A DNA stretch of 60,153 nucleotides, filler included. It is 8 parts of 8 records of this genome, joined end to end, with 100 filler letters (N's around TTAATTAATTAA, not from the genome) between each part and the next. Parts side by side here need not be neighbours in the genome. Positions count along the whole stretch, not along the records: positions 48,148 to 54,099 come from SRR31147125_52837; 7 more parts are not named here. The stretch is one strand, 5' to 3'. Position 1 is the first letter of the stretch, and the number at the start of each line of letters is the position of its first letter. The notes under the pieces are model-generated. The model had not been told where the DNA came from. It saw only the letters and a list, made by a program, of their open reading frames with translations, and ran no database searches. Position numbers and translations under genes: made by a program. Below, piece after piece: positions 1 through 60,153 of this stretch.

Positions 1-1565
1 AAAAAATCCGGTGTTGCAGAAGATAAGATCGTCACCCAGCTGATCCCCTTAAAATACGCCCGGTCCGCTGACATCAAAAAGGTCTTCATGCCCATGGTGT
101 CAAAGGGGAGCGTGGTTATCGACTATGGGCCCACAAACACGGTGATCGTTACAGATGTCTTTTCCAACATCAAACGGCTTTTAAAAATAGTCGGCGCCAT
201 TGACATCAAGGATGTAGGCCGCAGGATCACCTTTGTCCCGCTTTTGCACGGCAATGCTGAAAAACTTATAAAAACCCTGACCCGGCTTTTTAACGGAGAA
301 AAGGGGAAAATCAGGGGCCCGGGCCATAAGCCGGTTTTTGTGGCCGATGAAAGAACCAATACCATTATCATTCTGGCAGGGGAGTTTGAAACCCTGAAAG
401 CAAAAGAAATGTTGAAAACAATGGACCGGAAGGTGCCCAAAAGCGATGCAAAAATCAGGGTGTACTATCTTGAAAACGCAAAGGCCGAAGATCTGGCAGC
501 GGTATTGCAGTCCCTTCCCGGAAAAATAACGGACGGTGAAAAAAACAAGGAGATCCCTCCCCTGGTTTCGGATAAGGTCAAAATCACCCACGACAAGGCA
601 ACCAATAGTTTGATCATCATGGCGGAAAAAGATGAATACCTGGTCCTGGAAGATATCATCAAGCAGTTGGATATCCCCCGCCCCATGGTCTATATTGAAG
701 CCTTGATCATGGAAGTCAGGGACACGGATGACTTCAGTCTCGGGGTGGAATGGATAGCCGGCACCAGCGCCGGTGAAATAAACGGCCAACCCACCGGGGT
801 CTATGGCGGGTTCACCAAGGAGTCGACCAATACCGGTATTTCCGCACTCCCCACACTGGGCCCCGGCAAGGTGGTGACGCCCCCGGGCGGTTTTTCCCTG
901 GGGATCATGGGGGAATCCATCAAAATCGGCGGAATCACCTTTCCCAATATCGGGGCCGCCATCAGGGCGGTGAAAAAAATGAAAAGGTTCACATCATTTC
1001 AACCCCCCAGATCATGACAACGGATAATGAAGAAGCGGAGATCAGCGTGGGGGAAAACATCCCCTATCTCACCAAAAGCGGCACAGGCGAACAAAATTAT
1101 AATACCTTTGAATATAAGGATGTGGGGGTGAAGCTTAAAATCACCCCCCAGATCAACCAGGGCCGGTTTGTCCGCCTCAATATCTTCCAGAAAGTGGAAA
1201 AACTGGCATCTGCCACAGAAAACAATACCCCCACCACATTGAAGCGGACCGCAAAGACCACGGTTGTGGTAAAGGATGCCTCCACCGTGGTCATCGGCGG
1301 CTTGATCGGCGAGGACCTGAATGCAACGGATTACCAGGTGCCCTGCCTCGGCGGCCTTCCCGTGGTGGGCAATTTATTCAAATCCACAAGCCAAAACGGG
1401 ATCCAGACCAATCTCTATATTTTCCTGACACCCAGGATTATTGAAAACCCGGCAGAAGCAGAAGCCGTGTACAGGGAAAAAAATAAAGACATTAATAAAA
1501 TCAGGGAAAAGACCATTCATATGTACAAGGACAAACCCGAAGAAAAGGTCGAAAAACAAGGCTGA
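1..1565 (+). CDS. gspD: Type II secretion secretin GspD (5'-partial; one frameshift)
   Basis: ORFs 88-1017 and 1014-1565 give secretin N-domain repeats (ADERTNTIII, HDKATNSLII), LDIPRPMVYIEALIMEV and secretin core motifs (YKDVGVKLKITPQIN, VPCLGGLPVVGNLFKS). Adding one A to the A-run at ~973-979 restores ...KKNEKVHIISTPQIMTTDNEEA. Confidence 0.92.
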
Positions 1566-1571
1566 CACCAT

Positions 1572-3280
1572 ATGAAACCCCAGAGATTATCCCATATTCT
1601 CCAGGACCGGTTCGGCATATCCCGGGATATGGTTGATGCGGCAAAGGCGTCGGCCGGACGGCACGGAGAACCTTTAACAGATGCCCTTATCAGAAAAAAA
1701 TTGCCAATGAAAAAACCATCCTAAAGGCCCTTGAAATCCTGTATCAGATCCCGGTTTCAGATAAATTAGACACGGGTTCTGCAAGTTCGGATTTTACCCG
1801 GGAGATCTCCATCCACTTTTTAAAAAACCATTATATTGTGCCCCTGATTCAGGCCGGAGAATCCCTGAAGGGGGCCTCTCAGCCCCTCATTGCGGTCAAT
1901 GACCCTGTAAACCTGCCGGCTGTGGACGATTTGACCGCCATGCTCAATATCGGCGCCTACCGTCTGGTGCTCGCAACCAGGGGAGAGATACTGTCGGCCA
2001 TTAATAATTTTTATGACCAGCAAAGGGAGAATGCCCAGAAAATCGTTGACGATATGGAGGATAACGAAAATATCATCAATGAGATTGCCCAGACCTCGGA
2101 TATCCTGGATGATACCAGCGAGGCCCCCATTATCAAGCTGGTAAACCATATTATTTCCCAGTCGGTCAAGGCAAAGGCCAGCGATATCCATATTGAACCG
2201 GGCCCGGGCAGCCTTAAGGTCAGGTACAGGATAGACGGCATCCTTTATGACCTGCTTGAGCCGCCCAAATGGATACAATCCGCCCTGATCACCCGGATCA
2301 AGGTCATGGCCGGTATGGATATCGCCGAAAAGCGTCTGCCCCAGGACAGCCGCATAGAGGTCCGCATCGGAAACAAGGATATTGATATCCGGATTTCCAC
2401 CCTTCCCACGGCCCTGGGCGAAAGACTGGTGCTGAGGCTGCTGGACAAATCAAGCTCCCTTCTGGCCCTGTCCGAGTTCGGCATTGAAGAAAAAAGCCTG
2501 GCCACCATCCGGAAACTGGCCACCCTTCCCAACGGCATTGTCCTCATGACAGGACCCACAGGCAGCGGCAAGACAACCACCCTGTATGCCATGCTCTCTG
2601 AAATCAATACCCCGGATATAAATATCATTACCGTGGAAGACCCGGTGGAGTACAAACTTGCCGGCATCAGCCAGATCCAGGTGAATCCCAAGATCGGCCT
2701 GACCTTTGCAAAAAGCCTGAGATCCATTGTCAGGCAGGACCCGGACGTCATCCTCATCGGGGAGATCCGGGACAATGAAACCGCTTCCATTGCCGTCCAA
2801 TCCGCACTCACCGGCCACATGGTCCTGTCCACCCTTCACACAAACGATTCTGCCGGTGCCATTACCCGTCTGGTGGATATCGGGATAGAGCCCTTTCTCA
2901 TTACATCGGCGGTCAGGGCCGTTATTGCCCAGCGCCTCATACGCATCCTGTGCAATGAATGCAAAGAAGAATATATTCCCGATGATTTAACCTTGCAGCG
3001 CTTGGGGCCGGCAAAGGACAGGTTGTCAAACACGCCCATATACCGGGCCAGGGGATGCGACAAATGTTTTAATACCGGGTATAGAGGGCGGATGCCGATT
3101 TTTGAAATCATGTGCCTTGACCCTCCCCTCAAGTCCCTGATCCTTCAGACATCAGACGCCACAAAAATCAGAGGCCTTGCCATTGAAAACCAGATGACCA
3201 CCCTGCTCCAGGACGGGGTGGACAAGGTGGCCCAGGGGATGACCACCATTGAGGAGGTGCTGCGGGTCACCCAGGCCTAA
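1572..3280 (+). CDS. gspE: Type II secretion ATPase GspE (frameshift in N-terminal part)
   Basis: ASDIHIEP, Walker A GPTGSGKTTT, RQDPDVILIGEIRD, GHMVLSTLHTND, two CxxC. An ATG at 1572 joins ORF 1838-3280 if one A is added to the run at ~1694-1700. Directly follows gspD. Confidence 0.92.
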
Positions 3281-3309
3281 CAGGCAGCCCAAGCTAACTA
3301 AATTATTAG

Positions 3310-3891
3310 TTGCTTAATTTCTTTAATAAACATATATTGTATAGCAGACACAATAAAGCCAGGGCTTATGGAACCGGAACAGATAAAATGACCCAAGGCA
3401 GAGCATATCACCTAAATCTTACAAGCATCCTTTGGCAGAAAAAACAGACCGTCATATCCCTGTGCATGCTGGTCTGTTTTATCATTGCCTATCTTCCGGT
3501 GACAGGCTCCTGGTTTCTTGCCATGAATGGACGGGCAGACCTGTCCGCCCTTGTTATTTCCGCCGTAAAAATAAAAAAACAGGCCATTGATACCCACGAT
3601 ATTTCCCAATCCCTTGATACCCTTTTTCAGCAATTAAAAATTGCCACAGGCCAGATCAAGATTAAAAGAACACCTGATAAGGAAAAGATCCACCTCATAG
3701 AGATCATGCCGGAATATCCTGTCAGGCCCAGGCCCTTTAGGTTAAAATTCATTCAAAAACCAATGGGGGCCTTGCCCGGCCCCTGCCTAAATTATACTTC
3801 CATCTGTATATTAATCGACCCTCCCCCTCCCAGGATAAAATCGGGCCTACACTGCACGGCAAAGGCTTACAAGTTTTATTCTATTTCTTAA
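3310..3891 (+). CDS. Hypothetical membrane protein with C-terminal DPPPPR (start probably 3388)
   Basis: One hydrophobic N-terminal segment (VISLCMLVCFIIAYL); fills the gap between gspE and the next gene and ends 2 nt before it. Confidence 0.5.
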   Translation: MLNFFNKHILYSRHNKARAYGTGTDKMTQGRAYHLNLTSILWQKKQTVISLCMLVCFIIAYLPVTGSWFLAMNGRADLSALVISAVKIKKQAIDTHDISQSLDTLFQQLKIATGQIKIKRTPDKEKIHLIEIMPEYPVRPRPFRLKFIQKPMGALPGPCLNYTSICILIDPPPPRIKSGLHCTAKAYKFYSIS

Positions 3892-3893
3892 AA

Positions 3894-6320
3894 ATGAGGA
3901 TCGATTTAATGAAAACAGCAAGACATGCTCTTTTATTTTTTATATTTATGATATTGGTCACCCTGGCCGGCCAGCCGGCCTTTGCGGCCAAAACCCTGAC
4001 CATGGGGAAGGCCAAGGTGAACACCGGCGGTGATGAGGATGCCAGGACCATTGAACTGGATCTGAAAGCCGCCCATTTTGACAACGTCAACGGCATGGTC
4101 TTTACCCTGACCTATGATGCCGGCGTATTTGATTTCATCGGGCTGGTTAAAGCCCATAAGCCCATTGACAATAATTATAATAAAAAAGATACCCCTGCAA
4201 CCATTGCAGGCACCATATACTACCAGGCCAATAAAGCCGCCCCAGGAAGGGTGCTCATTGCTGCGGCAGGGGCCGAATACCTGGCCCCTTCTGCTGGGGA
4301 ATACACCCCTTTTAAGGTGAAATTCAGGGTCAAACCCGAACAAACCAAGGGGATTTACCCCATCAACCTGGAACAGACGGTCATCGGTCCTGACACAGCC
4401 AAAAACGCAGGCTATGATGCAAAAGTTAAATTGCCTGTGGCTGCCGGCCTTGCACCCGGCGCCGACCCGGCAGACGCCAAAAATTTTTCAGTCTCCCTGG
4501 TTTCCGGCAGCATTGAGGTATCAGACCAGGATGCCGGAGACCTGGAGCCTGTTGTCATTCCGGAAAAACCCGAATCCAGGGTAATTGTCAAACCTGGTGA
4601 AAAATCCGTCCCTTTTTCCGTTAAAGGCGGGGATTCAATTTACACCTGGTCTGTAACAGGGCCGGCACCCATGGTTGATGTTTCCGGAAACACCTTTGTA
4701 TTTAAGGCACCTGTAAAGGGGAATTTTGCCGGGGAGTACACCATAAGCGTAAAAGACAGTATGAATACAAATTCTGAATCCTTTAAGATCTATGTGCCCA
4801 TGAATATTGATCCCGGGGAAACCAAATTTGTATTTCGGACCAATGATCCGGTCAAATCATTCAAGGTAACCGGCGCTGCAGAGGGAGCAGCCTTTACGGC
4901 TGCCATTGACAGCCTGGATGATGACTCGCCAGTGGAAAAAATCACGGGCAAATTTTCACAAAACTTTGAAGCAATCTTTAATTTTGATCCGGCAAAATAT
5001 AAGGACAAGGTAACCCAGGCCACCGGAACCAAGCAATATACAATCGATTTTACGGCCCAAGGCCATGAAAGCCTGCCCCAGATTGATTTGAGCATCCTTC
5101 CTTTGAAAGATTTCAAGGGGATGATTGCTGACAGCAGCGAGGGCGCCCCCATAAATGGCGCCATTGTCACCATTACAAGTCCTGCCGCCTATGCCGGCCG
5201 GGCCGTGGAGAGTGGAACCGGGGTCAATGCCGGAGAATTCATTTTTACCGGCCTGCCGGCGACTCTGCTCAACGGAAAAACAGCCAATTATCAATTCAAG
5301 GTTGAAAAAAAGGGCTATATTTCCGTCAGGTTTACATCCGGTGATCTCACCGGTGACACCCCGGGCGAAATCAAGATGAAAAAGGCGGCCGCCCTTATCA
5401 GCGGCACCATTACCAACCCGGAAGGGGCAATATGCTGGGTCACCCTGCTGGATAAAGACAAAATCCTTGCAGGCCCGGTGGATTCAAAAATGGACGGCAG
5501 TTTCACCTTTAACCTTGAGACTGTACCGGCCCTGCCCAAAAACTTTATAATTAAGGCCTGCAGGGCCGGATGGTCCGGGGAAACCCAAATTTCCGTCAAA
5601 GAATTTGACTATACAGACGCTGCATTGACCCTGGCCGAAATCACAGGGGATATACCCGAGGTCTCAGGGGCGAAACCTTCGGGCGGCAAAGGCATTATTG
5701 ACGGTGCTTCCGGGGGCAATACAGATTTGACCCAGGAAGGCGGACTCCATGCCCAGGTCAAATCCGCATTTGGATCAAACAAAATCAAGCTGGTGATTCT
5801 GCCCAAGGCAGACGGCAAGATTGTAAATGTGGCCCTTCCAGCCCCGGCTGATCCTGCCCAGATCCAGAATCCGTCAGCCCCGAAAACGGCCTTGAAATGG
5901 GAGATCAGCGGTCTTGGTTCCGACGGATGCGCTCTTATCCCGGTCCCATTTAAACTCTCTGATGCAGACAAACTCAGCAGCGGGGATTATGTTGTTCTCT
6001 ATGCACATGAAAGCGCTCCAGACACCTGGAAAGCTGCGGAAATTGAGGGTGAAATCGACTATCTGGGAGACGGGGTCAACGGTATCATCCATGCCAGAAT
6101 CTGCGGCTGGTCCTCCAATACGGTGGGCGTCGGCGCCAAACCCGGTGATGACGGTACAGGTAATGAAGGAACAGATGAAGGCAGTGACGGGGCATGCTTT
6201 ATCTCCCTGGTTTCTGCCGGAGACACAGGGTTGGGCGCAGCATGGCTGGCCCTGGCCGCAGGCTTTGTTGCAGCGGGCTTCCTGGCTGCAACCCGAAAAG
6301 CCGATAATCAAACCCGATAA
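3894..6320 (+). CDS. Large exported surface protein: cohesin-like domain, carboxypeptidase-regulatory-like beta-sandwiches, C-terminal CFI-box-type anchor
   Basis: Signal peptide ending AFA-AK; cohesin-like pattern (VNGMVFTLTYD...FKVKFRVK...GSIEV); GAPINGAIVTI...YQFKVEKKGY; acidic Gly linker then GACFISLV, a hydrophobic helix and RK. Confidence 0.75.
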   Translation: MRIDLMKTARHALLFFIFMILVTLAGQPAFAAKTLTMGKAKVNTGGDEDARTIELDLKAAHFDNVNGMVFTLTYDAGVFDFIGLVKAHKPIDNNYNKKDTPATIAGTIYYQANKAAPGRVLIAAAGAEYLAPSAGEYTPFKVKFRVKPEQTKGIYPINLEQTVIGPDTAKNAGYDAKVKLPVAAGLAPGADPADAKNFSVSLVSGSIEVSDQDAGDLEPVVIPEKPESRVIVKPGEKSVPFSVKGGDSIYTWSVTGPAPMVDVSGNTFVFKAPVKGNFAGEYTISVKDSMNTNSESFKIYVPMNIDPGETKFVFRTNDPVKSFKVTGAAEGAAFTAAIDSLDDDSPVEKITGKFSQNFEAIFNFDPAKYKDKVTQATGTKQYTIDFTAQGHESLPQIDLSILPLKDFKGMIADSSEGAPINGAIVTITSPAAYAGRAVESGTGVNAGEFIFTGLPATLLNGKTANYQFKVEKKGYISVRFTSGDLTGDTPGEIKMKKAAALISGTITNPEGAICWVTLLDKDKILAGPVDSKMDGSFTFNLETVPALPKNFIIKACRAGWSGETQISVKEFDYTDAALTLAEITGDIPEVSGAKPSGGKGIIDGASGGNTDLTQEGGLHAQVKSAFGSNKIKLVILPKADGKIVNVALPAPADPAQIQNPSAPKTALKWEISGLGSDGCALIPVPFKLSDADKLSSGDYVVLYAHESAPDTWKAAEIEGEIDYLGDGVNGIIHARICGWSSNTVGVGAKPGDDGTGNEGTDEGSDGACFISLVSAGDTGLGAAWLALAAGFVAAGFLAATRKADNQTR

Positions 6321-6337
6321 TTAAACCTGAAAATCAT

Positions 6338-6373
6338 AAAAGAGGGGATTCAGACCGGATCCCCTCTTTTTTT
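6338..6373. terminator. Bidirectional intrinsic terminator
   Basis: AAAAGAGGGGAT / ATCCCCTCTTTT 12-bp stem with flanking A/T tracts between convergent genes. Confidence 0.85.
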
Positions 6374-6374
6374 A

Positions 6375-7028
6375 TTAACCTGCAGCCAAAAGAAAATCAC
6401 TGAACAGGGAAAGGGAGAAAATCGCCAGATTCCCCAATACATGGATACAAATGGGGGTAACAAGGCTTTTTGACCGTTCAAAGGAAATAGAAAAAACAAG
6501 CCCGCCGATGATCTGAATCAACACCCCGCACCTGTGGGGTAAATGCAGCAATGCAAAAATAAGGGTGGTTATTACCAGGGCTGCGGGAACCCCAAACCGT
6601 TTAAAAAAAGTATATAAAAACCCTCTGAAAAAAAGTTCTTCACAAACAGGGCCCACCAGGCCACCGGTGATGAAAAAAAGGATCAGATGGTCTTTTGGGA
6701 GGGAAGCATGAATCAGGCGCAAAGGATGTATACCTGCAAGGTATAAAATAAATCCAAGAACAAGCACAAGGATTCCAAAGCCAAAAGACCATGTCAGCCC
6801 GGCTTTCAGGCCTGCCCCCCATTTTCTGATTGACAGGCCTGCCAGGGCAAGGCCGCCGGGCCTGGCTGCCAGCAGGGCCAGCAAAAGGATAATCTGAAAA
6901 GATCTGATCCCTGCCGTTGCCTGGATGGTGGAATCCAGGAGCAGACCGAAGGATTCGCTTATTGCCATGAGGCCTGCCGCCGTGCCGAGCAAGGGAAAGG
7001 GCATATGTTTTTTTTCACTCATCGGCAT
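6375..7028 (-). CDS. CPBP/Abi (type II CAAX-like) intramembrane glutamic protease
   Basis: EELFFRG, FALLH and HVLGN motifs in a multi-TM protein. Confidence 0.9.
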   Translation of the reverse strand: MPMSEKKHMPFPLLGTAAGLMAISESFGLLLDSTIQATAGIRSFQIILLLALLAARPGGLALAGLSIRKWGAGLKAGLTWSFGFGILVLVLGFILYLAGIHPLRLIHASLPKDHLILFFITGGLVGPVCEELFFRGFLYTFFKRFGVPAALVITTLIFALLHLPHRCGVLIQIIGGLVFSISFERSKSLVTPICIHVLGNLAIFSLSLFSDFLLAAG

Positions 7029-7636
7029 TTTTTCACGGCATTATAGGCTGCAATCTGAACATACCATTCCGGCCGGTTTGCAGCCAGTTTTTCAAACAGG
7101 GGAATAAGTTCACAATGGCCCCCCTTTGAAAGGGATTTGACGGCAGCAGAAGCCACTATGATGGCAGGATCATTGACCATGGATTTCAACAAAAGAATGC
7201 TTCCGGGATCCTTTGACCCTGAAAGGGCCTTTACCGTCCAATACCGTTGTGCCACCCCACTGGTGTGAATCCGGGCAGTCAATTGCCCGGGTATTTTACC
7301 CCAATCCCCCCTTTACCGTGGAGAAACCGCAGGGACTCAATCCTGTCCCTGGAATTTTTGAAAAAACCATGTCACCGGCCTTGTCAATGGTCTTTGGAGG
7401 CCCTGGATAAAGATAAAAGCTCAGGGCCGTTGTAAAACAAAGGACAAGAATACCTGATATAAAGCCGGCAAATCTCTGGGGCAGTATCAAAGCGGTCAAA
7501 AATGAAAGCCCCTTAAAAAGGCAAAAAAATATAAAAACAGGCAGCCCGAGAAAAAGACCTGCCATGCACAAGGCCCTGATAAAAACGGCGGTATCTGTTT
7601 TTTGGGAATAGTGTTTCAGGTAATGGCCGGGATGTC
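7019..7636 (-). CDS. Membrane protein with C-terminal HEAT-like repeats (5'-partial, frameshifted)
   Basis: ORF 7296-7571 has two TM segments; ORF 7019-7282 has HEAT-like helices (QRYWTVKALS, DPAIIVASAAVKSL, EWYVQIAAYNAV) and overlaps the CPBP start. Confidence 0.6.
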
Positions 7637-7736
7637 NNNNNNNNNNNNNNNNNNNNNNNNNNNNNNNNNNNNNNNNNNNNTTAATTAATTAANNNNNNNN
7701 NNNNNNNNNNNNNNNNNNNNNNNNNNNNNNNNNNNN
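7637..7736. other. Artificial contig spacer 1
   Basis: N44-TTAATTAATTAA-N44; stops in all six frames; seven identical copies in the window. Confidence 0.98.
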
Positions 7737-8401
7737 TTTTTTATTCTTTTTCTAAAACTCCCACCGGAGACGGCTGTGGTTACCTCTTTGCTTGTGCAAA
7801 CAGCCGGCATGGGGTCTGGGAGTGTCGCGTTTATCAGGAAAAGAACGCGGACCTTCCCCTGGCCGTGTTCTTTTTGGTACTGACGATTCCTGGGCTGGCT
7901 ATTGGAGCGCTGTTCACGCGCCTCCTGTCGTCAGCCAATCTGGAATTGATTTTGGGCATATTGACGCTGACGACAGCGTTTCTTTTTGTATCGGTAAATC
8001 ACAAATACACCGATACGGGTATGGATAGGATCCAGTTGAAAAAGGCTTACCCTTATGGGGGAATCATTTCTGTGTTGGCCGTTGCCAGCGGTATGCTCAG
8101 TGTGAGTGTTGGAGAGTGGTTGGTTCCCCTGATGCGCAGTCGGCTGACGTTGCGCATGCGTACCGCCGTTGCCACCAGTATCGTTACGATTTTCGGCACC
8201 TGCATCGCCGCTTCCATATTTCATTTGATGTTAGGGACGGCGGCTGATCCGATTGCGCTGGCCTGGGCTGTACCCGGTGTCATCATCGGTGGTCAGGTTG
8301 GTCCGAGGTTCACCGATAGGATCAACGAAAGAATACTCAAGGATGTTTTTATTTTTTTGCTTACCCTGATCGGTATTCACCTGATCTACAACAGCTATTG
8401 A
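7737..8401 (+). CDS. TauE/SafE-family (sulfite exporter-like) permease, 5'-partial
   Basis: Multi-TM; SGMLSVSVGEWLVPLM, AVATS and VPGVIIGGQVGPR motifs; an upstream frame (LPPETAVVTSL) joins by a frameshift near 7850. Confidence 0.8.
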
Positions 8402-8412
8402 CCGGCGTTTAG

Positions 8413-9207
8413 ATGAAAGTGACTTGGCGTGAGCACATCATTCTGGAAAAAAGAGAAAATAGACCCTATTCCTTTGTTCTACCCTTTCTTGGTTTTTTGG
8501 TCCTGCTGATGGTATGGGATGTGCTGGCCCGTTTCAGCGGGTGGAGCAGAGAGGTCTTTCCTGGGCCTGTCGTGGTTCTGATCAGCATGGGTGAGCTGGT
8601 GGCCAATGGGATGCTCCTTAAACACACGATAGCCAGTTTGTTCAGAGTCACTGTGGGGTTTTACCTGGCAGCGCTGCTGGGAATTCCTTTGGGGATCGCC
8701 CTTGGAACGATGAAAACCGCCAGTTCCCTGATCAATCCGTTGATACACTTTTTGCGACCCATTTCACCCCTGGCGTGGATCCCTTTGGCCATGCTTTGGT
8801 TTGGCATTGGTGATCCCCCTGCTATATTTTTGATATTTCTGTCCAGCTTTTTCCCTTTGGTGGTATCAACCGCCATCGCCGTTGACGGTATCAACCCAAC
8901 TTATTTTCATGTAGCAGCCAATTTTAATTTTTCTCGATTGGAAACCGTTACTCGGTTGGTGGTGCCCGCCATTGTACCGGATGTGGTAACCGCCCTCAGA
9001 ATGACCGTCACTATTTCCTGGTTGGTCGTAGTGGCTGCGGAAATGATTGCCGTGCAATCCGGTTTAGGATTTTTAATCCTTGATTCGCGAAATGCCTTGC
9101 GCATGGATTATGTTATGGATGGCATGATCGTAATCGGCCTGGTGGGATTGATCTTGGATTGTCTCATGCGGCGGTTGGGCAACCTGGATGTGGCCAGCTG
9201 GCGCTGA
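8413..9207 (+). CDS. ABC transporter permease, SsuC/TauC/NrtB type
   Basis: SLFRVTVGF, LRPISPLAWIPLAMLWFG, VVVAAEMIAVQSGLGFLI. Confidence 0.92.
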   Translation: MKVTWREHIILEKRENRPYSFVLPFLGFLVLLMVWDVLARFSGWSREVFPGPVVVLISMGELVANGMLLKHTIASLFRVTVGFYLAALLGIPLGIALGTMKTASSLINPLIHFLRPISPLAWIPLAMLWFGIGDPPAIFLIFLSSFFPLVVSTAIAVDGINPTYFHVAANFNFSRLETVTRLVVPAIVPDVVTALRMTVTISWLVVVAAEMIAVQSGLGFLILDSRNALRMDYVMDGMIVIGLVGLILDCLMRRLGNLDVASWR

Positions 9208-9226
9208 ACAGGCTGGTGAGGAGTTG

Positions 9227-10028
9227 ATGGTGGGCCGAATTCTAATTGAAAAACTCGATAAAAAATACACCAATCGCCGTAAAGTACCTCGCAGCGACGA
9301 TAATCCCTTGCAGCATCAAGGTGGTATGGTCACCGTGTTGATGGATATCAATTTGGATATTCCGGACGGTGAAATGGTATGTTTCCTGGAGTCCGTCGGG
9401 CTGTGGGAAATCAACACTACTTAGAATCATCGCCGGTTTCGAGACGCCTACCGATGGCGATGTCCGAATCAATGGTAAACCGGTTGATGGACCTTCGGCA
9501 GATCACATCTTTGTCTTTCAGCATAGCGGTTTGTTTCCCTGGATGACTGTTGCCGAGAATGTCGGATTAGGACTGCGCCATAAAAAAGACCTGGATGAAA
9601 GACGCCAACAGATCAAAGAATTCATCGAAATGGTTGAACTGGAAGGGTTTGAGCAGTACTACCCCAGGCAACTGTCCGGCGGCATGCAGCGACGGGCCGA
9701 ACTGGCTCGTGCCCTTGCCGTCAACCCCGATATCATGATCATGGATGAACCGTTCAGTGGGTTGGATTTTCTTACCCACATGAAGATGCGTGAAGAAGTG
9801 GTCAACATGCATACGTTCATTCAGAAGACCATTTTACTGGTTACCCATAATATTGATGATGCGTTGATCATGGGGGATCGAATCGTTATCCTGGGAGGCA
9901 GTCCCACGGGTGTGATGATGGATCGGTCCCTGAAATTTCCCCGTCCCCGTGATTTTGAGAAATCCCCTGAGTTGAGCCGGCTAAGAAGCGAACTCTTCCT
10001 CATGATGGGGGTTAACTATGCGGTATAG
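9227..10028 (+). CDS. ABC transporter ATP-binding subunit, SsuB/TauB type (1-nt insertion just before Walker A)
   Basis: Removing one A at ~9390 gives FLGPSGCGKST; also YPRQLSGGMQRR, MDEPF and VTH. Confidence 0.9.
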
Positions 10029-11061
10029 AATAGCCTCAAAGACCATTGTCCGTTGGGTGCCAAGGCATGCGAAGTTAATCCTTCTTTTTTTGGGCTGGCT
10101 GGGTATCATTTCTTTTTTTCACTACCGATTAAACAACCAAACCTCCAGCCAGCAGCAGGTCAACATTGGATATATGCCAGTCGTCACCAATCTGGCCGCA
10201 CCGCTCTTGGACCATGTCTCTCGCAACAGCGGCGGTATCCATTTTAACGCATTAAAATTTGCTTCTTTTGCCGAAATGGCCGAGTCCCTGAGAAATGGCC
10301 ATATCCAGGCTGCCTTCGTTATCGCTCCCCTGGCAATTGTTCTTCGCCAACAAGGGGTTGATGTAAAAGTCGTAATGATCGGTAATCGGCATGAAAGCAC
10401 GTTGGTGGCGAGAAAATCCTTGAACGCCAAACGATTGGAAGACCTTGCCGGTTGCACCATCGCTGTTCCCATGCGCTTTTCAGGACATAATCTTTGCCTG
10501 GCGAAGATGATTGAGGAAAAGGGGCTTAAGGGAAAAATACGGGTCGTGGAGATGAACCCTCCGGATATGGCCGCCGCACTGACCTCGGGTGCCCTGGACG
10601 CTTATTTTGTTGGAGAGCCCTTCGCCACCCAGACTGTCATCAGTAATGACGCAGATGTCGTGGCCTACGTGGAGTCTCTATGGCCGAATTTTATTTGCAA
10701 TCTCGTGTTGGTCGAAAACACCTGGCTGTCCGCCAATCCGCTATTTGTCCAGGCGCTAGTTCAGACGGCAGCACGGTCTGGCCTTTGGGCCGATGGTCAT
10801 CCAATCGAGGCTGCCCGTATCGTATCCGATTACTGGAATCAGCCCGTTGATCTGGTGAGCCACGCACTGACTGTACCACCTGGGCGGGTGATTTATAATC
10901 GTTTCGTACCCAAGGAAAATGAACTTCAGCAGATGGCCGACCTTATGGTTCGATTCGACTTGATTGAACATGCTGATATCCATGGGTTGGTGGATGATCG
11001 TTTTGCCCTTGCGGCAAACACTGACGGCATCGATGACTTAAAAAGTATCCGCTTGCCCTAA
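10018..11061 (+). CDS. ABC substrate-binding protein, SsuA/NrtA/NMT1-like
   Basis: N-terminal TM anchor; IGYMPV, DLAGCTIAVP, MNPPDMAAALTSGALDAYFVGEPF. Confidence 0.88.
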   Translation: MRYRIASKTIVRWVPRHAKLILLFLGWLGIISFFHYRLNNQTSSQQQVNIGYMPVVTNLAAPLLDHVSRNSGGIHFNALKFASFAEMAESLRNGHIQAAFVIAPLAIVLRQQGVDVKVVMIGNRHESTLVARKSLNAKRLEDLAGCTIAVPMRFSGHNLCLAKMIEEKGLKGKIRVVEMNPPDMAAALTSGALDAYFVGEPFATQTVISNDADVVAYVESLWPNFICNLVLVENTWLSANPLFVQALVQTAARSGLWADGHPIEAARIVSDYWNQPVDLVSHALTVPPGRVIYNRFVPKENELQQMADLMVRFDLIEHADIHGLVDDRFALAANTDGIDDLKSIRLP

Positions 11062-11105
11062 AATAAAAATCCCCACGATTACGATAACGAATCGCGGGGT
11101 ATTTT
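11062..11105. terminator. Intrinsic terminator between convergent genes
   Basis: CCCCACGATT...AATCGCGGGG stem (G-U pair on the minus strand) flanked by A/T tracts. Confidence 0.65.
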
Positions 11106-11147
11106 GAGGGGGATCTGGTAACGGATGGATCTGCCGGGTAATCTCGC

Positions 11148-11750
11148 CTACTTGCTCAATTGCTTCAATTCGTTGCGAATCACCCCCAACTCAGTCGTGA
11201 TCATCGATTTCAATTCATCAATGGTCTTGATAAGTGCTTCGATCGTGACTGTTCCCTCTGACTGATGGGCTGGCTTGGGAGTGGCCGTTTTGACGATTTG
11301 AGATTTGAGCCGCTGAAATTGCTTGATTTCTTCTTTCAGCATGTTGTCTTTCTCGCTTTGGCTCAACTCATCGTTGGTTACAGATTCCTCCAGCGTGGAG
11401 TAAACGGCCATGATACGCTTGATGGTATCCGGATGCGCTTTGGATTTATGCGTGCGTAGGTATTTGCCCAAAGAATTCAATATTTTGAGAAGTTTCTGGT
11501 TGGCTTTGTGATCGGCAAAATACTCCACCAATCCATTGACTTGGTAAATAAACGAATCCAGGCCCTTGTCGTTGATTTCCCAATCAATTGCCAGAATCGT
11601 GGATTTCAATTCCTTTAACGGAAGACCGGCTTTTGACGCTTCAGTTTCGTCAACAGAGGCATCATTCTGGGCAGGCAGTGAATCACTGAAAAAATCATCG
11701 AGACGATTTTCCAAATCGAAGGCGAAGGTATCATTCGCTTTGTTGTCCAC
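11148..11750 (-). CDS. Hypothetical helical protein downstream of mglA
   Basis: 200-aa ORF starting 12 nt after the mglA stop, with an RBS; DLENRLDDFF N-terminus, LKSTILAIDWEI core, coiled-coil tail. Confidence 0.75.
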   Translation of the reverse strand: MDNKANDTFAFDLENRLDDFFSDSLPAQNDASVDETEASKAGLPLKELKSTILAIDWEINDKGLDSFIYQVNGLVEYFADHKANQKLLKILNSLGKYLRTHKSKAHPDTIKRIMAVYSTLEESVTNDELSQSEKDNMLKEEIKQFQRLKSQIVKTATPKPAHQSEGTVTIEALIKTIDELKSMITTELGVIRNELKQLSK

Positions 11751-11762
11751 GGTGGGTTCCTC

Positions 11763-12366
11763 CTATAGAAGCTTTTCCCGAATGCCGACGATCGTTGTCG
11801 AGATTGCTTTTTTAACAGTGGGAATTACATTGTCTCCCTTCAGCGCACTGGCCGTGAAACTGGGGGCCTTAAGTTCCGCGTTGAGGTCCTGCTCCATGGT
11901 TTCAAGATCAAGAATGGGAATGCCCTGCGACGCCATATCGCGTTTGTTGTATTGCAAAACAAGGGGTGTCTCAGCGAGATCAATATCGTAGAACTGGAGA
12001 TTCTCTTTCAGATTTTCCAGTGATTTAATATTGTTTTCACGCCGATCGACGATGGAGTCGGCAACAAAAACGATTCCATCGACACCCTTTAGCACCAACT
12101 TGCGGGTGGCGTTGTATTTGACCTGGCCAGGAACCGTATATAACTGCGTCTTTACATTGTATCCCTTGATTGATCCAAGCTCGAACGGCAAGAAATCAAA
12201 AAACAGGGTGCGATCGCCCTGGGTTTTAATGCTGACCATGTCGGATTGAATACGATGCCGAATGCGGCTGAAAATATACTCCAAGTTAGTTGTTTTCCCC
12301 CCTGCCGGGGCCAACATACACCAGTTTGACCTGAACTTCCTTCGTCTTGGTATTGATAAACGCCAT
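11763..12366 (-). CDS. mglA: MglA-family small GTPase (frameshift in the G-run of the P-loop)
   Basis: ATG 12366 MAFINTKTKEVQVKLVYVGPG, then GKTTNL, DRTLFFDFLP, LYTVPGQVKYNATRKLVLKGVDGIVFVADS, QYNKRD. Confidence 0.93.
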
Positions 12367-12428
12367 ATTTTCATCTTGCCTGATTATGAATTCAGGTGTT
12401 ACCGGCCACTTAAACGCCTATTGTCAAA

Positions 12429-12833
12429 TTAAGTGGATCGGGTCTTATCAATCAAAACTTTAATTTTCTTTATCACTTCATCAATTTTCAGCCTGAGGTA
12501 GCCTAAGGAGACATCATTTCCAAATATGGATACCAGGAGAAAATCATCAAGGATTTTAGTGAAATTGATATTCTCGCTTTTGCCTTTGTGGAATAGCAGT
12601 GAAAATTCTTCTTCGCCAATAATGGAGGCCATCGCACTAACTGCACCGAAGTTTCCTGCAGCCAGGGCTGCCAATGAGTAGACATCATGGCGCACCTTCC
12701 CATCATCGAGATTGACGATGACATTGCCGGCCATATCAATCAGAATTACGGATTGAATACCCAGCGTCATCAAATCGGTGGTCAACGCTTCCTCTAAACC
12801 ATCCAGTTGTTCTTGGTCCAGGATATAAGACAA
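12429..12833 (-). CDS. mglB: MglB-like roadblock/LC7 protein
   Basis: SLAALAAGNFGA...GEEEFSLLFHKG...SLGYLRL; immediately upstream of mglA. Confidence 0.88.
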   Translation of the reverse strand: MSYILDQEQLDGLEEALTTDLMTLGIQSVILIDMAGNVIVNLDDGKVRHDVYSLAALAAGNFGAVSAMASIIGEEEFSLLFHKGKSENINFTKILDDFLLVSIFGNDVSLGYLRLKIDEVIKKIKVLIDKTRST

Positions 12834-13391
12834 TGTCCTTTCCTCCTTGCTGAATCAGGTCTTCGCCTCGTAATCAGCCGTAATGCCAACCGTGAAATTC
12901 ACTGGCGTGGCACCGATAGTTGTTTGCCGTGCTAAGCTTTGCAGTAGTGATTTCGGTTGTGGTATAGACAGGCTTTAGTTTTATTCCGCATTACTAAAAA
13001 AAACGCTCGTGTAATTGGGGATCGATTTTATCTACTGAGTGCTTCTATTATCCTTTCTAGATACACTTGTTTGCTCTGGCTTTTCAAGTTTTTTCTATAA
13101 TTTTAAGGGCCTTTTTTTATTTTGCCTTTCTTCTATCAAAAATGCGATCAGTCCAAGCATTGTCCTGAGATTTTTTTACCGTCGATCAATCCTTTTTACG
13201 AAGGGTTTCATTGATTCCTGAAAGCAGATGTAAATATTTGTTATTTGTAATCTTATGGTCTAATCTGTGCTTGCTTTTTTCTGTAAAGGCAAGATAAAAT
13301 ACAATTTCTGATTATGGTAGCGGGTGCTACCGTTTTGATCGTGTAATTTGCGTGTTAACCGGCGGTGATACCGTGTCGGGAGAAAACCTTA

Positions 13392-13992
13392 ATGAATGAT
13401 TCCAATTGGCAGGCGGAAAAACAGAAAATTTTAACCAGGCTTTCCATTGCCATTTATAAGATGACAGATGAACAATTGATATCCTTGATGCATTTTTTCA
13501 AAGACTTAGACATCGAAGAGAAGGAAAAGCTCCTGAATTTTCCCGCGTTTCATTCCGGGGGCAACCGGCGTTCAGGAACGGCAGTTACTGATTGCCCGCT
13601 TCTTTTTACTGATCAATCAGTTGTCCGAAGCCGATTTACTCAAGTTCATGAACCGATATGAGCAAAAACAGTTCTCCATGTTGCGTGAATATCCCCGGGT
13701 ACCCTGCAACTTTACCCTTGATTTGGCTGCTGATGGAAGGGCGATCAATTGTTTTGCCATGGATATCAGCGCTGGGGGCATTTTTGTTGAAAGCTGTGAG
13801 GCCTTTACCATGGGACAGTCGGTTGCGATCTGTTTTTCGTTCGACGACGAGTCGTTGCCGTTGAAAATGAGCGGCCGGGTCGTGCGCTTGGAACATGGGG
13901 GGATCGGAATTAAATACGAGTCATTAACGAGTTATCAGCTGGAAATTATGAAGAACCTGATAGATCGCCTTCAAGACCCGATAAGTTCCTAA
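13392..13992 (+). CDS. PilZ-domain protein with helical N-terminal extension (frameshift at G-run ~13557-13561)
   Basis: REYPR (RxxxR) and DISAGG (DxSxxG) motifs; ORFs 13365-13661 and 13621-13992 overlap in different frames. Confidence 0.8.
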
Positions 13993-14181
13993 ACGAAAAC
14001 TGAATACGGGTTTTATTCGGGTTTTCAGGTTGTTCTAAACCCCGATGCCCAAAATAGGTTTTATTTGTCGGCGTGCATGGAAGAATCATTGAAATTGCAT
14101 TCAGGCATGGTATATATACTAATCTATAAAACGCAACGACGTAGCAATTAAATACAATTATAACAAGGGGTTTTGTCTTAG

Positions 14182-14445
14182 ATGGTCGATGTCAGGAGCC
14201 AGCGCATAAAAGTCAGCAATGATCGGCGGCAGCACCCCAGATTGGAGTTTCGGTGTACTGCCCTGTTTGGTCATTCCAAAGACGTGCTGAAAGTCACGGA
14301 TCTGAGCCTCAACGGTGTATTCGTGGAAGTGGCGGACAAAACCGGTCTTGAACCGGGTCGGACCGTTAGCCTGGCGATTAAGTTTCCCACCGAGGAAAAA
14401 GCCATCCTATTAAAAGCAAAAATCGCCAATGTGAATAAACGGGGG
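14182..14445 (+). CDS. PilZ-domain protein (3'-partial)
   Basis: RRQHPR and DLSLNG motifs. Confidence 0.85.
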
Positions 14446-14545
14446 NNNNNNNNNNNNNNNNNNNNNNNNNNNNNNNNNNNNNNNNNNNNTTAATTAATTA
14501 ANNNNNNNNNNNNNNNNNNNNNNNNNNNNNNNNNNNNNNNNNNNN
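14446..14545. other. Artificial contig spacer 2
   Basis: N44-TTAATTAATTAA-N44. Confidence 0.98.
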
Positions 14546-14855
14546 GCCGCCCGGCCGTTGTACCTTTGGGCGCCATCAACGCAAACGAAACATCCAGCAT
14601 AAGCGGTATCGCAATAAAGTCCCCACCGTAGCACTCTGCCATGATTTCATACAACTGCGCCGCCGAGTTTTCATATCCGATACGCATAAAATCGGCCATG
14701 TTCATACCCGAAAACAGACGCAGATTTCGCAGTTTATCACGTTGATTCCGTCTTTCGGATACGCGGCTTAAAACCCCACCCATCCGATCACCAATAAGTA
14801 ATCTCTCGGTCAGCATGTTTTTGGTAAAAAAATGGCAGTGCGCATCAATCAGCAT
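14546..14855 (-). CDS. Amidohydrolase-family protein (3'-partial)
   Basis: N-terminal IDAHCH metal-binding motif; GGAG RBS upstream. Confidence 0.7.
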
Positions 14856-14980
14856 ATCGCATTCTCCCCGATGTTACATTCTTACAAATCACATTCTGTA
14901 TATCGTAATTCAAACCATATACAAAGTCAACCATTTCTCATGCGGCAAGCCATACGCTAAAACGATATACAACCAGCGCT

Positions 14981-15004
14981 TAAAAAAGCCCGCCTTGGCG
15001 AGCC
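14981..15004 (-). terminator. Intrinsic terminator after mgsA
   Basis: Minus strand GCTCGC-CAAG-GCGGGC followed by T6. Confidence 0.65.
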
Positions 15005-15018
15005 TTGGTATCTGAATG

Positions 15019-15459
15019 CTAGTGCAGCTTGGCTACCTCAGCCATCATAGTGCGCTGATAATCGCGCTCCATCAGCAGTGACGACATCAAGAAATCTGCG
15101 GTAGAGACGTTCATCGCCACTGGTATATTATAAAGTACTGCTATTCTTAACAGCGCCTTTACGTCCGGGTCGTGCGGCTGCGATGTCAGTGGATCCCAGA
15201 AGAATATAAGAAAATCGATCTGATGGTCTGCAATCATCGCGCCGATCTTCTGATCTCCCCCCAGCGGGCCGCTTCGATATGCACGCACCGGAAGCCCCGT
15301 CTCTTTGGCCACAATCGAAGCCGTAGTACCTGTTCCGCACAAAAAGTGCCTCGACAGCATTTTTTCGTTCTTTGAAACCCACTTGACGAGGTCAGCTTTT
15401 CTGTTATCATGCGCAATTAATGCGATATTTTTCTGCGCTTTAATCGTATGTTTCTCCAT
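15019..15459 (-). CDS. mgsA: Methylglyoxal synthase
   Basis: IALIAHDNRK, GTGTT, SGPLGGDQKIG, FFWDPL, PHDPDVKALLR. Confidence 0.97.
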   Translation of the reverse strand: MEKHTIKAQKNIALIAHDNRKADLVKWVSKNEKMLSRHFLCGTGTTASIVAKETGLPVRAYRSGPLGGDQKIGAMIADHQIDFLIFFWDPLTSQPHDPDVKALLRIAVLYNIPVAMNVSTADFLMSSLLMERDYQRTMMAEVAKLH

Positions 15460-15574
15460 ACATAAACTCCTTCTTCTCTTTAATAATCAGCTCAATTATA
15501 CGCTACATCCTACACAATCACAACTTTCCGCAATGAACGCCTTTCCAAATAACGTATTTTTTATGTATAACATA

Positions 15575-15603
15575 TTGACAAACTCGTTTTCGTTCGATAC
15601 AAT
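15575..15603 (+). promoter_or_regulatory. Sigma70/SigA promoter of the TetR-ABC operon
   Basis: TTGACA (15575-15580), 17-nt spacer, TACAAT (15598-15603). Confidence 0.8.
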
Positions 15604-15612
15604 CCATTAAAG

Positions 15613-15622
15613 AACGGCCGTT
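15613..15622. promoter_or_regulatory. Candidate TetR operator
   Basis: Perfect palindrome AACGGCCGTT between the -10 box and the tetR start. Confidence 0.5.
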
Positions 15623-15638
15623 ATTTTTTGAGGTGCAT

Positions 15639-16250
15639 ATGCAGATAAAGAAAAACACAGTACGTGAAAAGCTATTAGCCGCAGGACGCAGCGAGTTCTT
15701 GGCGCTTGGCTTTGAGAAAACATCCATCCGCACCGTTGTTCGGGCAGCAAATACAACCATAGGTAATTTTTATAACTACTTTGAAAGCAAAGAAGCGCTT
15801 TTTTCTGCGCTGGTTGACGGAATTTACACCAAGTTCAAGCGATTCCTCAGCGAGCATCACAACATTGAAGGACATCGCGATTTACTTGGAAACCCCAATA
15901 TGCACACATGGCGCGCACAGCTTCAATCTTCGATCACAATGCTAATGCCTATAATAAACACTCCATTTTTGCTTCTGCTCAATTGCAGCAGCGGCACAAA
16001 ATACGAAGGGGCAAAAGAACAATTCATTGAATTATTGAGCACACACTTTGAGGAGCATATCGCAGAATTCACGCCGGACTACCCGCATCCTGAGATTGGG
16101 CGCATCATCGCCGAACAGTTGGTTGACGGATTCGCATCAATAATCGCACGCAACGACGACGAAACAAAACGCACACAGCTCATTGTCGAACAAATCTACT
16201 TTACATCCGCCGGTATCTACACTTTGCTGCTGGGAGGCAATCATGATTGA
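15639..16250 (+). CDS. TetR/AcrR-family regulator
   Basis: EFLALGFEKTSIRTVVRAANTTIGNFYNYFESKEALF helix-turn-helix. Confidence 0.92.
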   Translation: MQIKKNTVREKLLAAGRSEFLALGFEKTSIRTVVRAANTTIGNFYNYFESKEALFSALVDGIYTKFKRFLSEHHNIEGHRDLLGNPNMHTWRAQLQSSITMLMPIINTPFLLLLNCSSGTKYEGAKEQFIELLSTHFEEHIAEFTPDYPHPEIGRIIAEQLVDGFASIIARNDDETKRTQLIVEQIYFTSAGIYTLLLGGNHD

Positions 16251-17097
16251 TATTCAAAACCTAAGCTTTACGTACACAAAACCAAAAAAGCACGCGGTTA
16301 AAAACATCTCGTTTTCCATTCGCAAGGGCGAAATTTTTGGTTTTCTCGGTCCCAGTGGTGCAGGTAAGACTACTACCCAACGCCTGATTATCGGCTTGCT
16401 ACGCGGATACAATGGCAAGATCCGGGTTATGGGCCGCGAACGAACCGCTTGGGATAAAACCTTCTATGAGCATATCGGCGTGGCGTTCGATTTCCCCAAT
16501 CTCTATTTAAAGCTTACCGCGAAAGAAAACTTGAAACTGATCTCCGCATATTATACAAATCAGCCAAAAAGTATAGACGCGCTGCTCGATTCCGTAGGTC
16601 TGCTACCCGACAAAGACCAGCGCATCGAGGGCTTCTCCAAAGGAATGAAAATGCGATTAAATTTCATACGGTCCATCATGCACAATCCCGATATCATGTT
16701 TTTTGATGAACCCACATCGGGGCTCGACCCCGTAAATGCCAAGATCATAAAAGACATGATTCTCGCAATGAAAGCGCAGGGCAAAACAATCTTTCTGACC
16801 ACACATAACATGACGGTTGCCGAGCAACTATGCGGCCGCGTAGCGTTTATCAACGAAGGCGCACTCTGTGCAGTCGATAGCCCTCGCTCGTTAATGATCG
16901 CTCACGGCAAGTCCTCAGTCGATGTGACTTATAAAAACGGCGACACGCTCGCGTCCGAATCATTTGCACTCGATACCATTGGTAAAAGCGAGCGCTTTGC
17001 GTACATCGTACAAAACAAGAAGGTGCTGACCATGCACTCACAGGAAGCCACCCTTGAGGACATCTTCATTCAGTTTACCGGGAGGTCTTTGATATGA
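16243..17097 (+). CDS. ABC exporter ATP-binding subunit
   Basis: GPSGAGKTT, FSKGMK signature, FFDEPTSGLDP, TTH; ATG 16243 with GGAGG RBS. Confidence 0.93.
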   Translation: MIDIQNLSFTYTKPKKHAVKNISFSIRKGEIFGFLGPSGAGKTTTQRLIIGLLRGYNGKIRVMGRERTAWDKTFYEHIGVAFDFPNLYLKLTAKENLKLISAYYTNQPKSIDALLDSVGLLPDKDQRIEGFSKGMKMRLNFIRSIMHNPDIMFFDEPTSGLDPVNAKIIKDMILAMKAQGKTIFLTTHNMTVAEQLCGRVAFINEGALCAVDSPRSLMIAHGKSSVDVTYKNGDTLASESFALDTIGKSERFAYIVQNKKVLTMHSQEATLEDIFIQFTGRSLI

Positions 17098-17819
17098 CGA
17101 ATCGCCGCACACACCGCCTTGCCAACGCCCTCAAAGCCGATTTGCTGTTCTCTTTTAAGCACGGCTTCTACTACGTATACCTCATATTAATGCTGCTCTA
17201 TATTGTTTTGCTCGGTTTATTCGACGATCACATTGTCAAAACAATACTGCCGATCATACTCTATACAGATCCGTCTGCACTTGGACTCTTCTTTATCGGC
17301 AGCATGATCATGCTCGAAAAGCAGCAAGGTATACTTGCACTGCTCCATATCACTCCGATTCGCGTGCGTGAATATATCTGGGCAAAGATTATCAGCTTGT
17401 ATCTTGTTTCGTTGCTGACTAGCATCGCCATCGTGCTTTTCGGCAGCAAACTGCCCGTCAATCACATCTGGTTGCTGCTCGGTATATCGCTCACATCCGT
17501 TTTCTTTACGCTGATCGGCTTTTTGATATCGATGAACGCGAAAAGCGTTAACGACTACCTCGTCAAAATGATTCCATGGATGCTGTTACTTGTCCTGCCG
17601 TGTTTTTCGCTCATCCCAAACGGGCTGATGCCGCAAGCCGTCAACTGGATAATCGGTCTCATCCCAAGCGTCGCAGGCCTTCGTCTGGTATTCGCCGCTG
17701 TCACACCCGAACCGGTTTTGCAGCTTTTGTTGTGTACCGCCAGCCTTGTCATTGCAAACGTACTGCTAATGATAAAGTCGGAACAGATCTTTATAAAAAA
17801 AGTATTTTCAGCAGCTTAA
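17094..17819 (+). CDS. ABC-2-type exporter permease
   Basis: About six TM segments, DPSALGLFFIG...MLEKQQG...ITP; ATGA overlap with the ATPase; resembles the Rv2686c-2688c-type drug exporter layout. Confidence 0.8.
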   Translation: MTNRRTHRLANALKADLLFSFKHGFYYVYLILMLLYIVLLGLFDDHIVKTILPIILYTDPSALGLFFIGSMIMLEKQQGILALLHITPIRVREYIWAKIISLYLVSLLTSIAIVLFGSKLPVNHIWLLLGISLTSVFFTLIGFLISMNAKSVNDYLVKMIPWMLLLVLPCFSLIPNGLMPQAVNWIIGLIPSVAGLRLVFAAVTPEPVLQLLLCTASLVIANVLLMIKSEQIFIKKVFSAA

Positions 17820-17832
17820 ACGGGAGGTTGAT

Positions 17833-18540
17833 ATGTTCAAACTCACTTATTTTACATCTACTTTCAAACAACTGCTTCGTGAACCTATGATGATGCTTCT
17901 ATTCCTGTTTCCACTCCTCCTTCCTGTAATCTTTCGGCTGATCCTCGTGTTTCTTGTCCCGTGGATTACAAGCATGGTACCATTCGATATTACACTATAC
18001 CATCCGTATATACTATCGTTCGTACTCATCCTCACCCCCGGTATGCTCGGAATCGTGATGGGTTTTATGCTGCTTGACGACAAAGACGGCAAAATTGTCG
18101 AACTGATGCGCGTCACACCGCTCGGCCGCAGCGGTTACCTTACACTGCACCTCTCCTTCATTTTCACCAGCACCATACTGTATACGATATACACGTATCT
18201 CGTCATGGGGCTATACCTCGTGCCGTTTATCACTCTGATTTATCTCGCCTTGCTGCTTTCAATATACGGCAGTCTACTCGGGCTTTTGCTGTTCACTCTT
18301 GCATCCGATAAGGTCAAAGGTCTTACATACGCCAAGGCGCTGAACCTGCTGTTTCTGTTCGCCTTAGCCGATCTAACAGGTATTCCGTGGATATCGTATA
18401 TATCCGCGCTCTTCCCTACATACTGGATCCCGAGAATGATCATCGAGCCATCTAGCCCTCTTATCCTTTTGTTTGGTTTTATCACCCACACCGCCTGGTT
18501 CGCGCTTATTTATCTGCAACGCAATCGAAAACAAGATTAG
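17833..18540 (+). CDS. ABC-2-type exporter permease (second)
   Basis: About six TM segments; GFMLLDDKDG...RVTPL, DKVKGLTYAK, PTYW. Confidence 0.8.
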   Translation: MFKLTYFTSTFKQLLREPMMMLLFLFPLLLPVIFRLILVFLVPWITSMVPFDITLYHPYILSFVLILTPGMLGIVMGFMLLDDKDGKIVELMRVTPLGRSGYLTLHLSFIFTSTILYTIYTYLVMGLYLVPFITLIYLALLLSIYGSLLGLLLFTLASDKVKGLTYAKALNLLFLFALADLTGIPWISYISALFPTYWIPRMIIEPSSPLILLFGFITHTAWFALIYLQRNRKQD

Positions 18541-18730
18541 CTCCAACCTCCAATCACATTACCGATTATTGCAGCTAACATCTCCAAATACAACAATTCT
18601 AACGTTATATGTAAAATAATCAACATACACCGAACAAATGGTTGCTTTTGGTTTTTATTGGTGATAAAATATACTTGTTGCCATTTGATTTATGTTGCAT
18701 ACATTTATTTCATTAATATAGGAGAACACC

Positions 18731-19924
18731 ATGAAACCGCCAAAAAAAGACGTACGCTTCCTAATCCTAATCCTCATCACAGTACTGTTACTCGCCAGCC
18801 TGCCGCTTTCCGCCGTGTTTGCCGAAGGTGAAGGCGAAGAACCGACACCCGAACCAACTCAATATAATGAGCCTCTAAAGATTTCCGCGTACGATTATGG
18901 TTGGTTTTTACCAGAATACGATTATTCTTCCGCAGGAATAACGATATCAAGTGAATGTAGTTTTAATATTAGTACAAATAGATATACATCAGATATTTCT
19001 GCAACATGTAATATTACAGACGAAACCGCAAACAAACAATTGGTTATCGATTCAATGGTTGCAAACTCCGCATATGCTGCATATCATTCGAGTTCTTTGA
19101 ACCTATCAAGTTCTTTCAAAAACTATATGAAAAGTTTGCCAGAATCCACATCATCCCCCTCTGCAACTACTACATCCACAGCATCACCAGCTCCCGAACA
19201 GTCTGATGCGCCTTCAACGACAACTCTCCCCTCCGCCTCATCTAGTGCAACATCAACAGATATTGGCGATAATTCTGATACTTCCGCAAACGCCACACCG
19301 CAGCCAACCGATAAAGACTTGGATAATGCAACTGACAACCAGCCAGAACGCGAGGGAACACTCGATGACATCAACGAAGATGTTTCTACGCAAACCAACG
19401 AAGAAACGGGTGAAGTAAGCATTGCTCTTTCTTTTAAAAGCAAATTCGAGCAAGACACCAGCCTTGACTACATCGACATTTGGTATCGCGAAAAACCGCA
19501 GGAGACCGCTTTCCATCTCAGCGACATATTCTTCTCAACCGCATATGCGGCTGACGAAGACTGGACTTATCTGCTCCTGAATACATCTACGCCCGAAACA
19601 AACCTGAATCTAGACTCCGAGAAGCTATATGAAATGTATTGCGTCGCAAATTACGAAAACGGCACGCAAACACCAACTTACTTTGAGATTCACCCATCCG
19701 AAAGCGAAGTGTTTGTACCGTTAGATGTCAGCTTAGCCGACACATCTTTTCTGGGCGATCAGCAAAGCACAGACGTTGAAGCGACTGTCTCTTCCACAGA
19801 AATACACACGTCTCTGTCCACAGCATCAATCATATTTCTTGTTATGATGGTTCTGTCGCTGTGCGCAACTGCACTGTTGGTTTTCTTGCTCCTTCGTTTC
19901 AATAGAAAACCAGTTGCCGGATAA
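18731..19924 (+). CDS. Hypothetical exported protein with Ser/Thr-rich linker and C-terminal TM anchor
   Basis: Signal peptide (AVFA-EG), S/T/P-rich middle, C-terminal hydrophobic helix plus RFNRK. Confidence 0.75.
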   Translation: MKPPKKDVRFLILILITVLLLASLPLSAVFAEGEGEEPTPEPTQYNEPLKISAYDYGWFLPEYDYSSAGITISSECSFNISTNRYTSDISATCNITDETANKQLVIDSMVANSAYAAYHSSSLNLSSSFKNYMKSLPESTSSPSATTTSTASPAPEQSDAPSTTTLPSASSSATSTDIGDNSDTSANATPQPTDKDLDNATDNQPEREGTLDDINEDVSTQTNEETGEVSIALSFKSKFEQDTSLDYIDIWYREKPQETAFHLSDIFFSTAYAADEDWTYLLLNTSTPETNLNLDSEKLYEMYCVANYENGTQTPTYFEIHPSESEVFVPLDVSLADTSFLGDQQSTDVEATVSSTEIHTSLSTASIIFLVMMVLSLCATALLVFLLLRFNRKPVAG

Positions 19925-19945
19925 TCATAGCAACTAATCTTCAAT

Positions 19946-19985
19946 AGTCAAAAAGGCGATCTAATGACCGATCGCCTTTTTGACT
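19946..19985. terminator. Bidirectional intrinsic terminator
   Basis: Perfect 16-bp inverted repeat AGTCAAAAAGGCGATC / GATCGCCTTTTTGACT between convergent genes. Confidence 0.88.
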
Positions 19986-20020
19986 TCCACTTTGGGCGTA
20001 TCACACAGATGACATGTAAA

Positions 20021-20314
20021 TCATAACATCCGCAGCGCATCCTGCTTTTTCTGGCCGAACGCCTTTTTAAAGTCTCCGTTAATCCCGTTCTGCACCATCC
20101 CATCGCCCAAAATGATACACGTGGAAAGTGTCAGCTTTACAAGCTCTTTCGTTTCCTCCTGCCGCGCTTCCAGTTCCGCAATCTTATCTTCGTTTTCCTG
20201 CGTTTTCTCCGCCTCGGCTCTGGCGCTCTTTTTACGGTCGCAAACGGCATAAACAACCGCATTTATCACAAGCATTGCGACGCCGACCGCCACTCCGGTG
20301 ATGATTCCATCCAT
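20021..20314 (-). CDS. Small single-TM coiled-coil protein, phage lysis-module (holin-like) type
   Basis: N-terminal TM, coiled coil and INGD motif; starts 3 nt after a peptidoglycan-binding gene. Confidence 0.55.
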   Translation of the reverse strand: MDGIITGVAVGVAMLVINAVVYAVCDRKKSARAEAEKTQENEDKIAELEARQEETKELVKLTLSTCIILGDGMVQNGINGDFKKAFGQKKQDALRML

Positions 20315-20317
20315 CCG

Positions 20318-20446
20318 CTACGCTCCGATCAAGCTTGTCCACGTCTTCGGGCCAACAACACCGTCCACCTCAAGACCGTTCGCCTGTTGATATGCCTTTA
20401 CCGCTTTTACTGTGTTTTTCCCATACGCGCCGTCTACACCTTTGGG
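20318..20446 (-). CDS. C-terminal peptidoglycan-binding domain (endolysin/amidase-like, 5'-partial)
   Basis: Not in the ORF track; reads PKGVDGAYGKNTVKAVKAYQQANGLEVDGVVGPKTWTSLIGA*, the PG_binding_1 pattern. Confidence 0.85.
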   Translation of the reverse strand, partial: PKGVDGAYGKNTVKAVKAYQQANGLEVDGVVGPKTWTSLIGA

Positions 20447-20546
20447 NNNNNNNNNNNNNNNNNNNNNNNNNNNNNNNNNNNNNNNNNNNNTTAATTAATT
20501 AANNNNNNNNNNNNNNNNNNNNNNNNNNNNNNNNNNNNNNNNNNNN
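20447..20546. other. Artificial contig spacer 3
   Basis: N44-TTAATTAATTAA-N44. Confidence 0.98.
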
Positions 20547-20573
20547 CTCCCGCGTTGATTAGGCGGGACTCGA

Positions 20574-21494
20574 GTGCCATCGATGAAGTACGAAAAAGTC
20601 GCGGTGCTCATGGGCGGACTCTCCGCCGAGCGTGAAATATCCCTGGCCGGCGGTGAAGCGATTGCGAAAGGCCTGGAGCAGGCGGGCTACACGGTCATGA
20701 GGGTGGATGTGAGTCGAAGGCTGGATGTGGATCTGCGAAAACTGGAGCCGGACGCTGCCTTCATAGCCCTCCACGGTCGCTGGGGGGAAGACGGCACCGT
20801 CCAGGGGATGCTCGAGATAATGGGAATTCCGTACACGGGCTCCTCACCCGCGGCGTCTGCCCTGGCCATGGACAAAGCTCGCTCGAGGGACGTGCTCATC
20901 GCGGCGGGTCTCCCGGTGGCCCCGGGCTATGTGGTTACCGATAGAGCAGACTCGACCCTGAAAAACGGGCTTCGCTTCCCGGTGGTGGTCAAGCCCGTGG
21001 ACGAAGGTTCCTCGGTGGGAGTCAGCATCGTGCGTAACCAGGGGGATTTCGACAAGGCCCTGGAACAAGCACTCGAGGGTTCGAGCCGGGCTCTGGTGGA
21101 AAGGTACGTGGAGGGGGCGGAGGTTCAGGTGGCGGTGCTGGACGGCGTAGCCCTGGGCTCGGTGGAAATCCAGGCGCGAGGTGAATTCTACGATTACGAC
21201 TCCAAGTACGCCCCCGGGGGCTCGGTGCACCATGTTCCGGCGCGAATAAGCGAAAAGGACGAAGCCGAGGTGCGTTCCCTGGCGGTGGCGACCTTCAACC
21301 AACTGGGGTGCGCGGGGGCTACCCGGGTGGACATGATGCTGCCCAAAGGGGGAGAGCCCGTAATCCTTGAACTCAACACAATCCCGGGAATGACCGAGAC
21401 CAGCCTCCTGCCCGAGATCGCAGCCCATGCGGGCCTATCTTTCAGTCAACTGGTTTCCAAAATAGTAGAGGGAGCCAAGCTCCACGTGGGTTAG
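20574..21494 (+). CDS. ddl: D-alanine--D-alanine ligase
   Basis: GGLSAEREISL, LHGRWGEDGTVQG, EGSSVG, FYDYDSKY, ELNTIPGMT. Confidence 0.96.
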   Translation: MPSMKYEKVAVLMGGLSAEREISLAGGEAIAKGLEQAGYTVMRVDVSRRLDVDLRKLEPDAAFIALHGRWGEDGTVQGMLEIMGIPYTGSSPAASALAMDKARSRDVLIAAGLPVAPGYVVTDRADSTLKNGLRFPVVVKPVDEGSSVGVSIVRNQGDFDKALEQALEGSSRALVERYVEGAEVQVAVLDGVALGSVEIQARGEFYDYDSKYAPGGSVHHVPARISEKDEAEVRSLAVATFNQLGCAGATRVDMMLPKGGEPVILELNTIPGMTETSLLPEIAAHAGLSFSQLVSKIVEGAKLHVG

Positions 21495-22057
21495 CCGGCG
21501 TCTGTAGATGCGTCCGGGTCGGCTCCCCCGTCGGGGTCGGTGACCTGGGTGTCGGGATCACAGTAGCCCAGGGTGCCCGTGGTCTGACTCCAGGCTGAGT
21601 TGATACACTGATCGGTGCACTGGGAAGAGTCGCAGCAAAACTCCACACAAATCCCCGCTCCGGCGTCCCCTTCCACGAGGCAGGTGGCCCCGGGCCTGCA
21701 CCATGGGCCGTCAGTGGCGTGGCAAGGTTCACCGGGCTCTTCCGTGGCGTCGCTTAGGCACAGGAGGGTTGCTCCATTGCCATCGTCCCAGAAGTCGCAG
21801 GAGGTGTTGGCAGCTTCGCACCCCGGGTTTGAAGGTGGAGTGATGGAGGTGTCGGCTACGGGATCGCAGGGGAATGGGTTTTCACCTTGGCAGGGATCAC
21901 CCGTTACCGGAGGGTCGGTGCCCGCGTCCATGTCCGGGGAGATTCCCTCGCCAACATCCTTGTCGGACTCCTGATTGAACTCGGTAAGGGTGTTCTTGGA
22001 GCCGCAGCCAAGGACGAAAAGAGCCGACGAAACAAGTATCAATAGTCTGTTCAACAT
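21491..22057 (-). CDS. Cys-rich lipoprotein (Myxococcota-like)
   Basis: ATG 22057 MLNRLLILVSSALFVLG-C lipobox; many Cys; DAG-type acidic motifs. Confidence 0.72.
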   Translation of the reverse strand: MLNRLLILVSSALFVLGCGSKNTLTEFNQESDKDVGEGISPDMDAGTDPPVTGDPCQGENPFPCDPVADTSITPPSNPGCEAANTSCDFWDDGNGATLLCLSDATEEPGEPCHATDGPWCRPGATCLVEGDAGAGICVEFCCDSSQCTDQCINSAWSQTTGTLGYCDPDTQVTDPDGGADPDASTDAG

Positions 22058-22169
22058 AGACCAATCATTCTCTTCATTTCCCCGAGCCCCGAATCGAACC
22101 CGAGTCGCGGGCAGAATAACAGAGAAACGTACAGGTACAAGTATGTGTTGGGGAAAACGACATGTGCAC

Positions 22170-22209
22170 AAAAAAAAGCGGGGCGATCAGCCACCACACT
22201 GATCGCCCC
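22170..22209 (-). terminator. Intrinsic terminator
   Basis: 11-bp stem GGGGCGATCAG / CTGATCGCCCC followed by a T-run on the minus strand. Confidence 0.8.
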
Positions 22210-22411
22210 TAGAATCGAGGGAAAGAAATGCTGTGAGACATTGTTATTTTCCAGCAGCCAACCGGAACATTCATCTCACTATCAGCATACGTGGGTTCAG
22301 AGCCAACCAAGCTCTATTTGGGGAAAAGAAAATGTGTTTTATTTTACATTTCCCCAGACCCATATCCCTATACGGCTGTTTTTATTAAGACTTTAGAGAG
22401 AAAAGAAAAAA

Positions 22412-22828
22412 TCACAGAGAAAGGAGCTTCAATTTCATCAATTCCTTAACTTGTCCCACATCCTTCTTGGTCCTGACTTCCACCCTGGCAGGTTTTCCTT
22501 CCGGATACGCCTTGGCCTCCTGAATCTCAGAGATAAATTCCTGGGGTAATTTGCAGTGAACAAGCTCCTCCATGGCTTTCTTGTTGAGAGCCATCCCCAC
22601 CAGGAAACTCTTTTCGTGAGGAATCATATACAGCACGGATCTCTTCTTCTTCGAAACCTTGACCTGCCACCCGTGCTTCTTCCCGTAAAATTTCCACTCC
22701 ACCAATAGTCCCTTCTCCTCCTCGACCAGATTCAAAAGAGCCTTCCAGTGGGCATATGACCGACCCAGCAAATTTTGAAGATCTGCAAGAGTCGGTTGCA
22801 CACTTTTCTCAATGAAAAAACTGCTCAA
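22412..22828 (-). CDS. DUF3788-like protein
   Basis: EWKFYGKKHGWQVKVSKKKRSVLYMIP and YPEGK patterns. Confidence 0.7.
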   Translation of the reverse strand: MSSFFIEKSVQPTLADLQNLLGRSYAHWKALLNLVEEEKGLLVEWKFYGKKHGWQVKVSKKKRSVLYMIPHEKSFLVGMALNKKAMEELVHCKLPQEFISEIQEAKAYPEGKPARVEVRTKKDVGQVKELMKLKLLSL

Positions 22829-22849
22829 ATTCTCCCCCTTTCTTTTGCA

Positions 22850-25773
22850 TCAGAATAGCAACAGCAGCGGCCCCAGACCCAACCATCCAACCCCATCTAC
22901 GCCCACCATCTGACAGCCGCAGGATTCGGAGCCGGCAGAATCCCCACTCGAATCAACATCAGAATCGGCATCACTATCAGAATCAGAGTCAGTATCTGAG
23001 TCAGTATCTGAATCCCCATCGGAATCACTATCCGAGCCAGTATCGCTGTCGGTGTCTGTGTCTGTGTCTGTATCCGTGTCTGTGTCTGTATCCGTGTCTG
23101 TGTCCGCCGTTCCAGCGCAAACCCCACCGGAAATGCAAGCATCGTCAATGGTCCCAGCGTTTCCATCGTCACACTCGGTTCCCACTGGCAGGTTGGTCCA
23201 ATCCGTCTCGTCGATACCGGGAACACACTGCTGGCAAGACTCGACAGGATTCAATTCGCCGGAGTCGTATTCCACTGTGGCAATGGTGCACGTGTCGAGG
23301 GAAATCTGCCGAGCCCGCGCCCGATACGAACCCCCGTGGTATTTGGAGTAAAGAGCAATGTAGCTATCCCCGTCGGAAGCGAGGTCGAGATCACTGATCG
23401 AATAGTCATCAACATCAACGGGAAAACCACCGTAGTCTAAAATTTGCCCGTTCACTCCCCAGACTCGAGAGGCCTTCAGATCGAACCATTGATAAAAGGA
23501 CGGAGCCCCAACATCGCTCCATCCCACCATAAAGTCGACACCGTCAGAAGCGACCGAACAACCACCAACTTCTTTTGTTCCGTCCGTGAGTGGATCACCA
23601 TCTACGGTTCCTACTGCACCCGTCAGGCCATCAATCAATGTGCCGTACAAGCCGACAGGATTTTGACCGCCGTTTCGCCTGTCGAGCCAAGCGACATAGT
23701 AGTCCTTTCCGTTTGACGCGGCAGATGCATAGGATTGTTCACCAACAACAGTACAAATCGCAACGTCAGAGGAATCCAGAGCCGCTCCGGTTGTAGCATC
23801 GTAACGCCTGGAGAAGAGGTCATAATCAAAACCTCCAAATTCCCCCCATACCAGTAAGAAGTTGTCGCCGTTGGATGCGAGAGAGCGGGAAACTGTAGAG
23901 GCACTTCCTCCGGCGCCCAATGATGAAAAAGAGGAGGGATAAGAAGCCACACCTGTTATGGGGTCAACAAGAGCTCCCCGCAAATTTCCGCTGGAGAGAT
24001 CGGACCAGATCACCATGTAGCTGTCGTCACTTCCTGATACGCGATACCCGGTTGAAGAAGGTACTGTCGGCAAAGGCATGGCACCGCTGATGGAAATCGG
24101 CGTCGTATCGATCAACGTTCCAGTCGCTCCGTCAAATCTGATTCCCCAAACCTCGCAGGTGGAGGCCGGCGGGGCAGAGCTAAAACAATCGTCGTAAACG
24201 AAAAGAACATCACCTCCGCTTGAAGCCAAAGCAGCTTTTGCGTACCCCTCCGCAAACAGTAAACCCGCTGGATCCAGCACGTCCATTCCCGTAGGAGTTT
24301 CTTCCAAGCGAACCCCATACAAGTCGCCCTCACCGGGGACAGTTGCATCTCGTGTATCTTCCCAGGCAGCAAAGTACATGGCGGATCCATAAACGATTGA
24401 TGGTTCAAACTGGTTGTTGTTGCCCGGACTACCGACCTGAATAGGACTCGCATCCAAATGAATGCCGGTACCGGACTCCACCCTGGTGCCCCACAATCTG
24501 AACAATCCGCTTGGGTGTTCCTCGGCAGAAAAAAAGATGTAGTCGGTCCCATTGGAAGAAACCGATGTATCCATCCACCAACTGGCACCGGAAATTGGAG
24601 CTGGGCTTCCTGAAAGAATTAAACCCGTCTGGGCGTCGATTTCCATCCAAACCCTATCCAGATTCGGAAACACGGCGGGAGACTGTAGTAGGAAATGAAC
24701 AAAGTAGTCTGTGCCGTTTGAGGCCATTCGAATATTCCAGACATCTTCAGCTCCTGTCCAAAAGGCCAAGCCCACCGGATTTGAGAGGGTACCATCTGAA
24801 GGCTCTATGAATGTTCCATAGATATCGTTGGAAGTAGTACTTCTGTTGTCCATCCACAACACAAGGTAGTTAGTGCCGTTAGATGCCAAGGAGGGCTTGT
24901 AATGTATGCTAGTGGGATGAGTGCAGACTTCAATTCCTGCACTGTCGAGCACAGTTCCCGTGTTGCCCTCTACCCTAACCGCTATAAGATCAGCGTTGGA
25001 TACCCACAAAGCCAGGTAGTCCTGACCATCGCTTGCAAGCTGGACTTCATAGTCCAAAACGACATTGGAATTGAGCAGAAACCCATTGGGATCAACAACC
25101 GCTCCCATATCTCCGTTCACTCTAGCACCGAACACGTCCAGCTCAGAAGTCGATGAGTTCCTTGCATCCACCCAAGCTACGAAAAAATTACTCCCGTTGG
25201 AAGCAACTGCAGTGGACCTCCAATACGTGCGATATCTAAAGTCAAAAGTATTGATGTCCTGGGGCGCGTCACTAATCAAAATAGGAGTGCTATCGAGCAC
25301 CGTTCCCGAGGAGCTGACACGCCTACCGAGTACTCGCATTGATTGAGTTGAAGTTGATGGGATGTTTTCGAACTGCTGCCAAACAACCAAATATCTTGTG
25401 CCATCAAAAGCAACCGATGGATTGGGCGCCATCATCCCGTCAGGTGTTGTGCAATCAGCTACCTGAATCGCATAAGGGTCCAACACCACACCAGATGAAG
25501 ATATCCTGACTGCTTCAATACGACACCCACTTTTATAACTGGAAGGATGAGACAGAGCTGTATCTGCCCACACCAGCAAGTAGTCAGTCCCGTCCGAAGC
25601 TATGGCGGGATTCAGCTGTGCTATTCCCCCGTGTCCGGAACCGGAGTATCCATTCCAAATTCAGCCCCTACAGATGGGATCGTGGCAGCGGAGGCTTTGT
25701 TTCCCAAGGAGCAGATCAGACAGGCAACGAAAACGCAGAATACGGAAACAGTGAAGCTATATGGTCTCGACAT
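22850..25773 (-). CDS. Large surface protein: signal peptide, 14 propeller-type repeats, Cys-rich domain, DT/DS stalk, CGC plus hydrophobic C-terminal sorting signal
   Basis: ATG 25773 gives a signal peptide (…NKASA-AT) that joins ORF 22850-25579 on adding one G at run 25626-25630; ASxGxxYxxxW repeats; SCGC...GWLGLG tail. Confidence 0.8.
22945..23105 (-). repeat. Coding 6-nt-period repeat (Asp-Thr / Asp-Ser dipeptides)
   Basis: TGTGTC/TGTATC/CGTGTC and ATCAGA-type hexamers on the plus strand encode DTDTDT...DSDSDS. Confidence 0.9.
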
Positions 25774-25898
25774 GTCTTCTCCCAAGCTATCGAACTATCT
25801 CACACAACAAATCGAACAACGAAGAAGATAGTATTTGGGAACCGACTTGGTTGCAACCGCAGGCCAGCACTTTAGGTGTATATAGTGCTTTGAGCGCT

Positions 25899-27237
25899 CT
25901 ACTCGTCCACCTTGTAGTTGTCCGCCTCCACCTCTCGTTCGGGCAGGAGGGCCAGGGCGTCGGCCAGGGATTGGGGCCAGGCGAATCTGAGGGCCACGTT
26001 GCGGTCTTCCGGATCGCCGGAACCGTCTTTTCCACCGCCGCTTTGAACGTCGAAGAGGGTGTAGAAGCGGCCACCTTCAACCACCTGGAAGTCGGAGGGG
26101 ATCTGGAAATCGAGCATTGTGCACAGGATGTCCCCGGTGCCGTCCCGGTTGTCGACAACTTCGATGAGTCTAGTCTGCTGGGGCCAGTCGATGATGGCGG
26201 AGGTTTCGATTTCCCAGTAGCCGTGCTCGGGGCCGTAGCCGTCGGGAGCGGGTCGGGGAGTAATGCGGTTGCGGTGGGTGTGGCCGCCGATGTGAGCAAC
26301 AACGTTGGGGTACTCGTTCAAAAGGCCGATGAACCCCTCCGCTTCAGTGTCGTCATCTATGCTGTTGCCCGTGTGATGGCTGGCCACCACCACGATCTTT
26401 TCTTGAGCCTGGGCCTCCATGAGGCGAGCTTCCAGCCACAGTTCGATATTGCTGGTGAATGTCCCCCATTGTCCTGAATTGGAAACCATATCCAGAACGA
26501 TGAGCCGGGAGGGGATTCCCTGAGCCACATCGTCCACTACATAACTGCCGAAGTCCTGGTGCAAACTGCTGGCGCTGTAACCGTGGCCGTCGGGCTCGGT
26601 GAACGTGCCGAAGTGCCCGTCCATCCACTCGAAGTTGCCGATGAAAGCCCGATCGGAATCGGGAATCACAGTATTGCTTGTGTACTCGGTCTTGGGCGGC
26701 AGGTAGCATCTGGCCGGCACGGGGCTCTCATCTGCATACCAGGGGTTGTCAAGGCATGTGGGGATCACCGCTTTTGAGAGGGCCGAAGTGGTGCTCCCGG
26801 TGGGGTTGGCGAGCATCCAGGCCAGCAAAGGCCCGTTCCCCAGCTCCAGCAAGTCGTGGTTCCCCGCCACCGTGAACCAAGGAACCTCCGGGTCCAAACC
26901 CTCCGCTTGATACGCATCGTGGGGGTCGTTCTCCGCTCCCGGGATAGGATCATCGTCGTCTCCCGAGTCCGGGTGCACAACTTCTCCGTCCATGGTGCCC
27001 AGGTACCAGTCGAGTTCGTTGGTGTGGATGTTGTCGATCATGTCCCCGGTGAGAAGGGTCATGTCGAAGGGCCTGAAGTAGGCCAGCTCATTGGCGGTGC
27101 GAATGGACGCCTCCAAGAGGTGTGCGCTCCAGGCCTCCTGCAAGCGATAGGCTGACTCCTCGTAGAAATCGCCGTTGATGAGCCGGGCGGGGGATTCCTC
27201 GTCCACAATCTGGGTGTCGGTGACATGCCAGATGTAA
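25899..27237 (-). CDS. Calcineurin-like metallophosphoesterase (5'-partial)
   Basis: HVTDTQIVDEESP, TGDMIDN, GNHD, ASHH, GHTH motifs. Confidence 0.88.
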
Positions 27238-27337
27238 NNNNNNNNNNNNNNNNNNNNNNNNNNNNNNNNNNNNNNNNNNNNTTAATTAATTAANNNNNNN
27301 NNNNNNNNNNNNNNNNNNNNNNNNNNNNNNNNNNNNN
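27238..27337. other. Artificial contig spacer 4
   Basis: N44-TTAATTAATTAA-N44. Confidence 0.98.
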
Positions 27338-27819
27338 GGGGAGCGTCACATGTGATCGTGACATCCTGGGTGTTCAGGGATGGTGCAATTGATTTCACCC
27401 GTCTCGAATCGCTGGTGAAAAAAATCGGTAAAGACAGGCTGGTGCTTGATCTGAGCTGTCGACGGGTCGAAGATCGCTACCGCATCGTGACTGATCGCTG
27501 GCAGAAGTTCACCAGTGTCGTTGTCAACGCGGAGACGCTGGGGGAGCTGAGCCGTTATTGTGACGAGTTTTTGATCCATGCCGCTGATGTCGAAGGAAAA
27601 TGTGCGGGGATAGAGCATGACCTGGTGGCCGAACTCGGAACCATTGATACGATCCCTGTCACCTATGCAGGGGGAGTGCGTGATCTTGACGATCTCGAGA
27701 CCGTCAAGAGGGTCGGGCAGGACCGCCTCGATGCGACAATCGGCAGCAGTCTCGATATCTTCGGCGGTACATCGATTACCTACCGGCAGGCGGTCGACTT
27801 CCATCACAGCAACCGGTGA
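27338..27819 (+). CDS. hisA: ProFAR isomerase HisA, His6-like type (5'-partial)
   Basis: GASHVIVTSWVF, LVLDLSCRR, EFLIHAADVEG, PVTYAGG, DATIGSSLDIFGG. Confidence 0.9.
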
Positions 27820-27822
27820 GCG

Positions 27823-28026
27823 GTGATGGGTGATACAGGCGGGTGCAATTCCGGGATCGGTGAAAAATCCGCACAGCAGCTCAGCGAAATAAAACTGCAG
27901 GTACCGGAAGACCTGGCCAGGGCCTGGCAGCGTTGTTCATGGCTGCTAGTTCAGGAGAGCGGAAAATCACGACTGCAATCCATGGAAGAGATGGTCCGCG
28001 ATTTTCTGATCAAGCACGGATGCTGA
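27823..28026 (+). CDS. Small hypothetical protein, possible ribbon-helix-helix
   Basis: IKLQVPEDL followed by two helices; 3 nt after the hisA stop. Confidence 0.5.
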   Translation: MMGDTGGCNSGIGEKSAQQLSEIKLQVPEDLARAWQRCSWLLVQESGKSRLQSMEEMVRDFLIKHGC

Positions 28027-28238
28027 TGCTCAGAGCCGCGCATTTCGGCGTCAAGCGGGGACCTGCCACTGGCTGCAGGTGGATAAAAAAACATCCATCA
28101 ATTTGAGTTATCCTTGACACAAGAATATTAGAAATGGTAGGTAATGTGTTATTGTACAGAATAGGTGAGTAAACTATTGGAGTAATTCCATGCACCTAAT
28201 GAGGAACAACAGAACAATATCAGCGTTTATCGGAATAC

Positions 28239-28709
28239 ATGCGGCACGCCTTCGCACTTTCACTTCTGCTCTGCTTCTTCTGGCTGGTTAATTCCGGGCA
28301 CTACACACCGTTGCTCCTTTTCTTCATGGTGGTATCAGTCTGCTTTGTCGTCGCGCTGAGTCACTATATGGACGTTGTGGACGGTGAGGCGCAGCCGCTG
28401 CACATCACCTTCCGGCTGCCGGTATACATTATCTGGCTCGCCGGAGAAGTATTCAAGGCCAATATCATGGTTTCGAAGTGCGTCTGGCAGGGCGCCGACT
28501 CGATCAGTCCCCGCACTATCCGGGTGGATGCGAGCCAGAAGACCGATGTCGGTCTGGTGATTTACGCCAACTCGATAACGCTGACACCGGGCACGGTCTC
28601 CATCGACCTGGAGGGCAGCCAGATTGTCGTGCACGCGCTCAACGCTGCATCGGAGGAGGACCTGCTCACCGGGGAAATGGACCGCCGGGTTTGTAAGGTG
28701 GAAGGATGA
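28239..28709 (+). CDS. mrpE: Mrp/Mnh Na+/H+ antiporter subunit E
   Basis: YANSITLTPGTVS and VHAL motifs. Confidence 0.93.
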   Translation: MRHAFALSLLLCFFWLVNSGHYTPLLLFFMVVSVCFVVALSHYMDVVDGEAQPLHITFRLPVYIIWLAGEVFKANIMVSKCVWQGADSISPRTIRVDASQKTDVGLVIYANSITLTPGTVSIDLEGSQIVVHALNAASEEDLLTGEMDRRVCKVEG

Positions 28710-28981
28710 TGTACGCGATAACCGCATTGACGCTACTGGTGGTGATGGCCCTTGCACTGGCCAGGGCGTTTTCCGGGCCGACGCTTTACGACCGTATCCT
28801 CGCAGTTAACAATTTCGGCACCAAGACGGTGCTGCTCATCGCGGTGATGGATTTCCTGTCCGGGCGTCCGGACTTCCTCGATATCGCGATCGTCTACGCG
28901 TTGATCAATTTCATCTCCATTATCGGTGTCCTGAGGTTCTTCGAGTATGCCCAGCAGAAAACGGTGGAGCAGGCCGAGTGA
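28706..28981 (+). CDS. mrpF: Mrp/Mnh antiporter subunit F
   Basis: GPTLYDRILA, DIAIVYALINF; three TM segments. Confidence 0.92.
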   Translation: MMYAITALTLLVVMALALARAFSGPTLYDRILAVNNFGTKTVLLIAVMDFLSGRPDFLDIAIVYALINFISIIGVLRFFEYAQQKTVEQAE

Positions 28982-29330
28982 TGGATATTGCACTTGATAT
29001 AATCAGCTGGGTGTGTCTGATCACCGGCAGTTTCTTCTGTCTGACCGGCGGCATCGGGCTGATCCGCTTCCCCGAATTTTTTCGCGGATCCATGCCGCCT
29101 CTCTGACCGACACACTCGGGGCCAGCCTGATCCTGATCGGCCTGATGTTCCAGGCCGGGATCAGCCTGACCCTGGCCAAGCTGATCATGATCCTGATTCT
29201 TTCCCTGATCGCCGGGACTACGGCCAGTCACGCGATGGCGAAAGCCGCGCTGAAGAGCGGTATGTGCCCGCTCGATCAGGTCGACCGGAGTGCTGAAGGG
29301 TCGGTCAAATCTTACAAGGACAAGGGGTAG
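28981..29330 (+). CDS. mrpG: Mrp/Mnh antiporter subunit G (frameshift in T-run ~29077-29082)
   Basis: ATG 28981 ...GGIGLIRFPEFF joins SRIHAASLTDTLG...ASHAMAKAA on adding one T. Confidence 0.88.
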
Positions 29331-29331
29331 C

Positions 29332-30327
29332 ATGGAAACACTGATAGATTTCGTGCTGCTGAGTTTTCTCGTGCTGACCGCGCTCGCGGTCGCGAAGATG
29401 AACGACCTGTTCGCGGTCGTCATGCTCTCGGGGATTTACAGCCTCCTTTCGGCGAGCCTGTTTCTCGATCTCGACGCGGTCGATGTTGCGTTTACCGAGG
29501 CATCGGTGGGGGCCGGTATTTCGACGCTGCTGTTTCTCGCGTCACTGAAACTGGTCGGCCGGTACGAGAAGCGCACCCGCTATCGACCGATGCTCGCGCT
29601 GGGGGTCGTGCTCGCCACCGGCACCCTGCTCATATACGGAACGCTCGACATGCCGCATTTCGGGGCAGCCGATGCACCGGTGCACCAACACGTTGCGCCT
29701 CGCTACCTTGAAGATTCAAAAACCGAAATTGGCGTTCCCAACGTGGTGACGTCCGTGCTGGCGAGTTACCGAGGCTACGACACTCTCGGAGAGACCCTCG
29801 TTATCTTTACCGCCGGAATTGGCGTTACGTCGCTGCTCCGGGTTTCCAGGCGGACCAAACGGGAAGAACGGGGTAAAGTACCGGCGGACATGCAGCAGCA
29901 GATTATCCTTCGGGTCGTGGCGAAATGGATGCTGCCGCTGATCATGGTTTTTGCACTGTATGTCCAGTTTCACGGGGACTACGGACCGGGTGGCGGATTT
30001 CAAGCCGGAGTAATATTTGCCGCCGGAGTAATCCTCTACACGATGCTCTACGGCCTGAGTACCACCCGGAAGGTCTTCCGTCGCGAGATGCTGGAGTATC
30101 TCGCCGCAGGCGGCGTCCTGCTTTATGCCGGGGTGGGGCTGGTCTGTATGTTCCTGGGCGGCAATTTCCTCGACTACAATGTGCTCAGGCATGACCCGGT
30201 GCACGGGCAGCATCTCGGAATCCTGTTGGTCGAACTTGGTGTCGGCATCACGGTTGCGACGGTGATGATGACCATCTTCTTCAAGTTCACCTGGCGTACG
30301 GTCAAACACAAGTATTTCATCAAATGA
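29332..30327 (+). CDS. mrpB: Mrp subunit B fused to the MrpA C-terminal (DUF4040-like) domain
   Basis: AVDVAFTEASVGAG, NVVTSVLASYRGYDTLGE, HGDYGPGGGFQAG. Confidence 0.88.
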   Translation: METLIDFVLLSFLVLTALAVAKMNDLFAVVMLSGIYSLLSASLFLDLDAVDVAFTEASVGAGISTLLFLASLKLVGRYEKRTRYRPMLALGVVLATGTLLIYGTLDMPHFGAADAPVHQHVAPRYLEDSKTEIGVPNVVTSVLASYRGYDTLGETLVIFTAGIGVTSLLRVSRRTKREERGKVPADMQQQIILRVVAKWMLPLIMVFALYVQFHGDYGPGGGFQAGVIFAAGVILYTMLYGLSTTRKVFRREMLEYLAAGGVLLYAGVGLVCMFLGGNFLDYNVLRHDPVHGQHLGILLVELGVGITVATVMMTIFFKFTWRTVKHKYFIK

Positions 30328-30749
30328 ATCTGATAGGGCTCTATAACTACTGGATCGTAGTCGTGCTGATGATGATCGGTTTTTATGTCGTCATCGCGCA
30401 TGAAAATCTCATCAAGAAACTGGTGGGGCTCTCAATTTTCCAGACGTCAGTATTTTTCTTCTACATCAGTATGGGAAAGATAAGCGACGCGACCCCGCCG
30501 ATCCTGGATCCTCGGTTCGACCTCTACTCCAACCCGCTGCCCCATGTCCTGATACTCACCGCGATCGTCGTCGGCATCGCCACGACTGCTCTCGGCCTCG
30601 CACTGGTTGTCCGAATCCAGGAATCGTACGGGTCGATCGAGGAGTACGAGATCCAGACCCAGGATACGCAGGACCAGATGGAGAGTCAGCTGGAAGCCTA
30701 CGGGTTCAGGAAAAAACATGTCCTCTCCATCCAGAATCTAGACGAGTGA
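30324..30749 (+). CDS. mrpC: Mrp/Mnh antiporter subunit C
   Basis: NLIKKLVGL, NPLPHVLILTAIVVG. Confidence 0.93.
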   Translation: MNLIGLYNYWIVVVLMMIGFYVVIAHENLIKKLVGLSIFQTSVFFFYISMGKISDATPPILDPRFDLYSNPLPHVLILTAIVVGIATTALGLALVVRIQESYGSIEEYEIQTQDTQDQMESQLEAYGFRKKHVLSIQNLDE

Positions 30750-32230
30750 TTGAACATCTTCCCATACTGCAGGTGCTCATCCCCCTGCTGGGCGCACCTC
30801 TCTGTCTGATACTCAGACAGCCCCGGTTGGTCGCGATATTTGCGCTGCTGGTCAGCACCCTTACCTTTATGGTCAGCTGCGGGCTGCTGCAGCAGGTCAT
30901 GCTGCACGATGTACTGGTGTATTCCCTTGGAGGATGGCCGGCCCCATGGGGGATCGAATACCGGATCGATTACCTGAACAGCTACCTGCTGCTGATCGTT
31001 TCGGCAATGGGCGCCATCGTACTGGTCGCATCCCAGACCAGCATCGCCAGGGAACTGCCGCGCAACCGGCACATGCTGTATTACACCGCCTACCTGCTCT
31101 GCCTGACCGGCCTGCTCGGGATCGTGTGCACCGCAGACGCGTTCAACATCTTCGTATTTCTTGAGATTTCCTCGCTGTCGTCCTATACCCTGATCGCGCT
31201 CGGGAACGACCGCAGGGCGTTGACGGCGGCCTACCAGTACCTGATCATGGGAACCATCGGGGCGACCTTTATCATCATCGGGGTTGGCCTCATGTACATG
31301 ATGACGGGTACGCTGAACATGTACGATCTTGCCGAACGGCTGCCCGCCGTCAACAATTCACGCACGGTACTCAGTGCGATCGGATTTTTCATCGTCGGCG
31401 TCTGCCTGAAACTGGCTCTTTTTCCGCTCCACCTGTGGCTTCCGAATGCGTATGCGTTTGCCCCGTCGGCGGCAACGGCCTTCATGGCTGCGACTTCGAC
31501 AAAGGTGGCCGTGTATGTCCTCATCCGCTTCGTGTTCTCGGTGGTCGGGGCGGAGTTCATGGTCACCGTACTCCCGCTGCAGCAGATCTTTATCGTACTT
31601 GGTGTCACCGGCGTGTTCGCAACGTCGATCTCGGCGATATACCAGCTCAATATCAAGCGTCTGTTCGCCTACTCCAGTGTGGCCCAGATCGGCTACATGA
31701 TTATCGGGCTGGGCATTGGAACAAAACTCGGGCTCACCGCGACGCTGATTCACCTGTTCAACCACGCGTTGATGAAAGCCGCGCTTTTCCTGGCTATCGG
31801 TGGTGTCGTGTACCGGATCGGCAGTTCCCAGCTCAGTCATTTCGCCGGTCTCGGCAAACAGATGCCGTTTACGATGGCCGCAATCGTGGCAGGCGGCATG
31901 AGTCTCATCGGTGTGCCGTTGACCGTCGGGTTCATCTCAAAGTGGTATCTGGTCCTCGCGCTGCTGGAGAAGGGCTGGTGGCCGCTGACGGTGCTGGTGC
32001 TGATTAGCTCGCTTTTGGCCGTGCTCTACGTATGGCGGATCGTCGAGTGGGTCTATTTCACGCCACCGCGGATCATCATCGATGACGTGAAGGATGCACC
32101 GTTGAGCCAACTGGTCCCCATTTGGATCCTGGTGATCGCCAATATCTATTTTGGGATTGATACGTCCTTGACCGTCGGCATCAGCCAGAAGGCGGCGGAG
32201 ATCCTGTTCGGCGTCGGAGGACTGTTCTGA
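30746..32230 (+). CDS. mrpD: Mrp/Mnh antiporter subunit D
   Basis: GGWPAPWGIE, DAFNIFVFLEI, KLALFPLHLWLPNAY, KRLFAYSSVAQIG. Confidence 0.92.
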   Translation: MIEHLPILQVLIPLLGAPLCLILRQPRLVAIFALLVSTLTFMVSCGLLQQVMLHDVLVYSLGGWPAPWGIEYRIDYLNSYLLLIVSAMGAIVLVASQTSIARELPRNRHMLYYTAYLLCLTGLLGIVCTADAFNIFVFLEISSLSSYTLIALGNDRRALTAAYQYLIMGTIGATFIIIGVGLMYMMTGTLNMYDLAERLPAVNNSRTVLSAIGFFIVGVCLKLALFPLHLWLPNAYAFAPSAATAFMAATSTKVAVYVLIRFVFSVVGAEFMVTVLPLQQIFIVLGVTGVFATSISAIYQLNIKRLFAYSSVAQIGYMIIGLGIGTKLGLTATLIHLFNHALMKAALFLAIGGVVYRIGSSQLSHFAGLGKQMPFTMAAIVAGGMSLIGVPLTVGFISKWYLVLALLEKGWWPLTVLVLISSLLAVLYVWRIVEWVYFTPPRIIIDDVKDAPLSQLVPIWILVIANIYFGIDTSLTVGISQKAAEILFGVGGLF

Positions 32231-33717
32231 TGAATCTGTCTCCCGAGTTCCTGATGATGGCTACGCTGCTGGTTCCGCTCATGGCGGTTTTCGGTATTGC
32301 AGCCGCAGACCGCAGCCCGAATCTGAGAGAGGGGGTGACCCTGACTGCCTGTGTGGTCCTCATTGCTCTGGTCTGTAAACTGTACGCGCTGACGTCGGCG
32401 GGGGTGGAAGCTTCATGGGACGTGGTGGAGATGATACCCGGTCTCTCCATGTATTTCCGTATCGAGCCGCTCGGCATGCTTTTTTCGCTGATTGCCGCTT
32501 TTCTCTGGCTGATTACAACAATTTATTCGATCGGCTACATGCGGGGACACCACGAGAAAAATCAGACCCGATTCTATATCTGTTTCGCAATCGCGATCTC
32601 ATCGGTTATGGGCATTTCTTATGCCGGGAATCTGCTCACACTCTTTATCTTCTATGAGGTCCTGACACTCTCCACGTATCCGCTTGTCACCCATGCGGGA
32701 ACAGAAAAGGCAAAATCCGGTGGGCGGATCTATCTCGGTATATTGCTGAGTACGTCAATTCTCTTCTTGCTGCTCGGTATCATCGGTACCTGGTATATAA
32801 CCGGAACTCTTGATTTTAAGGCCGGGGGCGTGTTCCACAGTTCGGACACGTTTGCCGCAGCGGTGTTGTTGCCGCTGTTCATCTTCGGAATCGGTAAAGC
32901 GGCAATCATGCCGTTTCACCGGTGGCTGCCCGCCGCCATGGTAGCCCCGACTCCGGTCAGTGCACTGCTGCATGCGGTAGCCGTGGTGAAAGCGGGTGTC
33001 TTTTCGGTGCTGAAGGTGTGTACCTATATCTTCGGGTTCGACCTGCTGTGCCAGCTGCCGAGTACCGATTTTCTCATCTACCTGGCCGGGGCGTCGGTGA
33101 TCATTGCGTCGCTCGTGGCGATGCGGCAGGACAACCTCAAGGCCAGGCTGGCCTATTCCACGGTGAGCCAGCTCAGCTACATCACCGTGGGCGCGCTGCT
33201 CGCGAACGAAGCCGGCGCACTGGGCGGGGCGATGCATATCGGGATGCACGCGTTCGGCAAGATCACGCTGTTTTTCTGTGCCGGCGCGATCATGGTGGCA
33301 TCGCACAAAACGGAAATATCGGATATGCACGGGCTGGGACGAAAAATGCCGATCACGATGACGGCCTTTTTCATCGGTGCCCTGTCGATCATCGGGCTGC
33401 CCCCGTGCGGCGGCACGTGGTCTAAGTGGTATCTGATGATCGGGACCATCGATGCGCACCAGTGGGTCCTGATGGCGGTTCTGATGGCCAGTTCGCTGCT
33501 CAATATTGCTTACCTGCTGCCTATACCGCTCAAGGCGTTCTTTTATGAGCCTGCCGATAACGGTTCTGCCGGCACTGCAATGCAGGAAGCGCCGCTGCCG
33601 TGCCTGATCGCATTGTGCCTGACCGCAGCGGGATGTATTGTTCTGTTCATCTATCCCCAGCCGCTGTTCGAGCTGGCAACTTCATTCGTGGAGGCGACCG
33701 GTTACCATGGCAGATGA
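32230..33717 (+). CDS. MrpD/MrpA-like proton-conducting membrane subunit (second paralog)
   Basis: KAAIMPFHRWLPAAMVAPTPVSALLHA, DNLKARLAYSTVSQL. Confidence 0.88.
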   Translation: MNLSPEFLMMATLLVPLMAVFGIAAADRSPNLREGVTLTACVVLIALVCKLYALTSAGVEASWDVVEMIPGLSMYFRIEPLGMLFSLIAAFLWLITTIYSIGYMRGHHEKNQTRFYICFAIAISSVMGISYAGNLLTLFIFYEVLTLSTYPLVTHAGTEKAKSGGRIYLGILLSTSILFLLLGIIGTWYITGTLDFKAGGVFHSSDTFAAAVLLPLFIFGIGKAAIMPFHRWLPAAMVAPTPVSALLHAVAVVKAGVFSVLKVCTYIFGFDLLCQLPSTDFLIYLAGASVIIASLVAMRQDNLKARLAYSTVSQLSYITVGALLANEAGALGGAMHIGMHAFGKITLFFCAGAIMVASHKTEISDMHGLGRKMPITMTAFFIGALSIIGLPPCGGTWSKWYLMIGTIDAHQWVLMAVLMASSLLNIAYLLPIPLKAFFYEPADNGSAGTAMQEAPLPCLIALCLTAAGCIVLFIYPQPLFELATSFVEATGYHGR

Positions 33718-33994
33718 GAAACGCTACCTGTTCGACAATCCACGCAATGTCAAGGCGGTACTGTACCTGCTCTATGCAAGCTGCGGCCTGCTGCTCCTCA
33801 TCGATTTCATGATTCATCGGCACATTACCCATCACTGGGAAAAGCTGCTCGGCTTCTACTGCATATACGGGTTCATCGGCTGCAGCGGTATCGTGATCGG
33901 GTCGAAGTGGCTGCGGGCATTGGTGGAGCGTGAGGAAGACTATTATACGAAAGATGAATTGACCCAGCCGGAGGAGCGCCATGTGGAGCAGTAA
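33707..33994 (+). CDS. Small 2-TM protein inside the mrp operon
   Basis: ATG 33707 MADEKRYLFDNPRNVK; two TM segments, GFYCIYGF, REEDYY; overlaps both neighbours. Confidence 0.78.
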   Translation: MADEKRYLFDNPRNVKAVLYLLYASCGLLLLIDFMIHRHITHHWEKLLGFYCIYGFIGCSGIVIGSKWLRALVEREEDYYTKDELTQPEERHVEQ

Positions 33995-35684
33995 CATTCC
34001 GGCCTTTGTCCCGTTTTTCCTGGCTGCCGGGCTGGCTGCGGTGACCCGGGGCCGGACCCGTTCGACCCTGATGCTCATGATCGTCGCGCTGAGCGGCCTG
34101 CATCTCTGGTTTCTTGAAGGCGATGTCCTGGTGCGAATGGCGTTTCTGGACTATGAGCTTGCGCCGTACCGGGTGGACGGCTTAAGCGTTGTATTCGGCT
34201 ACGTGTTCCACATCGCGGCCTTTATTTCGATTCTTTTTTCGCTGCACGTAAAAGATACGACCCAGCACGTGGCCGGTTTGCTCTATGCGGGCTCTGCACT
34301 CGGAGCGTTGTTTGCCGGCGACCTGCTGAGCTTGTTCGTTTTCTGGGAATTGCTCGCCGTAACCTCGGCGTTTCTCGTCTGGGCGCAGCGCAGCGAGCGG
34401 GCGTACCAGTCGGGCATGCGCTACCTCATCATTCAGGTGCTGTCGGGTGTCATCCTGCTCGCCGGTCTGCTGATGCACCTGGAGGATACCGGTTCTCTCG
34501 AGTTCACCTATATCGGCATCGACTCCGTGGCGGGCTGGCTGATCCTGGTGGCGTTCGGCATCAAGGCGGCCTTTCCGCTGCTCCATACCTGGCTCACCGA
34601 TGCGTACCCGGAAGCCACTCCGACCGGGACCGTGTTCCTCAGCGCATTTACGACGAAGACCGCGATCTATATGCTGGCCCGGGGCTATCCAGGAACCGAG
34701 CTGCTCATCTATATCGGGGCGGTAATGGCCACCTTCCCGATCTTCTACGCGGTGATTCAGAACGACCTGAGGAGGGTGCTCTCCTACAGTCTGATCAATC
34801 AGCTCGGCTTCATGGTGTGCGGCATCGGCATCGGCACCGCGCTGGCGATAAACGGGGCAGTGGCCCACGCGTTCGTGCACATCATCTACAAGAGCCTGCT
34901 CTTCATGTCGATGGGGGCGGTGCTCTACATGACCGGAAAGATCAAGGCAACCGATATCGGCGGCCTGTACAAGACGATGCCGATAACCGCGATCCTCTGT
35001 ATTATCGGTGCGGCTTCTATCTCCGCGTTTCCGTTGTTCAGCGGCTTCGTCGCGAAATCGATGATCATGGCAGCCGCCCTCAAAGAGGGGCACCAGGCCA
35101 TCTGGCTGGTATTGCTGCTCGCATCGGCAGGTGTGCTGAAGCATGCAGGCATCCAGATTCCCTATTTCGCCTTTTTCGCCCACGATTCGGGTATCAGGAC
35201 ATCGGAACCGCCGAAGAACATGATGCTTGCGATGATGATCGCTGCCGCGCTCTGTCTGGCAATCGGTATATACCCGGACATGCTGTACCGGCTGCTGCCG
35301 TTTGCAACCGATTTCACCGCCTACGACCTGAGTCACGTGGTCACCCAGATGCAGTTGCTGTTCTTCGCAATGCTGGCATTTGTGTGGCTCAATCTGCAGG
35401 GTGTATACCCGCCCGAAAAAGTGGCGATCAACCTCGACGGGGAGTGGTTCTACCGTCGTTTCCTGCGTCGCGTCGTCGGGCTCTTCGGCCGCTGGATCAG
35501 AGGGACGGACGGCTCCCTGCGCTCCAAGGTCGAACGGAAGATCAGCCAGCTGGGCGGCTATCTGGCGCAGCGCCACTATCCCACCGGGAAGGGGGCGGTG
35601 ATCCGGCCAACGGGCAACATGGTCATGTATATCGCAATCCTGCTTGCCGCATACCTGTGGCTGCTGCTCAGTTTCCCCCACTGA
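33981..35684 (+). CDS. MrpA/MrpD-like proton-conducting membrane subunit (third paralog)
   Basis: GDLLSLFVFWE, LHTWLTDAYPEATPTG, NDLRRVLSYS, AFPLFSGFVAKSM. Confidence 0.88.
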   Translation: MWSSNIPAFVPFFLAAGLAAVTRGRTRSTLMLMIVALSGLHLWFLEGDVLVRMAFLDYELAPYRVDGLSVVFGYVFHIAAFISILFSLHVKDTTQHVAGLLYAGSALGALFAGDLLSLFVFWELLAVTSAFLVWAQRSERAYQSGMRYLIIQVLSGVILLAGLLMHLEDTGSLEFTYIGIDSVAGWLILVAFGIKAAFPLLHTWLTDAYPEATPTGTVFLSAFTTKTAIYMLARGYPGTELLIYIGAVMATFPIFYAVIQNDLRRVLSYSLINQLGFMVCGIGIGTALAINGAVAHAFVHIIYKSLLFMSMGAVLYMTGKIKATDIGGLYKTMPITAILCIIGAASISAFPLFSGFVAKSMIMAAALKEGHQAIWLVLLLASAGVLKHAGIQIPYFAFFAHDSGIRTSEPPKNMMLAMMIAAALCLAIGIYPDMLYRLLPFATDFTAYDLSHVVTQMQLLFFAMLAFVWLNLQGVYPPEKVAINLDGEWFYRRFLRRVVGLFGRWIRGTDGSLRSKVERKISQLGGYLAQRHYPTGKGAVIRPTGNMVMYIAILLAAYLWLLLSFPH

Positions 35685-35750
35685 CGGCCGGCCGGGTGTT
35701 GCAGCTGTTGTTGCCCTGAGTTGCGAAGACTCTGAACCTGTATGGGGACT

Positions 35751-36731
35751 CTACTTGCCGAGCGGCAGGATCAGCTGATGGTCGGATCTGTCGGCGTCGA
35801 CAACCCGAATGTCACCAATTTCCGGGTATATCGACTTGATGAATTCCAGGTAGATTTTTTCCCGGTGAGCCTCCGGTTTCTCGACATACGATTCGTAACG
35901 TGACCGGAACCGGGATGCCTCACCCTCCGCCTCGAGGATCTTCTCGTTCTTGTACGAGCGGGCCTCCTGCACAAGCCGGTTTGCCTCCGTGCGCGCCTCC
36001 GGAACGATCCGGTTGAGATATCCCTGGGCCTGGTTGAGCGCCTGTTTCTTCTCAACTCCCGCATTGATGACCTTGTCGAAATCCTGCTGCACCTTGGTGG
36101 GCGGGGTTATCTCCTTGATTTCCAGAAAGGTCAGATGAATGCCGGTGCTGAACCGCTCGAGCTGCTCTGACAATGCGTTCTGCAGGTCGAACTCGAGCTG
36201 TTTCTTGCCGATAGTCAGTACTTCGTCGATCCTGAGTCGGGCCAGATGGTGGACGATCAGATCCGCCGTGCAGCGTTCCATGAAATGCTCGGGTCGCTTC
36301 ATCTCGTAGAGGTATTTCACCGGATCACCGATAGTGTATTTCAGGACCAGGGTGATCGCGACGATGTTGTTATCTCCGGTGATACAGTATGGCTCGAGGT
36401 CCGTATTGTTGTAGAAGGAGTAGGACCTGCCCCCCTGTTTATGCGTGTAGCGGGAACTGAAATCGTTGATCGCAACGGTCTTCACCTGTTTGACCGGGAC
36501 GATTTCGATTTTGTCGACTGGCCAGGGGAGCTTGTAGTGCAGACCGGGTGGAACCCGCGGCTCGACGATTTTCCCAAAACGCGAGAGCACCCCGACCGCG
36601 TCTCCGGGAATTTTGTACATGCCGCTTGCTCCGTAGACGATCAGCGCGACGATCAGAATCCACTTCATGTACACCCATATCAATTGGTGAAGCGCGCGTG
36701 AAAGCGCTCCTGATACCGATCCCCGTTTCAT
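35751..36731 (-). CDS. hflK: HflK-like SPFH protein
   Basis: TM, VLSRFGK, PGLHYKLPWPVD, ITGDNNIV, IVPEARTEA, EAEGEASRF. Confidence 0.85.
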   Translation of the reverse strand: MKRGSVSGALSRALHQLIWVYMKWILIVALIVYGASGMYKIPGDAVGVLSRFGKIVEPRVPPGLHYKLPWPVDKIEIVPVKQVKTVAINDFSSRYTHKQGGRSYSFYNNTDLEPYCITGDNNIVAITLVLKYTIGDPVKYLYEMKRPEHFMERCTADLIVHHLARLRIDEVLTIGKKQLEFDLQNALSEQLERFSTGIHLTFLEIKEITPPTKVQQDFDKVINAGVEKKQALNQAQGYLNRIVPEARTEANRLVQEARSYKNEKILEAEGEASRFRSRYESYVEKPEAHREKIYLEFIKSIYPEIGDIRVVDADRSDHQLILPLGK

Positions 36732-37618
36732 TGCAGCGCATCCTTCCTGTCAATCTGGAGGTATTTGAATAGATCCGAATCTGTGGAAATGACCAAGGTC
36801 GTGTCCCTCCCGAGAATTGAGCTGTAGGTTTCGAGAGATTGCAGGAAATTGAAGAATTCGCCGCCTTCCTGGTATGCTTCGGTGTAGATGGCCATGGATG
36901 TGCGGTCACCTTCGCCTTTAAGGATGAGCGCCTGCTTCTTTGCCTCCGCCCGGATTTGACGAGCCTGCTTGTCCGCCTCAACCGTCGTTTTCTGCGCCAC
37001 TTCGATTCCTTCGGCCCGGATCTTGTCCGCCTCTTTCTTGCGCTCGGATTTCATGCGTTCGTACACTGCATTGATGACAACGCTCGGGTAGGCGAGTCGC
37101 TGAACACCGGTTTCGAGGATTTCCACTCCGTATTTCGACGTCGAGTTTGCGCTTGCGGCGGCGGTGGCCCGATCCTCTATTTCACCGAGCAGCACGTGAT
37201 CGGCTTCCGTGTTGATGATGTTTTCGATCGAGTAATCCGCAAGGACGATTGACAGTTTGGAGTTGATGATATCGCCAAGTTTCTGAACCGCATTCTCCGT
37301 TTGCCCCATCGATTGGAAGAAGAGCAGCGGGTCATCGATTTTCCACAACACGTAGCAACTGATGATGATCGGCTTCTTGTCACCGAGCAGGAGCTGGGTC
37401 GGCTGGGTCTCGAACAGGTCGGCGCGTTTGTCGAACCGGTTCACCCGTTCGATGAAACCCGGGAATTTGATTTTGAGACCGGCGGAGTCGAGCGTCCGCA
37501 CCGGTTTTCCAAACTGGGTAATAATAACCAGTTCATTCTCCTTCACCGTATAAAATGAGAAATAGAGCACAACGGCGAGCACGCTGATCAGCGCTGCAAT
37601 GCCAACACGAATCTTCAT
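36728..37618 (-). CDS. hflC: HflC-like SPFH protein
   Basis: ITQFGKPV, DKKPII, WKIDDPLLF, VYERMKSER, IRAEG, FFNFLQSLETY, DSDLFKY. Confidence 0.9.
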   Translation of the reverse strand: MKIRVGIAALISVLAVVLYFSFYTVKENELVIITQFGKPVRTLDSAGLKIKFPGFIERVNRFDKRADLFETQPTQLLLGDKKPIIISCYVLWKIDDPLLFFQSMGQTENAVQKLGDIINSKLSIVLADYSIENIINTEADHVLLGEIEDRATAAASANSTSKYGVEILETGVQRLAYPSVVINAVYERMKSERKKEADKIRAEGIEVAQKTTVEADKQARQIRAEAKKQALILKGEGDRTSMAIYTEAYQEGGEFFNFLQSLETYSSILGRDTTLVISTDSDLFKYLQIDRKDALQ

Positions 37619-39416
37619 TAGTTCTTCCTTCCACTCATGTAATTTTCGAGATAGATGAGCTTCCCGTCGATACCGCTTTTCGGGTCGACCAGAAATATCT
37701 TCTTATCCGTCAGCGCCGTTTCCGCCGCCTTCAGCAATAAAATATCCTTCATCACCGCGCCTCCTTCCATATACCCCTGGTAGCGGAGGAGGTAGTTCGT
37801 CGCTTCCCCCTCTGCGATTTTCTCTTTTTCGATGACATAGCTTCGGGCTTCGGCAACGGTTTTCATCTTCTTGATCCGTTCACGGGAAAGCAGTGCATCG
37901 ACCCTCCGTTCTGCATCGTTGAGGTTTGCTTTTTTGAGCTGGTTTGCGGCGACAACCTCCTCATACGAGCCGGCCAGTTCGATAGGCGGATGGAGGTCGC
38001 GGAGGCAGAATTCGACAATCTCGATCCCGATTTTGAGTTCGTCGCTGCGGGCCTGAAGTTGCTCGGCGAATTCCCGGGTCCATGGCTCGCGCTCCGTGAG
38101 GATTAGGTCGTAAAAAGGGGTGGTGGAGAACAGCTGGTTGAGCATCTGCAGAGACAGTGATGTGAGCATTTTCTCAGGAACACCGTCACTGAAGCTCAGG
38201 TAGTAGTCGTGCACGCTATTGATGCGGTAGTGAACGACTATGTACGGCAGGAACAGGTTGTTGTCGCCCGAGATAAACGCCTGGTTGTCCCCGTGGTCCT
38301 TGGTCCAGATCATGGCTGTTTCCGCAACCATGCTGTTGCCGAGCACGAGGTTTTGAACGCTGGTTGCATCGAACGTCGTGACCCGGTCGACCGGGTAGGG
38401 CAGTTTCAGATGGATTCCCGGTCCGATATCGGCCGTTTCATTGACAAGCCGTCCCATTCTCATCAGCAGCGCTTTTTCATTCGGGGCGACGGTATAGAAG
38501 AAAGTCGACAGGTAGGCGAGAAGTGCGGCGGCCGCGGCTGTTCCGGCGGTGAGTCTGAAAACCCACCGGAAAATGAGCGGGATCTTTTTCAGGAAGGCCT
38601 TCGCCCGGGAACTGATCTGAATCTGTGTATCGATAAATCGTGCCAGAGAAATATAGGTTTCCACCTGGAATGCACGCCAGATAATGGACGTAAAACGATA
38701 CTCAAACGCGATCCGGCTGTTACCTGTGACGATAGCGCGAATCGAGTTGACCAGCAACTCGGAGGCAAAGGTGAATATATACAACGCGATGAAAATACCG
38801 ACCCAGCGATCCACATCGATTGTAAAATAGTAGAGGATCAGCGAGATACCGGTGAGCAGCGAGATCGCCATATCTGCACGATTGTGGTGGCTGTCCGCCA
38901 CCAGTGCAGCGGAGTCTTCTGACTGGCCGACAAGTGCTTCGAAGCGGCTGATAAAGAACGATCCGAAGGAGAGACCGATGAATATCAGCCCGGTTATCAG
39001 GGAAGGGACACGACCGCGCGTTCACTCACGATTCCGCGCCAGAATATCGTAGCAGCGGCAATCATCAGAACACCCCCTATGAGCGTGGAGATTTTCAGCT
39101 CGGTATTGACTCTTCGAAACCATCTCCAGGCGCGGACAAAAGCGTTCGTGGGGTGATGCTCGGCTGCAGCGGAGGTGTCGGCTGTCGAAAGACCGGAATG
39201 ACTTTCGGTTGCTGCGGCGCTGTTTGTTTTTGTTTTATTGGACTGGTGGATGATCGAGACGAGAACGAGCATCGTGGTTGCGACATCGGACGTACTGTGC
39301 CATGCCTCGGACAACACCGCGATACTTCCCGATAACCAGTACAGGATAAATTTGATTGCGGTCAGGACTATCGTAAATGAAAACGCCAGCCAGGCAGCTT
39401 TGGTGCTCTGTGACAC
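37618..39416 (-). CDS. CDF cation-efflux transmembrane domain fused to an HflK-like SPFH domain (~600 aa; frameshift at 39000-39002)
   Basis: ORF 38997-39416 has CDF TM1-3 (SGSIAVLSEAWHSTSD). Adding one C continues LITGLIFIGLSF...SAALVADSHHNRAD (TM5), then GPGIHLKLPYPVD, ISGDNN, DLHPP, AEGEA. Confidence 0.8.
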
Positions 39417-39519
39417 GGGGAAACCTCTTCTGATTTACTCATAGGGAAAATGACAGAAAAGGATATAGAATACAGCTGAAAAAGGAAAGCCACCTCGGTC
39501 TGATTTAACGCAAACCTAA

Positions 39520-40368
39520 TTAACGGTTCATGTTGAATTGATTGCTCATACGGTTCCTGTTCTTGAGCAGGTCCACGATTGCCGGGTCTGGATGGTGGAG
39601 GATCTGCGGCGGCTCCGGGAAGGGGAGCTGCAGTTCGGCACCGAACGGGGTTTCGAGATTACGGTTGTAGGCTTCGACCATCAGCCGCTCGAGATTGACC
39701 GTATCCTCGATATTGTAGGCGAGCAGCGTCTCCAGCGCCTGTTCGTTGCCGGTTCGCTCGTACTCCCTCCACAACAGCACCGCGAAGCTGCCGTCGATCC
39801 CGTCAAGGCTGCCGCGGTTGATGCCGAGCTGCCTCTCGCATTTTTTCAACCCTCCCTTGAACCCCATGCGCGATAAGACGTAGCGCAGATCGATGTGGGC
39901 CTGGTCGAGTTCGATCCTGAAAAAATGTTCGATAACGGGGACATCGAACGACAGCCCGTTGAAGGAGATGAACACGCCGATGTCTTCGACATCGTCGATG
40001 AATTCATCGAGGTTGATCGTGTTGACGTAGGTTCGCACCCGGCTACCGTCGTAGAGCGCAATGCTGGTAATCTCACAATCGTGGCCGAGGCCGGTGGTCT
40101 CGATATCGATGTAGCCGACCTGCTTTCGGTAGTGCGGAAACAGCCGCCAGCGATCGCCGTGTTTCAGCCGTTTGATGAAGAACAGGGGGTCGTCGGCGAG
40201 GGCTTCGAGCGACGCCTCGAGAACTGCCGCGACTTCATGTCCGCTGACCCGTGGCACGATGTCCGGAGATTGCAGCAGATCGTCCCACGTGCGGATGCCC
40301 TGGGCCCAGAGCTTCTGTTCGCCGCCGTAGCCTATTCCCTGGATGTGGCAGAATGTGTGTTCAAGCAT
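39520..40368 (-). CDS. YprB-like RNase H-fold (DEDD-type) nuclease
   Basis: IDIETTG, SFNGLSFDVP, HIDLR, GGLKKCE, YNIEDT; N-terminal IQGIG HhH-like motif. Confidence 0.85.
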   Translation of the reverse strand: MLEHTFCHIQGIGYGGEQKLWAQGIRTWDDLLQSPDIVPRVSGHEVAAVLEASLEALADDPLFFIKRLKHGDRWRLFPHYRKQVGYIDIETTGLGHDCEITSIALYDGSRVRTYVNTINLDEFIDDVEDIGVFISFNGLSFDVPVIEHFFRIELDQAHIDLRYVLSRMGFKGGLKKCERQLGINRGSLDGIDGSFAVLLWREYERTGNEQALETLLAYNIEDTVNLERLMVEAYNRNLETPFGAELQLPFPEPPQILHHPDPAIVDLLKNRNRMSNQFNMNR

Positions 40369-40399
40369 GAAATGAGTGTGATGAATTGTCGGATGAGGG

Positions 40400-40822
40400 T
40401 TACCAGTCGGAGGAAGAGACTTTACGGCGCTGTGACTTGCGGCGGCTGCGCTGCTGTTTGCTCTCGAGCCGTTTCTCGCGGGCTGCCCGGGACGGCCGGG
40501 TCGGTACCCGTTTTTTGGCTTTTTTCAACGCTGATGTGATGATCAGGCGGAGTCGCTGGAGCGCGTCTTCCCGATTCTGCTCAAGACTCCGGAAGCGCTG
40601 CGCCTTGATCACGATGACGCCGTCGTCGGTGATCCGGGAATCCCGCATGTTCAACAGCCTGGCTTTGCACTGTTCGGGCAACGATGAGTTCTGTATGTCG
40701 AAGCGCAGGTGGATGGCTGCGGCGACCTTGTTCACATGCTGCCCGCCGGGTCCGGAGGCGTGAATCTGGCGTAACTCAATTTCCTGGTCCGGGATGTGTA
40801 TTGTGTCGGTAATCGTAATCAT
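40400..40822 (-). CDS. arfB: Alternative ribosome rescue factor ArfB
   Basis: SGPGGQHVNK (GGQ), RSLEQNREDAL, basic tail with PTRPS. Confidence 0.95.
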   Translation of the reverse strand: MITITDTIHIPDQEIELRQIHASGPGGQHVNKVAAAIHLRFDIQNSSLPEQCKARLLNMRDSRITDDGVIVIKAQRFRSLEQNREDALQRLRLIITSALKKAKKRVPTRPSRAAREKRLESKQQRSRRKSQRRKVSSSDW

Positions 40823-40861
40823 CTGTTGGGCTCGGGCGCCGGGTCCTGTCGGGGAGAGAGG

Positions 40862-41411
40862 CTATTCCTCGCTATACTCCATGTCGTTTCCACCTATGCG
40901 CAGCACCTTCAGCGTATTCGTCGTTCCGACCGTGTTCAGCGGTAGACCCGCCGTGATGACAACCCGGTCACCGATTTCGATCAACCCTTCCTCCAGCGCC
41001 TGGCTGGTACTGAAGCTGATCTGCTGGTGCAAGCTGTTCGAGTGCGTGCAGATTCTCGGAATAACGCCCCGAATGAGTTGCAGCTTGCGCAGCGTCGCGG
41101 GGAGTGAACTGAATGCGAGAACCGGCGTCCTGGGCCGGTAGCGGGCAACCCGCAGGGCGGTGGAACCGGACGTCGTGGCGGTGATGATCGCCGCCGCGGA
41201 GAGGTCGGCGGCGGTGGCGCAGGACGCATAGGAAATCGCATCGGTGATGACCGGTCTCCGGAACCGGAGGCCGTCTGCCAGGATGGCATCGTAATCGAGC
41301 GCCTCCTCGCTGGTGCGGGCGTTGCGGGCGAGAAACTCGACGGCCTCGACCGGGTAGCTGCCGACGGCGGTCTCCCCGGAGAGCATCACCGCGTCGGTGC
41401 CGTCGAAAATC
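40862..41411 (-). CDS. pyk: Pyruvate kinase (5'-partial)
   Basis: DGTDAVMLSGETAVGSYPVEAV, TTSGSTA, ARYRP, GTTN. Confidence 0.95.
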
Positions 41412-41511
41412 NNNNNNNNNNNNNNNNNNNNNNNNNNNNNNNNNNNNNNNNNNNNTTAATTAATTAANNNNNNNNNNNNNNNNNNNNNNNNNNNNNNNNN
41501 NNNNNNNNNNN
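41412..41511. other. Artificial contig spacer 5
   Basis: N44-TTAATTAATTAA-N44. Confidence 0.98.
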
Positions 41512-42543
41512 GCCGCAGCAGAAGTTGTTGGATTTGTTGGGAGTCATGTCGATGAAGTTCTCTTCACCAACAACGGATTTGACCACAAAGCGCAGATCAT
41601 CGGCAATGGCATCGCCATAAGATTTTCTGACAATCTGACAGGGATCCTGCACGGTGAATTTAATTTTCAAGTCTTTGTTCCAGTCGGAGTTGACCTTCAG
41701 TTTCCCTTCCCGGATCCACTTCGCATAGTATTCGTAGATGTTTTTAACTTGAAAATCGTGTTCGATGTCAAATCTTTTCAGTCCTGCCAGGACTGAGTAG
41801 GTCACGTGCCCTCATTCGGTGTTGAGGAACGTCTTGCACCCCACTTTCGATGCTGCCTCGGCACTCTGTCTGGTGAGATGTTCCCATGCCTCATCATCGG
41901 AGAGAAACATACAGTAATTTTCTCCAGCCCACCCTTTGCTGGTGTAGGTCCAGTCGGCGCCGACCAGATGAAGGATTTTCCATAGCGGTATCAGCTCGTC
42001 AGGTTCCGTTACCGGTTCCCTGGAATTTTGGTTCAATACAAATTCAGCACCAATTTTATCGATGGGGGCTTCCATTTCGGCAAACTCAGGCTGTGCTTCC
42101 TGGTACTCTTCCAACACGTCGCTGACAACAAACTCAAAATCATCCACAGGGGTCCCCATGGCGCTTCCGGATTCATTGGAAAGCGCTGCGTCGCAGGATC
42201 CCAAGATTCCTTTGGGGCGAGTCTCTCTAGGCCATGATTGTCTTGCATAATAGACCAGTTGAGGAATGTTGATTTCCATGGGGCAGACATGAACGCATCG
42301 CATACACATGGAACACATCCAAGCCCAGTTACTGGTGAGGAGCTCCTCATCCATGCCGAGAGCTGCCATGCGTAGAAATTTTCTGGGATCCATGCCTTCG
42401 AGGCCGGTGGCCGGACAGCCCGAGGAACAGGCTCCGCAGGTCAAGCAGGCATTGAGGTTTCCGCCGTTGGGCAGAAGTGCCATCACCTTGTCTTTAAACA
42501 CGCTTTTGTGTTTTTTTTTGATTTTAATTACTGGATCACCCAT
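41512..42543 (-). CDS. HdrD/GlpC-like Fe-S oxidoreductase, predicted selenoprotein (3'-partial)
   Basis: ATG 42543 with AGGAG RBS; CLTCGACSSGCP and CSMCMRCVHVCP; in-frame TGA 41812-41814 in NTE-U-GH; frame continues to QDPCQIVRK and NFCCG. Confidence 0.88.
41778..41796 (-). promoter_or_regulatory. Bacterial SECIS-like hairpin
   Basis: TCAGTCCT-GGC-AGGACTGA, a perfect 8-bp stem with G-containing loop, 15 nt after the UGA. Confidence 0.8.
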
Positions 42544-42688
42544 TCCGGATATCTCCTTGAGTGTTGAAATTGAAATGAAATTTGATGTTGGTTTTTGACG
42601 AAAGGCCAACAGAGAAAAATTGGGCCTTTTCACTCCTTGCCTTTTCCATCCGTTTAATGATGGTTGATGATGAGTTATATCTTAAAAG

Positions 42689-42742
42689 TTATTGGCAATG
42701 TATCGCTTAAAATTGCTTTTAAGTCAATACTTATTGGCAATA
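42689..42742. promoter_or_regulatory. Pair of palindromic operator-like sites
   Basis: TTATTGGCAAT at 42689-42699 and 42731-42741 in the AT-rich divergent intergenic region. Confidence 0.5.
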
Positions 42743-42908
42743 CTTCAGAAGTTTTTTAAAATGTACAGAGTTGGGAGATGGGAATAGGTAAATTGTCATT
42801 TGGGGGTTAAAATTGTCTATTGAGATGGAATTTTTTTTATTTCAATAGGTTATTGGAGTGTTAAATAGAGTTGACTTTTACCCTCACTATAATAGAATCC
42901 AAAAAATT

Positions 42909-45900
42909 ATGAATCATTATAAGCAAATCAGACAGATTGAAAAATTATTGGATCGGGTGATGTGCTCTGATCGTCCCGGTGTGATCAGAGAGCTCAAGCA
43001 GGTCAAAAAAATCTCCGGCTGGAGCAAAAAAAAGAGATAAGCTCGGTATCCAAAGGGCAAAAAAGGTCTTCTACAGCAACTCAAACTCTCCAGAGAATTG
43101 AAAGGGTGTTAAAACGAGTTGACGCTTCTGTTCAAAGATCGGCAGAGCGTCGGGCATCTATGCCTAAGATCTCTTTGATACCGGAATTGCCCATTACGGA
43201 TAAAAAAGATGAGATCGTCGAGGCCATCAAAGCCAATAGAGTCGTGATCATCTCCGGGGAGACCGGTTCCGGAAAGACGACGCAGATCCCCAAGTTTTGC
43301 ATGGCCGCCGGAAAAGGGGTCAATGGGACCATTGGATGTACCCAGCCCAGAAGAATTGCCGCCATGAACGTCTCTGCCAGAATCGCCGAAGAGCTGGCAG
43401 AGCCCCTGGGGCAATCCGTTGGATACAAAATTCGGTTTGACGATCGGGCGGCACAAAATTCCATTGTCAAGGTGATGACAGACGGTATTTTGCTTGCTGA
43501 AACCCAAAAAGACGGCTGGCTCAATGAGTACGATACCCTCATCGTTGACGAGGCCCATGAGCGGAGCCTCAACATCGATTTCATCCTGGGAATTCTCAGG
43601 GATCTGATTCAAAAACGCCGGGATCTTACTCTGGTGATCACTTCCGCTACTATCGATACGGAGAAGTTTTCCAAAGCCTTTGACAATGCTCCGGTCATCG
43701 AAGTGTCCGGCCGTATGTATCCGGTGGAGGTGCGGTATATGCCGGTCCATGGGCATGATGATCCGGAACAGGATGATCAGGGCTATGTAGAGGCGGCTTG
43801 TGACGCCGTGGAGATGATCCAGCGGGAGTCCCGCAGCGGCGATATTCTCATTTTCATGCCCACGGAGCAGGATATTACCGAGGCCATCGAAATTCTTCGG
43901 GGGAGACGGTATGTGGGCGTCTCGGTACTTCCCCTCTATGCCCGTCTTTCTGCAGGGGAGCAGAGCAAGATTTTCCACCGGGGGCCGGGACGGAAAATCA
44001 TCGTCTCCACCAATGTGGCGGAAACCTCATTGACCATTCCCGGGATTAAATATGTGGTGGATACCGGTTTTGCCAGAATTCCCCATTACTCCCCCCGAAC
44101 CCGCACGACGGCACTCCCCGTCACCCCCATTTCCAGAAGTAGTGCCGATCAGAGAAAGGGGCGGTGTGGGCGTGTGGCCAACGGCATCTGTATTCGTCTC
44201 TACGATGAGGATGATTTTGCTTCCCGTCCGCTATTTACCTCTCCGGAAATTTTGCGCAGTAACCTGGCTGAGGTTATATTGCGGATGATCTCCCTTAGAT
44301 TGGGAGATGTGGCTGCCTTTCCATTCATTGATGCGCCGGCTCCCAAATCAATTAAAGATGGATTTGATACGTTGCTGGAACTTGGGGCCATTGTCGTTCA
44401 AAAGAATAAGCGAAAGGAGTTTGGAAAAGCGAATCAAAGGACTCGGCAAAAGAATATGCAAGGGGACCTGTCAAAAGAGACCCAGGGAGAATTGCCAATA
44501 GATTCCCAAAGGGATCGGAAAAAAGAGAAAAAAGAAGGCAAGCGCTACGTCCTTACGGAAAAAGGCCGGGTCATGGCCGGTATTCCCGTAGATCCCAAGC
44601 TCTCCAGAATCCTCATCGAGGCGGATGAGCGAGGTTGCCTTGACGAGGCCGTCATCATTGCATCGGCCCTCTCCATTTCCGATCCGCGGCAGCGCCCCCA
44701 GGATAAAACCCAGCAGGCGGATCAAAAACATGCGCTGTTCAAAGATCCGGCATCGGATTTCATTTCTCTTCTCAATGTCTGGAACGCCTATCATGAGGCC
44801 CAGCAACGCTTGAAAAGCCGAAGCAAAGTGAGAAAATTCTGCAACGACCATTTTTTATCCTTTAAACGGCTTCGGGAGTGGAGCGATATTCATCGACAGA
44901 TTCTCTCCGTTCTGAGGGAGCATGGGATCAAAGGAAAGAAAAAAATCTCCATCGCTTCCGGTACCAAGGGGCTCAAAGCCAAAGCGTTTGATATTGGGGG
45001 CCATTTTTATACCGAGCTTCATAAGTCGCTGTTGAGCGGATATCTTGGCAATATCGGACACAAAAAAGAGAAGAATCTCTATCATGCCGCCAAAGGGCAA
45101 AAGGCGATGATCTTTCCCGGATCCGGTCTTTTCAATAATGCCGGGAACTGGATCGTGGCTGCCGAATATGTGGAGACCTCTCAGCTTTTTGCCAGAACGG
45201 TGGCCACCATCGATCCGGGATGGTTGGAAGAGCTGGGAAGGGATCTTTGCACATTCACTTGGTCATCCCCCCATTGGGAGAAAAAGAGGGGGAGGTGGTG
45301 GCGTCGGAGCAGATCTCTTTGTTCGGGCTTATTATCGTGCCGGAACGTTCCGTGGCTTACGGAAAGATCAATCCTTCCGAAGCCGGGGAGATATTTATCC
45401 GAAGTGCTTTGGTCGAGGGGGAGGTGATGCGCCCTTTTCCATTTATGCAGCATAATCACGCATTGATGGAGGAACTTCGGCAACTGGAAGAGAAGACCCG
45501 GAAGCGGGATATTCTGGTGATGGAAGAGGATATCTTTCTCTTTTATCAGAACCGGTTGGATCGGGATTTCTTCAATATCCGCACCTTTGCCAAATTTTTG
45601 AAAGACAAGCGGGACGACGCTTTTCTACGGATGACCCTGGAAGATCTTCAGCAAAAGCCCGTGGATGAGGTGGATCTCAGCGGTTTTCCCGATGCCCTTT
45701 GTATGGGGGCGCTGGAGTTCGGGCTGGAGTACGGGTTTGAACCGGGAGCGGAAAAAGACGGTATCACGTTGAAAGTACCGGTACCGGCGGCTGCATCAGT
45801 GGATCCCCAGGCCCTGGAGTGGCTGGTTCCGGGGCTATTCAAGGAAAAGGTGACGGCGCTCATCAAGAATCTTCCCAAATCCCATCGGGTGAAGCTGCTG

Positions 45901-47141
45901 CCTGCATCGGAAAAGGCCAAGATCATTGCCGAAGAGCTGTCCGATGCCCATCATCGAGGACGATTGCAGGGACGGCCCCTGTTTTCGGAGCTCAGTCAAT
46001 TTGTCAAACAGCGGTTCAATGTCGACATTCCTGCATCGGCCTGGTCGGACGAAGCGCTGGAAGATCATCTGAAAATGCGCATTTCCATCCGGGATGATCA
46101 GGATCAGGAGATGACGGCATCTAGAAGCAAATCGTTGCTGAAGGAATATGCCGATGGGGAGAAGAGCGTCCAGACCGGGGAGGATGCATTTGAAGCGGCA
46201 AAACAGCAACATGAAAGGGACGATGTCCACTCCTGGGATTTTGGCACTCTTTCTCGATCCATCACCATTGAGGGGGCATTTTCAACCTCTTCCACCGAAG
46301 ACTCAGACCCGGACCGTTCACCTCCGCTCACCTATGAACTTTTTCCTGCATTGACCGTGGAGGAAGATCGGCTGGCGTTGCGTCTGTTCAAAAAAGAGGA
46401 TACGGCCATCCACTCCCATAAAGACGGCGTTCGAAGGCTCTTTATCCACACTTTTGAAAATGACTTCAATGCCCTTAAAAAAGATATCAGAAGTGCCGCC
46501 CGCTTGAAACGGTATGGGGCCTTTTTTGGCGGGGGGAGCTATTGAATCAAGCGCTGTTTACATCCGTCACCACCCATTTGTTTGCCCGGGACATTCGAGA
46601 TCGGGATGCCTTTGACGCCCATGCCGCGTCTTCTCTGCCTCTTCTTTATAAAACCGGCCAGACACTGGTTTCTGCAGTCACTCGCCTTTGTGAAGCCCAT
46701 GAGGAGACCCGGGCGGTCATCAAACAATTGAGCATCAAAGGAAAGAAAAGACCCCGGCTTTCGGCATTGGCCGAGCAGCTTCAAAGGGATCTGGATTCAC
46801 TGCTGCCCAAGGATTTTTTGGAGATCTACTCATTTGATCGGGTGGAGGCGCTGCCCCGGTATGTGTCTGCCATCAAAATCAGAGCCCAGCGGGCGGAGGT
46901 GGATCTGGTGCGGGATGGGAAAAAGGCCGCCGATGTGGAAGTCTACACCAAAAAACTGGAGCGGATGCTGGATGAGCTGGACAGCGAGACTTCCAGGGAA
47001 AAAGCAGATGCTGTGGAAGGGTTTTTCTGGATGCTGGAAGAGTATAAAGTGTCGCTGTTTGCTCAGGAATTGAAAACATCGGTTAAAATATCCCCTAAAC
47101 GCCTCAATACTCTTTGCAGTGAGATTGCACTGATGATATGA
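42909..47141 (+). CDS. hrpA: ATP-dependent RNA helicase HrpA (three homopolymer frameshifts)
   Basis: GETGSGKTTQ, TQPRRIAA, DEAHERS, SAT, STNVAETSLT, QRKGRCGR; C-terminal EWLVPG and WMLEEYKVSLFAQEL; breaks near 43030, 45290 and 46535. Confidence 0.93.
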
Positions 47142-47286
47142 ACGGGTAGGGGCATGGCCGTTAAGTTAGGTGGACTAAATTTTTCCCGGTTAAAATCCTT
47201 GAACAAGAAGTATCAATGAGTTGCTCCATCGATGAAAAGGGGAAAAATGTATGTTCCGGTACTTATTGTAAGTCGAGAATGTGATT

Positions 47287-48015
47287 ATGAAAGATGACCA
47301 TGCCGTATTGATCGTTACCGGCGATGAAAGCGCAGGAAAAAACATCGCCGCAATATTAAATAAGATTTCGGTGAGATCGTCTGTGGTGTCAACCGGTACC
47401 GATGCCCTCTCTTCGGTGGAAGACACGGATACTCCCTTTTCATTAATTTTCACGGATCAGACACTTCCCGACATGAAAGGGACGGATCTATTGGAACGGG
47501 TCAGCCGGGTTGTGCCGGATGCCTTTCGTTTTCTAGCTGCCGATCATGCCGATATCACCGCCATTGTGGATGCGGTGAATCGGGGAAAAATTCATAAATA
47601 CATTGCAAAACCATGGCAGGCAGAGCAGCTTCGAGGCGATATCCGGGCCGGGCTCAAACAGTATGAACTGATCATGGAATCTGAAGCGCTGTTTCATGTT
47701 GCCAAAGGGCAAAACATTAAACTCTTTAACCTCAATCGGGATCTTAAGCAAAGTGCGGAGCGTCAAACAAAAGAGCTTGAGGCGCTTGAAGAGAACATTC
47801 AAAAAACACGGGAAAAGCTGAAACAGTCCCCCCAATTATTTGACAGTAAAGCGCTCCTTGAAATGTCTCGATCCGTGGAGAAAATGATTAAATCTACCCG
47901 TGAAAAACAGCATGAGATGGGAAATCGACTCTATTTTGAAATGGTGAAGCTTCTCTACGCTCAGTTCAATGAGATTGCCGTTAAAAACGGGTTTGAACTT
48001 CGTTCGGGCAATTAG
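47287..48015 (+). CDS. Receiver-domain protein with coiled-coil C-terminus
   Basis: LIFTDQTLPDMKGTDLL, AVNRGKIHKYIAKPW. Confidence 0.82.
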   Translation: MKDDHAVLIVTGDESAGKNIAAILNKISVRSSVVSTGTDALSSVEDTDTPFSLIFTDQTLPDMKGTDLLERVSRVVPDAFRFLAADHADITAIVDAVNRGKIHKYIAKPWQAEQLRGDIRAGLKQYELIMESEALFHVAKGQNIKLFNLNRDLKQSAERQTKELEALEENIQKTREKLKQSPQLFDSKALLEMSRSVEKMIKSTREKQHEMGNRLYFEMVKLLYAQFNEIAVKNGFELRSGN

Positions 48016-48047
48016 TTCCTTGCATCTCGATTCTTGTCGAAAAAAAC

Positions 48048-48147
48048 NNNNNNNNNNNNNNNNNNNNNNNNNNNNNNNNNNNNNNNNNNNNTTAATTAAT
48101 TAANNNNNNNNNNNNNNNNNNNNNNNNNNNNNNNNNNNNNNNNNNNN
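48048..48147. other. Artificial contig spacer 6
   Basis: N44-TTAATTAATTAA-N44. Confidence 0.98.
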
Positions 48148-48180
48148 GGTGCATGAGTGGCAGTGACGTGTGGCCGACTT

Positions 48181-48251
48181 CCCCCCACCCCCACCCCCAC
48201 CCCCACCCTTCTCTCTCAACCTTCTCCGCCCACACACACACACACACACAC
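48181..48251. repeat. Microsatellites (CCCCCA)4 and (CA)10
   Basis: Read directly at 48181-48208 and 48231-48251. Confidence 0.9.
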
Positions 48252-48417
48252 CACCTCTTCACTCTCAACTACACTGCCTACACACCCATAGCTGCTGCTG
48301 AAAGGACGCGAGAGGGGAAAGGAAGGAAGGACAGACACAATTCCTTTTCCTCCTGCTGCCTTCCTTGTCACAGGGAACGTGGAGAATACGTGGCAGATGA
48401 GATCCATCTGTACAGAA

Positions 48418-51400
48418 TCACTTCCATGCCGTTCGGGGACTACAACAGTGTGAAAGGGGTACAGGACGATGAACGCCGGCCTCTCCACTATGACTCCACG
48501 TCCAACACAAGGGCTTTGCACAATAGTATCGTTCACCTTTGGGACATTGGAGACACACCTGATGAAGGCAACACACCGTCGTCAGAGTCGTCCGTTGTCG
48601 TCGTCGTCGTCACACATCACACTCTTTCACGTACACGCTCCGCTAGTTCCCCACATTTGCATCGCATGGAAGATTTCACTGGAACACCATGTCTTGGAGA
48701 CCCACGAGGGTCACGTGGAGACGGTACTTGGAAGACAGCATTCAAACGATCCGACACCTGTTGTTGTTGCTGTTGTTGCTGAACACCATGAGGAGCATGG
48801 GGTTGCAGACTCGTATCCACTTCAAGGGGGGCAATGCCCAGTCGTTCACTTTGAATGGAAGGATGTTGAGGAATCCGTCGCCCTCGTATAGATCCAACTA
48901 CGAGGAGCGATCAGGGGCGGCCGAACGAGAAGGGGCAGAAAGGAAAGACACCCAGACCCAGAACGCACCAACATCCATACTCTCATCTTCACCCAAAGAA
49001 GAAAAGGATCTTGTGCGTGTTGTGGTGAATCCCATGGGGGTGCGAGGTTCCCAAACGGGTGCATCGCGTAATGGATTTAACGTAGTTAACCGAGTTAAGC
49101 TGCGTTCCAGTTTGGGATGATGGGTCTTTCGTCGACGATCGCGAAGTGTAGTCTTTGTGGGAACCACGGGGGCATCTCCTCGAGAAGCTGGCTTGGGTGC
49201 TGCTGCTGCTGCACGAGAAGTTCGACGACCGTGCCAAATCGTTAGAATGACAAGGAATCCAAGAAACACCGTCAGACCCATAAGAATCAACACACTCTCG
49301 TAATCCTACAAACACACCAATCAGGACACACACACGCACAGACAAACACGTACGCGACCCAAAAGTCTTCCCGTAGCATGCAAGGATGCGCCTTGCGTAA
49401 AACCCGTAGATCCGTCGGGAGCCTCAACCATTGTTGCAACCATCGCTGGAAACGTAAAGTTGAACATGTAGCTAACTCGGCGGGTTTCCACAGGACTGAG
49501 CCAACACGGATCATCTGCAAGCCATGCCCGAACAAGACACTCAACATGAGTGATACGAGTGCAACACAGAGGCGTGAGATACAAGCGAGCTTGCCATATC
49601 CGGTGAGCATCTCCCAATCCAGGCAGGAGAACAGGTTCAACCCATCGTTCCTCACTGTTTCGCTCCAATACAACAATCTCTGCTGTTGAAGAACTGCAAT
49701 TCATCGAGGAATACAAGTTCGCAGAGCCTTCCAACGGATTCCGAAACGCAACATCAAGCAGACGCCAGAGATATGTTCCCGCGTACATGGGTGACTGAAT
49801 CCATTCCGTGGGTGTTAAATCAAACATAAGACCGGGCTCAGGTTTCCCAGCACAAGGACCAGAGGGACCGGAACACGTAACAGCCTGCTCATGCACCTTA
49901 CCCCACGGGGACCAACAATCGGAGTCATGTGCAACAGATGCATGAAGAACACATGCAACAGGTGCTGTCATAGCATCCCGATCATCCGCATAGAACTCGG
50001 CAGGGAAAAACCCCTCCACCAGAAAGTCAAAGTAGTGAGCGGCAAGTCCTTCCAGTTCAGTGACCTGAGACGCACTGTCCACAATACGAGTCTCCACCCC
50101 TCGTCTGTGGTTGGTTCACAGTCAAGAGTTGCAGTGAACGTTCCAGAAACGAATCCACCATTCCGAATCTGGGATCGTACCCAGCGGAAAAGATGGCGAT
50201 CCTCAAGAGGCCGAGGAGAGGTGTCGGTCTTATTGCTGAACCAAGGACCAAGGACAACATCCAGCGGATTCTCCATGTCTGCCAACGCCTCTTGTGGTTC
50301 TGTACGCCAAAATTCAGCTGGAAGGACCAAGAACGGCTCGGCTAGGGGAGAAATCACCAGGGGCAAACAATCGACAACCGGTCGGTCAAGATCAAAGGAC
50401 AAGGGAGCACTCTTTCCCAGGGAAGACCAGCATGGATGCTCTTCCAGAGAAATCATCACAAGCGCCGTACACAAAACACGAGACGGGACCGTTCGAGGCC
50501 AACTGGACAGGATCAGCGTTGTGGTGATTGTCTCTCCGTTAGCTGTTTTCTCAACGGCAAGTATAGTGTGCGAGGGTGTAGCCGTCACCATATACTCGTC
50601 TTCAGGGTCCTCTTGACACGTTAGGGATACATCAACACGGACATCTTCGGTGATGAGAGGTTCACAGATAACACGAACGTGCACCTCCACTTGACTTTCG
50701 AACAACGCAGTAGTCTCATAGTCTTCCGTGATCGTCCAGTTCCCAATGGTTAGAACATTCGTGGAGGCAGGTACAGGATTCGGTACGACGCTCCACCCCA
50801 AGTATCCCCCGTACAAAAAGGCCTCCTCAAGATAATCGGGAACAGGAGGGCACAGCGTCACAGGAGGTTCAAGAAGTACCAGATCCGTGTACGCCTTCCC
50901 AATGGTGGACCAACACGTATCGAGAGGATCAATCCACACAGACAACGAACATTCAACAGTAGGTCGTCGGATAAGGGATGGCTCGGCCTGAATCGTCCAC
51001 CGTGCCTCACAGGAACTCGCAGCAGTAAGGGTACACACAGTGTTGTTAGATCGCGGAGGATCCGAAAAGAAAATGGCACCAGCTGAACACGTCAAACTGG
51101 CATGAAATGTTCCCGTCGAACCTCCACCATTGTGGAGCACAGCAACAAACTCCGATTCCACCACAACAGCAACTCGAACGGCAGTGGAAGCCCACACCCA
51201 CTCGTCCACTCCCGTGGAAAACGGATCTAGGAGGGAGTGCAGGACTTGAGAATCAGCTTCCCAATCCGAGGGTGGAAGAACGAGAAGGGGCTCAGCATAC
51301 ACGTTCGTTGTGGGAGAACACTGCCCCGTTGGAAGGGACAGAGTGGTATCCGTTGTCAATTCTTTGCCCAGGGACGACCAGCACACATCGCCCTCTACCC

Positions 51401-54099
51401 ACACAAGTACCGTACAATTCTCAGGGGATCGTTCTGCTGCAGCCCACGCAGCTGTCGCAAACAGCTCCACAGAACAATTCATACCAGCTCCAAGGGAACA
51501 GGACACAGAATCAATGGGAAGAACCACGGGAACGGCATGGGGACCACACGACAAGCGTGCCACAAAACGACCCGGTCGAAGGCCACCATTCATCAGCGTT
51601 ACCATGACAGCCGTCTTCATGATCCAATTGTCACGCGAAGAACGCTCCACAAAGGACCATTCATCTTGACGAATTGAGAAGAGATCCTCTGCAGAAGGTG
51701 GGTCATTCGTTCCGTTCCACGTTTCAAAGTCGAACCACACCAGAGGTTCCAACTCAGGCTGCGAAAGGAAGCATTCAAGGGTGGGAAGTGCCACCTCCAC
51801 GTGTTGCGAGACTTCTTTCCCCAACGGAGACCAGCACGTTCCATTCCTGTCTACCTTGATGGATACAGAGCAAGATCCCGGAGCTCGATCCTCGCGGCTG
51901 GATGGTGTGAAAAGGGCAAGGATCAATTCAAGCTCGTCACCCCAACCCTCCACAGGAGAGTGCCCTGTTACTACAGTACTATTTGCTATCGTCACACCAC
52001 CACTACACACAACCTGATAAGCAAGCGATGCAGCAACGGATCCATTGTTGACAGCAACGATGTGGAGGTAGTTCCACATCATCCAGCCGCCTTGATCTCT
52101 CCCCTCGTAGCGGAGTGACCAGTTATCTTCTATCAGGGACAGCCGAAGCGGGTTTAGCACACCCTCCAAAGCAGAAGAAGGAGCCAACTCCCATGCCTCA
52201 GCGTTCACCACAAGAAACGGTTCCTCACTGTAGTTGAAGGGGCGACATCGTGATGCAGGTGCAAGTATGAATTCGTTCTCGATTCGCTTTCCGAGAGACG
52301 ACCAGCACGGTTCGATGGTAACATTGACTTGAAAATGGCACGTTTCCTCACGCAAATCCAGAGAGGAGGGACCAGGAGGCCGTACAACGACAACAAATAC
52401 CATATCACACACTTCTCCCGATCTCAGGTCACAGGTTGGATGGACGTGTTCTACGTCCTGCGAACCACAGGAAAGGGAACTCTGAAATGTCCCCAATCCG
52501 TTGCCTCCGTTTACAATCCGTGCGGTAATATTCGCAATCCATGCATCCCTCTCGTCCTCCCAGGCCCAAGAAGCAACCAGAACTGAAAAAGTTGTCGTCA
52601 CATTATCAGAATTCTCTTGCCACTGAGATGCAGACACTTGCAGGAAGGCCTCGGAAGAATACTCTTGAATAGGTGGGCACGTCCCTGTTGGAAGATCTAG
52701 AACGATCCATTGGGAGACGTCCTTTCCCAGGGTGGACCAGCATTCCTCTCGAATCACATCGACAAGCAGTTGACACGACACCGCAGACCTTGGTTCTGAA
52801 TCCCAAACACTCAACAGGGTCATCTCAGCCGTTACTGTTGCATTTCCGGATACTTGCCACTCGTTGTTGTCCCATCCTCTTACGATGATGGAATTGTTCA
52901 CGTTGTTACATGTCACATTCACACGAAGGGTAGCATTCCCAGCGCCTGCATTGCGAATTTGTGTCGTGAGATTACAGGTATGCGTTCGTTCCTCTCCATC
53001 CTCGTAGAGAGGATACCACGTTCCCACACGAATAAGAAGGGGATCGGTTACATTCTCCAAGGCTGATTCACCCCTGGCCTGCCACATCTCCCATGGAAGA
53101 ACCAGGAACGCTTCGGCCTCATAGTTTGGTGATGAGGGGCAGGAACCCCATGGGAGGAAGACTGACACACTCACATTCGCACTCTTTCCCAGGGAGGACC
53201 AACACGCCTGACCCGTAATCCATGTACTCAGGACACAGAAAGCATCGGATCGGTGCGTCAGAGACCCCATGCATCCCAGATCCCAAACTACGGTACAATT
53301 CGCCTCAGCGTTCAGAGCACAGACCGTGCTTGTTCCATTCTCCACAGTTAGACCACTCTCCTCAGGGCACAAGAGTGAAGCAAAGAACATCCCATCCGCC
53401 GTACCACCGTTGATCATGGTTGCTGTAAGGCTAGCCGTCATTTGTTCCTCGGGCTGCTCCGGTTCCACGGGGAACCATGTACTCTGGACAACATGGAACG
53501 GATCTTCGAGGCTGTCCAGAAGGTGAATGTTCTCAGCCCAGACATCCAGGGATTCCTGCAGACATGCCTCTTCGGAATTGCCAAATGTTGGAGAGCAGAT
53601 ACTTTGGGGAAGAACAACAAGGAAGGTGGTGGTGTGGGTTTTGCCAAGAGTAGACCAACATGCCTCCCGTTCGATAGAGACACTCAACGAGCAGACAGCG
53701 TCGGGTCGTAATGACGGGGACCATAGGGCATACAGGGTCCATACCACAGTGAAGTTCGATCCACCTGAGAGAGAACGGTCCGCGACACTTGTTGTGTTGT
53801 CGATTGTCAAGTTCCCTAGGCCCGAGCAGATGACACCCATGTTGAATACACCAGCCACCGCGCCACCGTTTGTCACGGTCGCAACCAGACTCCCATTCAT
53901 TCTCCAGCCAACAGAATCCACGTAAGATGACAGGGTCCAGTGGCTCTGAACAACACGGAATGGGTTGGTGTGTTCATCCAACAAGTGAGGGTCTTGCAAC
54001 CATATATCTGACGGTTCCTGAATGTACGCCTCATTTTCATACGTATACGTTGGAGAACATTCGCTCTGAGGAAGGCTTACACTCACATTCGTTGTGTGA
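48418..54099 (-). CDS. Eukaryotic spliced gene (5'-partial, >1800 aa): tandem Cys-rich Ig-like repeats, TM helix, polyQ, B-box-like zinc finger
   Basis: Exons 54099-49354 (1-nt indel at 50097-50100), 49305-48969, 48897-48635 and 48558-48418 join in frame across three GT-AG introns. Confidence 0.85.
48559..48634 (-). other. Spliceosomal intron 3 (76 nt, phase 0)
   Basis: GTACGT...CTGAC...ATCAG; removal joins CKCGELAER to VCLQC and completes the zinc finger. Confidence 0.85.
48898..48968 (-). other. Spliceosomal intron 2 (71 nt, phase 1)
   Basis: GTGCGT...pyrimidine-rich...CTGAT...CGTAG; joins ORF 48898-49293 to the frame of ORF 48617-48820. Confidence 0.8.
49306..49353 (-). other. Spliceosomal intron 1 (48 nt, phase 0)
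   Basis: GTACGT...CTGAT...TGTAG; contains an in-frame TGA; removal gives GRLLGR|DYESVLILMG. Confidence 0.85.
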
Positions 54100-54199
54100 N
54101 NNNNNNNNNNNNNNNNNNNNNNNNNNNNNNNNNNNNNNNNNNNTTAATTAATTAANNNNNNNNNNNNNNNNNNNNNNNNNNNNNNNNNNNNNNNNNNNN
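54100..54199. other. Artificial contig spacer 7
   Basis: N44-TTAATTAATTAA-N44. Confidence 0.98.
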
Positions 54200-54261
54200 C
54201 CCCCGAATGATGAAAACGGTAAACCATTTCCACGGCAAATCAATAAGGTATTGTAGGTAAA

Positions 54262-55638
54262 GTGAGAACATTAATCCTCTATCTGATCCTCATTTCATTA
54301 ACGCCAATCTGCGGATTCGCCGGCGCTGAAGCGTATTCCGAAAATTTTGATCAAATGGCCATTCCTTTTAATCAAATCGATTCCGAGCGTCAAATAATTT
54401 CATTTTCTTCGCACAACCAATGCAGCATTACCCCGACGCTGATCATCCCCGAGTCCGACCGAAAAAAACAAGCCTCGTTATTTTCATTGGCAATGCACTC
54501 GGATTGGGTCGTGGTCATGAACGAAAAGGGATGGCAACCCTACACCGGTGAAATTGACCTTTTTGACACGATTCAACTTAACGACACCATACAGCCGTTT
54601 CAGCTGGATTGTACCCCCTTTTCCGGAAACTCCAGTGACAGAATCGATTTTTATTACGGATATGCGGTCCTGCTGCCCTTCTATTTCGGGAATGCCGTCC
54701 GCTTACGTTTGATCGAATCAGAGTCTTTTACAGACGTTGCTCTCACCATTTCCAAACCGGCGCTCTCTTTGGAGACTATCACTGTTTCGTCTCTTCCCAT
54801 CACCACTCTGCCGAAAAATACCGAGAAGATATCCCCTTCCCTAGCTGTCCCCGCCAAAGCGATTGGAACGGAGGCTGATCTGTATGCAGCAGCACTGATC
54901 GGCCGGCAGATCCTGATCAAAACAGTTCAAGGGTGGCGGGTGTTGGAAGAAGATGAGCCGGGGCTTACCCCGTTTGATACCGTTATTCTTTCATCCGAGC
55001 AATCGGGATTTGATTTGGAAACGGAATCACTCAACAACCTCCTTCCAAACGCATGGGCTTATTCGGATGAGACTCTCAACAGCATTTTCTTCTATTATGC
55101 CTACATTTCAAAAACGGACACCCGATTCATGGGAAACATCATCCGTCTGCAACCAACAGGTTCGGATTGCCAAACAAATGAGAGCGTCTCATGGGAACAA
55201 CAGGCCCTTCCCATTGAAAATCTCCAGTTTAACGGTTTTTCGGATATGATGATATCGGATCTATGCCGTGCCCTCTCTCCATCCTTGGTCATCGATCATA
55301 CCCATGTGGGAAAAGACGCCGGTCTTTTCGCCCTAATTGTTTCCGAAGATGGAATACTCGTCAAGACCTCATCGGGCTGGGAGCATTACAAAAACGATGC
55401 ACTTCATCCCTTTTTGACGATCACGCTGCAATCCGAAATCTCCAATTTCGAGATACCGGGCCTATGGCAAGATATCACTCAAGATGACTCGGAGAATCCC
55501 GCTTCGCCTCCCTCATTCAATTGGTATGGGAATCTCATTTTTTATTATGCGTATGCCATCGAACAAGAGACATTGAAAGGAAATGGGTTCAGCCTTCACC
55601 CCTTCTGCCATGAGAGAGAAAAACGCCTGATTCTTTAA
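54262..55638 (+). CDS. Exported protein of three tandem ~130-150-aa repeats, function unknown
   Basis: Signal peptide; three copies of (T/S)PxL-xI...LF...GW...F-xTIxL...FYY(G/A)Y...GN. Confidence 0.75.
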   Translation: MRTLILYLILISLTPICGFAGAEAYSENFDQMAIPFNQIDSERQIISFSSHNQCSITPTLIIPESDRKKQASLFSLAMHSDWVVVMNEKGWQPYTGEIDLFDTIQLNDTIQPFQLDCTPFSGNSSDRIDFYYGYAVLLPFYFGNAVRLRLIESESFTDVALTISKPALSLETITVSSLPITTLPKNTEKISPSLAVPAKAIGTEADLYAAALIGRQILIKTVQGWRVLEEDEPGLTPFDTVILSSEQSGFDLETESLNNLLPNAWAYSDETLNSIFFYYAYISKTDTRFMGNIIRLQPTGSDCQTNESVSWEQQALPIENLQFNGFSDMMISDLCRALSPSLVIDHTHVGKDAGLFALIVSEDGILVKTSSGWEHYKNDALHPFLTITLQSEISNFEIPGLWQDITQDDSENPASPPSFNWYGNLIFYYAYAIEQETLKGNGFSLHPFCHEREKRLIL

Positions 55639-55672
55639 ACACCTTCCGAATTTCATACCGTACCACATCCTT

Positions 55673-58600
55673 TTACTCGGATTTAAAAAATGCCATCACC
55701 TTACACGGCCCTGTAATGGGACCTGTTGTGAAAGTATTACCGCTCAGTGTGCCGTTGCCTCCCAACACCTTGTTGATGACGTATCCGGTATCCGGTGTAA
55801 TGGTAAATGTCAAGGTATCTCCGTGATCGACACTCTGGTCCCCTGAAGGGGCGATCGTGCCGTGGGCCGCCGCAACTCCCGTCACGGTATAGCTCTTTGG
55901 AGTGAAGGTAACCGCCAATGAACAATCCCCGGTGATGGCGCCCGTGGTATAGAGCTCCCCGGACAAACTCCCGGATCCGCCGCAACCGGTAACGCTGTCC
56001 ACCAGATATCCCCAATCCGGCTGAACCGTGAAGGTTGGGGTATCCCCGTAAATTGCCGTTCGGGTCGGCGGCATGACGGTACCGTTTCCCCCGGACACTG
56101 CGGCACTGACGGTATACAAATTCTGGGTAAACACCGCCGTCACTTCGCAATCTGCCGTTACCGCAGCTGTGGTATAGGTATCGCCGGAGAGGGTACCTCC
56201 GCATCCCGTGACGTTGGAGATACTGGAGCCCGATGCCGGGGTTATTGTAAACGTCGCAATCCCTCCGCTAGCTACCGTTTGAGAGGTTGGAGAAACCGAG
56301 CCCCCCCAGACCAGAATTTTGCCGTTCCAATAACAGTCCATTCGGATTTATCAACCCAGGTTGCCCCATTAATTGTCCCTGTTGCGGCACTGCTGCTCCC
56401 GTCAGACAACGTCGTACCACTTCCCTCATTCATAGGGTAATATGCGACCAAACCGCTTTCACTACCGGAAAGCGTCGAATCTTTATTTACAGATATTTGT
56501 GTTGCAGTACGGGCGACATTCCATATCCTGACTTCATCGATGGTGCCGTCAAAATAAACCGTCGCACTTTGATTGAAAAATCTTCCAATATACATCAAAC
56601 TGGTGGAGGGTGCGATATTGATACTCCCACTGTTGTCAAGCACGCCGTCAATATAGAGATATATAGTGAAACCGCTTTTCACCACAGCCACATGAATCCA
56701 GTTTCCTGTATTGACGTAACTTACACTTTCAACAGAATTCCAACTACTTCCATCGTCGATACCGAATTGTAATTTTCCACCCTCTGTACGAAACTGAACA
56801 TTGTCCGTTGGAGTCCCCCCCATTACTCCAAGATACAATATTGTTTTCACTTTTATTTGACGTTGTTTTGATCCATGCCTCGATGGTTATCGTACTGCTG
56901 TAGGAAGGATTGCTGCCGCTAAAATCGACATAGTCATCTGCACCGTCAAATGATAATGCATAATCGGTTCCCGCTGTTCCCTGGGCTGTTGCAAAGGATG
57001 TGGTCAGATAATTTTCAGAGCCCCCCGACCCATTGTATTCATAAACGGCAAAATGGTATGTGGTCCCCGGTGAGAGTCCCGTTACGGTCGCCGAAGAGCC
57101 GGTACCGCTGTACACCACATAATTTCCCGTACCGATCTCCTCTCCGGAACCATAGGCTGCATCAGCGGTATAAGAGGTTAAATCCACCGGAGATGAATCG
57201 ACAGCCCCGCCCTCTTTGATCAGGACAATACGTTTGTTGCCATCTCCCGATGTCCAGTTTATTGTTACCGAGCTTGTATCAATCACTGAAAATATCACAT
57301 TGGATGATGGTATGGTCGGTTCTGCCAAAACAATGGAACCTGTGCTGAATGCATATGTGGCATCCGCCTCGGCAAGTCCGGAATCCAGGTCGATGCTATC
57401 GACCGATTTCTCCAGGATATTGTCGGTATTCGTTGGATAGGTGTTGGTTGCACTCCACGAAGAGGCAGCCCCCAGAGTTTCAAATATGATCCCGCTGTGG
57501 AGAGCGTTGCTGCAGAGCATCCATCACCGCCGCTACACCCTACAATAGGGGCTTTAATGTCCACTCCACTCCCCCAAAGACAGAGAGAATGCCGTCCCGT
57601 ATCAAAAGGGTGTTCCCATCTATAGTCACGTTGCCATTCGTCAAGATGGCATTCCGGGGACTTGCATCGGTAGAGGTCACTCCGTGCTGATCGTAACCTG
57701 TTCCGGCATATCCGGTGATTTGAATGCTACCGTTATTGGCTTTAATATAGGAATTCTGTTCTATGGCAATACCTGCACTGGCAACATTCCAAAAATAAGT
57801 TGTTCCATTGCCCCCGGTACCGTTCATCACAATATTTCCGCTGCCGGCTGTGACGATGGTCTCTTGATTGTCCAATTGAATTCCCCAATTGCTTTCGGTG
57901 GCATTGCTGTTTCCCTTCCCTCGAATGGTAATGTCACCACCGGAACCGGCAGATGGAATGGTACTGTCTGGAGCACCGGAACCGTCATCGGTCCCATCAA
58001 TCATGTTCGTGATGATTACCCCGCCAACATTACCGGATGTCCCTGTGGCAATGGCAGAACCCGATGCCGAACCGTTCCCCCCTCCGATCGTGATATCCCC
58101 CCCGTAGCTTTTCATGGCGGCATTGATGGTGACCTGCCCCCAGGTCGATTCATCTGCCGCAAAAGCCCTGGCTGCCAGAACCATATTGAGCGGAGCCCCG
58201 GAGGCACCGCTGATTGCGCTGTTCAACGTGATGCTCTGTCTTGCCTCAAAAGTCAGCGTGGCCGCCGTTCCACCTGATTTGGTGATGGAAGAATTGATGG
58301 TGATATCCCCATTTTCTCCCCCGCCCCCATTGCCGGTAACTATTTTGACGGATGTTCCCGCATTCAAACGATTCTCTATCTCCGTCACCGAAACGGTGGA
58401 GCTGCCGCTCCCATCCGGAGACCACACATCGGGATCTCCCCCCGACCATGTACCGTTGGTTGAAGAGGCCCCTATTGTGACGTTATAGGCCGCCAGCTGA
58501 GACCACAACGCAAAAAGCGTCAAGTTTGCCGAACCCATCAAAAACGAGTCTCCGGATTGATACGTCGTTCCGCTTCCGTCGGCTGCGGTGTTCCAGCCGT

Positions 58601-60153
58601 CAAAAACATAGCCCGATTTAACAAGCGTTCCGGTATTGCCGAGGACGGTGGCACTATCTCCCGGCGCGTAGCCGGTGCCATCCGAGGGAGGGCTTCCACT
58701 GTCAGCCCCGTTGTCATCATATGTTACCGAATAGAAAATATCAACACCGCCGGAGAGTTGAATCTCAAAGTTGTCTATACCGCCTGTCCGGCTTCCATCA
58801 GCTGAAAAAAAGACATACAATGCACTGGCTCCGGCAATTCCGCTATTGGTCAAGGTCGCCGTATGTTCCGTATGCAGGGCACCAATATTTCCACTTTCAT
58901 CGGATGTTTTGATTCGAAAGGTCATGTCAAAATTGTTTCCGCTTGTGGCTTCAACAATCAACTCAAAATAATACCATGTGGCTGGGGAGTACGTCATGTC
59001 ACCACTTGTCCAGCTCAAACCGGACCCCAGAGAATCGTTGAGCCAGTTACCGCCACCACCATGGAATGAAATTCCGAGAAAATTACCCGAACCAGGCATA
59101 CCATTGGAACCTAAAGCCGAATTGACGGAATCTGTTGAAAACCCCAGAGCCCCATAACCTGCATTGGCTTCCATTTTGAAATAGGCAGAAAGTGTATACA
59201 CTCCCCCGACAGTGACATTATATGACTCTTTTGCCGTCCAAATCTGGTCGGAAGAGGATGTGGATACAAGGATACCGCCTCCCCCTCCCAAACCCGCTGT
59301 CGAATCCCAGACAAAGGCATCGCCTGAACTGTCCGTTCCTTCTGTAAAATCTGTCGAAAGAGAGTCCGAAGATGTAAACTCTTGTAATTTTGATACCGCT
59401 TCCTCCTCCCGATAAATCACATAGAGTTTGTCGGCTTGGGGTGATGGGGAGAGCGTACTCGCTTCATCACTTGTATAGTAAACCTGACTTGAATCGTAAC
59501 CGGACAATCCGGTAACCCCTGTACTGCCTGCAATGCTTCCTGTGTAAAGTTTTGCAATGCCGTTGCTTCCGAATGAGAGTGAACCGCCGCTGACAATCAG
59601 ATCTCCGCCGGTGGAGGTTCCGGCCGATTCACTCTTTCCGGCGTTCATCATAATAGCGCCCGTTGTGGTGTCGGTGGTTGAAACCGCTCCGGTCAGGGTC
59701 AGATCCCCGCTTTGGGTGGCAACTTCGACTTTGCCGGTGGCGCTGACACTGCCCAAGGTCAAAGCATCCGAATTGACAAAAGCGATGCTGCCGGTATCGG
59801 CTGTCAGGTTCGATACCAGATTTCCGGTATTGGTCAGGGAGTATTCCCCGCCCGTTCCCAACAGGCTTACACTCTGCCCGCCCGTGACTGCACCGGACTG
59901 GGTGACGCTGCCCTGGGTGTAGAGCCGCAATGGGTCTTTCAGGGTAACCGCAGAAATCGCAATATCACCGGTCTGAGTGATGCTTCCTACGGTGATGCCG
60001 GAAAAGCCGTCTGTAAAGTTATCGGTAAAATATCCTGTTGAAAGACAAAGCGGGCCGGTCCCTGTTCCCGACGCCCCGATGGCGATCCCCTGCCCCGGTG
60101 TGTTCGGCTGAATCATGAGTTGACCATAGCCACTTAAGCTGAGGGTCGCCCCC
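55673..60153 (-). CDS. Giant mosaic surface protein/adhesin (5'-partial; several homopolymer frameshifts)
   Basis: Co-linear ORFs 57540-60116, 56744-57520, 56272-56850 and 55673-56341: FHA-like G/T/S-rich repeats, InlB-B repeat (GYVFDGWNTAADGSG), FN3 (TGLSPGTTYHFAVYEYN), LamG (ALSFDG, WIHVAVV, FDGTIDEVRIWN), three C-terminal repeats (FTITP..GY....V.GCGG.LSG..YTT..IT.DC). Confidence 0.8.

Follow-up and report, generated by a model that had tools for sequence, protein, structure and literature searches.

The window analysed here, a stretch of 60,153 nucleotides (filler included) joined from eight parts, carries at positions 35751-39416 (minus strand) three translationally coupled genes: a gene, K', in which a CDF-type membrane domain is fused to an HflK-like SPFH domain, then an hflC-like gene and then an hflK-like gene. 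With slightly better than even confidence, we consider this trio to encode one dedicated SPFH assembly of the HflK/HflC type, in which K' would occupy HflK-type positions and carry a working CDF metal/proton antiporter as its anchor. The features are as follows.

37618..39416, minus strand: fusion gene K' (CDF membrane domain, linker, seventh helix and HflK-like SPFH domain)
38997-39416, minus strand: ORF of the 5' half of K', 139 aa
39021 to the stop at 37618, minus strand: frame B, the open 3' half of K', 467 aa
39000..39002, minus strand: C run with one base missing (3 C in the record, 4 in an independent contig)
38728..39416, minus strand: CDF-type membrane domain of six helices (Pfam Cation_efflux in both halves, structure model, Foldseek)
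39285..39299, minus strand: helix 2 motif HSTSD (H40, D44), read from the sequence
38872..38886, minus strand: helix 5 motif HNRAD (H174, D178 in the relative P0002), read from the sequence
38488..38727, minus strand: predicted cytoplasmic linker (two short helices with a K/R-rich end) and seventh membrane helix, from the P0002 model, standing where the CDF cytoplasmic domain would be
37621..38493, minus strand: HflK-like SPFH domain with long C-terminal helices (Band_7 at residues 177-371 of frame B)
36728..37618, minus strand: hflC-like gene, 296 aa, TIGR01932 match
35751..36731, minus strand: hflK-like gene, 326 aa, TIGR01933 match

The stop of K' overlaps the start of the hflC-like gene (TAATG at 37618), and the stop of the latter overlaps the start of the hflK-like gene (ATGA at 36728-36731). 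These overlaps, by which a preliminary description of the DNA had coupled the three genes, are present, and the ORFs lie at the coordinates it gave. The flanks that it named were also recovered by Pfam: on one side a convergent Mrp-type operon on the plus strand (MNHE, MnhB, Oxidored_q2 and three Proton_antipo_M), on the other an RNase_H_2 gene. No Rfam match was found between 30000 and 45000. Within 35600-39620, a promoter scan returned a single promoter-like site, on the wrong strand, and the seven terminator-like sites were not clearly above those of shuffled sequences (mean 4.1, sd 2.1).

With the missing base counted, K' is about 599 residues long, and the record splits it into 38997-39416 and 37618-39021. 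The 5' ORF ends in ..VVSLP followed by TGA (stop at 38997-38999), and frame B carries on with LITGLIF. Since full-length homologues read through this place as ..AAPLVTGLIF with nothing missing, the C run is short by exactly one base. A Logan contig of run X1, possibly from the same sample as the record (4215 nt, depth 9.9, covering 37201-39500), differs from it only by an extra G behind 38999 on the plus strand, in other words a fourth C when read along the gene. The one-nucleotide correction proposed earlier is thus backed by both the contig and the homologues, and the frame break looks like an error of the record. That K' is a true pseudogene of the source organism, with a real frameshift, is highly improbable: the deposited record does have the stop, but the contig of the possible source run supplies the base, the two halves show no other damage and can be aligned with homologues over their whole length, and an HrpA-like gene is likewise split into three ORFs in the same record, as is typical of error-prone records.

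The N-terminal part of K' belongs to the CDF family. Pfam Cation_efflux (PF01545, cut-off 26.6 bits) matches the 139-aa piece at profile positions 2-55 of 198 (35.1 bits) and frame B at positions 109-197 of 198 (29.7 bits); the TIGR01297 cut-off of 82.35 is missed by each half alone (46.8 and 34.4 bits). H40 and D44 of helix 2 align with D45 and D49 of YiiP, and H174 and D178 of helix 5 with its H153 and D157, the site A quartet. An H-D/H-D site is typical of Zn-type CDFs. In 60 full-length relatives with 31-62% identity to the reference, none of the four residues varies, nor do W39, S41, D171, E216 and N220, which speaks for a working metal site. The loop between helices 2 and 3 is variable and of low complexity.

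A cytoplasmic C-terminal domain is typical of the CDF family, though not universal, and normally holds CDF dimers together. No Pfam family for such a domain was found in frame B at E <= 0.01, where Cation_efflux and Band_7 (PF01145) were the only matches. A structure model was made on P0002 (594 aa), the best full-length relative of frame B (67% identity over 98% of its length), rather than on the joined halves of the window's gene. It comprises six helices plus one, followed by the SPFH domain (pLDDT 79.5): the CDF helices span residues 3-29, 32-61, 85-126, 135-163, 166-193 and 199-226, and are followed by two linker helices (238-245 and 248-262) and the seventh helix (266-300). The top Foldseek matches of the model are HflK/C chains (7vhq_E with E 1.8e-15, 9cz2 and 7wi3), while its CDF part matches YiiP (8f6k_B, E 5.4e-6 over 230 columns) and also ZnT7. 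These results bear out the earlier reading of a six-helix CDF domain with both HxxxD motifs, in which a further membrane helix and an SPFH domain replace the cytoplasmic domain. A complex prediction for two CDF membrane domains (residues 1-235), in which the alignment was unused, scored 0.00 and speaks neither for nor against dimerisation.

All three proteins carry Band_7 well above the cut-off of 23.6 bits (K' 53.8, hflC-like 95.4, hflK-like 76.6). The hflC-like gene exceeds the TIGR01932 equivalog cut-off (189.8 vs 134.4 bits) and the hflK-like gene that of TIGR01933 (192.5 vs 159.4 bits). The SPFH part of K' is closer to HflK (TIGR01933, 91.4 bits) than to HflC (TIGR01932, 24.2 bits), and remains below the TIGR01933 equivalog cut-off of 159.4. 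To judge from homology, gene coupling and co-inheritance, the three would probably form a three-subunit cage, perhaps a hetero-oligomeric ring in which K and C subunits alternate.

The fusion is not confined to the window. A search for proteins combining the two domains, suggested in the preliminary description, found PF01145 and PF01545 together in 81 of 94 protein matches, and the fusion loci (67) are distributed among Desulfobacterota, SAR324, Gammaproteobacteria, Acidobacteriota, Planctomycetota, Gemmatimonadota, Spirochaetales and Hydrogenedentota. The K'-C-K triad, whose conservation had been put forward for checking, is kept: hflC-like and hflK-like genes lie directly downstream in this order and on the same strand in 58 of the 59 loci that could be judged, i.e. 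those with at least 2100 nt downstream of the fusion gene. A tree of 91 SPFH rows separates the K', C and K groups, and the same sub-clades come back in each; the trio is co-inherited. The compared genomes have 10-14 Band_7 matches each, among them other HflK/C-like pairs, and these ordinary pairs fall outside the C and K' groups of the trio. Since the three gene trees match and ordinary HflK/C pairs lie elsewhere, the trio is better read as a dedicated SPFH assembly than as a modulator of FtsH. NCBI names the relatives 'cation transporter'. N-terminal domains of relatives were assessed with a local profile from alignment A2 and a Pfam scan of 25 proteins; among SPFH relatives of K' there are also fusions to CPC-type P-type ATPases, which carry CPC and DKTGT motifs, in 20 representatives the N-terminal domain gives a weak CDF signal or none, and in one paralogous trio (L068) the helix 5 motif is deleted from a CDF-derived domain. 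No paper on the CDF-SPFH fusion was found in a literature search whose coverage excluded most subscription journals.

The surroundings of the trio vary. The Mrp, RNase H-like and ArfB-like flanks of the window recur in 0 of 67 loci, so that a conservation of metal-transport neighbours, which the preliminary description had proposed to test, finds no support. Exported metallophosphatases adjoin the trio in 21 of the 67 loci, the window not being among them; Metallophos (15) or Alk_phosphatase (4) account for 19 of 118 immediate neighbours, against a background of just 7-16 Metallophos matches per genome of 3-7.7 Mb. Eleven phosphatase genes are co-directional and lie 88-334 nt after hflK, and the trio-phosphatase loci show at least seven different arrangements. 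The 67 loci are phylogenetically non-independent, so fewer independent events underlie these neighbour counts than the figures suggest. The N-termini of the phosphatases resemble signal or lipoprotein signals, as judged by eye only. This association suggests a supply of metal to exported enzymes; 46 of the 67 loci, and the window itself, lack a phosphatase close by. Other neighbours point to other metals and count against a metalation reading: FeoB (6 loci), DtxR-type repressors (5), NUBPL/Fe-S type genes (4), NicO (1) and heavy-metal-type two-component genes. The latter, near L015, L016 and L024, are closest to cztR/cztS (228-243 bits, below the cut-offs), and their identification as PhoB/PhoR was therefore rejected; the regulator at L062 is the sole one closest to PhoB, also below the cut-off. 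Among 65 upstream regions there was neither a shared operator, the enriched words being AT-rich only, nor a two-site Pho box; single words resembling a Pho half-site occur in 11 of the 65, including CTGTCAT at -40 in the window.

A different role would follow if the trio formed an HflK/C cage around FtsH, with the CDF domain sensing or delivering metal and so tuning proteolysis. FtsH is itself a zinc protease, the second and third genes exceed the equivalog cut-offs of the FtsH modulators, which makes a link possible, and the fold resembles HflK/C chains taken from FtsH complexes; in Bacillus subtilis, moreover, FtsH becomes essential once the TerC metalation proteins are missing, according to the part of PMC10550928 consulted. 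The gene neighbourhoods make this explanation unlikely. Among the 24 window ORFs scanned by Pfam (22.8-48.8 kb) no FtsH-like or HflX-like family was found, in agreement with the absence of adjacent ftsH and hflX described before, and ftsH is absent from the 118 immediate neighbours of the trio loci. In two genomes compared (G001 and G004) an ordinary HflK/C pair has an ftsH copy at a distance of about 3 kb, whereas neither genome has an ftsH near the trio; in G004 the nearest one is more than 150 kb from it. In the tree, the trio's C and K' groups stand apart from the ordinary pairs. The idea of metal-gated proteolysis through FtsH, raised at the outset, is not supported by these results.

The trio might also be an ordinary resistance pump, the CDF domain detoxifying excess Zn, Co or Cd and the SPFH proteins merely taking over from the lost cytoplasmic domain as an oligomerising or stabilising scaffold or lipid microdomain. 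The H-D/H-D site is of the type of Zn-type CDFs, the cztR/cztS-like genes at three loci fit such a function, as does the name given to the relatives by NCBI. We nevertheless regard it as rather unlikely, for no resistance-type regulator or further efflux gene recurs beside the trio, the recurring neighbours are exported metalloenzymes and iron-uptake genes, and a three-gene scaffold kept across phyla would be a heavy price for an aid to dimerisation. A CDF domain that is dead in transport and acts as membrane anchor or metal sensor of the scaffold would fit the loss of the cytoplasmic domain, and the deleted motif of L068 together with the 20 representatives lacking a clear CDF signal indicates that scaffold function can survive without a transport site; for the main family this is very unlikely, however, as the four site residues and the five further residues listed above are invariant in its 60 sequences.

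The dedicated assembly favoured here combines parts of known systems. Escherichia coli HflK/HflC-FtsH (7VHQ, 7WI3, 9CZ2, 9PAW) has the same SPFH fold with long helices (Foldseek E 1.8e-15 to 4e-11), and K-type and C-type subunits are encoded next to each other in both systems. The trio differs in having three paralogues instead of two, in bearing a six-helix transporter where E. coli HflK has a short cytoplasmic tail, and in lacking linkage to ftsH or hflX, while two of the other pairs in trio genomes lie by ftsH. YiiP/FieF (3H90, 2QFI, 5VRF, 8F6K) and ZnT7 (8J80) share the six-helix domain and the positions of the site A quartet, which is D-D/H-D in YiiP and H-D/H-D in K'; in K' the seventh helix and SPFH domain stand instead of their cytoplasmic C-terminal domain. 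According to the entry titles, stomatin with aquaporin 1 (9ZD2) and QmcA-YbbJ (8Z5G) are SPFH oligomers with a channel or membrane partner; these partners are separate proteins, whereas the client of K' is covalently part of the subunit.

By gene content the trio may be likened to PA2439-PA2437 (PaFlo5-7) of Pseudomonas aeruginosa, three SPFH genes (HflK family, HflC and HflC family) clustered with HmtA (PA2435), which, unlike the CDF part of K', has a gene to itself and is a P-type ATPase with a reported role in import. In the parts of the sources consulted, this cluster is raised 5.6- to 14.4-fold in a znuA mutant (PMC4542158), the PA2439 promoter is shifted by Zur (PMC8531726), and the PA2439-PA2437 operon is named without mention of hmtA or a link to metals (PMC13086221). 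No paper joining hmtA with SPFH proteins was found in the same literature search. Exporters that load metal onto exported enzymes are described, in the portions consulted, for B. subtilis (MeeF and MeeY, which are TerC proteins; PMC10550928) and for vertebrates (ZnT5-6 and ZnT7, alkaline phosphatase being among the enzymes; PMC3799634). By analogy these may be precedents for metal export that activates exported enzymes, although neither involves an SPFH scaffold and TerC is another transporter family.

We infer, from sequence and homology, that the three proteins assemble into one complex and that K' would act within it as follows. The six CDF helices would begin and end in the cytoplasm, the short linker would take the place of the cytoplasmic domain, and the seventh helix would lead to a periplasmic SPFH domain, the arrangement of E. 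coli HflK. Zn-type cations, Zn itself and perhaps also Co, Cd or Fe, would bind at the H-D/H-D site and be carried out of the cytoplasm to the periplasmic side, either at the scaffold or within it, so that the trio may provide metal for enzymes beyond the cytoplasm. Of the possible jobs, local metal supply to exported metalloenzymes, notably phosphatases, seems the most likely and is preferred to bulk detoxification, but only tentatively. More speculative, and in our opinion doubtful, is that the SPFH trio forms a closed periplasmic chamber, a sheltered metalation compartment filled by tethered exporters, of the CDF kind in K' and CPC-type P-type ATPases in its relatives. In it, newly exported alkaline phosphatases or other metallophosphoesterases would be supplied with Zn or a different cation in habitats poor in free metal. 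Many trio-bearing lineages are known from sulfidic sediments, a metal-scarce habitat.

The roles of bacterial SPFH scaffolds are mostly open because their clients are hard to identify. Here one subunit has its client welded to it, a metal exporter whose transport site is intact, and has been kept with two partners across many phyla; heavy-metal P-type ATPases are joined to SPFH subunits of this type as well. As a defined system of three genes, the trio could be taken for expression from a cultured organism such as Desulfobacter curvatus DSM 3379 (L003). It would allow study of what an SPFH cage does to a transporter that it encloses, and of how a CDF operates when its cytoplasmic domain is missing. 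The metallophosphatase link offers a testable route for the metalation of periplasmic enzymes and, should the chamber prove true, the trio would parallel, in bacteria, the zinc loading of the eukaryotic secretory pathway and would give the SPFH cage a concrete job.

A gene for a fusion protein (K'), broken in two, and the hflC-like and hflK-like genes that complete a trio are represented by four ORFs arranged head to tail on the minus strand of the window. Pfam and NCBIfam matches agree on a CDF membrane domain joined to an HflK-like SPFH domain, as the preliminary description had proposed, and its two transport-site motifs and stop/start overlaps (TAATG at 37618, ATGA at 36728-36731) were recovered as it had placed them:

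38997-39416, minus strand: first piece of K', ORF of 139 aa, Pfam Cation_efflux profile positions 2-55
37618-38901, frame open back to 39021, minus strand: second piece of K', Cation_efflux 109-197, then Band_7
36728-37618, minus strand: hflC-like gene, 296 aa, Band_7, NCBIfam hflC 189.8 bits (cut-off 134.4)
35751-36731, minus strand: hflK-like gene, 326 aa, Band_7, NCBIfam hflK 192.5 bits (cut-off 159.4)
39285-39299, minus strand: HSTSD motif, read in the window sequence
38872-38886, minus strand: HNRAD motif, read in the window sequence

The SPFH part of K' is HflK-like (91.4 bits with the NCBIfam hflK model versus 24.2 with hflC), yet scores under the hflK cut-off.

The 139-aa ORF terminates in ..VVSLP and frame B, the reading frame of the second half of K', resumes with LITGLIFIGL. 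Since full-length relatives read ..AAPLVTGLIFTGL across the break with no residue absent, the C run at 39000-39002 appears to be one base short, and the proposed 1-nt correction is further supported by a public run, possibly the source sample, in which 0.98 of the window's sampled words occur. A Logan contig of that run (4215 nt, depth 9.9) spans 37201-39500 without substitutions, its sole difference being an extra G behind 38999 on the plus strand. Read on the gene strand this is a fourth C, and it returns K' to precisely the frame that the homologues call for; the contig is an independent assembly, possibly of the same sample, rather than an independent sample. In the same record an HrpA-like helicase gene is broken into three overlapping ORFs:

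43106-47141, plus strand: HrpA-like pieces of 773 aa (DEAD/Helicase_C/HA2/OB), 441 aa (DUF3418 1-386) and 199 aa (DUF3418 402-579)

This split implies two further frame breaks and fits an error-prone assembly. A run of N at about 41464-41510, read as X in the ORF 41464-41805, and the 175-aa ORF beside it (40862-41389, minus strand), which carries only the pyruvate kinase C-terminal domain (PK_C), look like a scaffold gap cutting genes. Because the record both splits the HrpA-like gene and contains the N run, an error in the record is the likeliest cause of the break, and intact K' would be about 599 aa; that K' is a true pseudogene in this organism is very improbable.

The search with frame B retrieved 94 proteins (top match 67% identity), most of 580-640 aa, 81 of which contain both PF01145 and PF01545, under such database names as 'cation transporter' or 'protease modulator HflK family protein'. 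When one genome per species was scanned with just two peptide patterns, which makes the result a lower bound, 67 loci emerged; they belong to Desulfobacterota, SAR324, Gammaproteobacteria, Acidobacteriota, Planctomycetota, Gemmatimonadota, Spirochaetales, Hydrogenedentota and unclassified bacteria. The alignment of 60 full-length relatives, which share 31-62% identity with the reference, shows no variation at H40, D44, H174 and D178, nor at W39, S41, D171, E216 and N220. When E. coli YiiP/FieF is aligned by sequence, a weak match (E 0.006), the first four fall on its D45, D49, H153 and D157. The quartet of K' is H-D/H-D, which is typical of Zn-type CDFs, whereas YiiP has D-D/H-D.

The fold of P0002, the best full-length relative of K' (594 aa), was predicted with the 60-sequence alignment (mean pLDDT 79.5, pTM 0.53). 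In the model, six membrane helices come first; residues 238-262 make up two short linker helices and 266-300 a long seventh helix, after which 303-472 form the alpha/beta SPFH domain, followed by a 70-residue helix. Its top Foldseek matches in the PDB were HflK/HflC chains of FtsH complexes (7vhq_E, E 1.8e-15; 9cz2; 7wi3), followed by other SPFH cages and then by YiiP (8f6k_B, E 5.4e-6, 230 columns; 5vrf) and ZnT7. The CDF cytoplasmic domain was found neither by Pfam in the window protein nor in the P0002 model. As CDF termini are cytoplasmic, the seventh helix should put the SPFH domain of K' in the periplasm, as in HflK.

Among the 59 loci with at least 2100 nt past the fusion gene, hflC-like and then hflK-like genes follow directly on the same strand in 58 (L042 is the exception), with gaps of 0-324 nt between tblastn match ends, so the K'-C-K triad is conserved. 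Seven other loci have too little downstream DNA, and L062 was removed by the score filter, yet its trio was visible in the search with the window proteins. Conservation of metal-transport neighbours was not upheld for the window's own flanks: in that search the Mrp, RNase H-like and ArfB-like genes recurred in none of the 67 loci. In one Desulfobulbaceae genome, complete CDF-SPFH trios stand at two places on the same contig, with about 275 kb between them; one (L009) has a Metallophos gene downstream, absent at the other (L006), which adjoins a DtxR-type repressor gene.

An SPFH tree of 91 rows drew on the window, on 26 loci picked from the 67 so as to be widely spread and, from the same genomes, on a second trio (L068) and four ordinary pairs. 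It split the C side from the K/K' side (support 97) and contained a K' group of 25 rows (support 99) plus three divergent rows, a trio K group of 24 rows (support 98) and a trio C group of 28 rows (support 86). Identical sub-clades recur in all three groups, which is the pattern of co-inheritance of the trio. In the genomes behind five loci, Band_7 matches number 10-14 apiece, additional HflK/C-like pairs among them, and two genomes have a copy of ftsH at about 3 kb from an ordinary pair:

contig 1 of genome G001, 3612523-3617638: ordinary HflK/C-like pair near an ftsH paralogue
contig 1 of genome G004, 6973894-6978086: ordinary HflK/C-like pair near an ftsH paralogue

Each pair is probably its genome's FtsH-linked set. 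In these two genomes no ftsH was located near the trio, the nearest being more than 150 kb away in G004 and none close in G001. Taken together, these findings make the trio an extra, dedicated SPFH set.

Searching 1.84 billion representatives with a profile built from 64 SPFH domains of the K' type gave 3348 proteins at E <= 1e-30. Among the best 150 of these, 120 have at least 500 aa, and the CDF-part profile matches 99 of the 120, four of them weakly (12-38 bits). A Pfam scan covered these four and the 21 long proteins lacking the match. In four of the 25, a P-type ATPase is fused ahead of SPFH: P0216 (1039 aa), P0228 (995 aa), and P0218 and P0231, which are shorter with a partial E1-E2_ATPase match and possibly fragments. 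All four have CPC and DKTGT motifs, the former presumably marking the heavy-metal type. The remaining 21 gave Band_7 only, and 20 of them have one N-terminal membrane domain in common, which may be a degenerate CDF since this set includes the four proteins that matched the CDF profile weakly. The last corresponds, by length and Pfam match, to the first gene of the second trio:

1254-6190, minus strand: L068, second trio of genome G005, which also carries L010

Its first protein (547 aa) can be aligned to the fusion family at an hhalign probability of 100, and the CDF-derived domain of this protein has lost the HxxxD stretch of helix 5. ABC_tran and UPF0014 genes precede this trio, the latter presumably FetB-like (iron export).

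When all ORFs from the loci were clustered, no additional gene recurred beyond 11 loci, the maximum being an ABC-type ATPase cluster; FeoB occurs in six loci and a DtxR-type repressor in five. Among 118 immediate neighbours Pfam unexpectedly identified 15 Metallophos proteins, of which some also have 5'-nucleotidase or MetallophosN/C domains, and four Alk_phosphatase proteins, and the N-termini of all 19 resemble, by eye, signal or lipoprotein signals. With 7-16 Metallophos matches per 3-7.7 Mb genome, we estimate a chance expectation below one among the 118, the loci not being independent. By BLAST, 21 of the 67 loci have at least one such phosphatase gene in the fetched flanks, and the window has none; 11 are co-directional, 88-334 nt past hflK. 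Their families and positions vary, even between sister lineages (a double nucleotidase upstream in L007, an alkaline phosphatase downstream in L017). Other metal-related neighbours are NicO (one locus), NUBPL/Fe-S type (four) and heavy-metal-type two-component genes, below cut-off (three). In three Planctomycetales loci (L040, L046, L057) a Ser/Thr protein kinase gene (738-812 aa) and then a 163-aa ORF lie 540-915 nt downstream of the trio on the same strand. Just upstream of the Mrp-type operon of the window, ORFs of 909 aa (22850-25579, minus strand) and 435 aa (25899-27206, minus strand) matched no Pfam family at E <= 1e-6.

We favour, as somewhat more likely than not, a dedicated SPFH assembly of three subunits into which a working CDF exporter of the Zn type is built. 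This exporter would supply metal locally to exported metalloenzymes, tentatively the most likely role of the trio, though less certain than the assembly itself. Exporters that metalate exported enzymes are described: TerC proteins (PMC10550928) and, for alkaline phosphatase, ZnT5-6/ZnT7 (PMC3799634). A similar arrangement is the cluster of three SPFH genes, PA2439-PA2437, with the P-type ATPase gene hmtA (PA2435) in P. aeruginosa. When znuA is mutated this cluster is up 5.6- to 14.4-fold (PMC4542158, Table 2), and its PA2439 promoter is shifted by Zur (PMC8531726). The proteins, named PaFlo5-7, showed merely mild phenotypes, and the accessible text of that study has no occurrence of hmtA and no metal link for them (PMC13086221).

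A plain detoxification pump with a scaffold seems unlikely, considering the putatively exported phosphatases that recur beside the trio. Metal-gated control of FtsH by the trio agrees with the likeness of the model to FtsH-bound chains; with ftsH standing near other pairs in G001 and G004, it is rather improbable. A CDF domain serving as a non-transporting anchor or sensor has L068, with its lost HxxxD stretch, in its favour, and for K', where the quartet is invariant, is harder still to credit. Thus the fusion, the coupled trio and the frame correction of the preliminary description were borne out, and its interpretation, a microdomain for metal handling or metal-gated proteolysis, in part only. 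No paper on a CDF-SPFH fusion was found in the searched literature, where the trio is unstudied, and it is open to experiment as a new and widespread combination of the known SPFH cage and CDF types.

Follow-up and report, generated by a model that had tools for sequence, protein, structure and literature searches.

What kind of gene lies on the contig at 48148-54099, and to which known proteins is its product related? The window (the whole stretch of DNA analysed, 60,153 nt) consists of eight contigs joined by N44-TTAATTAATTAA-N44 linkers. The locus occupies a single contig of 5,952 nt bounded by such N-linkers, and the seven other contigs look prokaryotic. An earlier note, made from the sequence, had read this contig as a eukaryotic receptor gene of an unrecognised architecture. 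In the analysis described here, the contig is regarded as probably representing the 3' part of a microbial-eukaryote gene, whose product would be a type I membrane glycoprotein related to HAP2/GCS1 and belonging to an HgrB-like family.

Gene structure

After removal of three GT-AG introns and a one-base frame shift, the minus-strand frame remains open for 1,828 codons and ends in one terminal stop, TGA at 48418-48420 (-), so that the single frame of more than 1800 aa proposed in the earlier note is recovered as a translation of 1,828 aa. The gene (~50% GC) shows no start codon, as it is truncated on its 5' side by the end of the contig, beyond which the N-terminus lies. The long first exon is stop-free in just one frame. 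The last exon had been said to be missing from the ORF track, but a 52-aa ORF at 48418-48576 appears there when ORFs of 40 aa or more are listed. The features, in gene order, are the following:

50100-54098 (-): long first exon, running to the contig end; carries modules 1-8 and the start of module 9
53640-54098 (-): module 1
53184-53639 (-): module 2
52722-53183 (-): module 3
52287-52721 (-): module 4
51816-52286 (-): module 5
51363-51815 (-): module 6
50895-51362 (-): module 7
50412-50894 (-): module 8
49897-50411 (-): module 9, spanning the frame change
50097-50100 (-): GGGG run, reading-frame change inside module 9 (frame moved by one base)
49354-49896 (-): degenerate tenth module (ending PCWLSPVETR; weak profile match) and membrane-proximal stem
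49306-49353 (-): intron 1, 48 nt, GTACGT...TTTGTAG
48969-49305 (-): exon with the TM helix (49234-49293), HGRR stop-transfer motif and basic disordered tail
48898-48968 (-): intron 2, 71 nt, GTGCGT...CTCGTAG
48635-48897 (-): exon with the disordered tail, Q8 run (48758-48781) and first half of the finger (CKCGELAER)
48559-48634 (-): intron 3, 76 nt, GTACGT...TCATCAG, splitting the zinc finger
48469-48661 (-): C6H2 motif of a predicted cross-brace zinc finger, CKCGELAERV/CLQCPKGERYYCAKPLCWTWSHSGEAGVH, cytoplasmic, interrupted by intron 3
48418-48558 (-): last exon, including the TGA stop
48148-48417 (-): presumed 3' UTR; a (TG)n microsatellite lies around 48231-48253

A GTRCGT donor is common to all three introns, with about four such sites expected on the whole strand. 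The exon join over intron 3 restores the spacing CxCGx6Cx2C found in the family, and the spliced finger matches a profile of ten homologous fingers (window excluded) with 43.1 bits, gapless over the junction. Keeping intron 1 leads to an in-frame TGA; one public DNA contig reads straight through this intron. As judged from sequence comparison, homology confirms only intron 3; the case for introns 1 and 2 is that the frame continues across them and that they carry the common GTRCGT donor.

At 50097-50100 the frame does change, since module 9 forms one profile match across this point, with 48.8 bits when the full model is scored and 55.9 bits for the segment taken alone. The homopolymer indel given in the earlier note is one candidate cause, and GT-AG alternatives mend the frame about as well: module 9 scores 55.9 bits with a +1 indel and 54.8 bits with removal of a 23-nt GT-AG segment, and introns starting from a fourth GTGCGT at 50075 give 42.8+10.6 bits (62 nt) or 50.1 bits (80 nt). 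The alignment of one public DNA contig stops exactly at 50097.

A repeat ectodomain related to domain III of HAP2

The ectodomain holds nine clear Cys-rich modules of ~150 aa and a degenerate tenth. The nine units measure 145-172 aa each and end in CW[ST]x[LIW]GK. Eight of them (modules 1-8) align with 12 invariant columns and share a layout of a ~60-aa linker part followed by a ~90-aa predicted beta-sandwich, with CWSSLGK at the C-terminus. These modules score 140-187 bits each on the module profile, which was itself built from them; module 9, outside the building set, matches from end to end (profile positions 8-154), and the tenth gives a weak match at model residues 1447-1533 (3.2 bits, conditional E 0.0043). 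The ectodomain is indeed rich in sequons, as had been noticed earlier: its 1,586 aa contain 30 N-x-S/T sequons, versus 11.4 +/- 2.9 in 500 shuffles (maximum 21), and the 222-aa tail contains none. This split (30 outside, 0 inside) speaks for the predicted topology.

A profile of the eight modules, searched against 1.84 billion protein representatives, retrieved 39 relatives at E<=1e-3, 19 of them at E<=1e-10. Pfam scans of all 39 showed that 12 reach the HAP2-GCS1 cut-off of 27.4 bits and that three more fall below it with E<=0.01; no family besides HAP2-GCS1 recurs in these scans. In the relatives, the last ~90 positions of the module coincide with positions ~366-452 of Pfam HAP2-GCS1, the two matches lying at 17-108 and 13-119 in P0015, at 4-80 and 1-95 in P0039, and at 221-353 and 252-359 in P0017. 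The whole window protein remains below the cut-off (15.3 bits vs 27.4), with module 3 matching the stretch 382-437 (E 0.0077); when the modules are scanned singly, one of the eight matches HAP2-GCS1 (E 0.016).

Searched against PDB sequences, the module profile has a single match, to residues 344-416 of archaeal Fusexin1 (E 0.043); this stretch is placed in domain III given the bounds reported for this domain, P350-Q453 (PMC9259645), and the second invariant Cys of the module aligns with a Cys in it. An AF2 model of one module (pLDDT 65), compared with 48,161 chains, aligned with domain III of four fusogens: Fusexin1 (Z 7.7, 2.8 Å, 89 residues), Arabidopsis HAP2 (Z 7.2), Plasmodium berghei HAP2 D3 (Z 6.8) and Chlamydomonas HAP2 (Z 6.3). 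These matches (Z 6.3-7.7) sit among many equal-scoring unrelated Ig-like and macroglobulin domains, the top structural match being WSSV VP37 (Z 8.6), and Foldseek returned no match for the module model at E<=1e-3. Taken together, profile matches and predicted fold establish a relationship between the ~90-aa disulfide-bearing beta-sandwich predicted in the module and domain III of the HAP2/fusexin class II fusogens.

Transmembrane helix, tail and predicted zinc finger

The C-terminal elements described in the earlier note are all present: a TM helix (VLILMGLTVFLGFLVILTIW) followed by HGRR, a disordered basic tail with Q8, and a terminal C6H2 Cys/His motif. The consensus of the finger in the family is CxCGx6Cx2Cx4-9[YF]Cx4CW.W.HSGx5-9H. 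The same order of repeats, TM and finger was found in 10 of the 39 relatives among the 1.84 billion proteins searched, including a jakobid protein. The finger is kept in dictyostelid HgrB, in environmental relatives and in a HAP2 protein of 3,314 aa from the jakobid Andalucia godoyi, and is also present in D. discoideum P0046.

The fold model of the P0001 finger (pLDDT 70.9) finds its best match in the ZZ domain of CPEB1 (Z 4.6, 2.8 Å, 55 of 61 residues), followed by B-box, ZZ, HIT and RING fingers, with only 49 of 48,161 chains reaching Z>=2. With Foldseek, B-box or TRIM entries occupy eight of the ten top rows, the best being the B-box domains of ZFYVE19, TRIM5, TRIM39 and PML. Pfam CEBP_ZZ matches six of the 11 family fingers (best E 1.3e-5), ANCHR-like_BBOX two (best E 0.0011) and zf-B_box one (E 0.023); no finger match to known Pfam families reaches a curated cut-off. 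The finger would therefore be of the cross-brace B-box/ZZ class, with the CPEB1 ZZ domain as its nearest predicted counterpart. Of the earlier assignment to B-boxes, the resemblance in predicted fold has been retained, and membership in the B-box family has not, CEBP_ZZ being matched by far more fingers than zf-B_box.

Relationship to HgrB

The top relative by score, P0001 (E 1.3e-76), is just 22-23% identical and is not a dictyostelid, and all named relatives are eukaryotes. In full-length relatives the TM follows the last module, as it does in the window protein. P0005, P0006 and P0007 bear accessions that Table S2 of Okamoto et al. 2016 (PMC4910948) gives under 'HgrB' as orthologues. In the legend of Fig. 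S2, the supplement of that study assigns HgrB a signal peptide and places its HAP2-GCS1 motif at 496-556 and its TM at 1586-1608. Knockout of HgrB is reported there to abolish mating of Dictyostelium type I and II strains, and HgrB (mrhA) is described as confined to dictyostelids (PMC4910948). By sequence comparison, the architecture predicted here, which had been considered unrecognised, is that of dictyostelid HgrB (mrhA), as well as of one jakobid relative and of relatives from environmental eukaryotes.

It is postulated that the modules, at least ten in a row, make up a long extracellular stalk bearing N-glycans. The finger would adopt a cross-brace fold like that of B-box and ZZ domains, with two bound zinc ions, and may be a module through which proteins dock or cluster on the cytoplasmic side. 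The analogy with HgrB, required for gamete fusion between Dictyostelium types I and II, suggests that the protein might act in recognition or fusion between cells, probably gametes.

Alternative explanations

The alternative with the most weight, possible although judged somewhat improbable, is a headless paralogue, lacking the fusogenic domains I/II with their fusion loops and consisting only of a signal peptide, domain-III-like modules, TM and finger. Such a protein would not fuse membranes itself, and would act in adhesion or recognition, as a spacer or as a partner of a true HAP2. The nearest relative, P0001, has a signal-like hydrophobic N-terminus at residues 6-39 with module 1 starting from residue 20, and P0008 and P0011 likewise pass from a signal-peptide-like N-terminus directly into modules, so family members of this kind probably exist; moreover, the window protein already holds at least ten modules, compared with six in HgrB-type proteins. 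However, the gene calls for P0001, P0008 and P0011 were made on metagenome or bulk assemblies, are probably single ORFs and may therefore lack upstream exons, and where relatives with the finger have complete models in annotated genomes (dictyostelids and Andalucia), the HAP2 head is present. An unlikely reading is that of a decaying pseudogene, in which the frame change exists in the organism itself and full-length protein is no longer produced from the locus. A frame change is indeed required inside module 9, the contig has a depth of 2-4x in the one public run holding parts of it, and no transcript is known. Against decay, the frames are open for 1,333 and 494 codons on either side of the break, and the conserved Cys and Trp residues, the TM and the finger are all intact, a state that points to selection or to a break of very recent date. 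An assembly error is plausible in view of the low coverage and the homopolymer, and the GT-AG alternatives also restore the frame.

The proposal of the earlier note, a novel single-pass receptor or adhesin whose cytoplasmic B-box would serve in signalling or in coupling to ubiquitin, is considered very improbable. It draws on the Foldseek rows for B-boxes and on the few ANCHR-like_BBOX and zf-B_box matches, but the B-box-type matches all stay short of a curated cut-off and of E<=1e-3, the CPEB-type ZZ fits better both by Pfam and as top structural match, and the architecture matches the HAP2-related HgrB family. The coupling to ubiquitin found no counterpart in the Pfam scan of the window protein, in which no RING, TRIM, coiled-coil or other ubiquitin-linked domain appears. 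The remainder of that proposal, an intron-bearing eukaryotic gene whose product crosses the membrane once, with repeats in the ectodomain and an eight-ligand finger in the cytoplasm, is supported. There is scarcely any likelihood that the 1,372-aa ORF comes from a bacterium or archaeon and encodes an adhesin or a fusexin-like protein, its 'introns' having arisen by chance, even though the other seven contigs look prokaryotic and HAP2-like proteins are reported from archaea (PMC9259645). The unspliced ORF ends inside module 9, all three introns carry a donor expected only about four times on the strand, splicing of introns 1 and 2 puts TM and tail in frame in the order found in relatives, removal of intron 3 recreates the conserved finger without gaps, and the named relatives are eukaryotic.

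Comparison with known systems

HgrB and the window protein have in common a tandem series of modules closing with CW.x.GK, a TM shortly behind the last of them and a finger CxCGx6Cx2C...YCx4C at the end of the tail. On the other hand, HgrB has about six modules versus at least ten here, the window protein is far diverged, and the window gene has short GTRCGT introns and ~50% GC and is known from its 3' part, the HAP2-like head not being on the contig.

Canonical HAP2/GCS1 (PF10699; 5mf1, 5ow3, 7lr3) and Fusexin1 (7p4l) resemble the window protein in domain III, by sequence and predicted fold, and canonical HAP2/GCS1 is a single-pass type I protein, as the window product would be. In contrast, canonical HAP2 has one domain III versus at least ten repeats here, each with an added linker part; domains I and II are absent from the contig, and the window protein scores below the Pfam cut-off. 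HAP2 tails are characterised in the account of one review as variable, with Cys-rich polybasic stretches, an account that does not mention a zinc finger (PMC8777248).

As regards the finger, the CPEB1 ZZ domain (PF16366, 2mke) and B-boxes (PF00643, PF22586; 2d8v, 2mvw, 7vsp) are likewise small, with eight Cys/His ligands, and these cross-brace two-zinc fingers are its best predicted-fold matches, with sub-threshold Pfam matches. The fingers of the window family differ from them in their spacing, with an initial CxC and a CW.W.HSG signature, and, unlike those of RNA-binding CPEB, TRIM ligases and plant BBX proteins, the window finger stands at the C-terminus of the tail of a membrane protein.

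Gene Model and Splicing

The contig under study (48148-54099, 5,952 nt) carries on its minus strand a frame that stays open for 1,333 codons from the contig edge and, unlike the other contigs of the window, is devoid of long, closely packed ORFs that carry Pfam domains of prokaryotic type. The earlier note had proposed that removing three introns and correcting one frame change would give a single frame of more than 1800 amino acids, and the spliced model indeed comprises 1,828 codons. The gene lacks a start codon because it is cut by the contig end, running off at 54099. The features of this model are the following:

50097-50100, minus strand, frame change of one base at GGGG, needed for an open model
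49306-49353, minus strand, intron 1, GT-AG, based on frame continuity, a stop codon met if the intron is retained, and a transmembrane (TM) helix placed as in relatives
48898-48968, minus strand, intron 2, GT-AG, based on frame continuity and on the TM helix lying soon after the last module in relatives
48559-48634, minus strand, intron 3, GT-AG, based on homology of the joined finger exons
48418-48420, minus strand, terminal stop, the sole stop of the spliced model

The hexamer GTRCGT occurs five times on the minus strand of the contig, against about four copies expected by composition; three copies mark the starts of all three introns, one lies within intron 1 and one at 50075. When compared with a profile of ten homologous fingers, from which the window sequence was excluded, the exons joined across intron 3 reproduce the family spacing CxCGx6Cx2C and score 43.1 bits with no gap at the junction. 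Intron 3 is confirmed at the level of sequence homology. This intron also holds a GAC-rich run (GACGACGACGACGACAACGGACGAC) at 48585-48610 on the minus strand, and a (TG)n microsatellite is found at 48231-48253 on the same strand, within the presumed 3' UTR.

This eukaryotic contig stands among prokaryotic-looking ones, the window comprising eight contigs joined by linkers of the form N44-TTAATTAATTAA-N44 (7637-7736, 14446-14545, 20447-20546, 27238-27337, 41412-41511, 48048-48147, and 54100-54199). Neighbouring contigs encode, for example:

10018-11061, NMT1-like binding protein
33981-35684, NADH-quinone oxidoreductase/Mrp antiporter-type subunit
43106-45427, DEAH-type helicase
57540-60116, List-Bact repeat protein

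For four more long ORFs of neighbouring contigs, Pfam gave nothing at E<=1e-5: 3894-6320 (plus strand, 808 aa), 18731-19924 (plus, 397 aa), 22850-25579 (minus, 909 aa), and 54262-55638 (plus, 458 aa).

Frame Change within Module 9

The frame change, which falls within the ninth of the ectodomain repeats (hereafter modules), is real, and its cause could be of several kinds. Against the module profile, module 9 scores 55.9 bits when corrected by a +1 indel, 54.8 bits with a 23-nt GT-AG segment, 50.1 bits with an 80-nt intron starting from the GTGCGT at 50075, and 42.8+10.6 bits with a 62-nt intron from the same site, so that the indel and the GT-AG alternatives are indistinguishable by profile scoring. 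The fourth donor-like site, GTGCGT at 50075 on the minus strand, follows the frame change at a distance of 22 nt downstream. A 62-nt (50014-50075) or 80-nt GT..GAG segment beginning there also restores the frame; module 9 would then have the ~150 aa usual for a module but would lose strands of its beta-sandwich. The +1 indel is slightly preferred, since it spares every strand that lies between the two invariant Cys.

Among public sequencing runs, one, guessed to be DNA, matches a quarter of the sampled contig words, and the matching runs listed include none of RNA. Its alignment to the contig gave nine short, low-depth contigs, DNA-like and without joints, the uncovered parts being uninformative. 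One of them crosses intron 1 unspliced, as expected of DNA, while the alignment of another ends at 50097 with five letters remaining, which may reflect a difference in the G-run.

Architecture and Topology of the Protein

The spliced translation contains all the elements that the earlier note had listed: a repeat ectodomain rich in N-x-S/T sequons, a TM helix followed by HGRR, a tail with a Q8 run, and a terminal Cys/His motif. The ectodomain consists of nine units, each ending in CW[ST]x[LIW]GK and spaced 145-172 aa, plus a tenth which is degenerate. Eight units were aligned; they share 22-44% identity with the reference unit, and 12 columns are invariant, four of Cys and three of Trp among them; the ninth, left out of profile building, is matched end to end by the resulting profile across the frame change (48.8 bits).

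The TM helix (VLILMGLTVFLGFLVILTIW) occupies residues 1587-1606 of the model and is followed by a basic, low-complexity cytoplasmic tail of 222 aa, with the Cys/His motif in the last position. The ectodomain holds 30 sequons, compared with 11.4 +/- 2.9 in 500 shuffles (maximum 21), and the tail holds none. This distribution fits a type I, outside-in topology.

Relatives of the Ectodomain Modules

A word-indexed search with the 1,333-aa exon against 5.8 billion proteins found no match among proteins of 733-2,333 aa, and an exhaustive profile search was required. The profile of eight modules, built from the window alone, retrieved 39 proteins at E<=1e-3 from 1.84 billion representative proteins, the best-scoring of which, the metagenomic protein P0001, is just 22-23% identical to the window protein. 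The named relatives come from dictyostelids (900-1,750 aa), from Synstelium (one protein), and from the jakobid Andalucia godoyi (one protein of 3,314 aa). Three relatives (P0005, P0006, and P0007) were retrieved with E values from 4.9e-30 to 1.9e-29, and their accessions are the very ones entered under HgrB, a HAP2-GCS1-related protein, in Table S2 of Okamoto et al. (PMC4910948). Furthermore, Dictyostelium discoideum P0046, which is outside the 39 representatives, aligns with the relative P0003 along its entire length (E 2e-108). A metagenome scan with the protein as query yielded L001 as its sole locus; the module profile gave no match there, and the locus was taken as spurious.

Pfam scanning of the 39 proteins revealed that 12 pass the HAP2-GCS1 cut-off and that three more match below it, no other family being recurrent. 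In these relatives, the final ~90 positions of the module coincide with positions ~366-452 of HAP2-GCS1, the same stretch that is weakly matched by window module 3 (15.3 bits, E 0.0077). The window protein stays below the 27.4-bit cut-off of this family (PF10699), the part expected to carry most of the domain being off the contig. The Pfam matches of the window exons were all sub-threshold (HAP2-GCS1, E 0.0077; DUF6479, 0.002; CEBP_ZZ, 0.018), and one of the eight modules matched HAP2-GCS1 when scanned singly (E 0.016).

Among PDB sequences, the module profile has a sole match, residues 344-416 of archaeal Fusexin1 (E 0.043). Domain III of Fusexin1 has been delimited as P350-Q453 (PMC9259645), which places the match within this domain. 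For one module, the AF2 model (pLDDT 65, its N-terminal ~50 residues being of poor quality) aligns with domain III of four fusogens: Fusexin1 at Z 7.7, HAP2 of Arabidopsis at Z 7.2, HAP2 of P. berghei (D3) at Z 6.8, and HAP2 of Chlamydomonas at Z 6.3. Foldseek with the same model found no match at E<=1e-3. The fold evidence taken alone is weak because unrelated beta-sandwiches reach equal scores, and the proposed relation of the module to HAP2 domain III is carried by the sequence comparisons.

Several relatives differ in their organization. In the giant proteins P0023 (from A. godoyi) and P0037 (3,872 aa), a strong HAP2-GCS1 domain (68.6 and 69.4 bits, respectively) is preceded by more than 1,100 residues, with further modules, a TM helix, and the same finger far downstream. 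The shorter P0010, P0018, and P0019 (~770-840 aa) exhibit two full extra modules, a TM helix, and an acidic tail devoid of the finger, indicating that the extra domain-III-like modules are not tied to it; P0010 and P0018 have a HAP2 head that passes the Pfam cut-off, and P0019 has no Pfam match. The accession of P0009 from Acytostelium subglobosum (XP_012751820.1) differs from that of the HgrB listed for the species in Table S2 (XP_012756004.1), so that two HgrB-like genes, or else two gene models, may exist in this amoeba. The P0009 model ends inside the finger.

The Cytoplasmic Finger

A motif defined in the present analysis, CxCGx6Cx2Cx4-9[YF]Cx4C, follows the TM helix in 10 of the 39 representatives, mostly succeeded by W.W.HSG and a further His. 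Its carriers include Andalucia and four dictyostelids, and D. discoideum P0046 also holds it. The family alignment shows conservation of six Cys and two His. Searching longer proteins with the finger profile gave nine matches, all of the same family, and the best match among PDB sequences had an E value of 0.38. For the window protein, the finger was assessed by means of its separate exons, its homologues, and a local profile for the joined form.

The earlier note had considered this motif a B-box-like zinc finger. Pfam gave no match to zf-B_box (PF00643) for the last exon of the window gene, and one of 11 family fingers matched this entry below the cut-off (E 0.023). The ANCHR-like B-box matched two of the 11 (best E 0.0011) and zf-HIT one, both below cut-off. 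The entry with most matches was CEBP_ZZ (PF16366), with six of the 11 fingers (best E 1.3e-5), all of them under the cut-off; the window last exon scores 15.7 bits and the P0001 finger 17.4 bits, versus the required 29.8.

The P0001 finger was also modelled by AF2 with the family alignment as input (pLDDT 70.9) and compared by VIA with 48,161 chains, only 49 of which reach Z>=2. The top match is the ZZ domain of CPEB1 (2mke; Z 4.6, rmsd 2.8 Å, 55 of 61 residues, 22% identity), and it is followed by COL2 B-boxes (Z 4.0), the ZFYVE19 B-box (Z 3.2), ZZ, PML B1, TRIM28 B-box1, Hit1, and RING domains. The top rows of Foldseek are mostly B-boxes, but with E>=0.12. The term B-box-like is therefore fair for the predicted fold class, that of a two-zinc cross-brace finger, but membership of the zf-B_box family is not supported, its Pfam cut-off not being reached. 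B-boxes are usually accompanied by a RING and a coiled coil in TRIM proteins, and by a CCT domain in plant BBX proteins; Pfam scans found none of these in any window exon or in the relatives. Nothing points to the coupling to ubiquitin that had been suggested.

Proposed Function and Alternatives

The window protein is homologous to the HAP2-related HgrB family, with modules, TM helix, and finger in the same order and an outside-in distribution of sequons. According to the model proposed here, the modules would form a long glycosylated stalk stabilized by disulfides, in which the invariant Cys pair of the sandwich is probably the counterpart of the disulfide conserved in domain III. On the cytoplasmic side, the finger would bind two zinc ions and dock or cluster the protein, which may act, like HgrB, in cell-cell, and probably gamete, recognition or fusion.

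Another reading is that the window protein is headless, i.e., that no fusogenic head precedes the modules. Three relatives (P0001, P0008, and P0011) appear to begin with a signal peptide followed directly by modules, and these N-termini make the headless form a serious alternative, if a somewhat doubtful one, for a gene whose 5' part is off the contig. A broader scenario, which we consider unlikely, would have the domain-III-derived array and the CW.W.HSG finger as ancestral parts of the eukaryotic HAP2-type fusion machine, retained by Amoebozoa (HgrB), by Discoba (Andalucia), and by the lineage of the present gene, whereas the HAP2s that have been studied well would have lost them. In that case, the finger would cluster or trigger the fusogen, and headless module-TM-finger forms, possibly including the window gene, would represent a novel class of surface proteins that derive from HAP2 and partner it.

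Comparison with HgrB

HAP2 is the most widespread gamete fusogen, and how it is controlled from the cell interior is still unclear. The role of its cytosolic domains has been described as "still under scrutiny" in a review (PMC8777248), where zinc fingers occur solely in the title of an unrelated reference. HgrB is the sole studied member of its sub-family, and the finger offers a concrete mutation target in Dictyostelium, where mating assays already exist. Within the open-access literature searched, three features appear to be new at the family level: the interpretation of HgrB-type ectodomains as domain-III-derived modules in a chain, the conserved cytoplasmic finger, and the extension of the design beyond dictyostelids to a jakobid and environmental eukaryotes. 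Neither the module chain nor the finger was found described there. The case also illustrates how a eukaryotic gene hidden on a stray contig amid prokaryotic ones can be assigned to a family, where single-sequence searches fail, with a profile made from its repeats.

The sections of Okamoto et al. that deal with HgrB (mrhA in dictyBase) describe a protein with a signal peptide, a HAP2-GCS1 motif at 496-556, and a TM helix at 1586-1608, required for type I and type II gametes to fuse (known only for D. discoideum) and reported there as limited to dictyostelids (PMC4910948). The architecture which the earlier note did not recognize is thus that of a distant member of this HgrB-like, HAP2-related family. 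HgrB-like proteins hold tandem ~150-aa modules with conserved Cys and Trp that end in CW[ST]x[LIV]GK, as do the nine clear and one degenerate modules of the window protein; in both, a single TM helix comes soon after the last module and leads into a cytoplasmic tail, and both end in the C-terminal finger CxCGx6Cx2Cx4-9[YF]Cx4C...H.
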